Assembly: GCA_030264375.1 (NCBI GenBank)
Contig: JASCQW010000032.1
Span: forward strand, 26,311,958 to 26,374,602
Length of the DNA stretch: 62,645 nt
DNA from: Carcharhinus longimanus
Lineage: Eukaryota
Reading direction: 5' to 3'
The notes below the pieces were generated by a model that searched no databases, was not told where the DNA came from, and saw only the letters and a program-made list of their open reading frames with translations. A program made the translations under genes and the position numbers. Of this stretch, positions 1 through 62,645 are shown one piece after another; positions within the stretch are counted from its first letter, which is position 1; each line of letters opens with the position of its first letter.

Positions 1-70
1 TTATTTGATAACAGTCTTGCATTCCAGTGTTTGCTGTTAATTTATCTGGCACAGATGTGAACATAATGAG

Positions 71-410
71 TAGCACAGTAGTTAGCACTGCTGCTTCACA
101 GCTCCAGGGACCTGGGTTCGATTCCCTGCTCGGGTCACTGTCTGTGTAGTGTTTGCACATTCTCCTCAAGTCTGCGTGAGTTTCCTCCGGGTGCTTCGGT
201 TTTGTCCCACAGTCCAAAGATGTGCGGGTTAGGTTGATTGGCCATGCTAAAAAAAAATTGCCCTTAGTGTCCTTACAAGTGTAGATTAGAGGGATTAGCG
301 GGTAAATATTTGGGGGTAGGGCCTGGATGGGATTATGGTTGGTGCAGACTCAATGGGCCAAATGGCCTCTTTATGCACTGTAGGATTGCTATGTATGTTC
401 TATGTTTCTA
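71..410 (+). mobile_element. HE1/V-SINE type tRNA-derived SINE
   Basis: A-box-like head, B box GGTTCGATTCC at 115-125, V-domain (TTTGCACATTCTCC...GGGTGCTTCGGTTT...CCCACAGTCCAAAGATGTGC), CR1-like tail ending in TTCTATG repeats. Confidence 0.85.
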
Positions 411-2400
411 CAAAAATTAGGAGCAGAAGTAAGCCATCCATCTTTTGAGCCTTCTTTGCCATTCAATAAGATCATGGCTGATCTGATTGTAACCTCAACT
501 CCATATTCCTGCCTACCCCCAAAAACCTTCTACCCCCTTAATAAACAAGAATCTATTTAGCTCTGCCTGAATGGTGTTAGTTAGTCTGGCACTTGATTGC
601 CTGGGCTCACTATCCTTTGTGGCCTCGCCGGGAGAGGTTCTCTCCGGCGAGGAAAACACCAGCTCCCCGTGAACAAGGAACAGTTGTTTTGCCCTCCCCA
701 GTAGAACTGGAGGATGTTGAGGCCCCCCCTGGGGAGGCAGAGGGCAAGGATGGTGCCTCTTGGGCTCTGCCCGGTTGATAGTACGAGCCTAGCACCTTGG
801 CAATGCCCTCCAGGAACCTTGGCACTGCCCACTGGTGGGCAGGGCCTGAAGAGGGCAGGGCCTATGGTGAGTGGGGCCTGGAGGGATGTGGCCTGGAGAG
901 GTGGGTCATATGGGGACAGGACCTGGAGCAGGCAGGGCCAGGCTGAGGTGGCCCGATTGTATGGGGGTGTGCAGCTGCTGCACACCCTGCAGTTGTGATC
1001 GATGGGGGTGGGGGATGTGGAATTGGGGTCCACTGCCCTGCATTGTGATTGGTGGGGGGAAGGTGAGGGCCGCGATCAGTCTGGACGGCAGGGGAGCGGC
1101 GTGGGGCTCGCAAATGGCCACAGGCCCCCACATTTGCAGGGGTTGGGGTTGGTTCAGGCTAGCCTCAGAAACAGAGGCCTGACAACTCCCCTTCTCTCTC
1201 TCTGCCAGGCCTCTGCGTTTGGAATTTTGCATGTACAGAGACTTGCACATGTGCAACAACTCCCTCTAATGCTAGCTGGAGAAGTAAACCCCACCCACAG
1301 TCTAGCCCATTTTATGAGGCACTATATACACAAGGTTGGGTGTAAAAATGCACCCAAAAATGAATCTGCAATTCTCCCATTTTCGTTGCTAGCTGAACAT
1401 TTAGGACAGGATTTTATGGCCTTGCTCATCCTGAATCCGCAAAAAAAACCTGAGATCAACAGACCTTTCCATTGTCTGCCTCTTGCCCACTTTGATTCCT
1501 GTGGAGGTGGGCTGATAAAATTTCGGCCTTAGAACTTTTCTTGTAATATTCTACCTGCGATTTCTCACCAGTGCGCTGTACAATTGAAGCATAACTTCCC
1601 TACTTTTATAATCAACTCCCCTCACAATAAACAAGAACATTGTATTTAGCTTTCCCAATTACTTGCTGTACCTGTATACTAGCCTTTTGTGATTCATGTA
1701 CTAGGACACCCTGATCTCTCTGGAAGTCAGAGCTTTGCAATCTCACACTATTTAGATAATTTTATTTTTTTCTGCCAAAATGGACCATTTCACAGTTTCC
1801 CATATTATACACCATATGCCAAAACATTGTCCATTCACTTAACCTCGCTATGTCCCTTTGTAGCCTCTTAATGTTCTCTTCACAAATTTATTTTCCTAAC
1901 TATCTTTGTGTCATCAGCAAATTTCACAACAGTACCTTTGGTCCCTTCATCCAAGTCACTCATATTAATTGTTATAAGTTAAGGTCCCAGCACTGATCTT
2001 TGTGACACACTGCTCGTTACATCCTGCCAACCAAAAGAGGAACCGTTTATAGGCTGAAAAGGATTAGAAACAGGAGTAGGTCATTCAGTCCCTTGAGCCT
2101 GCTCCACCATTCAGTAGGATCATCGTTGATCTGATATTCCTCATGTTCATTTTCCTACTCTTTCCCTGGAACCCTTGATTCCCTTACTGATCAAAAATTT
2201 ATCTTTCTCAGCCTTTATACCAACTCATTTTCCTGCTAACTGGCCAATCTTCTATCCATGGCAATATATCCCCCCCGACACCATGAGTCTTTATTTTCCA
2301 TAATAACTTTGTTGTGGCACTTCATCAGATGTCTTATGGATATGTAATTACAGTACATTCAGTGGTTCCTCTTTATTGACAGTGCATCTGACTTGCCTCC
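411..2400 (-). mobile_element. CR1 LINE 3' fragments, interrupted by Harbinger-like inserts (about 575-1530)
   Basis: Reverse CR1 3' UTR (ggagcagaagtaagccat...gatcatggctgatc) and RT C-terminal remnants (minus strand ...FAD DTKI-like segment at about 1900-1925). Confidence 0.65.
1404..1528. mobile_element. 125-bp Harbinger-type MITE with TTA target duplication
   Basis: Imperfect TIRs GGACAGGATTTTAT / ATAAAATTTCGGCC flanked by TTA at 1401-1403 and 1529-1531. Confidence 0.7.
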
Positions 2401-2865
2401 ATATTCTCTAATCTTATTCATTAGTCAATGATATGGCACTTTATTGAAGCCTTTTGGCAATCTAATTATATTACATTATGTTTTGCTATTCACCTGGGTT
2501 TTTACCAAGTTGGGTTGACTTGGTGCCTTTTAAAATGGCCTGATTTTGGGATTCTTGACATATTCCTGAGCTATGTGATTTTTGAGAGTGCCTTTAAATG
2601 ATCTGGGCTGTTTCCTGTCAGACCACATTCAGCGCATTTGACCTGGCTGGCTCCATTGAGGAGATAGGCAATTTTTATGGAATCACTGCTCATAGCCCGT
2701 TAGAGGAGTTTGAATCCAAAGGTACATAGGGGAACTTTTAAAATGTAAGTTCAAAAGTTCATGTCTCCATGCCAAGATTAACCATTCCACCCACCCACAA
2801 TATTACTTTATCCCCCCATGTCAAGTTCCACACTTCCATCTACTCTCTAATTCTGTCATGCCCCT

Positions 2866-3070
2866 TAGTCCAAAGATGTGCAGGTTATGTTGATTGGCCA
2901 TGCTAAATTGCTCCTTATGTCGCAGGATGTGTAGGTTAGGGGGATTAGCAGAGTAAATACGTGGAGTTATAGAGTTAGGGTCTGGGTGGGATGCTCTGAT
3001 GGAGAGTCGGTGCAGGATCGATGGGCTGAATGGTCTGCGTCAGCATTGTAGAGACTCTAATTCTATGATT
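2866..3070 (+). mobile_element. HE1-type SINE 3' half
   Basis: agtccaaagatgtgcaggtta...ggccatgctaaattg...ctctaattctatg, similar to 210-400. Confidence 0.75.
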
Positions 3071-3579
3071 ATGCCCATGAGGGATGTAAAAGGTGGGTGA
3101 AGGGGAAGAGCTTGGCAAAGGAGACATAAGGGGACTAGGGTTGGGTGGAAAGGCAGATCTTGACATAGGGGTCATAGGCCTGAGGGCGTGAGGTGGCATG
3201 CATGGGACATGGGGAATGTTTGGAGGTTGTGAGGCTGAGGGCTGGAGGGCCTTCTTGTTTTTGTCCCGCTGGGACAAGGTCACACAATATCAGGGTGGGC
3301 CTTTTAAACAAGCTTGATGTGGACTTGTGCCCATCAAACTATAAGCCTCTGGCGACAGGCGAGTGACCTGTTCAGGAGAAACTTCACCATGGGAACAGAA
3401 AGAAACCTGCCTGAGGCACTACGAGGTATGGGAGGAGAAATAACAACAATATTGCCTGTACTATCTTTTTCCTAGATTCTTTTAAAATATGTGGGTGCAG
3501 CCTATTTGGATTAAATAAGCATTATATCCTTTTTGAATTTGAATGGTTTATTTAACATTTCCCTACTTTTTTATTTTAA

Positions 3580-3740
3580 AAGATACAAAAATCTCAGATC
3601 ATGTACCAACCGATTCAAGAACAGCTCCTTCCCTGCTGCCATCAGACTTTTGAATGGACCTACCTTATATTAAGTTGATCTTTCTCTACACCCTAGCTAT
3701 GACTGTAATACTATATTCTGCATCCTCTCCTTTCCTTCGC
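3580..3740 (+). mobile_element. Rex1/Babar-type LINE 3' end fragment
   Basis: Encodes ...TNRFKNSSFPAAIRLLNG, the typical Rex1-type ORF C-terminus, followed by 3' UTR. Confidence 0.55.
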
Positions 3741-4110
3741 TGTTGGCCACTGGCAGGACCTTCCAGTTGTCAGAAGATTTTCCCATTGTTCACATCTTCA
3801 CTGTTGGGGAACCTACCTTAAGTCTACCTGACTTTTCTCCCTGAAGCAAAGTAATTATTTGATAGTCCTGCTATTTCACAATTGCTATTTGTGAATTTAT
3901 CTTGTCCATCCTCTATGGCCTTATTTCCATTTTTCCTTTTTTGAAAAAATTTATGCGCTTGTAGAACATTTCACTATTTTGTTTTATGTTTGTACCCGAC
4001 ATGTGGTCTTGCTATGCAAACATCAGAAAGCAAGAAAAATACGTCTGCAGTTGGTAAATAAGATACTCAAACATTAATGCAAGTTCAAATCTATGTTTTG
4101 TATAACACAG

Positions 4111-4297
4111 GGTCTGGGAAAGTAAACTGCTGCTGCTGCAGGAAATCATGGATGAATGTTTAAAAGTACAGGCAACCTGGCTATACTTGGAACCTATTTT
4201 CAGCTCTCCTGATATCATGGCCCAGATGCCTGAAGAGGGAAGGCGATTTACTACTGTAGATAAGACTTGGAAAGAACTTATGAAAATAGTTATCATG
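4111..4297 (+). CDS. DNAH7: DNAH7 internal exon 1 of 15 in window (linker/N-terminal region 2)
   Basis: cag|G acceptor, ATG|gtaagt donor; translates [62 protein letters not shown], typical of DNAH7; 187 nt, ends phase 0. Confidence 0.93.
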
Positions 4298-4957
4298 GTA
4301 AGTTAAAGAATTACTGAATGTTGGTTATAATAATATCACCCAAGTAATTGATAACTAGTTGGATTGCAAAGCCTGTATTTGTTGGCCTGTTGCATTATGA
4401 CTCATTTTATTTTGTAATAAAAATTATCATTGGTGTATGATACATGTTCTTTTGCCAGTGCAATCCTATTGAGTTATTCAAAACTGCAAGTCTTCGAACT
4501 TCAGGATTTGTTACAATGTAATCATATCAATAATCCAACACTACAATTATTTTCTTCGCCTATTTCCCCACCGATTTTCATTCCTCCCATGCTCTTCACA
4601 AGGTGTAGAACTCTTGTTATGCTCTATGTTCATTGATAACTCTTTGACACCTTGTCTAAGGAGTTGTTATTAAAATCTAAGCCTCATACTGGCTGCTCGT
4701 GAAACTGAGGATTTTCACCATTAACTTTGAATGTATCCTTATCTGATATCCTCATTCATATATTTCCAGTGGTTGATGGATAGTGATCAAGACTAGAGAT
4801 GCTGCTTATTTTCTTTATTTTAATCCAGAACTGCTAGTTAATAGTAAGAGTCATTACTACTGCTTTAGCTGAATACATCAGGCACCAGCTCAGATATTCA
4901 CTGTAAAACATCCTGCGATTTTGGAGAAATTATGTTTTTATTGTCTTTACAGCTAAA

Positions 4958-7520
4958 GGACAGAATTTTCCAAAAAAATTCTATGTGTCAAGTGGGTGAG
5001 GAAACAGGAGGTTTTCTTGCCTGCTTTTTCAGTGCGCTTACGGTACTCTGATTATGGCATCAGAGTGGGAGCGAGGGGGATACAGACCGTAATCCCACCA
5101 GAGAGGCCAGCAGCAGAGTGCTTAGAGTGTCATTGTGCATGCACAATCCTAGTATGCTGGGAGATTAGTTTACATCTCTCCCACGGATATGGCCTTCACC
5201 CCATTGGAATGGCTGCCCTCGTGGAAATCCCTGGCTTCTCAGCCCCCACCACTCTCCCCACCAACTCCCTGGCCCGTTGTCCCACATGCTCATGCCCACA
5301 GCCCTTATTCATACATGGGCCCAGCCACCAGTGTGCAGTTGGAGAATAGGTAGGAGTCAGACTTGTGTGGCATTAGGGCAGCATCACATTGTGCCTCATA
5401 GTGCATCATCATCACCTTCCAGCTTGGACCAAAAACCTGCTAGCATGGTCAACCCAGGCCCATCACCTTGGACCTATTGGAGGGGTGAGGGATAGGAAAT
5501 TTGGTGGGGGTTGGGGGAAGTTTGGAGACGTTGGGAGGTGCAATGTCTCCCAGGGTGCGGTGGGTGGGTGGGGACTGCAGCCACCAGACTGCACGACAGC
5601 TACAATGTGAACCAGGCTGCAATGAGTGCCTCCCTTGCCAGTCTGCACTGCTGGGCCCTTGCCGTTGATGCCTGTCCTCCATCCTCCAGTCCTCCTTCGC
5701 TTCCTCCTCCACAGCCTCCAGGTGTGGCTCATCATCCTCTTGCTCCTCTTCCTTCTCCAGGAAGTTTTCCCACTGCTGCGTCAGGTTGTGGAGCCCACAG
5801 CAGACAATGATGATGCAGGAGACCCTCATGAGGGTGTATTGGAGGGCATTCTCTAAGCAGTCCATGCATCAGAACTGCTTCTTTATGACCCAATGCACCT
5901 CTCAATAATGGACCAGGTCGCACTGTAGCGGGTGTCTGCCTTGGTCTAGGGNNNNNNNNNNAGGGCCTCTGCACTGGTGTCATCAACCATGATCTTAGCA
6001 AGTATCCCTTGTTCCCCACCAACCATCCTAGTTGCCTGGGCTGGTTCTTGGAGAGCTTAGGGATGTCCAAACTATGAATGATGTAACTGTTGTGCATGCT
6101 TCCCGGGTGGTGTGCATACACATGTAGGATCTTGAGCTTGTGATCGCACACAATCTATACATTGAGAGAATAGAAACTCTTTCAATTAATGAAGTGCAGT
6201 CTCTGACCTAATGGGAATCATAGGGTGACGTGTGTGCCATCCATAACCCTCTGCACATGGGGCATGCCAGCCCAGGCTAACTGTTGGGCCTGGTCAATTT
6301 CAAAGTATATGCAATAGCCAGACCAGAGATACGTGATCTGGCGGATGCACTTGTGGATTGATGTCTGTGATATGCCACAGATCTGTTCACTGGATGCCTG
6401 GGAGGAGCCGATGGCATAGAAGTTGAGGTCTGCCTTCATTTCCACCAGGAGTGGGTGTCCTCCTGTCCCATGAGGTATCATGTTTCCAACGTCCTGACAA
6501 AGGTGCTGCACTGTCTCCTTATTTAGTCTGAGCCGATGCTGGCATATGGCTTTTGACATGCCCTCAAAGGACCTGTGCGTTCTGTTGACCCTGGGTCTCC
6601 GCCTCCCCATTCCCATGGAGTTAGTGGACCTCATATGGCACCCCTCTGGGGTCTCTCTGCAGCCTGGGCTATGCACTCACCATCGGCTGGTGTCAGCAGA
6701 CCCCCGACCTGTACATCACGCAGCAACTTTGCAGTGCCTGGGTGCCCCCCATTCCCTTCCCCTTCACTACTGCTGTGCCATACCCAGACTTTTATGGAGC
6801 AGCTGGAAATGATGCCAATGTGGCATCACACCAGCGAGGAGGTAGCATACAGGGAGGGGGGAAAGTGTCATCCTGAACTTGCTAATGATATGTAAAGATA
6901 TGGAAAAACAGTGAAAATGCTCGTCGCACCCATTTTCGGCACAAATCCGATCCTGCTAAAATAAAATCGCCTGAGAAGATCACAGAGGACAGTGACCACC
7001 TGGCATACCAACAGTGGCCACCAAGCGCTCTGGCAGTAGTCACTAGGCACTCTAGCAGTGCCAGTTGGGAACTGTCAAGGGGATGGAGCCTACGTAGAGG
7101 CTATGATAGGGGAGATATGCAGGGGAGCTATGACGGAGGTCCATGCAGCTGGGCCAAACAGGGGTGAATTATGTCAGGATGGAGGGGCATGTCAGGGTCC
7201 TAATGGGAAGCCAGTAATTGGGCCATGATACCTCGTTGCTGGCAACACATGTTGGAGAGGGGATGGGGAATATGCCGCTGATAAGTGGGAAGGGTCTCCC
7301 AGTACACTGTGAGATCGGGCACCCTTGCGAAATGGCACCTGAGTACTCTGAAGCCAGACTCATTAGCATGTTTAGGCCCTGACCCCTCCCAGTACCGGAA
7401 TGCAACTCACCATTCTCAAAAATGCGACTGCACTGCGGAGTGTGCCTGAGAGACTAGCTTGGATTGCTCTTGCTTTCTTGCCATGATAATAAATAGTTGG
7501 CTTTTGGGAGAATTCCACCC
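4958..7520 (-). mobile_element. Decayed PIF/Harbinger DNA transposon with HARBI1-like transposase pseudogene (about 5450-6700, minus)
   Basis: TIR-like ends GGACAGAATTTTCC / GGAGAATTCCACCC; minus-strand fragments RLRLNKETVQHLC, LNFYAIGSSQ..CGISQTSIHKCI, MDGTHVTL, CDHKLKILHVYAHHPGSMHNSYI, GWLVGNKGYLLRSWLMTP, IIIVCCGLHNL; frameshifted. Confidence 0.85.
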
Positions 7521-7604
7521 CTTGTGTTCTAGTTCTGTTGGTAATCAATGGATGTTCTGATTTATCTTTAAACATTAATGGCCCCCAATAGTACAGTAAC
7601 AACT

Positions 7605-8715
7605 GTCATTGTCTGACACTTCAGTGACTTGAATGTTACTTGCCGTTTATCAGCCCAAGCTTGTATGATTTTCAGGTCTTGCTGTATGGTGGCCTGGTTT
7701 GCTTCAGTATCTTAGCAGTTGCGAATGTTATTGAACACTGTGCAATCAGTAAATATCCCTGCTTTTAATCCTATGATGAAGGGAAATCCAGTGCTGAAGC
7801 AATTGAAGGTCGATGGACCTAGGCTACAACCGTGAAGAAATTCTGCAATGATGTCCTGGGGCTGTGGTGATTGGTTTCCAACAATCTTTTTTTGTGCTTG
7901 GTATTTCTTCAACCATGGAAAGATTTCCACCTGATTCCAGTTGATTTCAATTTTGCTGAGGTTCCTTGATACCACAATAGCCAAACGCTGATTGCAATGC
8001 AGCTCTTTTATCCATAGTTGAACCAAGGCTGTAACAAGATCTGGAAATAAGTGTATCTGGTGGAATCCAAGCTGAACATTTGAAAGCAGGTTATTATTGA
8101 GCAAGGGCCACTGATAGCATTGTTGATGACATCTTCAGTCTCTTTACTGATGATTGACAGTAGACTGATGCCAGACTAGATTTTTCCTGTTTTTTATGCA
8201 CAGGATATATCTTGGTAATTTTCCATTTGGTCAGATAGATTTCCTGTACGGTAGCTGTACTAGAACAGTTTGGCGAGGTGTGCAACTATTTCTGGAACAC
8301 AATTCTTTGCTACTACAGCTAAGATATTGTTGGGCCTCCAGCTTTAGATGTATCTTATTCCTTTAGCCATTTCTTGATATCATGTGGAGTGAATTAACTG
8401 AAAATGGGTGTGTATGATGGTTCGGACCTCAAAAGGAGGCTGTGATGAATGATCCAACAGGCACTGCTGTCTGGAAATGGTTGAAAATACTTCAGCCTTA
8501 TTTTTTGCACTCAAGTGCACTGATTGTACTTCCTCATTATTGAGGATGCGGGTGTCTTTGGAACCTCCTCCCAGTTTGTTGTTTAATTGTCCACCACCAA
8601 TCACAACTCCATGTGGCAGAATTGTAGAGCTTTGATCTGATTTGTTGATTATAGGACTGCTTAGTTGTGTCTATGACATGCTTCTTCAGCTGTTGAACAT
8701 GCATATAGCCTGGTG
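7605..8715 (-). mobile_element. Non-LTR LINE RT fragment (CR1/L2 group)
   Basis: Minus-strand KWKITKIYPVHKKQEKS, LNNNLLSNVQLGFHQ..PDLVTALVQLWIKEL, degenerate PQGSVLGP region. Confidence 0.7.
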
Positions 8716-9396
8716 TGGATTGGAAACAGGTTGGGGTTGGATTTGAGATGTTTCAAGTTTTTACATTTCATGCAACACCAACACACTTATTTTGGCAGAT
8801 TAAAATTAGCTCCTATTAACTTTGTTTGTCTCTCCACAAATGTAGTCTGACTTGCAGTGAATTTCAAGCATGTTCTGTTTTCAGAGTTCCAGTTTCTGCA
8901 ATATTCTATAGATTGGAGTTCTCAACCTTGGCTAAAGAATATGTTTTAATCTCAGTTCAAATGGCATGTGATGGAAGGGCACACTTACCAGATCTTTCCC
9001 ATTCCACAAGGAAATTTTAGTTGCTCTGCTTAACGCTTCCCCTCTCCTCCACTGAGATTCCTCACCTGGTCGTCTTATCTCCTGCCAGGCCATTCACCTA
9101 AAATGTGATGATGGCTTCCTACCATTGTAATCTCTCATCAATCAGTGGAACCTGTCTCCCTAGCTCCACTTTGCTGAAAGAAACTTACCTCCTCATTTAA
9201 GGCCACTTCAGAATATAGCTGCCCTTTTTTCTCATCCTGCAACCTGAGTGATGGCCACTGACTTTAACTGCCTGTTTTGGGCATGAATTCAGAAAGTGCT
9301 ATTTTTAAATGAAACACAAATGTGTCTGTTTGTACATAATTTGATGCGAGTTAAAATCCTACATGACTTGATACTGAATAGAAAACAAATAATTTA

Positions 9397-10038
9397 GGTT
9401 GAAATTTACCACCCCCTGATACCAGGCTGGAGAATTCGAGGCTGGTAATGTGCTTGGAGAAGGTATCAAGATGGGAACCTGAGGTTTTCCCACTGGGCAA
9501 CCAATTGAGCCACTTAAGCATCCAATTAAGGGCTACTTCCCACCCCCATCTGCATTTTGCCAATATTGGGAGGTATCATCAATGTGTAGAGAGGCTGCCA
9601 GGTAAATCCTGGCAGCCTCTCAGCTGGTTTCTTGGGGGCTGCTCCATGGCGCACAGAGTGACCCCTAGAGGCAACGGCTGCCCCTGTGGCTAAGGTGCCA
9701 GTGTTGTAACACAGTCCCACTGTTCAGCAGGGCCTATCTGCATGGCAGTCAGCTGTCTGCTTATCTTCAAGGGCACCTTGGCATGTAGATGCGCTCTTTG
9801 TCATCCTGCAGCCTCAGGAATTGCCCCCACTCTTTGTGTTACTGCTGACCCTCTGATTGAGCCAGCAGTTCATTGAGGCTGGCAACCATTTTTGTTTGGT
9901 TGGTGATTCAGACAGTGGTCTGTTGAGTGGCTGCAGTTGGCAAAATGTTGCACCTTTGTCCTTCCTCTGCCGATGTAGGAACAACTCCTGTTTTCTGTCT
10001 TACTGATGGAATTTCTGAACTTTAAACAAAATTCAGCC
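9397..10038. mobile_element. Non-autonomous Harbinger-like element
   Basis: TIR-like ends GGTTGAAATTT / AAAATTCAGCC around a GC-richer non-coding interior. Confidence 0.45.
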
Positions 10039-10634
10039 ATTTGTTTCTATTGACACAGGTTTATAACTCAAATCCTTGAAAGGAAATGTTATCAGTAATT
10101 AGGATGTACAATTTGTTGTTTTAGTTAATATTGTACAATTTCCAATTGCCCAGCATGTGCTACCATTTTGACTAATGCTTTACAATTTAAGGCACAAAAT
10201 GTGTGTGAATGCTAGTTGGCTTTGAATGACCAGGTTTCTGCCAGTAAGATGTTTGAAATGCTGTACAACAAATAGACCCAGGAGAAAACGGAAGCGATTA
10301 ATGGATTCTCTGGTCCTGCCAGCAACAGACGCTGGCCTGTGGGTTTCATGGCAGCACAGGGTGACATCATTGTGAAATCCCATTGACAACGGCGGAACCA
10401 CAGAATCCTGCCAACAGTGAACAGTACACCACCTTTCACCACCGGGAAACATGTGGCTGGAGGCTGGAAAATCTCTTCTATTCATTGCCATCAAAATAAG
10501 AAATGGCAAGATTGATATTTCTGTTTTTAAAAGCAAAAGACTATTCCCACATATTCATTCCATGAATATTTTGATTTTTATGACTGATTTTCCCAATGCA
10601 ACCAGCTGTATTAAGTAAAATGTTACCTCTCCAG

Positions 10635-10828
10635 GATACGCATGTTCTATCTGTGGTATCCATAGATAAAATGATCGAAAAACTAAAAAAGTCAAATGCT
10701 CTGCTGGATTTGATCCTAAAAGGACTTAATAATTACTTGGAAAAGAAGCGTCTGTACTTCCCACGATTTTTCTTCCTGTCTAATGATGAGTTGCTGGAGA
10801 TCCTTTCAGAGACCAAAGATCCTACCAG
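10635..10828 (+). CDS. DNAH7: DNAH7 exon 2 in window
   Basis: AG/GT bounded; [64 protein letters not shown](R); 194 nt, phase compatible. Confidence 0.95.
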
Positions 10829-11916
10829 GTATATTTTTGATGCATAATCAACTTAAAACTTGGTGTTGTTGTTATGAAGTTTTAGATAGCTATTCCTGTT
10901 TAAACTCTCAAATGATTGCATGCAACTGAAAACCTTTTAACTGGAACCTAATTAGTGGATGAATATTTTTGAGATTGGGAGGGTTGGGTAGCAGATGTAA
11001 ATCAGCCAACATAAATAAGTTGTGTGATATTAAAAATAATTATTTAAATTAAGTACCTAGCATCCAGATATTGGGCCGTGGCCTTTATTTTCATGGGGTC
11101 TGCCAGCCAATGCTGGTGTCACAGTGGCCCTCAAGCAAATGGGCCAAGTGTCTGGGCGGGGGTCAGGTCTGGGAATAAATTGGGTGTTGGATCCTAGATT
11201 AGGCTGGCGAAGGGAGTGGGGCCTGGGTCAAGTCAGACTGTAGGTCAGAATCTGGCACCACAAGATTGGGTAAAGAGATTGCGAGCATGCAAATTGGGTG
11301 CGGTTGGGGGATTGGGAACAGCAGAGATTGTGAGATCAAACCAGGAAATGGAGGGGAAAGTTTGGTGCGGATCGAGAATGGGGAAGATCACGTGGGAGTA
11401 GTATTTGGAATGGGCAGCAATAATGAGTTTCAAGTGGGGTCTGAAGTAGCATTCCTGCTTCCCCTAGTTCCAGATTCTGATGTTATTTGCATTCTTGTTT
11501 GGGAGGTGATTCCTAGTCCCAACTGTTGTGAGCAAAACAATTTTAGTAAGTTGGGATCAAGAAGCTAACATTTGCTTCAGGTGTGAACAAAGGATCTTTT
11601 TGTATCAAAATAGTGGGCAGCATTCTGTCCAAGAAATTGCGTATACATCCTGTATGCCGATGGTTTAGTGGAAGAACTAATCTCCAGAAAAAGAACTACT
11701 GTCTGGTATTGTTTGTGGGTTACACAGGAAATAATTTTTAGAATGGCATTGCTAGCAGAGGACTTATCAATTGACAATCATTCCATAAATTTTAAGGAAA
11801 AAATCTGCCTAATGAAGAAAATAAGCAGAAACTGAACAATAGTATATTCTAATAGAGATTATGGACATTGTTAAGCTATGCATTTTAAACTATGAAGATT
11901 TTGATCTTTGCTTCAG

Positions 11917-12115
11917 AGTACAACCTCACTTGAAAAAGTGTTTTGAGGGCATTGCAACAGTTCAATTTACTGATATCTTGGAAATAACCCATATGAAAAG
12001 CAGTGAAGGTGAAATAGTGGAACTTATTGACATAATTTCCACTGCAAAAGCTAGAGGTCAAGTGGAAAAGTGGCTGCTAGAACTTGAGTCAGCCATGGTG
12101 AAATCCATTCACAAG
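11917..12115 (+). CDS. DNAH7: DNAH7 exon 3 in window
   Basis: AG/GT bounded; [66 protein letters not shown]; 199 nt. Confidence 0.95.
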
Positions 12116-12865
12116 GTAATGTGTGCTTTTTTTATTTATGTCTATATGCATTAATCAATTTGAAGCAAAAATAATTCTTCTTTCTTCAGCATGGTGAGGA
12201 TTGTTTTTATTTTATGCCTCGATAAACAAATATAATTCATGCAGCATTTGAGGAAGATTATACACAATGATTAATAACTGATAAGTAAGGGGCATTTTTA
12301 ACCTAACCAACCCAGGCCATGCTGTTAAGCCTGCTTTGTACAGCCTTATTCCTACTGGCTTTGTACAGCCTTATTCCTATTGGCCACCTTTACAACCATG
12401 CAGTTCTTAGGAAAACACCAGAAACTATTGGAAACATCATGAAAGCACACAACTGGAGGTCCTATAAGGTTATTTAAACCCTTATGAAATTTTAACATGA
12501 AATTGCACTAATGCACAAGATCGACACTCTTGGGATTAGACTCTTAGGACAATATGAAGCACAAATTGAAGCTGCATACACCTACAACCAATTGGATCAT
12601 AGTGAATAGGAATGGTTCAACCTTCCAGCTTCTTTTTGAAATTTTTTGCTTTCCTTATCTTGACTAAAGCTCACAGCTTAGCCATATATTCACTTTGATT
12701 TGAATGAAGGTAAAGGGGGAGCAACATCTTCAGCAACTAGCATGAGGAGCAGGTGGGTGCACTGGAGTACAAGTGGAATGATTGCTTGTTGGAGGGCCTA
12801 CCCAAATCCCAAAAGTTATAGGTGAAGACACTTTTCTGGATGTATCAAAGAATCCCAAAGAATCC

Positions 12866-13197
12866 AAAGAGGCTATTCAGCCCATTGAGTCTGCACTGAC
12901 TCTGACAGAGTATCTTACCCAAGCCCTCTCCCCCACCCTATCTCTGTAACCCCACACATTTACCATGGCTAATCCATATAACCTACATATCTTGGGGCAC
13001 TAAAGGGCAATTTACCATGGCAAATCCACTTAACCTGCACGTCTTTGGACTGTGGGAGGAAACCGAGCATCTGGAGGAAACCCATGTAGACACAGGGCAA
13101 ACGTGCAAGCTCTCTACTGTCACTCAAGGCTGGAATTGGACCTAGGTCCCTGTAGCTGTGAGATAGCAGTGCTAACGACTGTGCTGCTGTGCTGCCC
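12866..13197 (-). mobile_element. HE1-type SINE
   Basis: Reverse complement of tRNA head, V-domain (ctttggactgtgggaggaaaccg) and tail. Confidence 0.8.
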
Positions 13198-14167
13198 TAT
13201 CTGAAGACCAGTGCATCGGACGCAACTTCTCCAGACAGGCTATCATGTGTCTCTGCAGCCTCCTTCAGAAACCTCTGTTTTTACTCTGTTTTACTGTCTC
13301 CTTATCAATAGAGGCTGAATTGCAGCTATTCCATGCAGCTAGAAGCTGAATCCTTCTATTCATTTCAAAAACCTTGGTAGCTTCTAGCTGCCTGGCCTGC
13401 CTCTGATAATAGGGTATATACTTTGTTTCATTGTTCAAAAAGAATGCGGACTGTCTAATTAAACTTATTTCTCATCATGCTAAAGGGTAAATTGCTTGTT
13501 GGTCAAAGCTCACAAGAAAATACAAAAATACAGTTTAAATCTATAATATTTGTTCAAAAAATGATTATATATGTGCTTATACAGACAATACCTCCCAATA
13601 ATATGAGGCACATTGTGATACCTTTGATATATGTATAAGGCACACTGTGATCCTTCTTTAAACTAATCGACTTTGTTTTAATAGTCTCTCAAAAAGCAGG
13701 GGTTTCTGTATCCCCTGCTGCAACATGGAAGCAGCCTAACACCTGGGATACTTGAAAGCTGCCCTATCCATTATTATGGTCAGATGTTTTTGATGCACAG
13801 GATATTAGTCTCAAATTTGACACACTGGACTCGTTTTGCACCTGCAAAATATGGCATTAAGAGTTTACCTCAATCAAAGCAAAAACTTAAATCTATAACT
13901 CCTNNNNNNNNNNNNNNNNNNNNNNNNNNNNNNNNNNNNNNNCCAATCTGATACAGCATTAGAATGCTGCACAGTTAATACATCTGTTATGATGTCTACT
14001 TTTATGGTTTATACATTAAACTAACTGCTGTATTGATTGAACCTAGTTCTTTGTAGCTAAACAACAGAAAACCAGAAGCTGCATTAACGTCATAACAACA
14101 AAAGCAATTAATATTAACTGCACAAAAGCTTTTTTTTACAGATTTTATTTTTGTATTTGATGCAAAG

Positions 14168-14308
14168 GTTATTGGCCAAGCAACTGAAGCTTATCCAAAG
14201 ACTGCACGAATAGATTGGGTGAGAAACTGGCCTGGTCAGACAGTTTTGTGTGTCTCTCAGATGTTTTGGACTCAAAAGGTTCAAAATTCTATTAAAGCAG
14301 GTCTACAG
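14168..14308 (+). CDS. DNAH7: DNAH7 exon 4 in window
   Basis: aag acceptor, CAG|gtaagc donor; [47 protein letters not shown]; 141 nt. Confidence 0.93.
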
Positions 14309-14396
14309 GTAAGCGAAGGTGGTATAATGGGTAGAAAATAATCTACTTTGAACATTAACGTGGATTTGTATAAATACTTGTGTTTTTAAAGTCCAC

Positions 14397-17150
14397 GGGC
14401 ATGATCTTACAACCTTGTTCTGCCCAATGTTTGGCAAGGCGAGGTGGTAAGATTGCGCACTGGTATTTTAAAAACCAGCCTGGTTTTATGCCGGTTCCCA
14501 TGTTACCAGACAGTTTTTCTAGATGTGAACAGATTTGAGCTCACAGTGGGTGAGATGCAATTTGCATGCATTTGAATATACTCAGCAAGTTCGGCATGCA
14601 ATGGTCCACCCTCACTTACGTTAACCAGCTCATTGGTCAGATGTTATACCAGTGAGAATTACAATTGCTCTGTATAAGTGAGTTTCAGACAAGCAATGAC
14701 AAAGGTGAGTGAGGAGGTAAGTACCACTGAACAACAACCTCCTGAATATAAGGGGGAGGCCTCAGCTGTGGTCATAGTATAGGGTGGGGGGCTTGCATGG
14801 GTGCAATGGTGGGGGGGGTGCAGAATTGTGACTTTCAGGGGTCAATGTTGGCTTGGGGCTCATGTTGTGCACATTCCTCCTGCCCACCAAATGACCCCTC
14901 AATAGGTTGCTTATGATGTCAACCCCACTGGCATCGCCATGGTTACTTTGCCATCTGTCTGCTGGACAGGTTGTTTGGCTGACCACTGATATCCCATTCC
15001 AGGCAGCACTAACAGTAACAGGCAGCAGCTCAGTCAGCTGCTGCTCCAATCAAGGGAACTCGGCAAGTGTTATCACATCTCCTCATATGTATGGACTCTG
15101 CAATACTGCTCTTGATGGGAACCCATCTCTTACTAGTCATGAGGATGCTTCTCCACCATCTACAAGCCATTCCTGGTGGATACACCCATGTCTACGCTTC
15201 AGGGATTCCCAATTGGGACCCACATGGAGCAACCGTGTGCGCTCCGTGCCCCTCATGGCGAGAGTGCAGTGACAGTCGCCAACCACCATTGAGCTGATAG
15301 ATCTGGCTGTCATTCTTGTGCCTGTTGCGGCTGCTGCAGAGTAAGAGGAAAGAGACGTTGGCGCACTGCAAGGTCAGTCTGGGCCACAGGCTGCAGCAGG
15401 AGGACAGAAGGTTGCCGCTCGTGGGCAGGTGGAAGATGTCCAGCGGCCCGGGCATGTACCAGGGCACAGCAGGGATGGAGACATTGGCAGTTCAAGACAT
15501 GTATGCTCTTCAATGAGCTGACGAGCTAACGGATGACATGAGCTACCATAGGCTGCGGTTCAGTAAGGACATGGTGCACCACCTGTATCAGATCCTCGTG
15601 GACCTGGCATTTCGAGAGACAGAGGGACACCTCCTTCCGGTGGTAATGAAAGTTACGGTGGCTCTAAATATTTACGCAACTGGGTTGGTCCTTCCAGGCC
15701 AACAGCAGATCTCTGTGGGACCTCTCACTCCTCAGTCGACAATTGTGTCCACGGGGTGACTGATACCATGTTCGCCCAGGCAGGCTGTTACATCAATTTT
15801 GACAAGTGCCACATTCAGCAGGAAGTCATCAGCAAATGCCTACTGTGACTCGGCCATATCTTGGACCCTGCCACCCGTGGCGACCATTTCTTGACCCAGG
15901 TTTTCCACTGCGGAAGCCGTCCTTGCAGTGTTGACCTAAGTCCAAGCAATGCTGGCAATATCTCCTACATCAGCAATGTGTGGGACTCCACCCTACAGCC
16001 TGACAGTTGCTACAGTATTGCTGACATTCCCTCTTGAATTCCTCAGCTCTGCTGCTGCATCTCCAGCAACGTAGGGAGAACGAATCATAGTGGCCTGGCA
16101 CCTGTTTTGGGGCCAGCTGATTCCTTGCCCCCAGCAGTCCTTCACATGCCCGAGGCCTTGGACTTTCTCTCATCCACCTGATATGCATCAACAGCTGTAT
16201 TGTGTGCACCAGACCATGACTCAGAAGTCTCTCCATTAACTTGCCCCAGCGTGGTAATAGTATCTGGGCTGGTGGATTGTGTGCGGGGGTGTGGGGTGGA
16301 ATGGTGGTGGAAGGAGGTGGAGGGTGATGATGCCAGATGGGTGAAGTGCATTGGGGTTGCCTCCTGTAATAAAGGACACAAGAATCAGTGCAAGGAAGGG
16401 ACAAGTCTGGGCAGCATGCCACTTACTTGAGATATATCATAAATAAAGGTTTTGCAGATGCTCACTTCCTGTCACACTTCAACCTGGCTGTCGTTCATGA
16501 TTCTATCCTCCTCCTCTCCTGCCAGATCCATTGCTCTCTCCTCGAAGGAAGTGAGAAAGATCAGGAACATCACCTCCTGGGCCATCATCTGCTGTGGGGA
16601 CAGAAGGGGGATTGAAAACCTGATGTCAGGAAGGGCACAGAGTGCTGACGTAGCATCAGTTGGATGGAATTCATTGGGGTTGTGACAGGGCTTGCTAGAG
16701 GGGTTAAAGGAAGGGTGTTGGGTGCTGGAAGGTGGTGGGGTGGCAGTTGGTGGATCAACATGGACATGGCAGGTACGATGGACAGGACAGGCTGGAAGCT
16801 CACAAGGTCATTCATTTTGTTTTGGCACTGGCGGCCGCTCCTCCGTGCCAGTGCATGGGCACTGACATCCACCACAACCTCATTGCTGGCACAACCCCTG
16901 GATTGTTGCCCATCTGTGTGGAAGAAAATGTTTCTCTTGTCTTTAACTGCATCCAACAGATGACCCAGCTCTCCCGAAGTGAATCTTGGAGCTGTTCTTC
17001 TGGGTGCCCTTTTCCTGGCGTGATTTCCTTCTGTCCACCTTTAGCCCTTTTATGCAGTATTCCCTTGTTAACAGCGTACAACTGCAGCCACTTTGGGCGA
17101 GTCACGTACCCAGAGGGTCCATGGTGGTGGGAATTGCATCGAGGCCAGAA
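14397..17150. mobile_element. Decayed Harbinger element: transposase fragment (+, about 15450-15830) and Myb/SANT partner exons (-, about 16450-16960)
   Basis: GGGCATGATCTTAC left end; + HRLRFSKDMVHHLYQIL...HLLPVVMKVTVALNIYATG; - DAVKDKRNIFF...RRSGRQCQNKMNDLV and LTSFEERAMDLAGEEEDR. Confidence 0.78.
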
Positions 17151-18013
17151 GGCTATAAAGTGCTCGTTGAAAGAAGAGATATTTTTCCTGAGCAGACATT
17201 GAATCCATATAATTTTGTTTTACTGAAAAAATTTAAAGAAAACTTCAACTTGATCATTTAATTCATTGAAGATGACTTTGAATTTAAACCACATACAGAA
17301 TTGTAATACCAGAAATAGCACTGCATTCTTCATCATAATTGCAATGTCTTTGTGCATAATAGCATTAAATTAATTGAACAGAGGCTATCAAAGGCAATGT
17401 TTTGAAACTTTATTTTCACTGATAAAATTCAAACAGAGGAATTTAAAAACCAAAGCATTAAGATTTCTGATGATTTATCTCAACCATAGGAAATGTCAGG
17501 TGCTTTCTTATGAAAAAAAATTAATGACAAAAAGTGCTGAACAAGCAAATGGTGCGGGTTTTTTGTGAGCTGCATGTTGCGATCTTTCTGCACTTGGTGC
17601 AGTAAAAGAGCCTCAATGCAATTCCCACCACCATGGACCCTCTGGGTGCATGACTCGCCCAAAGTGGCTGCAGTTGTATGCTGTTAACAAGGGAATACTG
17701 CGTAAAAGGGATAAAGATGTACAGAAGGACATGGCAGGTACGATAGACAGGACAGGCTGGAAGTTCACGAGGTCATTTGTTTTGTTTTGGCACTCGCGGC
17801 CACTCCCCAGTACTGCTGCCAGACCTGCTGAGTATATCTATCATTTTCCATCTTTCTTTCAAAGTTCCAGCATTCACATAATCATTTTTACAGTGGCCTT
17901 GATTTTTTTCTAATTCATTAATAATGGCACAAATATTGTTTGCTGTGTATAATGTAAACTGAGTTTGATCCTGATTGCATACAGTTAAATTGCCGACTTA
18001 ATTTATTTCTTAG

Positions 18014-18226
18014 GTCCTTCAGCAATTTCTGGATCTGAATAATAGCCAGATTGATGACATTGTTGGCTTAGTGCGTGGAAAACTGTCTAAGCAGAATCGT
18101 GTTACTCTTGGAGCATTGGTTGTGTTAGATGTTCATGCCAGAGATGTCTTGGCCGTTCTAGTGAAGAAAAAAATCACTAATGAAAATGACTTTGAATGGT
18201 TGAGCCAGCTGAGATACTACTGGGAG
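18014..18226 (+). CDS. DNAH7: DNAH7 exon 5 in window
   Basis: tag|GTC...GAG|gtaagt; [71 protein letters not shown]; 213 nt. Confidence 0.95.
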
Positions 18227-18317
18227 GTAAGTGAATACTTATAATGTCCTGAGTTTGTTAAACTTGCTGTTTGCCTTACTTTTCTTTATGTGAAAAATTG
18301 CTTTACTATACTTGGAA

Positions 18318-19440
18318 ACATACAAAATAGGAGCAGGAGGATGCCATTCAGCCATTTAAGCCTGCAACATCATTCATTACGATCATGGTTGGTCATCCAA
18401 CTCGGGATTAGTTGGCAATCTAGTTGTGAGAGAACCTTTGGGGATGAATGACCATAATATAATAGAATTCATTATGAATGTGGATAATGACGTACTTGAT
18501 TTTGTGACCAGAGTCTTGAATCTCAATAAAGGTAACTTATGATGGTAGTAGACATGAATTGGCTATGATGGGCTGAGGAACATTATTGAAAGTAAGGACA
18601 GTGGACAGGCAATGGCAGGCCTTCAAGGAACGAATAGGTGAACTTCAGAAGTTGTTTGTTCCTGTTTGGTGCAAAAGTGTTAAGGGAATTGTAGATAAAC
18701 CCTGGTTTATAAGGGAAATTAGAGATAGTATTATATTCAAAGAAGAAACTTACAAATTGACAAGAAAAAGCAATAGACCTGAGGATTGGGAGCAGTTGAA
18801 ATTCAGCAAAGAAGGACTAAGGGATTGATTGAGAAGGAGAAAAAAGAATATCAAAATAAGTTGGTAGGGAATATAAAAACTGTTTTTAAAGGTGTGTAAA
18901 GAGAAAAAGATTGACAAAAACTAATGTAAGTTTAAATTTATTTATTTATTAGTGTCACAAATAGGCTTACATTAACACTGCAATTAAGTTGCTGTGAAAA
19001 TCCCTTAGTTGCCACACTCTGGCATCTGTTCGGGTACACTGAGGGAAAATTTAGCATGGCCAGTTCACCTAACCAGCATGTCTTTTGGACTGTGGGTAGA
19101 AATTGGAGCACCTGGAGGAAACCCATGCAGACATGGGGAGAATGTGCAGACTCCACACAGACAGTGACCTGACAGTGAATTGAACCTGGATCCCTGGGTT
19201 TGTAAGACAGCAGTAACCACATGCCACCATGCCAAGGAGAAAGTAGTTGAGGCCAAAATGTGTGATTTCAAGAAGAAATTAGATTTTGCTCTTGGGCTAA
19301 AGGGGTCAAGGGACATGGGGATATGGGGAGAAGGTGAGATCAAGGTATTGAATCTGATGATCAGCCATGATCAAAATGAATGGCGGAGCAGACTTGAAGG
19401 GCCAAATGGCTATCTATTTTCTATGTTTCTGTACTTCTAA
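18318..19440. mobile_element. CR1 LINE fragments with a nested minus-strand HE1-type SINE (about 18936-19233)
   Basis: + TVDRQWQAFKERIGELQKLFVPV...KPWFIREIRDSI (CR1 ORF2); CR1 3' tail at 19233-19440; reverse V-domain inside. Confidence 0.75.
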
Positions 19441-19502
19441 CTCAATAACCTGTACCCCTTCGCTTCAATAGCTGTATCTACCCTTTTCTTGAAAACATGT
19501 AG

Positions 19503-20090
19503 GGAGTGATGTTACCAAAAAAATGCCAAGTGTCAAAGGAGTGTGAAAACGGGAGAGAATCGCGCCCATTTTTGGGGCAAACTCCAATCGCAATCATACA
19601 GCACTCAGTGAAATAAAGAGACATAATTTGATTCTCATCAGTAGGAGGGAGGGGGTAGTGCTTTATGGGCATCATTGCACAGATGCCCTGATTTCCCAGT
19701 ACACTGTGTATACACAGTATACTAGGTGATCTCCTTTCACTCCCGCAGCACCCCTCTCCTCCGCTGCTGATCGCTGCCCTGGACATTGCCTCCCTACCCT
19801 TCTTGGCCCTGCCCCGGCCACCTGGTGGGCTTCAATGACTTTTAATCCCACTGGCGAGGCCATCATGTCTGGTCCCTGTTGGTGGGGACCATACATGATC
19901 CTTGCTGATTAGGACCTCAACTGGTGAGGAGCTACATCCGAGTAAGTCTGGACGGTAGCTTCTAGAGTTCACTAATAATATTTAAATTTAAGTTTTAAAT
20001 ATTGAAATCGGCTTCATGCCCTTTCTAGGCAGTAAGCCGATTTCACCAGCAGAACACTACCGGTAGTACTACAAGAGGTGAAAAAACGGG
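19503..20090. mobile_element. Non-autonomous Harbinger-like element
   Basis: Left end resembles the subterminal sequence of the 4958 element (aaaaaaatgccaagtgtcaa...gaaaacgggag). Confidence 0.4.
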
Positions 20091-20094
20091 CATG

Positions 20095-21218
20095 AACTGT
20101 CTGATTAGTAAGTTTGTGGATGACACAAATATTGCTGGAATTGCAGATAGTGATGAACATTGTCAGAGAATACAGCAGGATATAGATAGGCTGGAAAATT
20201 GGGCGGAGAAGTGGCAGATGGAATTTAATCCAAATAAATGCGAAGTGATGCATTTTGGTAGAACTAATGTAGGGGGAGCTATACAATAAATGGCAGAACC
20301 ATCAAGATTGGTGCTCAGTCCACTGTTATTTGTCATTTATATTAATGATCTGAATGAAAATTTAGGAGGCTTAGTTAGTAAGTTTGCAGATGACACCAGG
20401 ACAGTGAAGAAGGTTATGTAGGATTGCAACTGGATCTTGATCAATTGGGCCAGTGGGCTGATGAATGGCAGATGGAGTTTACTTTAGATAAATGCGAGGT
20501 GATGCATTTTGGTAGAACTAATGTAGGGGGGAGCTATATAATAAATGGCAGAACCATCAAGAGTATAGACACACAGAGGGACCTGCATGTGCAAGTCCAC
20601 AGATCCTTGAAGGTGGCATCACAGGTGGAGAAGGTGATGAAGAAGGCATATGGCATGCTTGCCTTTATAGGACGGGGCATAGAGTATAAAAATTGGCGTC
20701 TGATGTTACAGTTGTATAGAACGTTGATTAGGTCACATTTGGAATACTGGTCCAGTTCTGGTCGCCGCACTACCAGAAGGACGTGGAGGCTTTGGAGAGA
20801 GTGCAGAGAAGGTTTATCAGGATGTTGCCTGGTATGGAGGCTCTTAGCTATGAGGAGAGATTGGGTAAATTGGGGTTGTTCTCCCTGGAAAGATGGAGAA
20901 TGAGGGGAGACCTAATAGAGGTGTATAAAATTATGAAGGGCGTAGATAGGGTGAACAGTGGGAAGCTTTTTCCCAGGTCAGAGGTGATGATCATGAGGGG
21001 TCACAGGCTCAAGGTGAGAGGGAGAGGTATAACTCAGATACCAGAAGGATGTTTTTTAGAGGGTGCTGGGGGCCTGGAATGCACTGCCAAGTAGGGTGGT
21101 GGAGGCAGACACGCTAGGGTTGTTTAACACTTACCTGGATAGACACATGAACAGACTGGGAATGGAGGGATACAAACGAATGGCCTAGTTGGACCAATGA
21201 GCGGCACAGGCTTGGAGG
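20095..21218 (+). mobile_element. CR1 LINE RT C-terminal region, partly duplicated
   Basis: SKFVDDTNI/SKFADDT, WQMEFNPNKCEVMHFGR, LERVQRRFIRMLPGM..LSYEERL..LGLFSLE..RMRGDLIEVYKIM. Confidence 0.9.
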
Positions 21219-21439
21219 NNNNNNNNNNNNNNNNNNNNNNNNNNNNNNNNNNNNNNNNNNNNNNNNNNNNNNNNNNNNNNNNNNNNNNNNNNNNNNNNNN
21301 NNNNNNNNNNNNNNNNNNTAATGTTAAAATGGCGGCGCGGGCTCGTTGGGCCGAAGGGCCTGTTTCCTGGGCTGTTTTTGTTCTTTGTTCTTTGACATCC
21401 TTTTTGCATCTACCCTGTCTAGTCCTGTTAGAATTTTAT

Positions 21440-21635
21440 TGGTTTCTAACCTACACATCTTGGGGCAATTTAACATGGCCAATCGACCTAACCCGCGCGA
21501 TCTTTGGACGGTGGGGAAACCCTGGAGCACCCAGAGATATCTCATGCAGACACAGGGAAAACGTGCAAACTCCATACAGTCACCCAAACATGGGTCCCTG
21601 ACACCAGTGCTAGCCACTATGCCACTGTGCCACCC
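21440..21635 (-). mobile_element. HE1-type SINE fragment
   Basis: Reverse V-domain (ggggcaatttaacatggccaatc...tctttggacggtggggaaac). Confidence 0.65.
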
Positions 21636-22474
21636 AGTCTACAAAGTACAAATCACGATTACAATCTCATAATTTCAATTTGCAGGTCTAACAACACCAG
21701 CGAGATACAGAAGCAGCAATGTAGTACGATTTACAAAATGCACTGTAGGAATTCACCTAAGCTCTTCAGACAGCAGCTTTCAAACCTATGACCATTATCT
21801 TCTAGAAGGACAAGGGAAATCTGGGAACACCATCACTTGGAAGTACCCCTCTGAGCCATATACTTTCTTGACTTGGAAATATTTTGCCATTCTTTCAGTC
21901 GCTCAGTCAAAATCCTGGAATTTGCTCCCTACCACCACTGTAGGCGTACTTACACGCATAGATTGCAGAGATTCACCACCACATTCCGAGGCAATTGGGG
22001 ATGGCATGTGGGTGGAAGAGCATTCATTAAAGCTGAAGTTTCAGAAAGGATTCAGTGAGCCTTTAGATTAAGTACAGTGATTGGAAACAATTTTCAATCA
22101 GGGAGATATTGTGTAGTATGAAAGAGTGGACAGGCATAACAAGGTTATTGGTAAAGATGGTAACCCTTCCCCCTCCCCCCCCTGTTCGTGGGCCTGTTNN
22201 NNNNNNNNNNNNNNNNNNNNNNNNNNNNNNNNNNNNNNNNNNNNNNNNNNNNNNNNNNNNNNNNNNNNNNNNNNNNNNNNNNNNNNNNNNNNNNNNNNNN
22301 NNNNNNNNNNNNNNNNNNNNNNNNNNNNNNNNNNNNNNNNNNNNNNNNNNNNNNNNNNNNNNNNNNNNNNNNNNNNNNNNNNNNNNNNNNNNNNNNNNNN
22401 NNNNNNNNNNNNNNNNNNNNNNNNNNNNNNNNNNNNNNNNNNNNNNNNNNNNNNNNNNNNNNNNNNNNNNNNNN

Positions 22475-22830
22475 CCCAGACTGATTGCAGACACCCTCCT
22501 GCCCCCACCGATTGCAGATCTACCACCCTTCACCACCAATCATGGACCGCTGCCCTCCCTGCCTCACACCAATCGCAGATCTGCTGCCCTCCTCCCCCAT
22601 TGATTGCAGTTCTGCTGCCTCCCCATCCCTCCACCGATTGTGGACCTGCTGTTCCCCTGCCACCCACTGTTCGCGGACCTGCTGCCCTCCCCCTCCTAAC
22701 CGATCGTGGACTTGCTGCGCGCCCCCCCCACCAATTGTTGCAGAGTGGCAGTAGGCCCCCTCTCCCTTCCTGCCCACTACCGATTCCACGCAGAGTGGCA
22801 GTGGGCCTCCTCCCCCATTAGCCCCTCTCC
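22475..22830. repeat. C-rich degenerate minisatellite (unit about 30 bp)
   Basis: Repeated ccaccgattgcagatctgctgccct-like units next to an N gap. Confidence 0.7.
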
Positions 22831-23736
22831 CACATTAGCCCTTCCCCCTCTCGCGCCTGAAAAGAGACGCAACACGATGGTAAAATCGCCCCCAATGAGT
22901 CTGGAAATGTACATGCCCCTAGAAAACGATCATAAACTGTTGAAAGAAAATCTGTTTATAAGAGGGGGAGATCAAACAGTAGCAGTCTAAAATGAGTTAT
23001 AAGACAGGATGGAGGATGTAATTAAACAAGGTGAAGTAATATGGCATAGACCAAGAATGTAACGAGGAGCAGAAGCTCATGTGATCAAGAAGTCTTAGTG
23101 GCTATGAACAGATTAGAAGACAAGTTAATAAAAGATGTGAAACAACAGGAATTGTACAGGTAGAGAAAATTTGGGGTTTCACAGTGGTGCAGGATAGGTG
23201 ACAGCCAGCATCGATGGATATACACAGAAAGGTGCTCTCTGATGGAACTTCAAAGGCTGAAGTCAGACTAGAGGCATGAGGTTTTGAAGAAAAATTGGGT
23301 GCCCAGAATGCAAGTGCAGATTCACCAAGGGCAGGAAAGGCCATTTTATAATCTTGTTTGCTCTGTTGGTAACAGTATCTCAAGAATGCGATTTGATTGC
23401 TATTAAAGCTACTTTTATACACAGAGATCAACTTCAAAGACAAGTTTTACTCCACTCTCCAAAGGAGGTGACTAATGCGGAAGGGACACTGGAAGCCACC
23501 AAGGGGAAACAGGCCACAGTACTTATGTTCCATTTCAATTTCTGTTCAGTGGTAACCCCCTGTATTTGAAAGTGGGGTATTCATGGATGGTAATACCACT
23601 GACTTGTAAGGGAGATGGTTAGATTTTCTGACTTGTAAGGGAGATAGTTTGATTCTCTCTTGTTAGAGATCGTCAATGCCTGGCATTCCTGTGGTGTGAA
23701 TGTCACTTTTTACAGCTCATTGTACTCTTTACTTGA

Positions 23737-23850
<114 letters not shown>

Positions 23851-24600
23851 TGAGTGCTTTTGTATTTGGCTGTTCAGAATAAACAAAGTAGGATACAGTG
23901 CCATGAAATATTGCTCAGTTATGAATAATGAGTAAGAATATGATATACGTTAGGATAAATTACATTAATCAGTGAACTGACAAGCAAAAGCAAAGAAGTA
24001 GAAAACACAGTACCTGAATCCAGTAATTAAAGTAGAATCTATAGTAACTTGCCCCTTCCCCACGTAATCTCTAGTCTTACTTTTTAACAATAAAGCAAAA
24101 TATGTAATAGTAATGAAACATTTCTTATAAATTGACTCAGTGACCTTTGAGGTAGAGTTTCAAATTATGATGTACTTGAATGCCAATTTCATATTATGTT
24201 TTCTAACCATAGATTTTGAAGAGAAGCTATCAACAATTATCTAAAAGCATTTAATCATGACACAAATACTTTTTATATAGTACTGAATGCATTCAATGGA
24301 AAGTGCTTAATTATTGTCCTGATTAATTTTCAACATATGTCATACAACTTCTTTCATGCACCTTCTCTATTCAGGTGGTTAGATATAGACAGATGCAAGA
24401 ACTGCTCCTAGAGAATTGCCCTTCAACTTTGGCATGATGGTTTCCACAACTTTCCATGTCATCTACCATCCTTTTCAGTCATCACTCCCAGTAAACTAGA
24501 TGAAACCCCATGACTAGAAAATTGTCTATAGTTTGGCACCAAATTTATCCAGACTAAGATGTCCCCTAATTGTGAGTAAGGATTGAAAGATGACGTACGA

Positions 24601-27600
24601 GGCCTGATTTTACTGTCAAGTTGCACCCATTTTCAGGCGCAAAAACTTGATAAAGTCAGGCGTGAGATGAGTAGTGCCATTNNNNNNNNNNNNNNNNNNN
24701 NNNNNNNNNNNNNNNNNNNNNNAAATTGACTTAATGGGCTTTACGCCCAACTTTACCAGCAATTCCACCTTTACCATCGCGTGAACCAATCTGGAATTGG
24801 TGCGAAACTGACATGCTTCATAAAATTACGATTCAGGTACTCCATCAGTGAGGGTTAGTGAGGAGGTAAGTATGTAGCATCCTATGGCTCTCAGCTGCTC
24901 ATAGATATCCTTTCGTTGCGGCCATTTTCTTTCTTGGGTCGGCGGTGGCTTTGCGCGCGTGTGCGTGGGGTGGGGTGTTGTTGCTCAGCAGGGTCTCCAA
25001 TGTCTGACTTGCAGCATGGACCCAGGTCTCAGCACTGACCTCGGGTCTTGTGGTGCTGCTGGGTCCGAGTGCACTCAGAACTCTTCCAGCTGAAGGATGT
25101 GCACAAAGCCCTAGCAAATTGCACTGCTGCAGCCCCTCAACTTTTCAAGGAACTCTGATTCTGGGGAGCATGTGGCTGGGGGAATTGGGGGGGAGGGCTG
25201 TAACTTCAGGGAGCATATGGCTGGGAGAATTGGGGGGGTGTGAACTGTGACTGTTGATGGGCTGGGGCAAGGAGTGTTCGCTAACCTCTACATGTGTCCC
25301 TCTCCATCTCCAAACTCCCCCCACTCCTTCAGAGTGAAGAGGTGACTTTTGCGATACAACCGATCGATCTTGCTGTTCTTCTGGTTGCTGCTAGACCTGA
25401 GGAGGAGGAGCTGAAAAGTGAATTGTAGGCTCTAGCCTTACCGCTTGCAGGAGTCAAGGGAGACGACCACCGGAGGCAGGAGATGGCCGCCATTCACTCT
25501 AGGGAGGGAGGTGGGGCTATGCAGGAGAAGGAGGGAGCACCCACTCTTTGTGTCTGTCAAATTGCTCAGAACTTTTATGCAACTAGCTTCTTCCAAATCC
25601 CTAGCGGAGATGTATGTGGCATTTCCCAATCAAATGTGCACACCAGTGTCAAGCACGTCACGGAAGCCCTGTATGCCTGGACAGGGCAGTACATCAAATA
25701 TAACCTGAACCAGGCCCAGCAGGAAGCCTGGGCTGCAGGATTCACAGCCATTATGGGGATACCTAATGTACAGGGGGCCTTTGACTGTGCCCATGTTGCC
25801 CTCAAGGTCCCCCCACAGAATCCATGAAGATTAATCAACAGAAAGGGGTTCCACTCCCTGAATGTTCAACTAGTGTGTGACCATAATATGAACATTATGC
25901 ATGTTTGCACAAAACACCTAACAGAGTGCATGACAGCTTCATTGCCAGGAGCTCTGACATCTTGGAGGCATTTGAGGAAGACCCCATGCTGCGGGGGTGG
26001 CTCGTGGGTGATGTAGTGGGTTATCCATTTTGGACATGGCTGATGATGCCTGTGTGGAGTTCTGTGACTGAGGTGGATACCTGCTATAATGAGGCCCATG
26101 TAGTCACCTGCGCGATAGTGGAGAGGTGCACTGGGGTCCTCAAAATGCAATTCCAGTGCCTGGAACGCTCCAATACAGCCCTATGATCTCTTCCTGCATT
26201 GTGGCCATGGGCTGTGCCTTGCACAATCTGGCTCTGCAGAAGGGTGATCTATTGAAGGAGGAGGAGGAGGAGGAGGAGGAGGAGGAGGATGTGGAAGCTG
26301 ACCGGCCGGGCGTCGCTGGGGAGGATGACTAGCAGTAGGAGGAGGAGGAAGAAGAGGAGGAGCACACCTTGGAACACCACCCAGACACTGGAGGGCTGGC
26401 AGCTCAAATGAGGCATGTGAGGGTGGCTAGCGAGGCCCTGATCACCAGATGGTTCAGTCCCCCCAACCCCGCAAAAAATTCCTTCTATCTCCTGCAACAT
26501 TGTCACACCAGAGTGGTGGGCCTGGGTATGCTGAGTTTTTTGACAGGCAGGAGGATGATGGCGACTCGCTAAGCACCATTACGATGATGCCCTGGTACAA
26601 GCAAGTCTAACTCCTACCTTTGCATGCGTGCTGGCAGCTGGGCTCACGTTTGTGTGGTGGATAAGTGATCTGAAACCCCCATTTCGCGCCCTGGGACAGA
26701 TGGGGGGAGGGGCGGCTGATGGGAGGGAACCGCTCGTGGGTTCTGGGGAACCAATGGCTTCCTTTCCTCAGTGACTGAGCACTGAGGGGCCTCCCCAGCT
26801 GACATCAACATGAAGCATCCTTCTGGCAATCATCAACCGCTGTGTCTTTGGCTGCAGCCTATGGGAATGTGGCCCAGTCGCATAGGGTCATGGCTGAGGG
26901 GCTGCAGAGCTTGTAGAAATCCCAGCGGGACAGCGCTGACTCACATCAGGCTACAGCAGCAATCCTTGAGACCGTGGCCCAGTCGCAGAGGGCACTTGCT
27001 GCGGCCATTGACATGTGATCCCCGACTCAGATGGCCATCATAGAGAGCTCGACCACCATGGGTAAAACACATGTGATCGTCCAGGACTAGCAGGGCCAGG
27101 AGACACCAGAGCTTCTGGAGCTCACTGCAGAAGCATTGCCGTCCCATGGAGTGACCCAGGGGCCCACAGGAACCCTAAGGGAGGAGGAAGGACTCGAGTC
27201 CATGCTGGGGCCTTCCAGCCAGGAGACTGTGGCTGTGGCTACACCTTCTGATTCCCCTCTTCCTGACAACAGGGCATCTCAGAGGCAGCAGGATGAAGAG
27301 GATGTCATGGAAACATCCCAGACACCTGGAAGCCGGCCAGGGCCCTCAAAAGTCCAGGACGTTCAGGGGATGCACACCACACGCATCACAGGCAACAGGG
27401 CGAGGTAGACAGCTGGCCCCCTCTACCTCCAATGTACATTCTGGGGAGTCACTGAGACAGTGTGGTAGACCACGTAAAGATAGGAAATTAACGTTGCATT
27501 GAGATGGCACGGGTGAAGGGCTGCACTAGTTGGAAAGATTTTTACGCACCTTAATGTTTTCTGTTTTCAAGTATTTATGTTAGAATGTATTATTTAAACA

Positions 27601-29950
27601 CCTTAATTGTAATTATTAAATTTTTTTCACCACCCACCTGTGACAAATTTGCCTCAGATTTGTCTCAAGTAGGAATCCTCTTCCATTGATGATTGCCAGA
27701 AGGATGCTTCATGTTGATGTCAGCTGGGGAGGCCCCTCAGTGCTCAGTCACTGAGAAAAGGAAGCCATNNNNNNNNNNNNNNNNNNNNNNNNNNNNNNNN
27801 NNNNNNNNNNNNNNNNNNNNNNNNNNNNNNNNNNNNNNNNNNNNNNNNNNNNNNNNNNNNNNNNNNNNCCCCATCTGCCCCAGGACACGAAATGGGGGTT
27901 TCAGATCACTTATCCACTACACAAACGTGAGCCCAGGTGCCAGCATGCATGCAGAGCTCAGGTAGGAGTTAGACTTGTTTGTACCAGGGCATCATCATCC
28001 TCCTGCCTGTCAATGCTGTGTCTCAGCATTGTCCTGCTGTGTCTCCTGCAAGCTCTCCAGCCTCAGCCATGGGCCGCAGAATCGTGAGAAGCCTGTTCAA
28101 TCCCTCAGCTTTGATCCGCTGTGACTCAGCTTTGGCTTGCTGTGACTCAGCCACAGCCCTCTGGGACTCTGCTGTGGCCTGCTGTGACTCGGCCTTTGCT
28201 TGGAGCCTGCCACTCATGGTGAGGATCCCCTGCCTAGGTTTTCCACTGCAGACACCACCCTTGCAGTGTTGGCCTGGGAAACATGCAAAACAGGCAATAG
28301 CTGGTCCACCTGAAAGCTTTGGGACTCCTCCCAACAGCCTCGCAATTGGTCGAGTGTAGCCATCAGCCCCTCCTGAATTCCCTGCTGCTGCAGCTCCAGC
28401 AGCTGAGGGAGAAGTGAGCTCAGAGGCCCAGCATGTATCCTGGGGCCAGCTGAGTCCACGCTTCCAGCAGGCCCCCTGGGTGTTCCCTCCTCAGCTCGAT
28501 GTACATTATCAGACATGTCATGCTCACTAGAGTGTGACCCAGAAGGCTCACCACTAACTGGACCCTCATCGACGTGTCAGTATCTGGGATGGTGAGTTAT
28601 GAGGTGGAAGCTGATGCCAAAATGGTGCCACCCTCAGAGGACCCTTCAGCCATATTCTCCGAGGACTCCTCCGAGCTGTCCTGACCAGGATGCACGGGAG
28701 CTGCAGATGGGGCCTGTAGTCCAGAAGGCCCTGAGGTGTCTGGATCTGTCCCTGTAACACAGGACACAATGTTAAGTGCAAGGGAGGAAGAGGAACCCAG
28801 GATGCAAAATACGCAATTCACATTTCTCCACTGAACATAGAACAAAGGGCAAAAAAGATTACATCGCAGGGACAGGCTCTTTGGCCGTCCAAGCTTGTAG
28901 CAACCAGGCTGCTCATCTGACTTGTAACCCCCTCCCCTTCTGTGGACCATGTGCCTCTATTCCCATCCCATTCACATTGCCGTAAAGACGCCCCTTAAAG
29001 GTCACTATTGTATCTGCGTCCGTGACTTCCCCTGGCAGCAAGTTCCAGACACCCACCACCCTCTATGTGCAAATAAACATGCCTTCTTTAAACTTGCCCC
29101 TCGCACCCAAAACTCATGTGCCCGAGAAGTTTCCTCAAAGTGAGTGGAGGAATGACAGGTGCTCAAGTCTTGATGGCAGCCCAACCATGCTGTCGCTGAC
29201 AGCCCGCATCTCCCCTTCCCTTCAGAGCTCCAGTGCCTGCTCCACAAAGGGGGTAAGGATCTGGAGGTCTGGTTCACCACCCCCTGTCTTTGCCCTCTCA
29301 CAGGTGTCATGGTTGGTCTTCTGTTGTGGAGACAGAAGGAGCCATGAAAGAAATGATGGCGTGATTACTGCAGAGTATCAGGTGGTGGCCCTTAGAGGGC
29401 AAGTGCAGTGGCTCTTGGGGAGGGTGGAGGGGGTATAGGGAGGAGGTGCTTGGGGATCAGGAGCTGGAAGTGTGCAGGGTGCTGGGGATGGGAGGACCTG
29501 GAGGAGATTTTGGGGGGGGAAGATGCAAGATGGGGTTCAGCACTCAACCTTCCTGCCCAGATGAGGTCACTGACCTTTTTCCAGCACCGCTTCCCATTTG
29601 AGGGGTCCAGTGCCCTGGAAGTGATCGAGGCAGTGACTGCCTCTCAGGTTGCATTGCCATCAGAGCTCCTAGGTCGGCAACACAGGGGGTGATGGCTGAG
29701 GGGCTGCAGAGCTTGCAGGAGACCCAGCGGGACAGCGCTGAGACACAGCGGGCTACGGCAGCATCCCTTGAGAATGTGGCCCAGTCGCAGAGGGCCATGG
29801 CTGAGGGGTTGCAGAGCATGGCCTAGTCTCAGATGGCAACTGACAGGTGGTCCCGACATTGATCTCCTTGCCTGAATCCTGTCAGACCTTCCAAACCTGC
29901 ACCACACCAATGTGAAATTCTGCCAGTCTGAAACATGCAAAAGGCGACCC
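24601..29950. mobile_element. Rearranged Harbinger element: transposase pseudogene (+, about 25340-26350) and multi-exon Myb/SANT partner (-, about 28020-29660)
   Basis: + NFYATSFFQIPSGDVCGISQS...IPNVQGAFDCAHVAL, NRKGFHSLNVQLVCDH, GWLVGDVVGYPFWTWLMMP..YNEAHVVTCAIVERCTGVLKMQFQCL; - KRCWKKVSDL, ERAKTGGGEPDLQILT. Confidence 0.85.
26256..26289 (+). repeat. (GAG)n microsatellite in the acidic transposase tail
   Basis: aaggaggaggaggag... run. Confidence 0.8.
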
Positions 29951-30305
29951 TCAGTTTATCAGAGACTTTGAAGTGAGTGCATCAAAACTTAATTGCTATA
30001 GTGCTACAGTGCTTCTGATGCATTGTACACCACTGTACTGGAGCAGACTGTTTTCTGGCCTCCATCTCCCTGCCGTGTTTGTCTTCATGGACAGCATCAT
30101 GCTGCTAAACCCAGGGACCCTCGTGTCACCAAATCAGATCTGTANNNNNNNNNNNNNNNNNNNNNNNNNNNNNNNNNNNNNNNNNNNNNNNNNNNNNNNN
30201 NNNNNNNNNNNNNNNNNNNNNNNNNNNNNNNNNNNNNNNNNNNNNNNNNNNNNNNNNNNNNNNNNNNNNNNNNNNNNNNNNNNNNNNNNNNNNNNNNNNN
30301 NNNNN

Positions 30306-30450
30306 GGTTTTAGTCCAACCAATTTATTTGATAGTAAACTCACAAGCTTTCGAGGGGACTCCCTCTTCGTCAGGTGAATGGACTAAAACCTGGTGTTGTC
30401 AGACTTTTTACTGTGTTTACCCCAGTCCAACGCCGGCATATCCACATCAT
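30306..30450. mobile_element. Penelope-like terminal repeat fragment with hammerhead core on minus strand
   Basis: Minus CTGACGA-A-GAGGG agtc CCCTC-GAAA-GCTT at about 30344-30373; inverted ends ggttttagtcca/tggactaaaacc. Confidence 0.7.
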
Positions 30451-30875
30451 GAAATGTAGATAAACAAGCAGATTAAAGGATACCACATATATTACTAGAA
30501 GGGGATGCACACAGACTGCAGGTGATGGGATGAATACCTGTTAGTGTGGCACATTAGGGGTGACTTGCATGAACACTAAACTTTTCACAGTCCTGTTTGG
30601 AATTGGGAACTATGTCAGTGCTCATTTTTAAGTTCAGGGACTGGCAGACAGGAGTCAAAGAGTGCAAACATTCTTGTTGCAAAATGGAAAGGCATCATTT
30701 ATGATAGGCTGTCCAGGGGCTATATGGACCTCACAATCCGAAATTAGAGATACGAGACAGTGCAGAAGAGCAATGGCCATGCAGCAGGGGTAATCATTGG
30801 AAGCATGGTGTACCCCATCTGCAGGAAGATGCAAGGCAAAGAAAAATACACAGTTTGGTGTGAAGAGTTGTCAAT

Positions 30876-31003
30876 GGCCAGAATTTTACAACCACACCCG
30901 CCCTGGAATCGGGGCAGACATGGGCTTGCAGAACGGAATTCTCCGTTGGCGTTGGGTGGGATTTTACGAGCCTCGCCCAAGCAAGGCCGTAAAAATAGCG
31001 GCC
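30876..31003. mobile_element. Harbinger-type MITE (same family as 1404-1528)
   Basis: GGCCAGAATTTTAC ... GTAAAAATAGCGGCC TIRs, similar interior. Confidence 0.6.
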
Positions 31004-32298
31004 AGTGTCTCTGGACGGGGCTGAAGATGGTCACGAGGACATCAGCAGTCTGGAATTAGGGAATACAATATTGTGGGGGGAGGAGTATTCGGTGGTATGT
31101 GAAGTGGTCAGGGGGAAGGGTGTGGAGAAGGGAGCCCCTGTAAGTGATGGTGCACACCGGATCCAGATGAGGTGGGTACACGTGAGTCATGGGTAATTTG
31201 CAGGTGGTGGGTTTGGGGATGTGTGTCAGTGTTCACCATCACAGTGACAGGATCCACTATTACTGGGGAAGGCTGGAGAGTAACCGATGTGCAAGTACAG
31301 ATGCCAATGTGAGGTTCCAGATAAATAGAGGCACACGGACAGTGACGGAGTGAGCGTCAAAATCTATCCTGTAATACAGGTGCAGTACTACCATCTCAAC
31401 ACTTTGGTAAATTGGCATCTTCCAAATTTATAAGTAAGATAGGTTCTGTGTGGGATGAGTATGATGAGTGTTGTGTGGCACTGCCACTGTGTTAAATGAA
31501 ATAGACTTTGAGCAGATCTAGCAGCTGAAGACAGGGTATCCATGAGGCGATGAGGGCCATCAGCAGCAGCAGAATTATACTCAATTGCAATTTATAACCC
31601 CATGGCTCACCATATGCCCCACTCTGCCATTATCCCCAGGAAGAGAAAACTGAGTCCAAAATGAATATTTTTATGAGGCATGAAAGCAGAGCTTTCTAAA
31701 GTCATTTGCAAATGTGGGTCTGGGATAATGACAAAAAGATTAATATAGGATTAATAATAGTTAATTCAGAGAGTGTTGATCCTACACACAGTGAAACTGG
31801 GAATTAATAATGGAAAATAAGGAAATGGTAGATGAATTGAATAGATATTTTGCATTGTTCTTCACTTTGGAGGATACAGGTAACATCCTGGAAATCGTTG
31901 TAGATCAAAAACTGGAAGGGAGGGAGGAGCTTAGGAAAATTATGGTCATCAGGGACAGAAGTGCTACTTAGCAAATCATTGAAGCCGTGGGCTAACAAAT
32001 CCCCAGAAATTAATGGCACTATGCAGCCAGGTGCTCCCAGCTAGAGAGAAAATAAATCTGTATCTTCTGTCAACTTATTAACAATACTTTTTTTTATTAA
32101 TAATAGTATTACTCTCACAATATTTTTATGTGGTCTGTGACTTTTATGTTACAAAATTGTGTATGTTGCAGAAAAGTTTAAGTTACAGAAGTGTACAAAA
32201 ACACAAATGTTACTTTTGAAAATAGCTAAATTGGAATTATTACTATTTCCATATACATGTATTTGTGAATTGTGATATACATATTTTTTTTTGAATAA

Positions 32299-32616
<318 letters not shown>

Positions 32617-32680
32617 TAAATTAATTTGAATGAATGTAGTATTGATGAATTTTTAATTGCAAACCTGATTCTGATTTCAG

Positions 32681-32783
32681 GGATTGCTTTCCTGTGGCGC
32701 TTGGGCATGCTTTGATGAATTCAACAGAATCGATCTGGAAGTACTTTCTGTTGTTGCACAGCAAATTCTAACTATTCAAAGAG
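32681..32783 (+). CDS. DNAH7: DNAH7 exon 8 in window (AAA1 Walker B)
   Basis: [34 protein letters not shown]; AG/GT bounded, 103 nt. Confidence 0.96.
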
Positions 32784-34066
32784 GTTTGGGAATTTGGGAA
32801 TTTTAATCCATATATTTTCATTGAATTTAGTTCATTCCCTATTTTTAAGTAGTAAAAATGATGGGATATAAATTAAGCCATTGTAGTTCTTTCAATGAAC
32901 AGTTGTCTTGTCATTTAGTATTTTAAACAATATTTTGTTGCATCCAATCCAACTTTGTATTAAATAGGATCATGACCTATACACTTCTGATCTTCTATTT
33001 GCATGTATGTTTTACAATAATTTTCCAGTTACCAAAATAGAAATGTAAACTGATTCTGTTACAGTAAGTTGTATTCTCAAATTGAATGGCCGAGCAATGC
33101 ATCTCAGACAGCAAACTTTAGCTTTCCCTAGTTAACCATTTATCTAGCCTCACCTGAAGCTGTTATGACATTTGCATGTAAATAACAGCAAATGCTATAG
33201 CCTCACCATTNNNNNNNNNNTTAATAGTAATATTGTACATGCATACGTACATACATACATAACAAACAAATTAGGAGCAGGACAAGTCCATTTGGCTCCT
33301 TGAGAGCCAGCTCCACCATTTGATAAGATCACAGCTGATATGAATATGGTCTCAACTCCACTTTTCTGTCTGTCCCCCATAACACCTAATACTCCTCAAT
33401 CTAGAATCTATGTAACTCAGCCTTGAATATATTCAATGACAGAGCTGCCTCCAGTGCTGTCTGCGAAGGAAGATTAAGGTTAATGAGCGTCTGAGAAAAA
33501 GATTTCTCTTTATCTCCCTCCTATTTTTAAACTGTGTCACCTAGTTCTATTCCCACCAATAAATTCAAACATCCTCTCAGTCGATTCGACATCTTACTCT
33601 TTTTAACTTAAGTACATCTCTCACCACTGCAGTAATGTCAACCTCAATTAGCAAAGCTATCCCACAATCTTTTACTGGCTTCCTGTCCTTCCGAAATGCC
33701 AGATATCCTTGAATATCAAGTCACAGCCTTGGTCACCTTGCAACTCTGTCTTCGTAATGACATATTTATTTTTATTTGTGCTAACAATCATCCATTTTGT
33801 TATGAATGCTGCATTCATTCAGTTACAATGCTTTTAATGCAGTCTTTTTACCACTTTTCATACTCAGGCCACATTTGTTGGTGCATTCTTAAGTTTGAGC
33901 ACTTCCTGCCACACTGTGGTTATCATATTTGTTACTTGTGCAATAATTTACCGCGAGTTGATTTTTATGGTAAAGCTTATTTCTGCAGCCTCAAACGTTA
34001 CCAGTGATGTTATCTTTATATATTTAGCTATATATTGACATTTTCTATTGTCTTTCTATGTTGCAG

Positions 34067-34194
34067 GTATTGCAGCTGGATCAGCTACATTACTGTTTGA
34101 AGGAACTGAACTGAAACTTAACCCAACCTGTGCTGTTTTCATTACTATGAATCCAGGTTATGCTGGCCGTTCAGAGTTACCAGATAACCTTAAG
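34067..34194 (+). CDS. DNAH7: DNAH7 exon 9 in window (AAA1 sensor I)
   Basis: [42 protein letters not shown]; 128 nt, phase compatible. Confidence 0.96.
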
Positions 34195-34341
34195 GTACTT
34201 CTGCATATTCCTTGTAATGGTTTGCATTAACTAGCAATAAGTTGAATCTTCTTGTTCATTATATGATCATTAGTCAACCCTTCCACGGTCATCCATAATG
34301 CTTAAAAATAATGTAGATATAAATTTGATGTAGAAGTGTTA

Positions 34342-34930
34342 AGGGCAGTGCAGTGGTTAACACTGCTGCCTCACAGCGCCAGGGACCCGGGTTCAACTCT
34401 AGCCTTGGATGACTGTGTGGAGTTTGCAAGTTCTCCCTATGTCTGTGTGGCTTTCCTCTAGTTTCCTCCCACAATCCAAAGATGTGCAGATTCAGTAGAT
34501 TGGCCACTCTATATTGTCCCTTTGTGGCCCAAGATAATAAGAACATAAGAAATAGGAGCAGGAGTAGGCCATCTGGCCCTTCGAGCCTGCCCCGCCATTC
34601 AATAAGATNNNNNNNNNNNNNNNNNNNNNNNNNNNNNNNNNNNNNNNNNNNNNNNNNNNNNNNNNNNNNNNNNNNNNNNNNNNNNNNNNNNNNNNNNNNN
34701 NNNNNNNNATTCCATAGATTCACCACCCTTTGAGTGAAGAAGTTCCTCCTCAACTCCGTTCTAAACCGCCCCCCCTTTATCTTGATGTGTAAGTTAGGGG
34801 GATGAGTGGGGTAAATGTAAATGTTAAGGAAATGAGGCAGGGTCCTGGGTAAGATACTCTGCCAGTGAATCAGTAGAGACTCGATTCGCCAAATGGTCTC
34901 CTTCTGCACTGTAGGGATTCTATGACTGTA
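34342..34930 (+). mobile_element. HE1-type SINE split by a minus-strand CR1 3' fragment (about 34538-34785)
   Basis: tRNA head and V-domain 34342-34530, tail 34790-34930; insert encodes GGRFRTELRRNFFTQRVVNLWN on minus. Confidence 0.8.
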
Positions 34931-35700
34931 TGTATACAGCTACCAGAAAATCTCCAATCATTTGATAATGCTCCTTAACTGCATTTGAATTTTGATCTTT
35001 GGAAAGGTTGACAAATTTTGACAAAATTTGTTTGACAAATTTTAAGCAGGAATTGTTTTACTCTATGGACTCAATTTTTACTCCATGTCCTGCTGAATTT
35101 ACCTTGTGGCTTACCCCATGATGTTGCTATCTTCAAATGTATCTTGCTGTTCTGCATATGTGACAAATACTGTCACTTCAAGACAGTGGGCTCCTGATTT
35201 AAAAATACATCTGATGATGAGAACAAATGAGCAATTTTAGCTTTAGTTTGTGCTTTTTCCTTCCAGATAAAATTAATTGAGAAGAGGTATTGCTGTTTTT
35301 TTTTAAGCTTTCCTTTGTGGCAGGACAAGTATGTTCCCTAGGCCTCACAGGGAAAATTCAGGCTCCTCATCTCAGACCTCTTACTCCATCCAACTTTCCA
35401 CTGTACAATACTCCCCACAGTGCTTCAGCTTCCACACATGAGTGTATTTCTGCTCACTTTTTCACCTGCACTGTGTGAACAGTTGGGTGGTTGCACATGA
35501 ATGTTCAAGTTGCCGTAGCCTCATTTTACCAGGGAGAGCTGGGAATCTAACCAAAATCTCAGGTTTCCCTGTGGAAGCATTTCTGGCTGTTAAAATTCCT
35601 CTTATACCTTTGTAAATTTGAAATAGATGTGCACATTCTAGCTTGATTTTTGGCAGGAATGTAATAACATGTCAATTATTTTATCATTTCTATATTGTAG

Positions 35701-35928
<228 letters not shown>

Positions 35929-36025
35929 TAGTTATTCTAATGCAGCAGATTTTGTGAAAAAACTTATTTTGACACATATTGTAATAAATAAACTAAACAT
36001 TCAGTTCTGTGTTTTTTGCATTTAG

Positions 36026-36124
36026 CTGAAATACCCAACGGAAAATGAAGAGGTTTTACTGCTAAGATCGATTATTGATGTTAATCTACCTAAATTCTTG
36101 TCTCATGATTTGCCACTTTTTGAG
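36026..36124 (+). CDS. DNAH7: DNAH7 exon 11 in window
   Basis: [33 protein letters not shown]; 99 nt, AG/GT. Confidence 0.95.
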
Positions 36125-36929
36125 GTAAGATCAGTTTTCATTTCATTTACGGTCTTGACTTGGTTTTCCATTATTAATGGTTTTAAAACTGTATAACAGC
36201 TTAATTGCAATATTAATAATGCAACAAAATGTGATTAGTCAATTTATTAAAAATGCTAAATAATGCAATACAAACAATTGGATGACTTTGTATTAAATGT
36301 TTTATATTTTAAGAGGAAAATTTATATGTGTAATACACACTGCCCACAATAAGTTGTTCAAGAGGATCAATGTCCACACAAGAAGTGGTTCCATGTGAAC
36401 AAGTTTTTCCCTAGTAGAACCAGATCATTTTAGTGCTTTCAATATACAATAGTAGTAAAAAAAGATGATGGACTGTATCAGCAATAGGATAAAACGTAAG
36501 TTCTGGGCTAATACTGGGTTTTTGCATACTGGTTTGTCTGAAGCCAAAGAACTATGTGCAATTTTGGTCACTCCGCAAATGTCTTTGATACTAATCTCAG
36601 TGTCAGAGACATAGGTTTGATACTTGAAACTTACACAGAAAATTACTTGTTAATACTCCCAATGTTATTCACAAGCATTAGACTTGGGTTGGCAGTGCTT
36701 GTCAGCAGCAGCTGTGTGGCAAAGCTCTAAAAATGCATTTAGAACTAAACCTGAACAAGTAACAACTCTCCCAACCCTACTCCACCTCCAGGAACAATTT
36801 CTCAATGCTTTCCTCACCAGCCACTCCATGTCCATCCTTACCAACTTTGGATGATCCACAAATCTTGTGTCCTGAATCTTCTGCTCTCAGCCTCACACAC
36901 CCATTAATCACTCTTACAAAGTTACACAG

Positions 36930-37138
36930 GATGTGGAAATGCCGACATTGGATTGGGGTGGACACAGTAAGAAACTTCACAACACCAGATTAAAGTCCAA
37001 CAGGTCTATTTGCTATCACGAGCTTTCGGAGCGCTGCTCCTTCATCAGGTAGTGCCTGATGGAGGAACAGCGCACTGAAAGCTTGTGATACCAAATAAAC
37101 CTGTTCGACTTTATCCAGGTATTGTGAGACTTCTCACT
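36930..37138. mobile_element. Palindromic Penelope-type repeat with inverted hammerhead ribozyme motifs
   Basis: About 84-bp inverted arms 36966-37049 / 37055-37138; minus CTGATGA-A-GGAGC agc GCTCC-GAAA-GCT. Confidence 0.75.
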
Positions 37139-37164
37139 AAAGTACACAGATTCTATTGAATTTT

Positions 37165-38085
37165 ATTTCAATGGTGGTTGCGGTATAATTTGAATAAACG
37201 TGAGGTTATCCAATATAGAAGCAAAAACGGGAAGGTAGATTACTACCTGAATGGCCATAAATTGGGGAATGAGCAATGAAATTTGAGTATCCTTGTACAC
37301 TAATCGCTGAAGGTAAACATACAGATGCAGCAGGCAGTAAAAAGGGAAAATGGTATGTTGGATTTCATAGCGAGAGTATTTGAATGCAGGAGCAGGAATG
37401 TCTTGCTGCAATTATGCAGGGTCTTGGTGAGGCCACACTTGGAATATTGTGTGCTCTTTGGTCTCCTTATCTGAGGAAGGATGTTCCTGCTTTCGAGGGA
37501 GTGCAGAGAAGGTTTACTGGACTGATGTACGAGGCGAGATTGAGTTGGTTAAGATTGTATTTGCTGGAGTTCAGAAGAATGAGGAGGATCTCATAGAAAC
37601 CTATAAAATTCTAAGAGGACTATACAGAGCAGATGCAAGAAAGATGTTCTTGATGGTAGGTGTGTCCAAAACCAGGGGTCACCACCTGAGAATACAAGGT
37701 AGACTGCTTAGGACACAGATGAGGAGAAATGTCTTCACCTGGAGAGGAATCATGTATGGAATTCATGTCTACAATAAGTAGCTGAGGCCAAAACATTGTT
37801 GCCAAAATTCTATCAGTCAGCCTGCCACGGAATTGGAGCAGGCAAGGGGTCAATGATGGAAATGTCTGTTGACCTCGGGTAGGACTTTCCAGTCTTGCTT
37901 GAGCAAGGTCTTATAATCCCGCTCTGTGTGTTTTAACAGAACAGTTAGATATAGCACTTGAGGTGGTGGGGATAAAAGGGGGGATTAGCCTATTGAGTTT
38001 GATGATCAGCCATGATTATAATGAATGGCAGAGCAGGCTCGAAGGGCCTGGTATACTGCTGCTCCTATTTTCTATGTTTCTATGA
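37165..38085 (+). mobile_element. CR1 LINE 3' part containing a MITE (37800-37924)
   Basis: WSPYLRKDV..EGVQRRFT, DLIETYKILRG, CR1 tail; MITE flanked by TGT on both sides. Confidence 0.8.
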
Positions 38086-38390
38086 CAATTTACATCATTG
38101 CATAATAATCTCCTGCAGGTATTATTAAAGTCAACTATTTGGACTAAATCACTGGCCATTAATTTATTAAGTTAAAAATTCAATTTAAATTATCTTTGAA
38201 TCTGTAGAGATAAATTAACTGCCTCACAAAGCACAGTCATTCTGAAAGACTCTCACTATAACACATACTTGGATGCTTTGCTGGTTCCTTGCGCTCGAAA
38301 ACATCATAGATCTGTTGAGAGGCCTATAATAAGGCAGCAGGCAGCAATTTAACACCCATAATACTGTATAATTTTTTTTAATGTTGCTAG

Positions 38391-38639
38391 GGAATCACAT
38401 CAGATTTGTTTCCTGGCATAAAACTACCAAAACCTGACTACCGTGTTTTGTTGGAAGCAATCAGAGAGAATTGTGAACACATGAATTTGCAAATGACTGA
38501 CTTCTTCTCACAGAAGATCTTACAAATCTATGAAATGATGATTGTGCGTCATGGTTTTATGATTGTTGGAGAACCATTTGGTGGAAAAACATCAGCTTAT
38601 CGAGTTCTGGCTGGTGCTTTACATGATATCTGTGAAAAG
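38391..38639 (+). CDS. DNAH7: DNAH7 exon 12 in window (AAA2 Walker A)
   Basis: [83 protein letters not shown]; 249 nt. Confidence 0.96.
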
Positions 38640-39643
38640 GTAGAAATTAATATTGATTCGTTGATTGGTGCGTCTTGACTAATTTTATTGTCATCAGTCA
38701 GTTGTATTTTGTAGTTAATACATTATTAGAGAACCATGTAAGACCAATTAATTCATCAGTTACATTAATATATAAAACTGTAAAATGAAACAATGACATT
38801 GATCAAAAAAATGTTATACCTATGTATCTTATCATATCTTAGAATTTATCTAACAACATACAATTAGGACAGGCCCTTCAGCCCATAATACAATATATTG
38901 TATTATATTATAATTATATATTGTTAGATAAATTCTAAGATATAATAATGAGAAGGATATGATATCTCTTAGCTTTTTTCATTTGTTCTTAGAATATGGA
39001 GTCACTGGAGAAGGTGATAGTGAGCCATCTTCTTGAATCACAGCAATCTGTACATTTATCCATAGTGTGTTAGGGAGAAAGTTCCAGTGGCAATGAAGGA
39101 ACAACGATATATTTCCAGGGTGCTGAGTGACTTGGGTGTTCCCATGCATCTGCTGCCTTAATGAGAAAATTAACTAATCTAGTTGTTCAATATATAGAAC
39201 AAAGATAAGTGCAGCTCAGGAACAGGCCCTTTGGCCCTCCAAGACTGACCCGATAATGATGCTCTGAGTAAACTAAAAAAAAACTTCTGCCCTTACTCGG
39301 ACTGTATCTCTCGAAAGAACAAAGATAAGTACATATATTAATCTAACAGGTGATTCAATGAAATGGACTGCACAAAGATTATAAAACTGGGATGCTTTAT
39401 TCTATTGGCATCAAATCTTTATAAACATAATGGAAAGCTTAAAGTACAGGAAAGCTTAAAGGACAGACGATTTACAGGATATTTGCGATGCACGTTCCAT
39501 CTAACACCATAATCTTAAATTGACCTGTTTTGCCATCTGAAATTTTTTCTTTTATTCTCACTTAAAATTAGTAATTAGCTTTTAACATCAATGATGTTAA
39601 GCAAATGGTTCCTTAAATAATGCATTTCTTATCTTTTGTCTAG

Positions 39644-39793
39644 GGGCTTATGGAAGAGAACAAAGTTCAAATCACAGTTATTAATCCCAAGGCCATCACT
39701 ATGGGCCAACTATATGGACAGTTTGATAAGGTGTCACATGAATGGTCTGATGGCATTCTGGCTGTTAGCTACAGAGCATTTGCTGTTTCTTCT
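39644..39793 (+). CDS. DNAH7: DNAH7 exon 13 in window
   Basis: [50 protein letters not shown]; 150 nt. Confidence 0.95.
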
Positions 39794-40207
39794 GTAAGTG
39801 CTTATGAATTATGTAGCTGTAAAAAACAAATATTAAACTGATGCTATGAAACCCTCAAACAAACAAAATCCTAAGTGTTTAGGATATGCGCTTTCACAAA
39901 AAAAGCTAACCTACTATTGTTAGGTGTCAGGCTTGCTATCCAATTCAGAATGACAGATTCTGCTTCATTGGTAGAAGATCAAGCTCTCAGGAAGCGAGAA
40001 AACATGCACTGGGTCTATGGGAAAAGGATTAACTCTTTTAATGTGTCTAAGTATCAGTGCTTCAGAAGCTCAGGCTTTCATGGCAGGTATTGTTGACATC
40101 TACAGCCTCCTAGCATAAGATTTTCTTCCCAGTGGACCATGTAGGCATGCATCGCTTGTACCCATCAATGGAATACTACTCTTCCCCTCCATTCCCCTGC
40201 AGAAAAT

Positions 40208-40880
40208 ACGGATGCATGGGATTAAGGGTGATTTAGCAGTTTGGATCAGGAATTGGCTATCTGATAGAAGACAGAGGGTGGTGGTTGATGGGAAATATTC
40301 AACCTGGAGTTCAGTTACAAGTGGTGTACCTCAAGGANNNNNNNNNNNNNNNNNNNNNNNNNNNNNNNNNNNNNNNNNNNNNNNNNNNNNNNNNNNNNNN
40401 NNNNNNNNNNNNNNNNNNNNNNNNNNNNNNNNNNNNNCTGTGGAATTCATTCCCACAGGAAGTAGTTGATGCCAAAACATTGAATGTATTCAAGAGGCAG
40501 CTGGATATAGCACTCGGGGTGAACGGGATCAAAGGTTATGGGGAGAAAGCAGGATTAGATTATTGAGTTGGATGATCAGCCATGACGGTAATGATTGGTG
40601 GAGCAGGCTCGAAGGGCCAAATGGCCTCCTCCTGCTCCTATCTTCTATGTTTCTGTGTTAAATGTTGTGAGGGTTTCTGTCTCTACCACCCTTTCAGGTA
40701 GACAGTTCCAGATTCCCACCACCCCTTGGGTGAAAATCTTCTTCCTATTTACCTTTTCTGAATCCCCAGTGATTCTGTACACCTCCATCAGTCCCCCCTC
40801 AGCCTTCTCTGCTCCACGGAAAACAACCCCAGCCTAACCAGCCTGTCTTCACAGCTGAAACACCCCAGCCCAGGCAGTAA
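40208..40880. mobile_element. CR1 LINE fragments (+ then -)
   Basis: HGIKGDLAVWIRNWLSDRRQRVVVDG..SGVPQG; CR1 3' tail. Confidence 0.8.
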
Positions 40881-41251
40881 TAATACAGTGCTTCTAGATT
40901 CAGACCCGATTACTATGAGTACATAGAACAGACCCTGCACAAGAAACATGATGAGAATATATTCCTCAAATGTGCAGTATCATGACAATGGGCTAAACAG
41001 CCTCCTTCTGTACTGTAACAATTATGTGATTCTATAACAATCTGGGTAAATAGGTTTCACCCAGATTCCCTGTTTTATTTTGTCAGTGACTATCTTATAA
41101 CGATGGTCCCCCAGTCCCGTCTCTCCCGAGAATAGAAACATTTTCTCTGCATTTACTCGATCGATTCTTAAAGTTCTCTCTCAGGTCGCCCCAGCGTAAT
41201 CTGTACTAAAGCTGAGTTCCAGTTTGTGCAATCCTTCCTGTTGGTTGTATC

Positions 41252-41503
41252 TATCATGTTTTTATAAGGCGCCAATTGCTCTTAAGGGATTGTGTAAAGC
41301 AGATGTGAGTTCCTTCATTTAGACTCAGAACATGAGAATATTCATACAAGGATAGAAAAGCTGACGAGCTCAGCGGCAGAGCTGTGTGTCTGTGCTCTGC
41401 TCAACACAAAAACAAAACTAAAACTTAATCACATGACATGTTTCCCTTCTAGTGATGTCATTCTGCTTTGCTTAAGGCATAATATGACATTCCCCTCCTT
41501 TTT
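41252..41503 (-). mobile_element. Possible short LTR plus polypurine tract remnant
   Basis: Minus AAAAAGGAGGGGAA immediately followed by TGTCAT (41489); degenerate matching end near 41252. Confidence 0.4.
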
Positions 41504-41819
41504 GAAGATACTTTTACCCCTTCCAAAGAAGAACTATTTACAACACATCTTCATCTTTATTCACTATTGGATATATTTTGTTCTATTTGTTCAGCATCAC
41601 TCACTGAGCTGACATTTATTGCCCACTCAGAGCATTGAACTGAGTGTCTCACTCAGCTATTTCAGGGGCATTTCAAAGTCAGCCACATTGCTGTGGCTCT
41701 GGAGTCACATATAGGCCAGACTGGGTAAGGAAGGCAGATTTCCTTCCCTAAAGGACGTTAGTGAACAAGATGGGTTTTTATAATAATCGACAATGATTTC
41801 ATGCTCACCATAACTGAGA

Positions 41820-42110
41820 CTCTGCACCCAGTGCAGAGAGGGGCAGGGAAGGAGGAGAACCTCATCATGAACCTGCTCCTGGGTCTGGCCAAACTTGCCA
41901 TCAATGTGCCCAGCCCGACTCTCTGCTCTGTGGTTATCTTCATGGCTGTCTGTCCCTGGAGAGGGAGTGTACAGAGTCTGCCAGTGCCAGTGAGACATTC
42001 CATGCCCAGTGGGCACCACAGTGACCGAGCTTTCATCAGCCCCACAGATCACACTTTGCTTTACACTTTGTTTTGTGTTTGATGCAGTGTCCGTTTATGA
42101 GGCCCTTGAA
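41820..42110 (+). mobile_element. Tx1/L1-type LINE ORF2 C-terminal fragment
   Basis: HPVQRGAGKEENLIMNLLLGLAKLAIN, typical Tx1-type C-terminus. Confidence 0.55.
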
Positions 42111-42529
42111 TTGTTCCTTCATTAGACAGGCACATGAGCAGGATGGAGATGGAGGGATATAGGAGACTGTTTTAAATAAGGTTCGGGAGCCTTGGGACGT
42201 CCCTGGGAATCAATTGATTCCTATGGACCTTCCAACATATTTTCTGGCTCACTTGTCTTACTTTTGCGCTTCTGGGGATTCCCTCGAATGTTTGCATAAG
42301 ATGTGCATGTTATTGATGTTTTTCTCTTTTAATCCACAGGTGCTTTGGTCCGCCTTGTTGTCCAACAAGGGGCATACACACGATGGGTAGTGCGAGGGAT
42401 GCTCTTGGATGTTTCGAGAGTAGCCTAGTACTTCACATTGTTAGTGTACGCTTAAACTGGACCAGATGCTGGACATCACGACAGCTCGGTGACTATCACT
42501 GTTTGCTGTGCAGATAGATGGATTTGGGC

Positions 42530-42795
42530 CAGTGTCTGCGGGAGTTTGCGCATTCCCCCTGCGCTTGCATGGGTTTTCTCCGGGTGCTCCGGTTTCCTCC
42601 CACACCACAAAGGTGTGCTCTTAGGCTGATTGGTGCAACAAATTGTCCCTAAATTAGTCTTCCCTCAATGTGGAATGCCATAAGCATAGACAAGGGTCCT
42701 GGGTGGAGAGGGGACTCATAATGTTAAAATGGCGGCGTGGGCTCATTGGGCCGAAGGGCCTGTTTCCCGCGCTATGTTGTTCTTTGTTCTTTGTT
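42530..42795 (+). mobile_element. V-domain SINE/LINE 3' part
   Basis: V-domain gagtttgcgcattccccc...gggtgctccggtttcctcccac; tail matches 21319-21394. Confidence 0.65.
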
Positions 42796-43369
42796 TACTC
42801 AGAGGTTAGTAAGGGCCTGGAATGCCCTGCCTGCAGCAGTTGTGACTCGCCAACTTTAAGGGCATTCACATGGTCATTGGCTAGGCATATGGATAATATT
42901 GGAATAGTTTAGGTTAAAGGGTCATTAGATTGGTTCCACTGGTTGGCGCAACATCGAGGGCCAAAGGGCCTGTACTACGCTGTAATGTTCTATGTTCTAC
43001 ATTCTATTCCCCTTACCTCCGCCACTACCACCCCTCCACTTTGGATCTTTGCTTTACCCTAACGTTTTGTGGTCCTCCTGCAAAGAGAGAAAACAGAGGT
43101 TCTTGAATATTAGAAATGATTTGCATGGTCTGCGCCTTCGCAGGTCCAAGTGGGACATCCTTTGACAAGGCACTCATGGGCTCCAAAATTCAGAGAAGAC
43201 CTGCTTCAAGCTTTTCAGCTGTCATAGCAACAGAATGAGTAGCCTGTCCCAAGCTTTGCTGAAGCAACTTGGTACATTGCTACTGGGCCTAAAATGTAAT
43301 GAAACGTCCCAAGGTGCTTCACAGGACCTTGGGACAAATAAGACAAATTATGACACCGAGCCATTAAGT

Positions 43370-43700
43370 CAGTTTTTTTTAATCATTCATGGGAATGGCG
43401 TTGCTGTCTGACCAGCATTTATTGCCCATCCCTAGTTGCCCAAAGGCAGTTCAGAGTCAACCACGTTGCTGTTGGCCAGACCAGATAAGGATGGCAGATT
43501 TCCTTCCGTAAAGTGAACCAGATGGGTTTTCCAACAGTGGTTTCATGGTCATCAGTTGATTCTTAATTCCAAACATTTATTTTTATTGAATTCAAATCCC
43601 ACCACCTGCTGTAGCGAGATTTGAACCTTGGTGCTCAGAACAGGAGCTGAATTTCTGGATTAATTGCCTAGCAATAATACCGTGAGACCGTCGCTTCCCC
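43370..43700 (-). mobile_element. tRNA-derived SINE with LINE-derived tail
   Basis: Minus B-box-like GGTTCAAATCT near 43615-43628; related copy at about 41600-41810. Confidence 0.55.
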
Positions 43701-43933
43701 CGTATTAACTGTTACGCAATTTCCAAATCTATAATGTGTAGTTTTATTCATTTTTGTGGCTCTAGAATGGCTTTCAGACTGGATCAAATATCTTAGCTAG
43801 CTCTCCCATAGTAACAGGAAAAGATTTTCAAGTTTTTTTATGAGTTTTTCTGAATTTCCAATTCTTTTGGAAGTTGTATTTAGTTACTCGTGTGTTCTAG
43901 CCGAAATGTAATGAATACTTGTTTTCTAAATAG

Positions 43934-44116
43934 ACTCCGGACAGGAAATGGTTAATCTTTGATGGACCAGTTGATGCTGTCTGGATTGAGAATATGAACA
44001 CTGTGCTAGATGACAACAAGAAACTGTGTCTGATGAGTGGAGAGATCATCCAGATGTCTCCCCAGATGAGTCTTATTTTTGAGCCAATGGATCTGGAAGT
44101 TGCTTCGCCTGCTACT
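43934..44116 (+). CDS. DNAH7: DNAH7 exon 14 in window (AAA2 Walker B region)
   Basis: [61 protein letters not shown]; 183 nt. Confidence 0.96.
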
Positions 44117-44814
44117 GTAAGTAATCATGTATTCATTTTGTTGAAGTATGACAGTGAAGAAGCAAAGAATGGCATTCATGGAGGTGCAGCTCAGACTGAA
44201 GACCATGACACTCTATTCATTAATTTGACTTGATGGAAAATCATTAGTTATGGCAAAGAATTTCCCAACACTTGATCCTTGAACAGTCAGTCATGAAATT
44301 AGCCCTTGGTGTAATACATTTTGTCGATCAAAATTGTTATTTTCAAATGATAAATAGGCAGAAATTTTCCAACTCTTCCTGCCAGCAGGATCTTCCAGTT
44401 GGGGCACGGAGGCAAAGAGCCCGAGCCACCAAAAAGCTGTTGACATCAGTGGTACCAGTAGATCCCACTGTCAGTCAATACTGGGCCACCTCTGCCGATG
44501 CAAAACATGCTGTGAGAGGGGATAGGGAACACAGGAAGGGTCTGAAGATATTTCCATCTTTTAAGAAGTTTTCTGTATTAACAACTTCTACTTGATATAT
44601 TAACAACAGGAATCTCCCCTGAGCTGTCCCATGTCACTGCAACGAGATTGCTGGTTGTATGATTGAAACCCATTTTGTACACATTCTGACAAAGTTACAG
44701 GAGAAATGAAAGCAACTTCAAGGAAATTTCTGGACAATGTAATTTTTGAAACTGGAATTAATGCTAGGTTGCATACTACATTTTTAATGAGAATATCTGT
44801 CCATTATATTTTAG

Positions 44815-44991
44815 GTTTCAAGGTGTGGAATGGTCTACATGGAACCTCTAATGATGGGATGGAAGCCTGTAATGGTATCTTGGATGAATAAAATGCCTGC
44901 TGGCGTACGTCCCATGCACAAGGAATTAGTCGAAGGATTGTTTGACAGAATCGTGCCAGTGTGTCTTCAATTTGTTCGCAAAGCAGCCAGG
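44815..44991 (+). CDS. DNAH7: DNAH7 exon 15 in window; gene continues beyond the window
   Basis: [59 protein letters not shown]|gtaaca; 177 nt. Confidence 0.94.
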
Positions 44992-45319
44992 GTAACAAGC
45001 TGATTATAAGCATTTTATGCTTAAATGAAATGTGATTCCTGAAAACATATCAGCCCATAAGTTCTGATTTTCAGGGCGTAATGTAGGGGAATGAGGGGTT
45101 GGATGGTCCTGGTGGCTCCCCACACCTTCTGCCCCTCAGAAATCCCCACATTAGAATTGCATGGCAATTACCCAGGAAGTTCCCTGCACTGGGAACCACC
45201 AAAACTGATTTAAATCGCAAACTTCAGATGATTTCAACTCTCTTACAGGAATAGATAGCCAGAATCAGTTAGCAGATTTAAACCACTTCTAATTCCTGGG
45301 TAATGATTGCATTGATCCC

Positions 45320-45770
45320 ATCCCTCCCCTCCCACCTCCCCATCTCCTGGCACCTCCACTGGACCTTCAGATCATCTCCCCAAACTCCTCCAGCTACCCT
45401 CCCCATTCCCCTGACTAGCCTCTGATATCCCACCAAACTTCCCATTTATACCTCCCAAATCCAACTACTCTCTTAGCTCTCCAAGGGAATCCCTAACTAT
45501 GCACCAACACCTACCCCTACTGACTAACCTCTCAACTCCTCCTAAGAGCTCCTGACCATACCCCTCATCTCTCCTGATGCACCACAGTTCCATCACTGAC
45601 CAAGTCCCCACTGACCACTTGAACTCCCCAAATGACTCTCGCCCACACTGACCTTCCAAACCCCAGAGTTGGCCACCTCCCTCACTGATCATTGAACTCT
45701 TCCTTACTGATCACCTAAGGCTCCCCACACTGATCATCCCCACTGACCACCTAACATCCCAACCCATCCT
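45320..45770. repeat. C-rich low-complexity degenerate tandem repeat
   Basis: Recurrent cccactgacc/cactgatc units. Confidence 0.55.
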
Positions 45771-45789
45771 ATTTCCTATATGACCTATA

Positions 45790-46145
45790 GGGATTATTAT
45801 TTAAAAGGTGAAAAGCTGCAGCATGCTACGGTGCAGAGGGACCTGGGGGTCCTTGTGTGCGAGTTGCAAAAACCCAGTCAGCAGATGCAGCAGGTGATCA
45901 AGAAGGCGAATGGAATGTTGGCCTTTATAGCGAGGGGGTTAGAATATAAAAGTAGGGAGGTCTTGCTGCAACTGTACAGGGTNNNNNNNNNNNNNNNNNN
46001 NNNNNNNNNNNNNNNNNNNNNNNNNNNNNNNNNNNNNNNNNNNNNNNNNNNNNNNNNNNNNNNNNNNNNNNNNNNNNNNNNNAGGCTTGAAGGGCTAGAT
46101 GGCCTACTCCTGCTCCTATTTCTTATGTTCTTACGTTCTTATGTC
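45790..46145 (+). mobile_element. CR1 LINE fragment
   Basis: QRDLGVLV...IKKANGMLAFIARGLEYKSREVLLQLYR plus tail. Confidence 0.85.
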
Positions 46146-46595
46146 CCTTCAATCCTGCCACCCTCCTCCCACCCCTCCCCCATTCTACCCATTTACCTTA
46201 TACATTTAGTTTCTCCTTGTCCTCTCAAATGGCTGGACCTTTAAACTCAGTGGTGTAAAAAGATGCCTGCCTACCTTTCCCCCAACTCTCTTGCACTCAA
46301 CAGAAGGCCTTGGAAACATGCTACACTTCAGTTTTCTCACCTGGCCTAGGATGGAAGGTTGGGCAAGAAAGGTATGGCTGTGGAGTGGCAATCCGACTGT
46401 GATTAACACTCCATGGAGGTTACGGCTCAATATAATTTTCATACAGATCTGCTTTATATTCACATTCTCAACCCATCATGACCTATCACTTTTTCTGCAG
46501 GAATTTATGAAAAACAAAACATAACCTAATGGTGCAACCATTATAAAACGCCACGGTCTAACACAGGGCCTGCAATTATGACAAGAAGAAACATT

Positions 46596-46753
46596 GGTTG
46601 AAATTTTTTGGCCCTTCCTGCTGGGGGGATCCTGTGGTCCCCGCTGATGGAATCCCAGGTGTGAGCCACAGAAAAGGCCATTGACATTGGTGGGATTGAA
46701 AGAACCTGCCACTAGCCAATGGGTGAGCTGCCTCTGTTATGGAAAATTCTGCC
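46596..46753. mobile_element. Harbinger-type MITE, second family (related copies about 10280-10478 and 44357-44555)
   Basis: GGTTGAAATTTT / GGAAAATTCTGCC TIRs; shared interior ccattgaca..gg.ggga..a.agaa..ctgcc. Confidence 0.55.
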
Positions 46754-47160
46754 AATTATTTAAAATTTAAACAAAAACAACATAAGAGTCACGATACTGT
46801 TATTCAAATCCCAGTAAGAATAAAAAACAAAGTAGTAGAGACACGTTTATGGATTTTGGATGCAACACAATTTTGCTGACACCCATAATCATATATGTAT
46901 TAATATCAAAGAGGACTTCTGATTATCAACATTTTAAAGATTTTGAAAATTGTTCATTGATTGATGCTTTCTCTAAGTACAATGCTAATGGAAATTTTAA
47001 ACAACAAAACAAGACATTTAATTAACAGCAGCTCCTGCTTAAATGAAAGAAATACTCTTTTTATGATCTTTGAATAGTCTCCCAAGATTATTAGAAGATT
47101 TGGTTAGGGAAAAATAGCATTTTTTTTAAGTAGACAAAGTTTGAGATTCAAGACATTTGC

Positions 47161-47977
47161 TGATATAATAAAATCGCGAGATTTGATAGGTTTTGAACAA
47201 ACAAAAATAAACTTTACTACACAAGGTGGAGACTGGGGTTTCCTCTTGAGGCTATAGATTGTTCAAACTTAAGCTAATACAGAGACTCAAAATGCAGTGT
47301 ACTGATTTTTAAGATGTGACTTTATTTAACCAAACAAATGGGAGAATGATGTAAGAAACACTCAAGGTAAAGAATACGGGCAGCCTATCAATCTAAAGAA
47401 CAATGCCCTTGTGAAGGCAATTATACATTTCCCAAATCATGTTGCCACCTTTCTGGTGGACATTATCTATTAAATGAGTCAGCAACCATCCTGTCATTAA
47501 CTCCAGCCAATAACAATACACATCCTGACCTCATGGGACTTCATTTGTCATTAATTACGGACATTGCCTCCTTTCTGTTGCCCAGCAATATGGGACGTGG
47601 GACAGTGAAATGGGAGAATGATTCCTATTAAACTGAACCCACGTGACTCCCGTCTGACTCTGAAAAATTCTTTCTGTCTGCTGCCACTTGTGTTATAACT
47701 CAAAGTTATCTGACTCTATTCATAAAGTTGGCATTAGTAGCCATTTTGTCCCTGACAGCTGCTGATAAGGTAGCCTACTTTCAGAAGAATGATTGTTGTC
47801 TGGAATGCAGGTCCCTGCCTCATCCATCAAGCCCTGCTGTGTTTTGCTGTTGGCTGTAATTTTACAAAATTTCACTTAAACCAAACCACATCTGCCTTAT
47901 AAATTCTAGATAAAATGTTTTATAAATGAAAAATACTCATTATTCATATAGAGTTGTCTCCTATAAAACAGCCTTCA
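47161..47977 (-). repeat. Putative 3' LTR of ERV A
   Basis: Starts TG two bases after the PPT (minus); probable CA end at 47161; the left boundary is inferred because no second LTR is available. Confidence 0.5.
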
Positions 47978-48010
47978 GTCCCCCCGTTGGCCAAGGACCA
48001 ACTAAGGCCA

Positions 48011-49450
48011 CTAAATTGATATATATAAGTAACTAATCTTAGTTTTACTAAGTATTTCGACTTTCCCCTTCCTTACCCTACCTGCCATCACTGATGCTGT
48101 TCCTCTGGTGGACTTAGAAAGTTGTGCACTTCCATATTTGATCAGGGATACAATTACTACTAACACTAGGATTACAATGAAAATAATATAATCCCTTCCA
48201 GGGTCGATGTACTCGGAGAGCCTATCCAGCCTGAGAGCCAACCACCTGAGGTAAATGGTTCAGGGTCTTTGAGTTTCTCCACCTTCTTATTGATGTGTAC
48301 AACCAAATTAGTTACGTTTTCTGAACTGTCTGGTATGTAACTGCAACATGTTGATCGAATTACTCACATGTCCCTCCCCTTGCTGCCAAGACATAATCCA
48401 ATGCCATTATAGTCCCTCTGTATACATGCAACCATCTCACCATTGAACTTCGCGAGGGCAGTTTCTGAATTGGCAACTTGTTCCCAACGGAGTGCACAAT
48501 TATCTCTCATATTGTTCTAACAACTCCATATTGGGTAAGTATTATGCCAAAAATCATTCTCCTTCTGTCATAGCTCGCCGATGTCTTGGCAGATGAGGGA
48601 GTTTATATGTGTACGGAAGTTTCTTTAGGGTAACAAGATCCCTTCCATCCAACAGGGAGCCAAGCANNNNNNNNNNNNNNNNNNNNNNNNNNNNNNNNNN
48701 NNNNNNNNNNNNNNNNNNNNNNNNNNNNNNNNNNNNNNNNNNNNNNNNNNNNNNNNNNNNNNNNNNNNNNNNNNNNNNNNNNNNNNNNNNNNNNNNNNNN
48801 NNNNNNNNNNNNNNNNNNNNNNNNNNNNNNNNNNNNNNNNNNNNNNNNNNNNNNNNNNNNNNNNNNNNNNNNNNNNNNNNNNNNNNNNNNNNNNNNNNNN
48901 NNNNNNNNNNNNNNNNNNNNNNNNNNNNNNNNNNNNNNNNNNNNNNNNNNNNNNNNNNNNNNNNNNNNNNNNNNNNNNNNNNNNNNNNNNNNNNNNNNNN
49001 NNNNNNNNNNNNNNNNNNNNNNNNNNNNNNNNNNNNNNNNNNNNNNNNNNNNNNNNNNNNNNNNNNNNNNNNNNNNNNNNNNNNNNNNNNNNNNNNNNNN
49101 NNNNNNNNNNNNNNNNNNNNNNNNNNNNNNNNNNNNNNNNNNNNNNNNNNNNNNNNNNNNNNNNNNNNNNNNNNNNNNNNNNNNNNNNNNNCCTTCACAC
49201 AAGTTTCGACCATTGGTCATTGTTAAACAAGCAAAATTCAATTACATCTTGCAGTACAGTCACGGTACACTTGATGTGATCTTCTTGTCATCGATGTTGG
49301 GTGTCGTCCTGTTGTCCTGCCACTGAGAAGTGGACTTGGGCTTGATTTGTCTTCTTTTTTCAAGAGCTCTCACAACTCTAGGAAACAGAAGTCTGATGCC
49401 TCGCAGCCTTGAGTTAGTTCTTTATCAATTCAATCATTCCTATCTCTTCC
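48011..49450 (-). pseudogene. env: env pseudogene (class I fusion, gamma-type TM), partly in N gap
   Basis: Furin site RHRR 48575-48586; ISD-like MALDYVLAARGGTC; CX6CC at 48343-48368 with a 1-nt deletion; hydrophobic IIFIVILVLVVIVSLI. Confidence 0.85.
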
Positions 49451-49599
49451 CCTCTAATACCTCCCCTGATTATTTTGTGCTGTTATCCAATCTAAGTGAA
49501 GTTCTCAAGCTACTACAAGAGCCATTATTACTCCCTGTTCAGAAGGATTATTAATCCACTGGGGTGATCTATTGATACTTACCACTTCGGGAGTAATCA

Positions 49600-50154
49600 T
49601 TGAGATATGGTTTTAACTGAGTCCAGTGTCACCACCGCGGCTTGTGTTTCTCATCAGTGAGGGCACATGTTTGTCCTGCAATAATTACGTTATGAGGGTG
49701 TCCCCAATTGAGCCTAGCCCTTTCCTGTCTATCATGAGTTTCACCATTACCTTATTCCTTAGGAATGTTCTCCTCTGCGGGTTTCGTCAGTCTCTGTGTT
49801 GCTGTAGGGTAACCATCTATCTTTTAAAAGAATGTAAATGATTAATAAAATCTCTTGTTCACTGAAACACTGCGCTTCGCCTGATTTCAAGTTCTCCCTC
49901 ACCCGATATCGCATCCCCTGGGAGATGCATTGCTCTTCCTGTCATCAGTTCAAAAGGGGTTAACCCTGTTCCTCAAGAAGGAATAGCTCTTTGTCATAAC
50001 AATATTGCAGGCAAAGCCCGCACCCACATTGGCTAGACTGTATTTAACATCCTGTTCATGTGTTCTATCATTCCTGAACTCTGAGGGTGGTATGGTATGT
50101 GAAATATTTGCTTTATTCCCAACATTTTACAGGTTTCTCTTAAAAATTTCCCTG
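49600..50154 (-). pseudogene. pol: Integrase core/C-terminal pseudogene of ERV A
   Basis: GKFLRETCKMLGIKQIFHIPYHPQSSGMIEHMNRML...WVRALPAILL*QRAIPS*GTGLTPFELMTGRAMHLP. Confidence 0.85.
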
Positions 50155-50225
50155 NNNNNNNNNNNNNNNNNNNNNNNNNNNNNNNNNNNNNNNNNNNNNN
50201 NNNNNNNNNNNNNNNNNNNNNNNNN

Positions 50226-50388
50226 CCATGTTAAATTGCCCCTGACTGGCCCAAGATTGAAGGCTATGGGGGATTAGCGGGGTAAATACATGGGGTTACG
50301 GGGATAGGCCTAGATAAGTTGCTCTGTGGTCCTGTCTTGATGGGCCAAATGGCCTTCTTCTGCAGTGTAGGGATTCTATGATTCTATG
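50226..50388 (+). mobile_element. HE1-type SINE 3' end
   Basis: ccatgttaaattgcccc...gggattctatgattctatg. Confidence 0.7.
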
Positions 50389-50399
50389 AAAAAACACAA

Positions 50400-52870
50400 A
50401 GGAAAAGGTTGCTAGAAGTGATGAAGTGGTGGGTAGATGAAATACACAAGAATGGTGTTAGGAGAGATGAGGGGAGTCAATGGTGGAGTGAATGGGCTAG
50501 GAAGGCATGAAGGAGAAAAGCGGAGTAAACGGGACAAGGGTCTGGGGGCAGAGTGTTTCATAGGTTGAATCAATGGGGGAGATTCAAGGGTGACTTGGGG
50601 GATCAGTGGTGATGAGGGCAGTTGATTGAATGACAAGAGGAGGGTTAAAGATAATGTAGACAGTCTGAAAGGTTGCACTCATCACCTTAGCGCAAAGGCT
50701 GCTCACCAACAGACAAAGAAGCCCCTGATGTCCATCAACTAGGAGGAAGGGAGGTCATCTTGAGTGGTTGGAGCTGAATATCAGCAAAACTGAACAATGT
50801 ATTTCTTGATAATTATGGAGAATCTGTATGAGGACTTTGTTCTTTTAAAACCTTCACTGTATCATGAAGCCCACACAGCAGCAGGGCTGGCCCTGAGGCT
50901 TCTCATAACAATGAGATCCCAGCGAGGTGTAGGGATTCATCTGTATGCCTCTCTCCCTTCACACTGAGCCATTTGACATCGGCTCCTGTCATAGGATGAA
51001 GGGAGAGAGGCATACGGATGAATGGCAAGTAACCTGCTAATGAAACCTTTATCCTTCTGGGGGAATGATCATTCCTGATAGGGGCTCAGGTGGTTAATCT
51101 TTCCATTATGACAAAGCAAAAATCTCAATTTGTCTTGGGAGCATTAGAGGCAAACAGAACAATGTGAGAGAAAAGCTTCTTGCATATGACTTTCATTACT
51201 CATGTCAAAAAATGATGGCTCTATGCACAGGCATACAAAATGGATACCCATCCTTGCCTCCAGGATGTTCTTCATCTGGGAAATATGGAATGTACACAAA
51301 CATTAAAGCAAGAATGAATCCAAGAAACTTCCAAACTGTGCAAGTTAATGTTTAATTGCAAGTATCCAAACTGTATATAAGATTGTCACAAGTGTGAATT
51401 CAGAACAACTTAATCTTTCTAACTCTATTTCTATGTCTAGGTGCAGCCCTGATATCACCAGCAGAAGAAAACCTGCTGACTCCTATGCTCTGTTTTCCGT
51501 GATGACTTTGGTGGGCTTCCTCTGGAAGTCCAAGGCTTGAAGGGCCCCAGCTGCTTTGGCTGTCCTGCTCAGACAGGCACACCCTTTTCAGCCTGAGCAG
51601 CTGAAACTGTTTAGATCACAGGCAGGGTGGAATGGGAATACCTGGATGCCCTTGGAGGGTTCTGTCTGGAGGCTCCCAGGGTGTCTGGCTAATGCTCCTT
51701 TTTCCTCTGGGTGCTTTAAGGACTCTCTCTGACTCCTTGAAGAGAAGGAATGACTGGATGGAGATTGAGGTGGCCCATTGCCCTCTCACCTACTACTGGA
51801 ATGCATCCATGATTATAGCAATGATATGCAGGCCTGAGCGCATATTTGGCAGAAATTGCTGGGCCTGGGTTTCTATGGCATTTGCCATTCCTCCCAAGGG
51901 GACTTCCATGCATTCGCATGCTGGACCATGACATTAGCGAGCATGTGCAAGGAATTCCCCCATCTCTTCTGCCACTCTTTTGTGGGCCCCAGACACCTCT
52001 GAATGATGTTCCTGTGGTGCTCTCTGAACCTTCAACAGATTTTCTCTGGCTGCTTCCAGAAGCTTGTCATCAAACTTGAACTTAGCAGATGCCTAGTCTT
52101 CAGTAGTCCTTTGAATGCCAGAGACCTTGGCTGTCATTGCCTCCTCTTGCTGTGGACATGTGTTTTTGAAGTGGCCTCTCTANNNNNNNNNNNNNNNNNN
52201 NNNNNNNNNNNNNNNNNNNNNNNNNNNNNNNNNNNNNNNNNNNNNNNNNNNNNNNNNNNNNNNNNNNNNNNNNNNNNNNNNNGCGTGTCCTTCTAATACA
52301 GTGACCATGTGGCTTCTGGCTGTGTTCTCAGTCAGTTCCCCTTCAGCATCTTGTTGATTGTCCTCACTGATGGAATTTAATCTCTGTTTTAACCTGTGGG
52401 ATCAGAATCCTAAATTTATTGTCCAAGTCAGCTTAATCAAGGATATTGATGGTTGCTACCCTGCCCCATACACGGCGGCCATGACATTGACTAATGGTCT
52501 CTTGGATTGTTCCTGTCTTTCGTCCATTCATATCTTCTGCCCCAACAGTCTGTGAGTTAGGTGGAGGTACAATCTCTTAGGCTGGGGAGAGCACCACTCT
52601 GGAATTGTGACCCAGCTATATCCACCACCAGAGATACCAATTCATAGTGGGTGTTGTCATACAGAGTTTTCCCTGTGCGTTTTAGTATCAATCCGTTCTG
52701 TGGTCCGGGGCTGGCTTCAGGACAAATCAAGTGGGATGGTTTTGGGGTTGGCTTTGGCCCATTTCTTATTTCATACAAGACAAAGGTCTTCTTTGTGTGT
52801 GCCAGGGCATCACTGTCCGAGCACTAATCCTTTTTCTGGGCTATTAGCCAGACATCCAATTTTGGGGCCC
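50400..52870 (-). mobile_element. Probable heavily decayed Harbinger-derived sequence
   Basis: Composition and fragmentary minus-strand translations resemble the Myb-partner C-terminal regions elsewhere in the window; no clean motif. Confidence 0.25.
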
Positions 52871-52879
52871 ATTATTTGA

Positions 52880-55800
52880 AAATCCCTATCAATCCCCTGC
52901 TATGGTGACACTCATAACATTCAACTGAACTGCCACTTGTTTTTTTATATCAGCCGCTGGTTGTTACACTCAAACATTATACTCTTATCGGGATGCACCC
53001 ATAACACACCATCCTCACATTCCCCCCCATCAGGTGGGGCAAACCTTAATAGCTGTGAAACCAAAAGTTCATCTTGCTTGGAATGTCCTGTGTGCTTATC
53101 CCAATGATGAGTCTGATAAGGTAAATTCTAGGTTGCATCTTTTGTCGTTGTCTGTTGTCCTGAGGAGATCAATGTAATTTCTACTGTTATTGCATCTAAT
53201 TTTTGGTGCATATGCCTGTGTGTAAACTGTCCATACCTACACTCACCGCTCCCCCCCTCAGCCTTTTCTTTTTTTTAAACACTATCAACAGTGGTATGGT
53301 CAGGAGGACCCAGATATATCGATTGTCGCTTGCATTTTGTAGTTTATGTTTCTAATTTTGAACAACTGCTGAGCAAATTTTTGTTCAGTTTGATAAATGG
53401 ATGAGTCGTAGAGTGGTTCAGAAAAGAGCTTGTTTAAACTGTCCAGCAAAATCAAGGCGGCCTGTTTTATTCTAGCAGCAATCACCATTAGCCCTCGGGA
53501 TTCAAATAGCACTGGAGTCAGTCTGTAATAACCTGAAGGGATTGGCATCGGTGTATCTTATGGGACATGGGTCGAATAAGATTCCGGAAGGCAGAACGAA
53601 TTTAAAATTTAGCACAGTTGCCTTGATGATTTTAAAATTTGGCTCAGTCGCCTTGGCGATTTGTCTGAACTGAAGAATGGCGACCAAAGAACATGGCATC
53701 GGACTGTGTAGATAACCCGGTTAATCATACTATCAGTATACAGATGGCATGGGAATGAGTTGGTTATATTTAACTGGATATTTTACATATTTCAGTGGAC
53801 CTTCAGGTTGAAGGATTCTGAGTGAGTTCTTCCATCTTTCTTGTACCTGCATTGTAGGCTGAATTGCATCATTTGGAGCTTCTTAGATTCCTTCATTCAG
53901 CATTTCCATTAACATTGCCCAACAGAGACTCATCCTCTGAATAATTTGTCTCATGGGGCTCCATCATTACCTCCTGGCCTCCATACCCATGTCTGTTCAT
54001 TGGTCTGCACTGTTGGGTCTGAGTTCAAGGGTCCTTTATCCTCGGCTTCCATGCTAATCAATCTGTGTCTGGTCTCTTCCAGGTGGGGCACACAGCATTG
54101 GATATCCCCATCAAAATAACCCGGTGCTGTTTTGTCGGGGCCTCACTGTTGGGTCTGGGGCTAGTAAGGCTTATGTTTATAGCGAAATCCATAATTCTGC
54201 GAGGGCCAATATCTAGTGAGTCGTGCCAGTTCTCTAGGATGTGCAAGTCTCCTGTTAAGTTGGGTTTGAACCTGAAAGTGAATGAGAAGGTGTCCGGGGA
54301 AACTCGTTTCCTGCATGAGGCCATTCCGGTCACCTAGCATCATTCTCCACTATCTCTAATGTGAGATGGTGGAAGTGATTATTCTGAGTCCCATAAGTTT
54401 TCAGTTGATTGACGTGGAACCAACCAGTTTTCTTGTTGGCGATCAGGACCTTATACACCAAGGGGCTCATTTCATCGGTAATGGTGGGCGGGCCTACGTA
54501 TCTTGGGGATAAGAAAGAACTAGGATCGTAGAGGGAAATCCTTACCTGCTGGCCAACTGTATATTCTACTGGCAGTGCCCTTTTATCAAACTATGCCTTG
54601 CTCTGTTTCTTTTTAACTCCTAATCAGACAGTCGCAGTTAACTGGGCTGCTTTAATGTTTCCAGTTATCTGTAGACGGCTTTCTCGTGGGTGAGCGCTGT
54701 GATAGCAGGCTCAGTTAAATCAAACCCCAATAAGTATTCAGCTCCCTCATAGGTCAGCCAGTCATTAATGTGTGGGGGAGTGAACCCAGTAGAACTGGAA
54801 ACGGTGTTGTGTACCATCATAGGGCAAAGGGAAATACTGTATCTCATATTGTGTTGTTTTCTGCATCGTCTTCCTAATGATCCCTTTTTGCATTCGGTTC
54901 ATGCGCTCTACAATTCCATTGGATTGTGGACGGTAGGCAATGTGGAATTTCTGCTTGATGCCAAACATAGCCATAACATTCTGCATCACTCGCCCAGTGA
55001 AATGTCCCTTGGTCGGAGTCTATGCTGGCACATGCCTTGGCTAATACATCTTGCCTTACAGTTGCCAGGTAGGCAGGTTCTTTGGTGGCTTCTAAACTAA
55101 TTCCACTTGCATGCCGACAGACCATATTTTAATAAGGGGCCTGACAGTCGGGACTTTCCTTCCACAAAGACCAACCCTCTGGCTTCCCAAAATGGTAGGA
55201 ACTGAGTCAGGCTGTTGCACAGGTATATGCTATCAGAGTGTACGTTGGCAGGGATTGGAAATAAATCTGGGTGCCTCACTAGATACGTGATTGCTGCCAG
55301 TTCAGCAGGTTGAGCACTCAAATGGCTGGGTAGTTTGGGAGTGAGTTCTATTAGGTGGCTGTTGACTTTCCACAGCAATGCCACATCCTGTGATTCTGGT
55401 CCCATCCTCTGTGGTGGATGAACCATCTACATAAACTCTCATGGCTGAGTCTTTCTGTTGGGTGGCTGTCTGTTTTGTCCCTGGCCATGCATGTTTAGGG
55501 ATAAATTGACATGTGGGGTCCTTTGTGGCTATAACCTGATGCTCATGTGGATCTCTCCCATAATTTAAACTATCTGCCAGGAATATCATGGGCACTTTAG
55601 TTCGCTTTACAGTGATGTCCCTACCCTGCAGTAGTATATCCAACGGACAGCATGGACCTGGCTTACTGAACCATCTTTAAGGTGGCAGTGTAGCAGAAGC
55701 TGGGCTGGGGTGTGTTCGGTAAGAATTGTTTTTGGGTTTAGTCTGGTGATATAGGCGAAATGCTGCATGGCCCAAAAAAACACAAGCAGGTGTTGTTCAC

Positions 55801-57460
55801 ACCTGGAGAAGCCCTGTTCAACTGGGTCTAATACTCATGAGGCATAGGCTACTGGGCCTGGTCTACCATGTTGTCCTGTAATAATACTGCCAAAAGTGTA
55901 TGGTCGGTGGCTGCAAATTCTAAGGCATATAATAGATCTGGGTCAGGATGTGAGGGTGTGCTTTAAATCGATTACTGCAGCTGTGTTCTATGCAGTCCAC
56001 TTCCAGGTTGCGTTTTTCTTTAGCAATTCAGACAGTGAGGCTTTTTTGGTGGCGAAGCCATTTATAGGGTTCTGACAGTACCCTAATAGACTTCGGACAG
56101 ATCAGAGGGCACTCACTTCTCGGGGCAATGGGACTATGGAGTCTATCCTTTCCTGTTTGATCTCCCTCTTCCTGTGGGTATGTAGGTATATGACCTTGGG
56201 TTGCAAAATTTGAGCCTTTATCAGGTTGACTTTGCAACCTAATGAATGGAGCAGTGCGAGCAAATTCATCTAGCAATGTTACATACTCCTGTTCGGTGTT
56301 AGTCTATCAGAATAATCGTCCACATATTGGACCAGGCACTCGGGTCTGGAGAACTTTTCTAGTCCGGCAGTTGGTTATCTATGGAAGATGAATGCGGAAT
56401 TATGGAGATTCTGTGGAAGGTAAGTCCAAGTATGTTGCTATCCCTGAAGGTAAAGGCAAACTTGTACTGGCAGGACTGATTTTAACAGGACGGACTAGAA
56501 CCATTACAGATATCCAGTACTGTGAAAAGCTTTGCCAGGGCTTCCTGTCTCATGGTGACGGGGCTTGTAACTACTGTGGGAGCCGTGAGTGGGGTAATCT
56601 TATTTAATTTCAGATGATCATTAACATCCATGCAGGCCATAATGGTGCATTGTTTGTGGATGCCAACCATCTCAACACCCTCTGCTGTAATCAGTGACTA
56701 TCAGTTATTTTGGCCACCTCACCCCTCTGCCTGTCTGGGGAAACCATATTGTCTCTGCAGTTTAGGATCCTGCTCTTCAGTTAACACCTCTCCAGGTACC
56801 TGGCCACAATCATGTTTCTGCCATGCAAATACGCCAGTTTTTTTTTTAAAAGCAGCTCCCTGATGGCCGGATCACTGCTAACCATTAAGGGATCAAACCA
56901 GAATTCCCCTATTATGCCAACCCTATTCACTTATGTCCTGACTGGGATGATTAAAGATGCTCTACTAATTGTAGTCATCTGCCAAATGCATTGATTAGCT
57001 GGATCAAATGAAAGATTACATTTATTCATGTAATCGGACTCAAGAGTGTGTTCCACGTTTGGGGGAAGGTCAACTAACATCACTGGATGGTCATACACCA
57101 TATTGCATAGATGGACCTGTACAGGGGCTGGCATGTGTTCTGTGAATTCATTGAGTGTGATTGTACCCATACTTGGTCAAGAGATGTCTGTCTTAAATTT
57201 CGATAAATTCAGGGTAGTTTGGGAGCCTCCGGTATTCCAAAGGAATTCTATGAGGTGGCCTCTTACCTCGCCATTAACTAGTGGTCTCCCTATGCTATCC
57301 CACCTGGAGCTACAAACCCAAGTTGGGGAGACCGGACACCGTCACTCTAGGGTTCCATAGGCAGGAGCAGTTGGAAATGGTGGTGGGCGAGCACTCACGG
57401 TATGCATGGGGTGACCGGGACCTTTATTGTTGTTGCACTTGATCACCCCTGACATGTATT
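52880..57460 (-). mobile_element. Retrovirus-like element B, 3' part (gag end, pro-pol, unknown 3' region, PPT, start of 3' LTR)
   Basis: Minus: protease FLW(N)TGGS about 57225; RT LEKFSRPECLVQYVDD 56315-56326; tether PVAYAS..EQGFSRCEQHLL..WAMQHF; RNase H VYVDGSS..AELAA..SDS; integrase IDSDQG..HIAYRPQSNGIVERMNR; LTR start TGTTATG at 53006. Confidence 0.88.
54350..57341 (-). pseudogene. pol: pro-pol pseudogene of element B
   Basis: Order PR-RT-tether-RH-IN with many stops, frameshifts and deletions (integrase zinc finger not seen). Confidence 0.88.
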
Positions 57461-57547
57461 ACTGAACTCTGATAAGGACAGCCTAGGAGTGGGAGTGAGA
57501 TGGGAGAATAGAAGACTCCAGGTGGTGAGTATAAACTTATCTGTGTT

Positions 57548-59820
57548 ATGGCAGGATCACAAGGAAGTGGGGGCCCCTGGGATCCCTGATAGAGGAATAT
57601 ATATATGACTGAGAGGGATAGATTCATTAAACAGATGGGAAAAGAAGGTTGGAACTCATCCGTTCGACCAACAATGAAAATGTTTGGAAAAGGGAAAGAA
57701 AGATAGAACTAAGAAAATTGGAGTTCTCTTGGTTCATCAATTAGCAGGATTAATTGAACAAGTCTCAGGCAAGAAATGGGCTGATGACAAAGCAAAAATC
57801 AAATTGTTGGAATCATGCAATAGATATTAGAATATTTTTGAGAAGCATTTGAATGTGGGGAGTGACGCTTTAGAATACACCATGAATGTTTGGGAATGCT
57901 TAAACCTGCCCGAACTGAGAAAGCCTTTTCACAAGTGTTTAAAGACGGGCTGTCATCAGTTCACCAAAAAATCCTTAAAATGGGAATTCTTAGCACACAG
58001 AACTATGATGAATTAGTAGAATGGGCATATGGAATTCAAGATGGACCAGATGAGAAACTCTAAGGAGAAATCTTAGGTTTTGTATTTCAGTGTGTTTGTG
58101 GGATCTGGTTGCTTGTTGAATGTAGGAATGTAGGTGGTTGTTGTTGTATTAGATTGAGAGCAGGAGTGTAATGCTTTACACTTTGGTTTAACTTCAAAGG
58201 GACTGAGGAAGTGTTAAAACTGTTGAAATTTTAAGTATAAGATTTCTTGAATTTACTTCTGTTTTGAGTGTAATTACATTTTGGAAGAAAGAAGAATGAA
58301 GGCAACTGTCTTAATCTGTCTTCTTTGTTTCTTTCAATGTTTTATTTTCATCCCAGTTTAGAATGTTGGATTTGAATAAAGGATAATATGGAATGAATGT
58401 TGGAAGCTTCCATGTGTATCTGTATGTGTGTTTAATGAAGTGGTTAGGATGTTTTTGTTGTTGTTGTTTGCTTCAGTGTTTTAATGTTCTTTCTCTAATT
58501 GTGATTTTACAACAGTAGATTTGATATAGGTTTAAGTAAAAATTGGAAAGTAAACTGAACTTTCAAAATCAAAATATATAAATTGAAGTTTGAAATAACC
58601 AGTTTGAGTTTTGAATAATCCTGGGTTCAAATTTTGTTAGGAACGGATTTAAACCTTGGAAGGAACAATGTGCTCTTTCCTTTTGTCTTGAAGAAGTTGT
58701 TTGAGACGAAGTTAATTCATTTGGCTCCTTGCCGAAAGTATTTTTGCGTTTTAAGTAGATGGTTTGTGGATGACAAGCAAGATTGTTTATCACAACCCAG
58801 TGATAATTGAGACTTGAAGAGTTTGGTTCATTCTGATTTTCTCATTGTTAACTTTTGAATTAAAGTAATTGGTTATGCTTAAGTGTTACAGTTTCTGACA
58901 TTTAAATTGATAGAATAAATTGAGTGCACAAAATAACCAACTTATAAATGGGAAGTTGCCTGAATCTATAAGAGGTAAATAAGTTTAATTTTGACAAATA
59001 AAAGGTAATGGAAATAAAATCTGTATGGGTTTTATGTTTCAAAGAGGGATGCATTGCAATATATTCTCAGTTTTTGATTTAACCACCTGAATGTGAGATA
59101 ATTTTACAGAGTAATATGTTTGTTTTGTGACTTTCCTATACTGAGTAAACGTTATCTGTGGTAATCCTCATGTTCACATGTAAAGTTTGTCGAATCGCTG
59201 TTTGTAAATACTAATAAGTTGGGAGTTAATTTGTCTGAAAAGCTAAGGGCTCTGGAGAGCGTCGATGACTTTACAACAGATGATGGGACTTTTCCTAGTA
59301 CTTAGTTATTTGGGGTTACTGGAGTTAAAATGCTTAAAGGGGAACAAATAAACCATTTGTGCAAGTTACGTTACTCATAAATAAATTGGTAAAGCGGACA
59401 GAATGATGGAGGAGTTTCCTCTATAATTTGTCAAACTGATAGGAAAACTTTTGAATTACTTTTAGTTTGTACTTTGGTTAGATTGTGTTAATTGGGGTCA
59501 TAGACGAACATAGCATGTGTCTGTTAGAAGGTGATAGATATTGAACTGTGACTGTGGAAGATTAAAATGGCATCTGTGACAAAAGAGTGTTTATTGTGCA
59601 AATTTGGATCATTTTTAAATGACGAATACTTTGGACAGTTAAACCTACCTCTTCAGCACTTTTGGGTGCATGACCCTCCAAAATCCAAATTTGAACGTCA
59701 TTTCCTTTGTATTTGTATCAATGATTTATTATTGTCCTGTGCATAATTCTGAACCTAAAATGGTGTTTAGAATATGTGATTATTTGTACTGTTGTCTGTA
59801 GCTTCTGGAAATATCAATGT
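57548..59820 (+). mobile_element. Probable non-autonomous LTR-element interior with degenerate gag fragments, AT-rich
   Basis: + fragments KKIGVLLVHQLAGLIEQV and EKAFSQVFKDGLSSVHQKILKMGILSTQNYDELVEWAYGIQ resemble capsid pieces. Confidence 0.4.
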
Positions 59821-59839
59821 GTTGTAGGGATGTATTTTT

Positions 59840-60397
59840 ACTGTGCATGCCAATGTCTAGGCCTTGCTTGACCGTTGAGTGACTGGGGAATTCCTGACAG
59901 ATACTGGTCCTGAGTCTGTGATCCATCATGCTTCGCGTTTAGGATCAAGGAAGGTGTGTGACCCTTGTGCCTCCGGCACCTACAGACATGGCCGTTGAGG
60001 ACATACCCAGAGATCGGTGTGGCAGCACCTGACTGGACTTTATCAATCAGGGGGATCAAGTCCTGATTGACTGATTGGCAATGACCAAAAGGGGCGTGAA
60101 ACTCAACCAGGAATGAGTTACAACAATGGTGACCATCACCAGCGATGACCAGCAGTTGGAGAGCAACCACACCCGAGAAGGAAGGAAGGAAAGAAAACTA
60201 AAGCCAGAGTGCCAGGCCGGACCAAAGAACTATACTATGCAGAGGACGACCAAGACCGATGCACAGGTAAAGGCCAGTATTTGCTTGGGTACTTGCCAGT
60301 CACGCAAGGTTAAGTCAAGATCTTGTATTGGACTTGAACTTTGGTATTTTCCTGTAAGATAACTTATTGTTGGTTGAGTGGGTGCTTATTGATTGTG
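59840..60397 (+). repeat. LTR of the element B family in + orientation (runs into N gap)
   Basis: 60359-60397 matches the reverse complement of 62607-62645 at 37/39 nt; left boundary uncertain. Confidence 0.6.
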
Positions 60398-60497
60398 NNN
60401 NNNNNNNNNNNNNNNNNNNNNNNNNNNNNNNNNNNNNNNNNNNNNNNNNNNNNNNNNNNNNNNNNNNNNNNNNNNNNNNNNNNNNNNNNNNNNNNNN

Positions 60498-60690
60498 TGT
60501 CTGGGGAAACTGTCTTGTCTCTGTGGTTTCAGATCCAGCCCTTCAATTAACACCTCCCCAGGTATCTGGCCACAGTCTTGCTTATGTTGCGCAAACACCC
60601 CATTGTTTGTCTGAAGCACCTCCCTGATGGCTGGATCACTACTAATCATTAACCAGAGTTCCCCTATTGTGCTAACCCTATTAGCATATA
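60498..60690 (-). pseudogene. Second copy of element B RT N-terminal segment
   Basis: SSDPAIREVLQTNNGVFAQHKQDCGQIPGEVLIEGLDLKPQRQDSFPR parallels 56730-56930. Confidence 0.8.
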
Positions 60691-60799
60691 GACCATAGAA
60701 CCCTATAGAACCCATCGAGCCGACCACAATCCCACCCTGGCCCTACCCCCATATCCTTACATATTTTACTTTTGAGCCATCGGCTCGTGTGACCATTGG

Positions 60800-60900
60800 C
60801 TGCCCCTTCGTCAGGTAAGTGTCACTTACCTGACGAAGGGGCAGTGCTCCAAAAGCTATTGGCTTTTGCAGCTAAATAAACCTGTTGTATTTTAACCTAG
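60800..60900. mobile_element. Penelope-type palindrome with a degenerate hammerhead core
   Basis: Perfect 22-bp arms 60800-60821/60823-60844; + CTGACGA-A-GGGGC agt GCTCC-AAAA-GCT. Confidence 0.7.
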
Positions 60901-62049
60901 AGACTTACTACATTTATTTAACCCATCTACGGGATCGCATTTATTAAGCCCTACCGCGGTCAATATCGCTTCCTTGATCTCCTTTAAGGTTCCTTCTCCA
61001 ACATTTTGAGGGGTTGGCAGGGCAGACCATACAGACTTACATAAGCACATGACTGTCAGTTTCACTTCTTCCCTTTCATCTAGCCCATACATTATCTTTT
61101 GCTGCCTAACATCCTCATAGAAACTGTGTGGGACAGCTGATAGCTCAAAGGTTGTGATTTTATTTGTGGTTTTAGTCAATTGTGTCATGTATGTGACAGC
61201 TGAGCCCTGAGACTCTCCTACCTGACGTTCAGTCGTCACTGGGTGCATCGGTACTGGAGGTGAATCTGGGTGCATGGTGGGTATGACTTCCCCTGGGAAA
61301 GATGGTGGTGGGCCCCTTGCGTAATGTACAGCTTAGCATTCTCTTTTAACTCTCCATAATCTGCATCCTCTACCTCCTCTTCCTCTATTATCCCGAAGGT
61401 ACACATAAATCTGTTGTGAACCGATAATAGAGATTTCAGCCGTGAAGTTTCTTGCTGGCATTTGGAGTGGTCAGCAATTGCCTGTCTCTGTTTCTTACTG
61501 GCTTGATGTAGTGCTTTTATTGCTGCCTGCAGATCAGTGTACTCAGCTTTCAATCGTGCTTCCGCCCGCTCAGCTTCACCTTTGGCCAGGACAGTGTCTT
61601 GGTAGCTTCTCATACTGGGTCTGAAAATTGCCCAGATGTAATAAATTTGCCTCTTTGATTCTTTTTAATTCATCTACTTCTCTGTCCTTTTTGGCTCTTA
61701 TTTGTTCTATTTTCTCTTGCTGCTGTTCCTTTAGTTTCTTAATCTCCTTCTCCTTTTCCTCCTGTGCCCGCTTCAATTCCTCCAGTTCCTTACAAACTGT
61801 GTTTAATTCCTTTTCTGTTCCTAGCAGCTGTCCCTAAGCAGCTCACCATGGCAGTCGCTTTCTCACATTACCTGATTGTTTTCGCTGAACTTTCCTCAGA
61901 TCATCCCAATACTTCTGTCCTTGGAATCCCAGTCCCATCTCAGTATTGACACAAAATTCTGCCCATGAGGGCCACCCTTTCTTAATATATTTTCTGATTT
62001 TTGTTTCCCATATGGGACACTTCTCTGTCTCTGTTCTGTTTCCTGCCAT
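60892..62049 (-). pseudogene. gag: gag pseudogene (N-terminal part, long coiled-coil) of element B
   Basis: Frameshifted ORFs 61843-62049, 61576-61776, 61236-61613 and 60892-61275 downstream of PBS; E/K/Q-rich heptads followed by a capsid-like segment. Confidence 0.72.
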
Positions 62050-62490
62050 TCTATGTTTTTGACGATAAGGGGGAGGAAGTTGATCGGACTGCGGGTACAG
62101 CTTTGGACTATGTTCCAGTCCTAATCCCTCCGATTCTAAGTAAACCTACAGAGTTTACCTTATCCTCCTTGTTAGTAACAATGCATGCACAAAAACAATT
62201 CCCGAAAGCAACAATTTGTCCAATAAGGAGTTTACACCTGTTGGCTCTGGCAAGTGAAGCTGGATAGAAACAAAGAAATATAGAAACTAGAAGCAGGAGA
62301 AGGCCATTACCTTCTCCTCAAGGATTTTAAATAATCCTTCAATATAGACCTTTCAGTCCCTCTGATTTACTTGAAATCCTGGCTGTCACATGGAGTATTT
62401 GCCATCTTAATTTGGGCTCAGGCTAAATCTCCAAGAGTATTAGGTTTTGTGGGATTCGATATTGGAACAACAAAGTTACTTCTTGTTGAT

Positions 62491-62508
62491 GTCTCATCTG
62501 GGGTGCCA
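62491..62508 (-). promoter_or_regulatory. Primer binding site, tRNA-Arg(CCT)-like
   Basis: Minus TGGCACCCCAGATGAGAC, 3 nt after the LTR end; from memory it differs at one position from the complement of the vertebrate tRNA-Arg(CCT) 3' end (GTCCCATCTGGGGTGCCA). Confidence 0.75.
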
Positions 62509-62511
62509 ATT

Positions 62512-62645
62512 TGTTATGCCTGCCATACAGTCTGTTTTAACCCTTATATGGTGGACAGAGAATTGCGAGTAGATTTCTTGTTAGTACAACAATATTTATT
62601 TAAACACACAATCAATAATCACCCACCCAACCAACAATAAGTTAT
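62512..62645 (-). repeat. 5' LTR (R/U5 end) of element B, truncated by window end
   Basis: Ends CATAACA (minus), the inverse of TGTTATG at 53006; AATAAA on minus at 62595-62600; adjacent PBS. Confidence 0.75.

Follow-up and report, generated by a model that had tools for sequence, protein, structure and literature searches.

A dead, composite copy of an enveloped endogenous retrovirus in Carcharhinus longimanus, probably related to SnRV and with an Env predicted to be F-type

The locus and its condition

The window, that is, the whole stretch of DNA analysed (62,645 nucleotides of Carcharhinus longimanus, contig JASCQW010000032.1), carries at 52880–62645 the dead and scrambled remains of an endogenous retrovirus that is present in many copies. 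The family numbers at least 40 copies, which are old and broken, and this one shows no sign of function and is a fossil only. Its features, in window coordinates, are the following.

62512–62645, minus strand: 3′ end of the 5′ LTR, ending CATAACA; 84–90% to sister-copy LTRs
62491–62508, minus strand: primer-binding site (PBS) for tRNA-Arg(CCT); 17/18 bases complementary to the tRNA 3′ end
60908–62049, minus strand: gag, N-terminal and middle parts (coiled coil and capsid-like), with frameshifts and stops; 79–83% to sister copies
60690–60907, no strand assigned: short non-family stretch breaking gag; no co-linear match in sister copies
60498–60689, minus strand: protease-RT piece of another family copy, adjoining the gap at 60398–60497; 77% to 56732–56916
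57435–60397, plus strand: inverted non-autonomous element; continuous 3.0-kb match, 84–86%, at two other loci
57342–57424, minus strand: gag C-terminus, with the in-frame TGA (57344–57342) at its end; TGA in 14/14 aligned junctions
56930–57341, minus strand: protease, active-site motif mutated in the window copy; Asp_protease_2 E 0.002 in a sister copy
56040–56860, minus strand: reverse transcriptase (RT), frameshifted, YVDD at 56326; found by tblastn, RVT_1 E 1e-19 in a sister copy
55640–56039, minus strand: connection/tether, a degenerate Gypsy-type RNase H; PVAYAS 55855, WAMQHF 55774
55037–55440, minus strand: second RNase H (YVDGSS, AELAA, HSDS), frameshifted; RNase_H E 0.001 in the window
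53914–55027, minus strand: integrase (IN) remnant, SH3-like C-terminus and long C-terminal extension; without its zinc finger and the first part of the catalytic region
52283–53138, minus strand: env remnant, cut by the gap at 52183–52282

The earlier note on this DNA had taken 52880–62645 for a single clean element, a picture that did not hold, and reading the window as one intact provirus was rejected as well: the locus is a composite, with an inverted element on the plus strand, an RT piece from a second copy and some 620 nt of integrase missing at 55027/55028. That the piece at 60498–60689 comes from another copy follows from its identity to 56732–56916, which at only 77% is the level seen between unrelated family copies. 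Compared with sister copies, gag has lost about 555 nt at 60690–60907, and the rest of the 5′ LTR is lost in an assembly gap, an N-run lying directly beyond the window at that end. Neither the 57424/57435 junction nor the integrase deletion is put down to misassembly, because contigs bridge both, the former (57252–57522) in runs X1 and X5 and the latter (54955–55406) in run X1; X1 may be the source sample, and X5 differs by 9 letters and spans the 57252–57522 junction only. The stretch breaking gag resembles a short dispersed repeat, with a second occurrence at window positions 302–342.

The inverted element is itself multi-copy (59 matches in genome G000). Its internal part is AT-rich and is followed by a 3′ untranslated stretch (59759–59948) and an LTR (approximately 59950–60397) that belongs to the same LTR family as the retrovirus. 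Decay after insertion combined stops and frameshifts, loss of parts of integrase and gag, and interruption by this non-autonomous relative.

Of the LTR termini first proposed (TGTTATG and CATAACA), the right end stands, CATAACA at 62518–62512 being an ending common to 14 LTR ends of family copies, but the left does not. Since family LTRs begin with TGTGGCC, preceded by a purine run, and since the internal sequence common to sister copies runs past 52919 up to the gap at 52282, the TGTTATG at 52919 is not the start of a 3′ LTR; it falls inside the broken env. The apparent terminal inverted pair is a matter of chance, TGTTATG occurring three times on the minus strand of 52300–62645. The proposed Arg-type PBS fared better, as 62508–62491 matches the 3′ end, with CCA added, of the genome's own tRNA-Arg(CCT). 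At the two copies that retain both LTRs, inspection by eye revealed no target-site duplication, which makes ages estimated from these LTRs unreliable.

Gag, Pol and the placement of the family

The internal genes are largely as the earlier note described them. The coiled-coil Gag is present, with its ATG at 62049, and in sister copies it carries one CCHC knuckle (zf-CCHC E 3e-8). In those copies gag and pol share one frame across the TGA, whose context is mostly UGA-CGG in the family, and Gag-Pol is likely to be made by readthrough of this observed stop. In Pol, the protease motif FLWNTGGS (57241), the YVDD of RT and both RNases H (with AELAA at 55306, YVDGSS at 55433 and HSDS at 55240) were located, as was an integrase (55027–54330) downstream of the second RNase H. 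In sister copies, where naturally stop-free stretches were searched, Pfam finds RT_RNaseH_2 (E 8e-14) and then RNase_H (E 2e-17). A tether followed by a second RNase H is common to all retroviruses and is not diagnostic of lokiretroviruses (Loki).

RT trees (LG+G4, 38 and 45 rows, drawn from 125 protein RTs, 10 copy fragments and 20 virus RTs, and built without SnRV, CmiERV, CmiFLERV, XtrFLERV or Odin sequences) place the family within retroviruses (UFBoot/SH-aLRT 100/98–99). With an RT outside Gypsy and a dual RNase H, the element is, as was thought, retrovirus-like and not an ordinary Gypsy. It also belongs to a deep aquatic dual-RNase-H lineage, as had been suggested, but this is not a branch basal to or outside retroviruses, given that its RT nests inside them. 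There it groups with frog, coelacanth and other dual-RNase-H Pols (92/86), outside the gamma/epsilon, alpha/beta/delta and exogenous foamy clades, this inner placement having moderate support (84–92 UFBoot). Odin elements are env-less and have a dual RNase H and an RT that is sister to Loki plus retroviruses; the family has an env and an RT inside retroviruses.

The reading that we prefer, at a probability of roughly 0.78, is that the locus is a dead composite endogenous enveloped retrovirus, likely related to snakehead retrovirus (SnRV; class III, clade Huo), with an Env predicted to be F-type. The link to the SnRV group is likely on the strength of a by-eye likeness to CmiERV-I DNA and of traits shared with SnRV. 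An improbable, though not negligible, alternative is that the family is the shark-frog 'foamy-like' lineage (CmiFLERV/XtrFLERV, so far pol only), now with gag and env. That lineage unites elephant-shark and Xenopus tropicalis elements, according to excerpts of its description, and X. tropicalis Pols are among the neighbours of the family RT; moreover, the nearest solved RT and IN structures are foamy, the fold matches of the family Env include a foamy Env, and the data do not reject a clade in which the wider group joins foamy viruses (p-AU 0.108). A clade of the family itself with exogenous foamy viruses is, however, rejected (p-AU 0.023), gag and pol here share one frame across the stop, and the PBS is of Arg type, whereas Lys, Asn or Thr is given for FLERVs in the excerpted literature. 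The Gag knuckle also speaks against it: foamy-like ERVs of fish have a Gag without a Cys-His box, as far as excerpts of PMC5210030 go, and CCHC was found in 0/8 foamy-type genomes.

The envelope gene and its product

No recognisable env had been noticed at the locus, which proved wrong: a sister-copy Env aligns to 53274–52282 (44% identity over 353 columns, E 2e-61, 13 stops), and the remnant retains a signal peptide, surface part, fusion peptide and first heptad repeat, its furin site having degenerated to QSKR (52509–52498). Sister copies show a signal peptide, an RSKR furin site, a fusion peptide and a transmembrane (TM) anchor, the C-terminal hydrophobic anchor being present in copy C112. 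Of 26 rows, 20 have letters at the cleavage site, and 12 of these read R-x-K/R-R; the genome holds at least 126 Env matches (112 of 765 candidates scored). The notion that the element has no env, whether as an LTR retrotransposon or as a basal retrovirus, drew some colour from the window copy, which has neither an intact env nor a standard Pfam env match. It is refuted by these remnants, which occur both here and in many other copies and were under constraint, and by the supposed 3′ LTR start lying inside env.

This constraint is visible in pairwise dN/dS on stop-free stretches, which is 0.18–0.36 for env (7 pairs) and 0.20–0.49 for RNase H-IN (7 pairs), values biased low by the selection of stop-free stretches, by the use of blocks of at least 50% identity and by CpG decay. 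Since env was under purifying constraint much like pol while the copies diverged, these likely spread at least partly by reinfection.

The closest named Env relatives come from sharks, and relatives are present in four other cartilaginous fishes and one frog; when the TM stretch of Env was used to look for homologs, a single protein came up, at 76%. Pfam Fusion_gly gave no match in the family Env or in 16 relatives, and PDB sequence and profile searches with Env gave no useful match. HHalign, in contrast, aligns the family Env to that of a lokiretrovirus locus with 97.8% probability (E 8e-13, 14% identity), and at the level of sequence profiles the two are homologous.

That the family is a lokiretrovirus of cartilaginous fishes is nevertheless very unlikely. 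Loki RTs make up a single clade that is sister to the remaining retroviruses. Such a virus would fill a gap in a survey that reported Loki absent from all six chondrichthyan genomes (0/6, in excerpts of PMC7947760), and the dual RNase H, an F-like Env that carries RxKR and is homologous to that of Loki, and top Pol matches bearing the name 'NYNRIN-like' all point that way. The family RT, however, is without the signature found in 22 YVDD passages of the Loki paper (PMC7947760, in excerpts), and the trees part it at 97–100 support from three teleost-type Loki loci picked by the published Loki RT motif, a family plus Loki clade being rejected (p-AU 0.00068). Loki integrase is characterised by its closeness to CGIN1/NYNRIN; in the IN tree, a mammalian NYNRIN falls near the family (80/85, 95/63) and apart from the Loki loci, with weak support. 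No named frog Pol could be matched to a published Loki sequence, and bullfrog P0004 is not Loki-Rca.

Structure prediction makes Env a class I fusion protein of the F type (paramyxo/pneumovirus-like), folding like those of measles virus and RSV. The AlphaFold model has a mean pLDDT of 58 (mostly 72–89 over residues 201–250 and 351–500). The 42 matches listed by Foldseek for the PDB are without exception F proteins of paramyxo- or pneumoviruses, led by hPIV3 F (E 2.3e-7), at TM-scores of only approximately 0.3 and an rmsd above 15 Å. Top BFVD matches are F-type glycoproteins, the ESM Atlas returns Baculo_F/Fusion_gly clusters (0.94), and the long VIA-align matches (204–257 residues) include NDV F at Z 8.8 and foamy Env at Z 7.6, helical-bundle proteins equalling or outscoring F.

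Proposed life cycle, significance and known systems

A plausible life cycle would run as follows: (i) genomic RNA is driven by the LTR and minus-strand DNA primed by tRNA-Arg, for which the PBS is observed, (ii) Gag, with its long coiled coil and the single knuckle seen in sister copies, is made along with Gag-Pol, the latter presumably by readthrough of the conserved in-frame UGA, supplying the observed RT with its degenerate tether, second RNase H and integrase, (iii) Env, likely from a spliced RNA, enters the secretory path through its signal peptide, is cut by furin at RSKR and putatively mediates F-like membrane fusion (the motifs are observed, the fold predicted) and (iv) copies multiply, probably at least in part, via reinfection.

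More tentatively, and at somewhat less than even odds, the family may represent a widespread, undescribed aquatic class III lineage (sharks, rays, frogs and probably coelacanth) that kept the ancestral F-type Env of Loki and foamy viruses, its close relative CmiERV-I having swapped to a gamma-type. If true, the ancestor that Loki shares with the other retroviruses would more likely have had an F-type Env, gamma- and beta-type Envs would be later replacements, and the mammalian NYNRIN gene might derive from the same lineage. Four scenarios for the origin of retroviral Env were left open by Wang and Han (PMC7947760, in excerpts) because Loki Env showed no similarity to other retroviral Envs; a Loki-homologous, F-like Env on a Pol from inside retroviruses would make this question testable by an Env tree.

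How does the family compare with known systems? Foamy viruses and FLERVs (PMC5512871, PMC5210030) share with it YVDD and an F-related Env fold as well as the nearest solved RT and IN, but it differs from them in its CCHC, one-frame gag-pol, Arg PBS and RT outside the exogenous clade, and is without the GGGTG junction before the LTR (by eye). With Loki (PMC7947760) it shares the tether and RNase H, YVDD, and an F-like Env bearing a signal peptide, RxKR and a fusion peptide; its RT, however, lies outside Loki, its Env is only 14% identical and has a longer surface part, its region before RT is much shorter than in Loki Pol, and its Gag has a CCHC. SnRV has an upstream env leader and reportedly an arginine-tRNA PBS and a large Gag coiled coil, and the family too has an Arg PBS, a Gag coiled coil and a stop between gag and pol, although the context is UAG-GGC in SnRV. 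SnRV is listed, in excerpts of PMC13517186, as a gag-pol readthrough retrovirus, its clade Huo is taken from Xu et al. (2018, PMC6001957), and CmiERV lineage I of the elephant shark clusters with it (Han, 2015, PMC4422223). By eye, CmiERV-I has a PBS of another type and a gamma-type Env (immunosuppressive domain, CX6CC), which the family, with its F-type Env, does not share; yet its scaffold 2 DNA resembles the family in a coiled-coil Gag that has a DWGEL-type motif and one CCHC, in an in-frame stop ahead of pol, in HKHDCG preceding RT, in the tether and RNase H, and in RT and IN motifs that are the same.

A dead, composite provirus

The stretch is a real but dead, composite endogenous retrovirus (ERV), carried on the minus strand of contig C32 of the host genome (2.68 Gb in total). 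All the pol motifs named in the earlier note were found where it had placed them, interrupted in this copy by stops and frameshifts. A genome search with an RT-IN query gave at least 66 matches at about 40 loci, with 75-81% identity (40 of 183 candidates scored), and comparison of sister copies covered 21 further places and their flanks, a few of which proved to be partial copies or diverged subfamilies. Observed parts of the mechanism are (i) the proposed Arg-type PBS, complementary at 17 of 18 bases (window 62508-62491) to the host's own tRNA-Arg(CCT), (ii) two RNase H domains in pol, (iii) a zf-CCHC knuckle in sister-copy Gag (E 3e-8), (iv) an in-frame TGA in 14/14 aligned gag-pol junctions and (v) the Env motifs described below. 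Gag-pol would be expressed by readthrough of this TGA, as listed for the readthrough retroviruses SnRV (snakehead retrovirus) and ZFERV in excerpts of PMC13517186, env would come from a spliced RNA, and Env would be cleaved by furin and drive fusion.

Several side observations concern the family. The PBS differs between window 62508 and the copies C139, C72b and C72c (loci L012, L028 and L053); the family may be switching tRNA primers, the tRNA-gene match having been made for the window PBS only. Sister-copy integrase has a C-terminal extension of ~200 residues (window counterpart 53914-54330, minus strand), and between pol and env (window 53596-53662) sits a 30-nt tandem repeat whose copy number varies.

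The family LTR, as seen in sister copies, is ~790 nt long, with a start, TGTGGCC, that follows a run of purines and an end resembling CACAACA. Given these termini, CATAACA at 62512 is a genuine LTR end. TGTTATG at 52919, also proposed as a terminus, is no LTR start; internal sequence common to sister copies extends past it as far as the gap at 52282. LTR pairs of two copies diverge by K2P 0.147 (790 sites) and 0.117 (502 sites), or ~120-150 million years at the 0.5e-9 substitution rate assumed in the accessible part of PMC10699275, which is safe only as 'old' because both copies contain gaps and neither shows a target-site duplication.

Features making the window copy composite:
57435-60397, plus strand: inverted, largely non-coding separate element of the same LTR family (59 genome matches; two other loci match it over an unbroken 3 kb)
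60498-60689: protease-RT junction repeat (77% identity)

The identity of the repeat indicates that it derives from another copy. The window copy lacks ~555 nt within gag and a further ~620 nt within integrase; its gag part and its pol-env part, which may be one insertion or two, lie on either side of an assembly gap. Assembly errors are unlikely at the 57424/57435 junction and the integrase deletion, because public-run contigs bridge both (runs X1 and X5 for the former; X1, which may be the source sample, for the latter). The inverted element (also at loci L069 and L070) is non-autonomous and multi-copy, with an AT-rich interior and an LTR family common with the ERV; in its L070 copy a coiled-coil, Gag-like stretch of 151 residues is still free of stops. 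Contig depth of the LTR in four runs is about ten times that of pol or more, and an LTR genome query gave 1577 first-look candidates. Elsewhere in the window, an integrase fragment adjoining a gap (49862-50152, minus strand; 37-50% to the family and relatives) belongs to another LTR element, and long inverted repeats at 26618-27956 and 17023-17732 (83-123 nt, 92-99% complementary, enclosing 0.5-1.2 kb) are probably DNA-transposon remnants.

The env gene and its predicted fold

The stretch had been read as having no recognisable env, which is wrong: sister-copy Env aligns to window 53274-52282 (44% identity, E 2e-61, 13 stops), and an env-less element is rejected. At locus L030:3-1559 a natural reading frame stays free of stops over 519 residues; it opens like a signal peptide and contains RSKR, a hydrophobic peptide and a heptad repeat. 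A second one, of 364 residues at L014:8147-9238, ends in a membrane anchor and in a genome search gave at least 126 matches (112 of 765 candidates scored). Since the former aligns to the window and the latter recurs genome-wide, env is present in the family and in the window copy. Pairwise dN/dS is 0.18-0.36 for env and 0.20-0.49 for RNase H-IN, from 7 pairs each, every pair including one particular copy; selecting stop-free stretches biases these values downward. They suggest that copies spread at least partly by reinfection.

Among 1.84 billion representatives searched, 40 Env relatives were found, and the six examined by name are from sharks and a ray as well as a frog (Mustelus asterias, two from Pristiophorus japonicus, Chiloscyllium punctatum, Rhinoraja longicauda and the frog Pelodytes ibericus). 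More diverged env subfamilies occur in the host genome (L060-L063, at C98:23323359-23324336 and C105:35361233-35362060), 51-52% to the family Env and 63% in DNA, with sites RKKR/RKRR; one such copy adjoins the same LTR family. A Pristiophorus protein labelled 'Niban 1-like' (P0148) starts with ~200 residues of the family's own Env type; either a fused gene model or a piece of env taken up as an exon is the probable cause.

Pfam and PDB sequence searches with Env gave no useful match. An AlphaFold model built on a 29-row alignment (mean pLDDT 58; first 195 residues unreliable) matched paramyxo/pneumovirus fusion (F) proteins in 42 of the 42 PDB matches listed (best E 2.3e-7, TM-scores near 0.3), and in BFVD it matched F-type glycoproteins from baculoviruses and mononega-like viruses as well as walleye retrovirus Envs. 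In VIA-align the model matched NDV F (257 residues, Z 8.8) and foamy Env (204 residues, Z 7.6), and numerous short helical hits reached equal Z. The clusters recovered from the ESM Atlas, at 0.94, were Baculo_F and Fusion_gly. The Env profile matched Env of an intact lokiretrovirus (Loki) locus (97.8%, E 8e-13, 14% identity). Model matches and Loki-Env profile together make a predicted F-type class I fusogen well supported.

Placement among retroviruses

RT trees (FastTree, 135 rows; quick LG+C20, 60 rows; LG+G4, 38 and 45 rows; SnRV in none) used single-frame fragments of natural family copies with X at stops, three Loki loci located with the RT motif that the accessible Loki supplement (PMC7947760) prints, and IMG/VR genomes of foamy, gamma, beta and delta type, assigned via length, motif and CCHC count rather than name. 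They agree in placing Loki sister to the rest and the family inside retroviruses (100/98-99). The earlier note was right about a retrovirus-like element, the family lying outside Gypsy in the RT trees; a branch outside retroviruses is not what these trees show. A lokiretrovirus reading also fails, a family+Loki clade being rejected (p-AU 0.00068, three Loki loci). The available part of PMC7947760 gives Loki as absent from 6/6 chondrichthyan genomes. A family+foamy clade is rejected more weakly (p-AU 0.023), and one of the wider group with foamy viruses is not rejected (p-AU 0.108). The family RT groups with Pols from frogs and coelacanth that carry the labels 'NYNRIN-like' or 'Gypsy integrase-like', and with unnamed Pols (92/86). 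In an integrase tree (L030:3318-4775, proteins P0002 and P0028), mammalian NYNRIN integrase joins the family lineage rather than two Loki loci, weakly (80/85, 95/63); on these sequences, the NYNRIN gene may have originated within the family's group.

Comparison with known systems

SnRV, as Hart et al. reportedly described it in 1996, has an Arg PBS and a Gag coiled coil. We give roughly four chances in five to the family being an SnRV-related class III retrovirus with a predicted F-type Env, the tie to SnRV running, by eye, via scaffold 2 of the elephant-shark ERV lineage CmiERV-I. That scaffold, clustered with SnRV in the consulted portion of PMC4422223, shows in the DNA of its supplement Gag, RT, RNase H and integrase motifs as in the family; however, CmiERV-I ends with a gamma-type env, whereas the family has a predicted F-type Env. 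A literature search, with subscription papers outside its scope, found no paper reporting an SnRV-like ERV of sharks that carries an F-type Env; it covered excerpts of PMC5512871, PMC6001957, PMC4977317, PMC5210030, PMC12287698, PMC13709493, bioRxiv 2023.10.17.562709 and bioRxiv 2023.10.26.564294, and a term search of the searchable part of PMC9040795 gave zero matches. SnRV-related Pol paired with gamma-type Env, and frequent Env swaps, are reported in the accessible text of bioRxiv 2021.11.23.469661.
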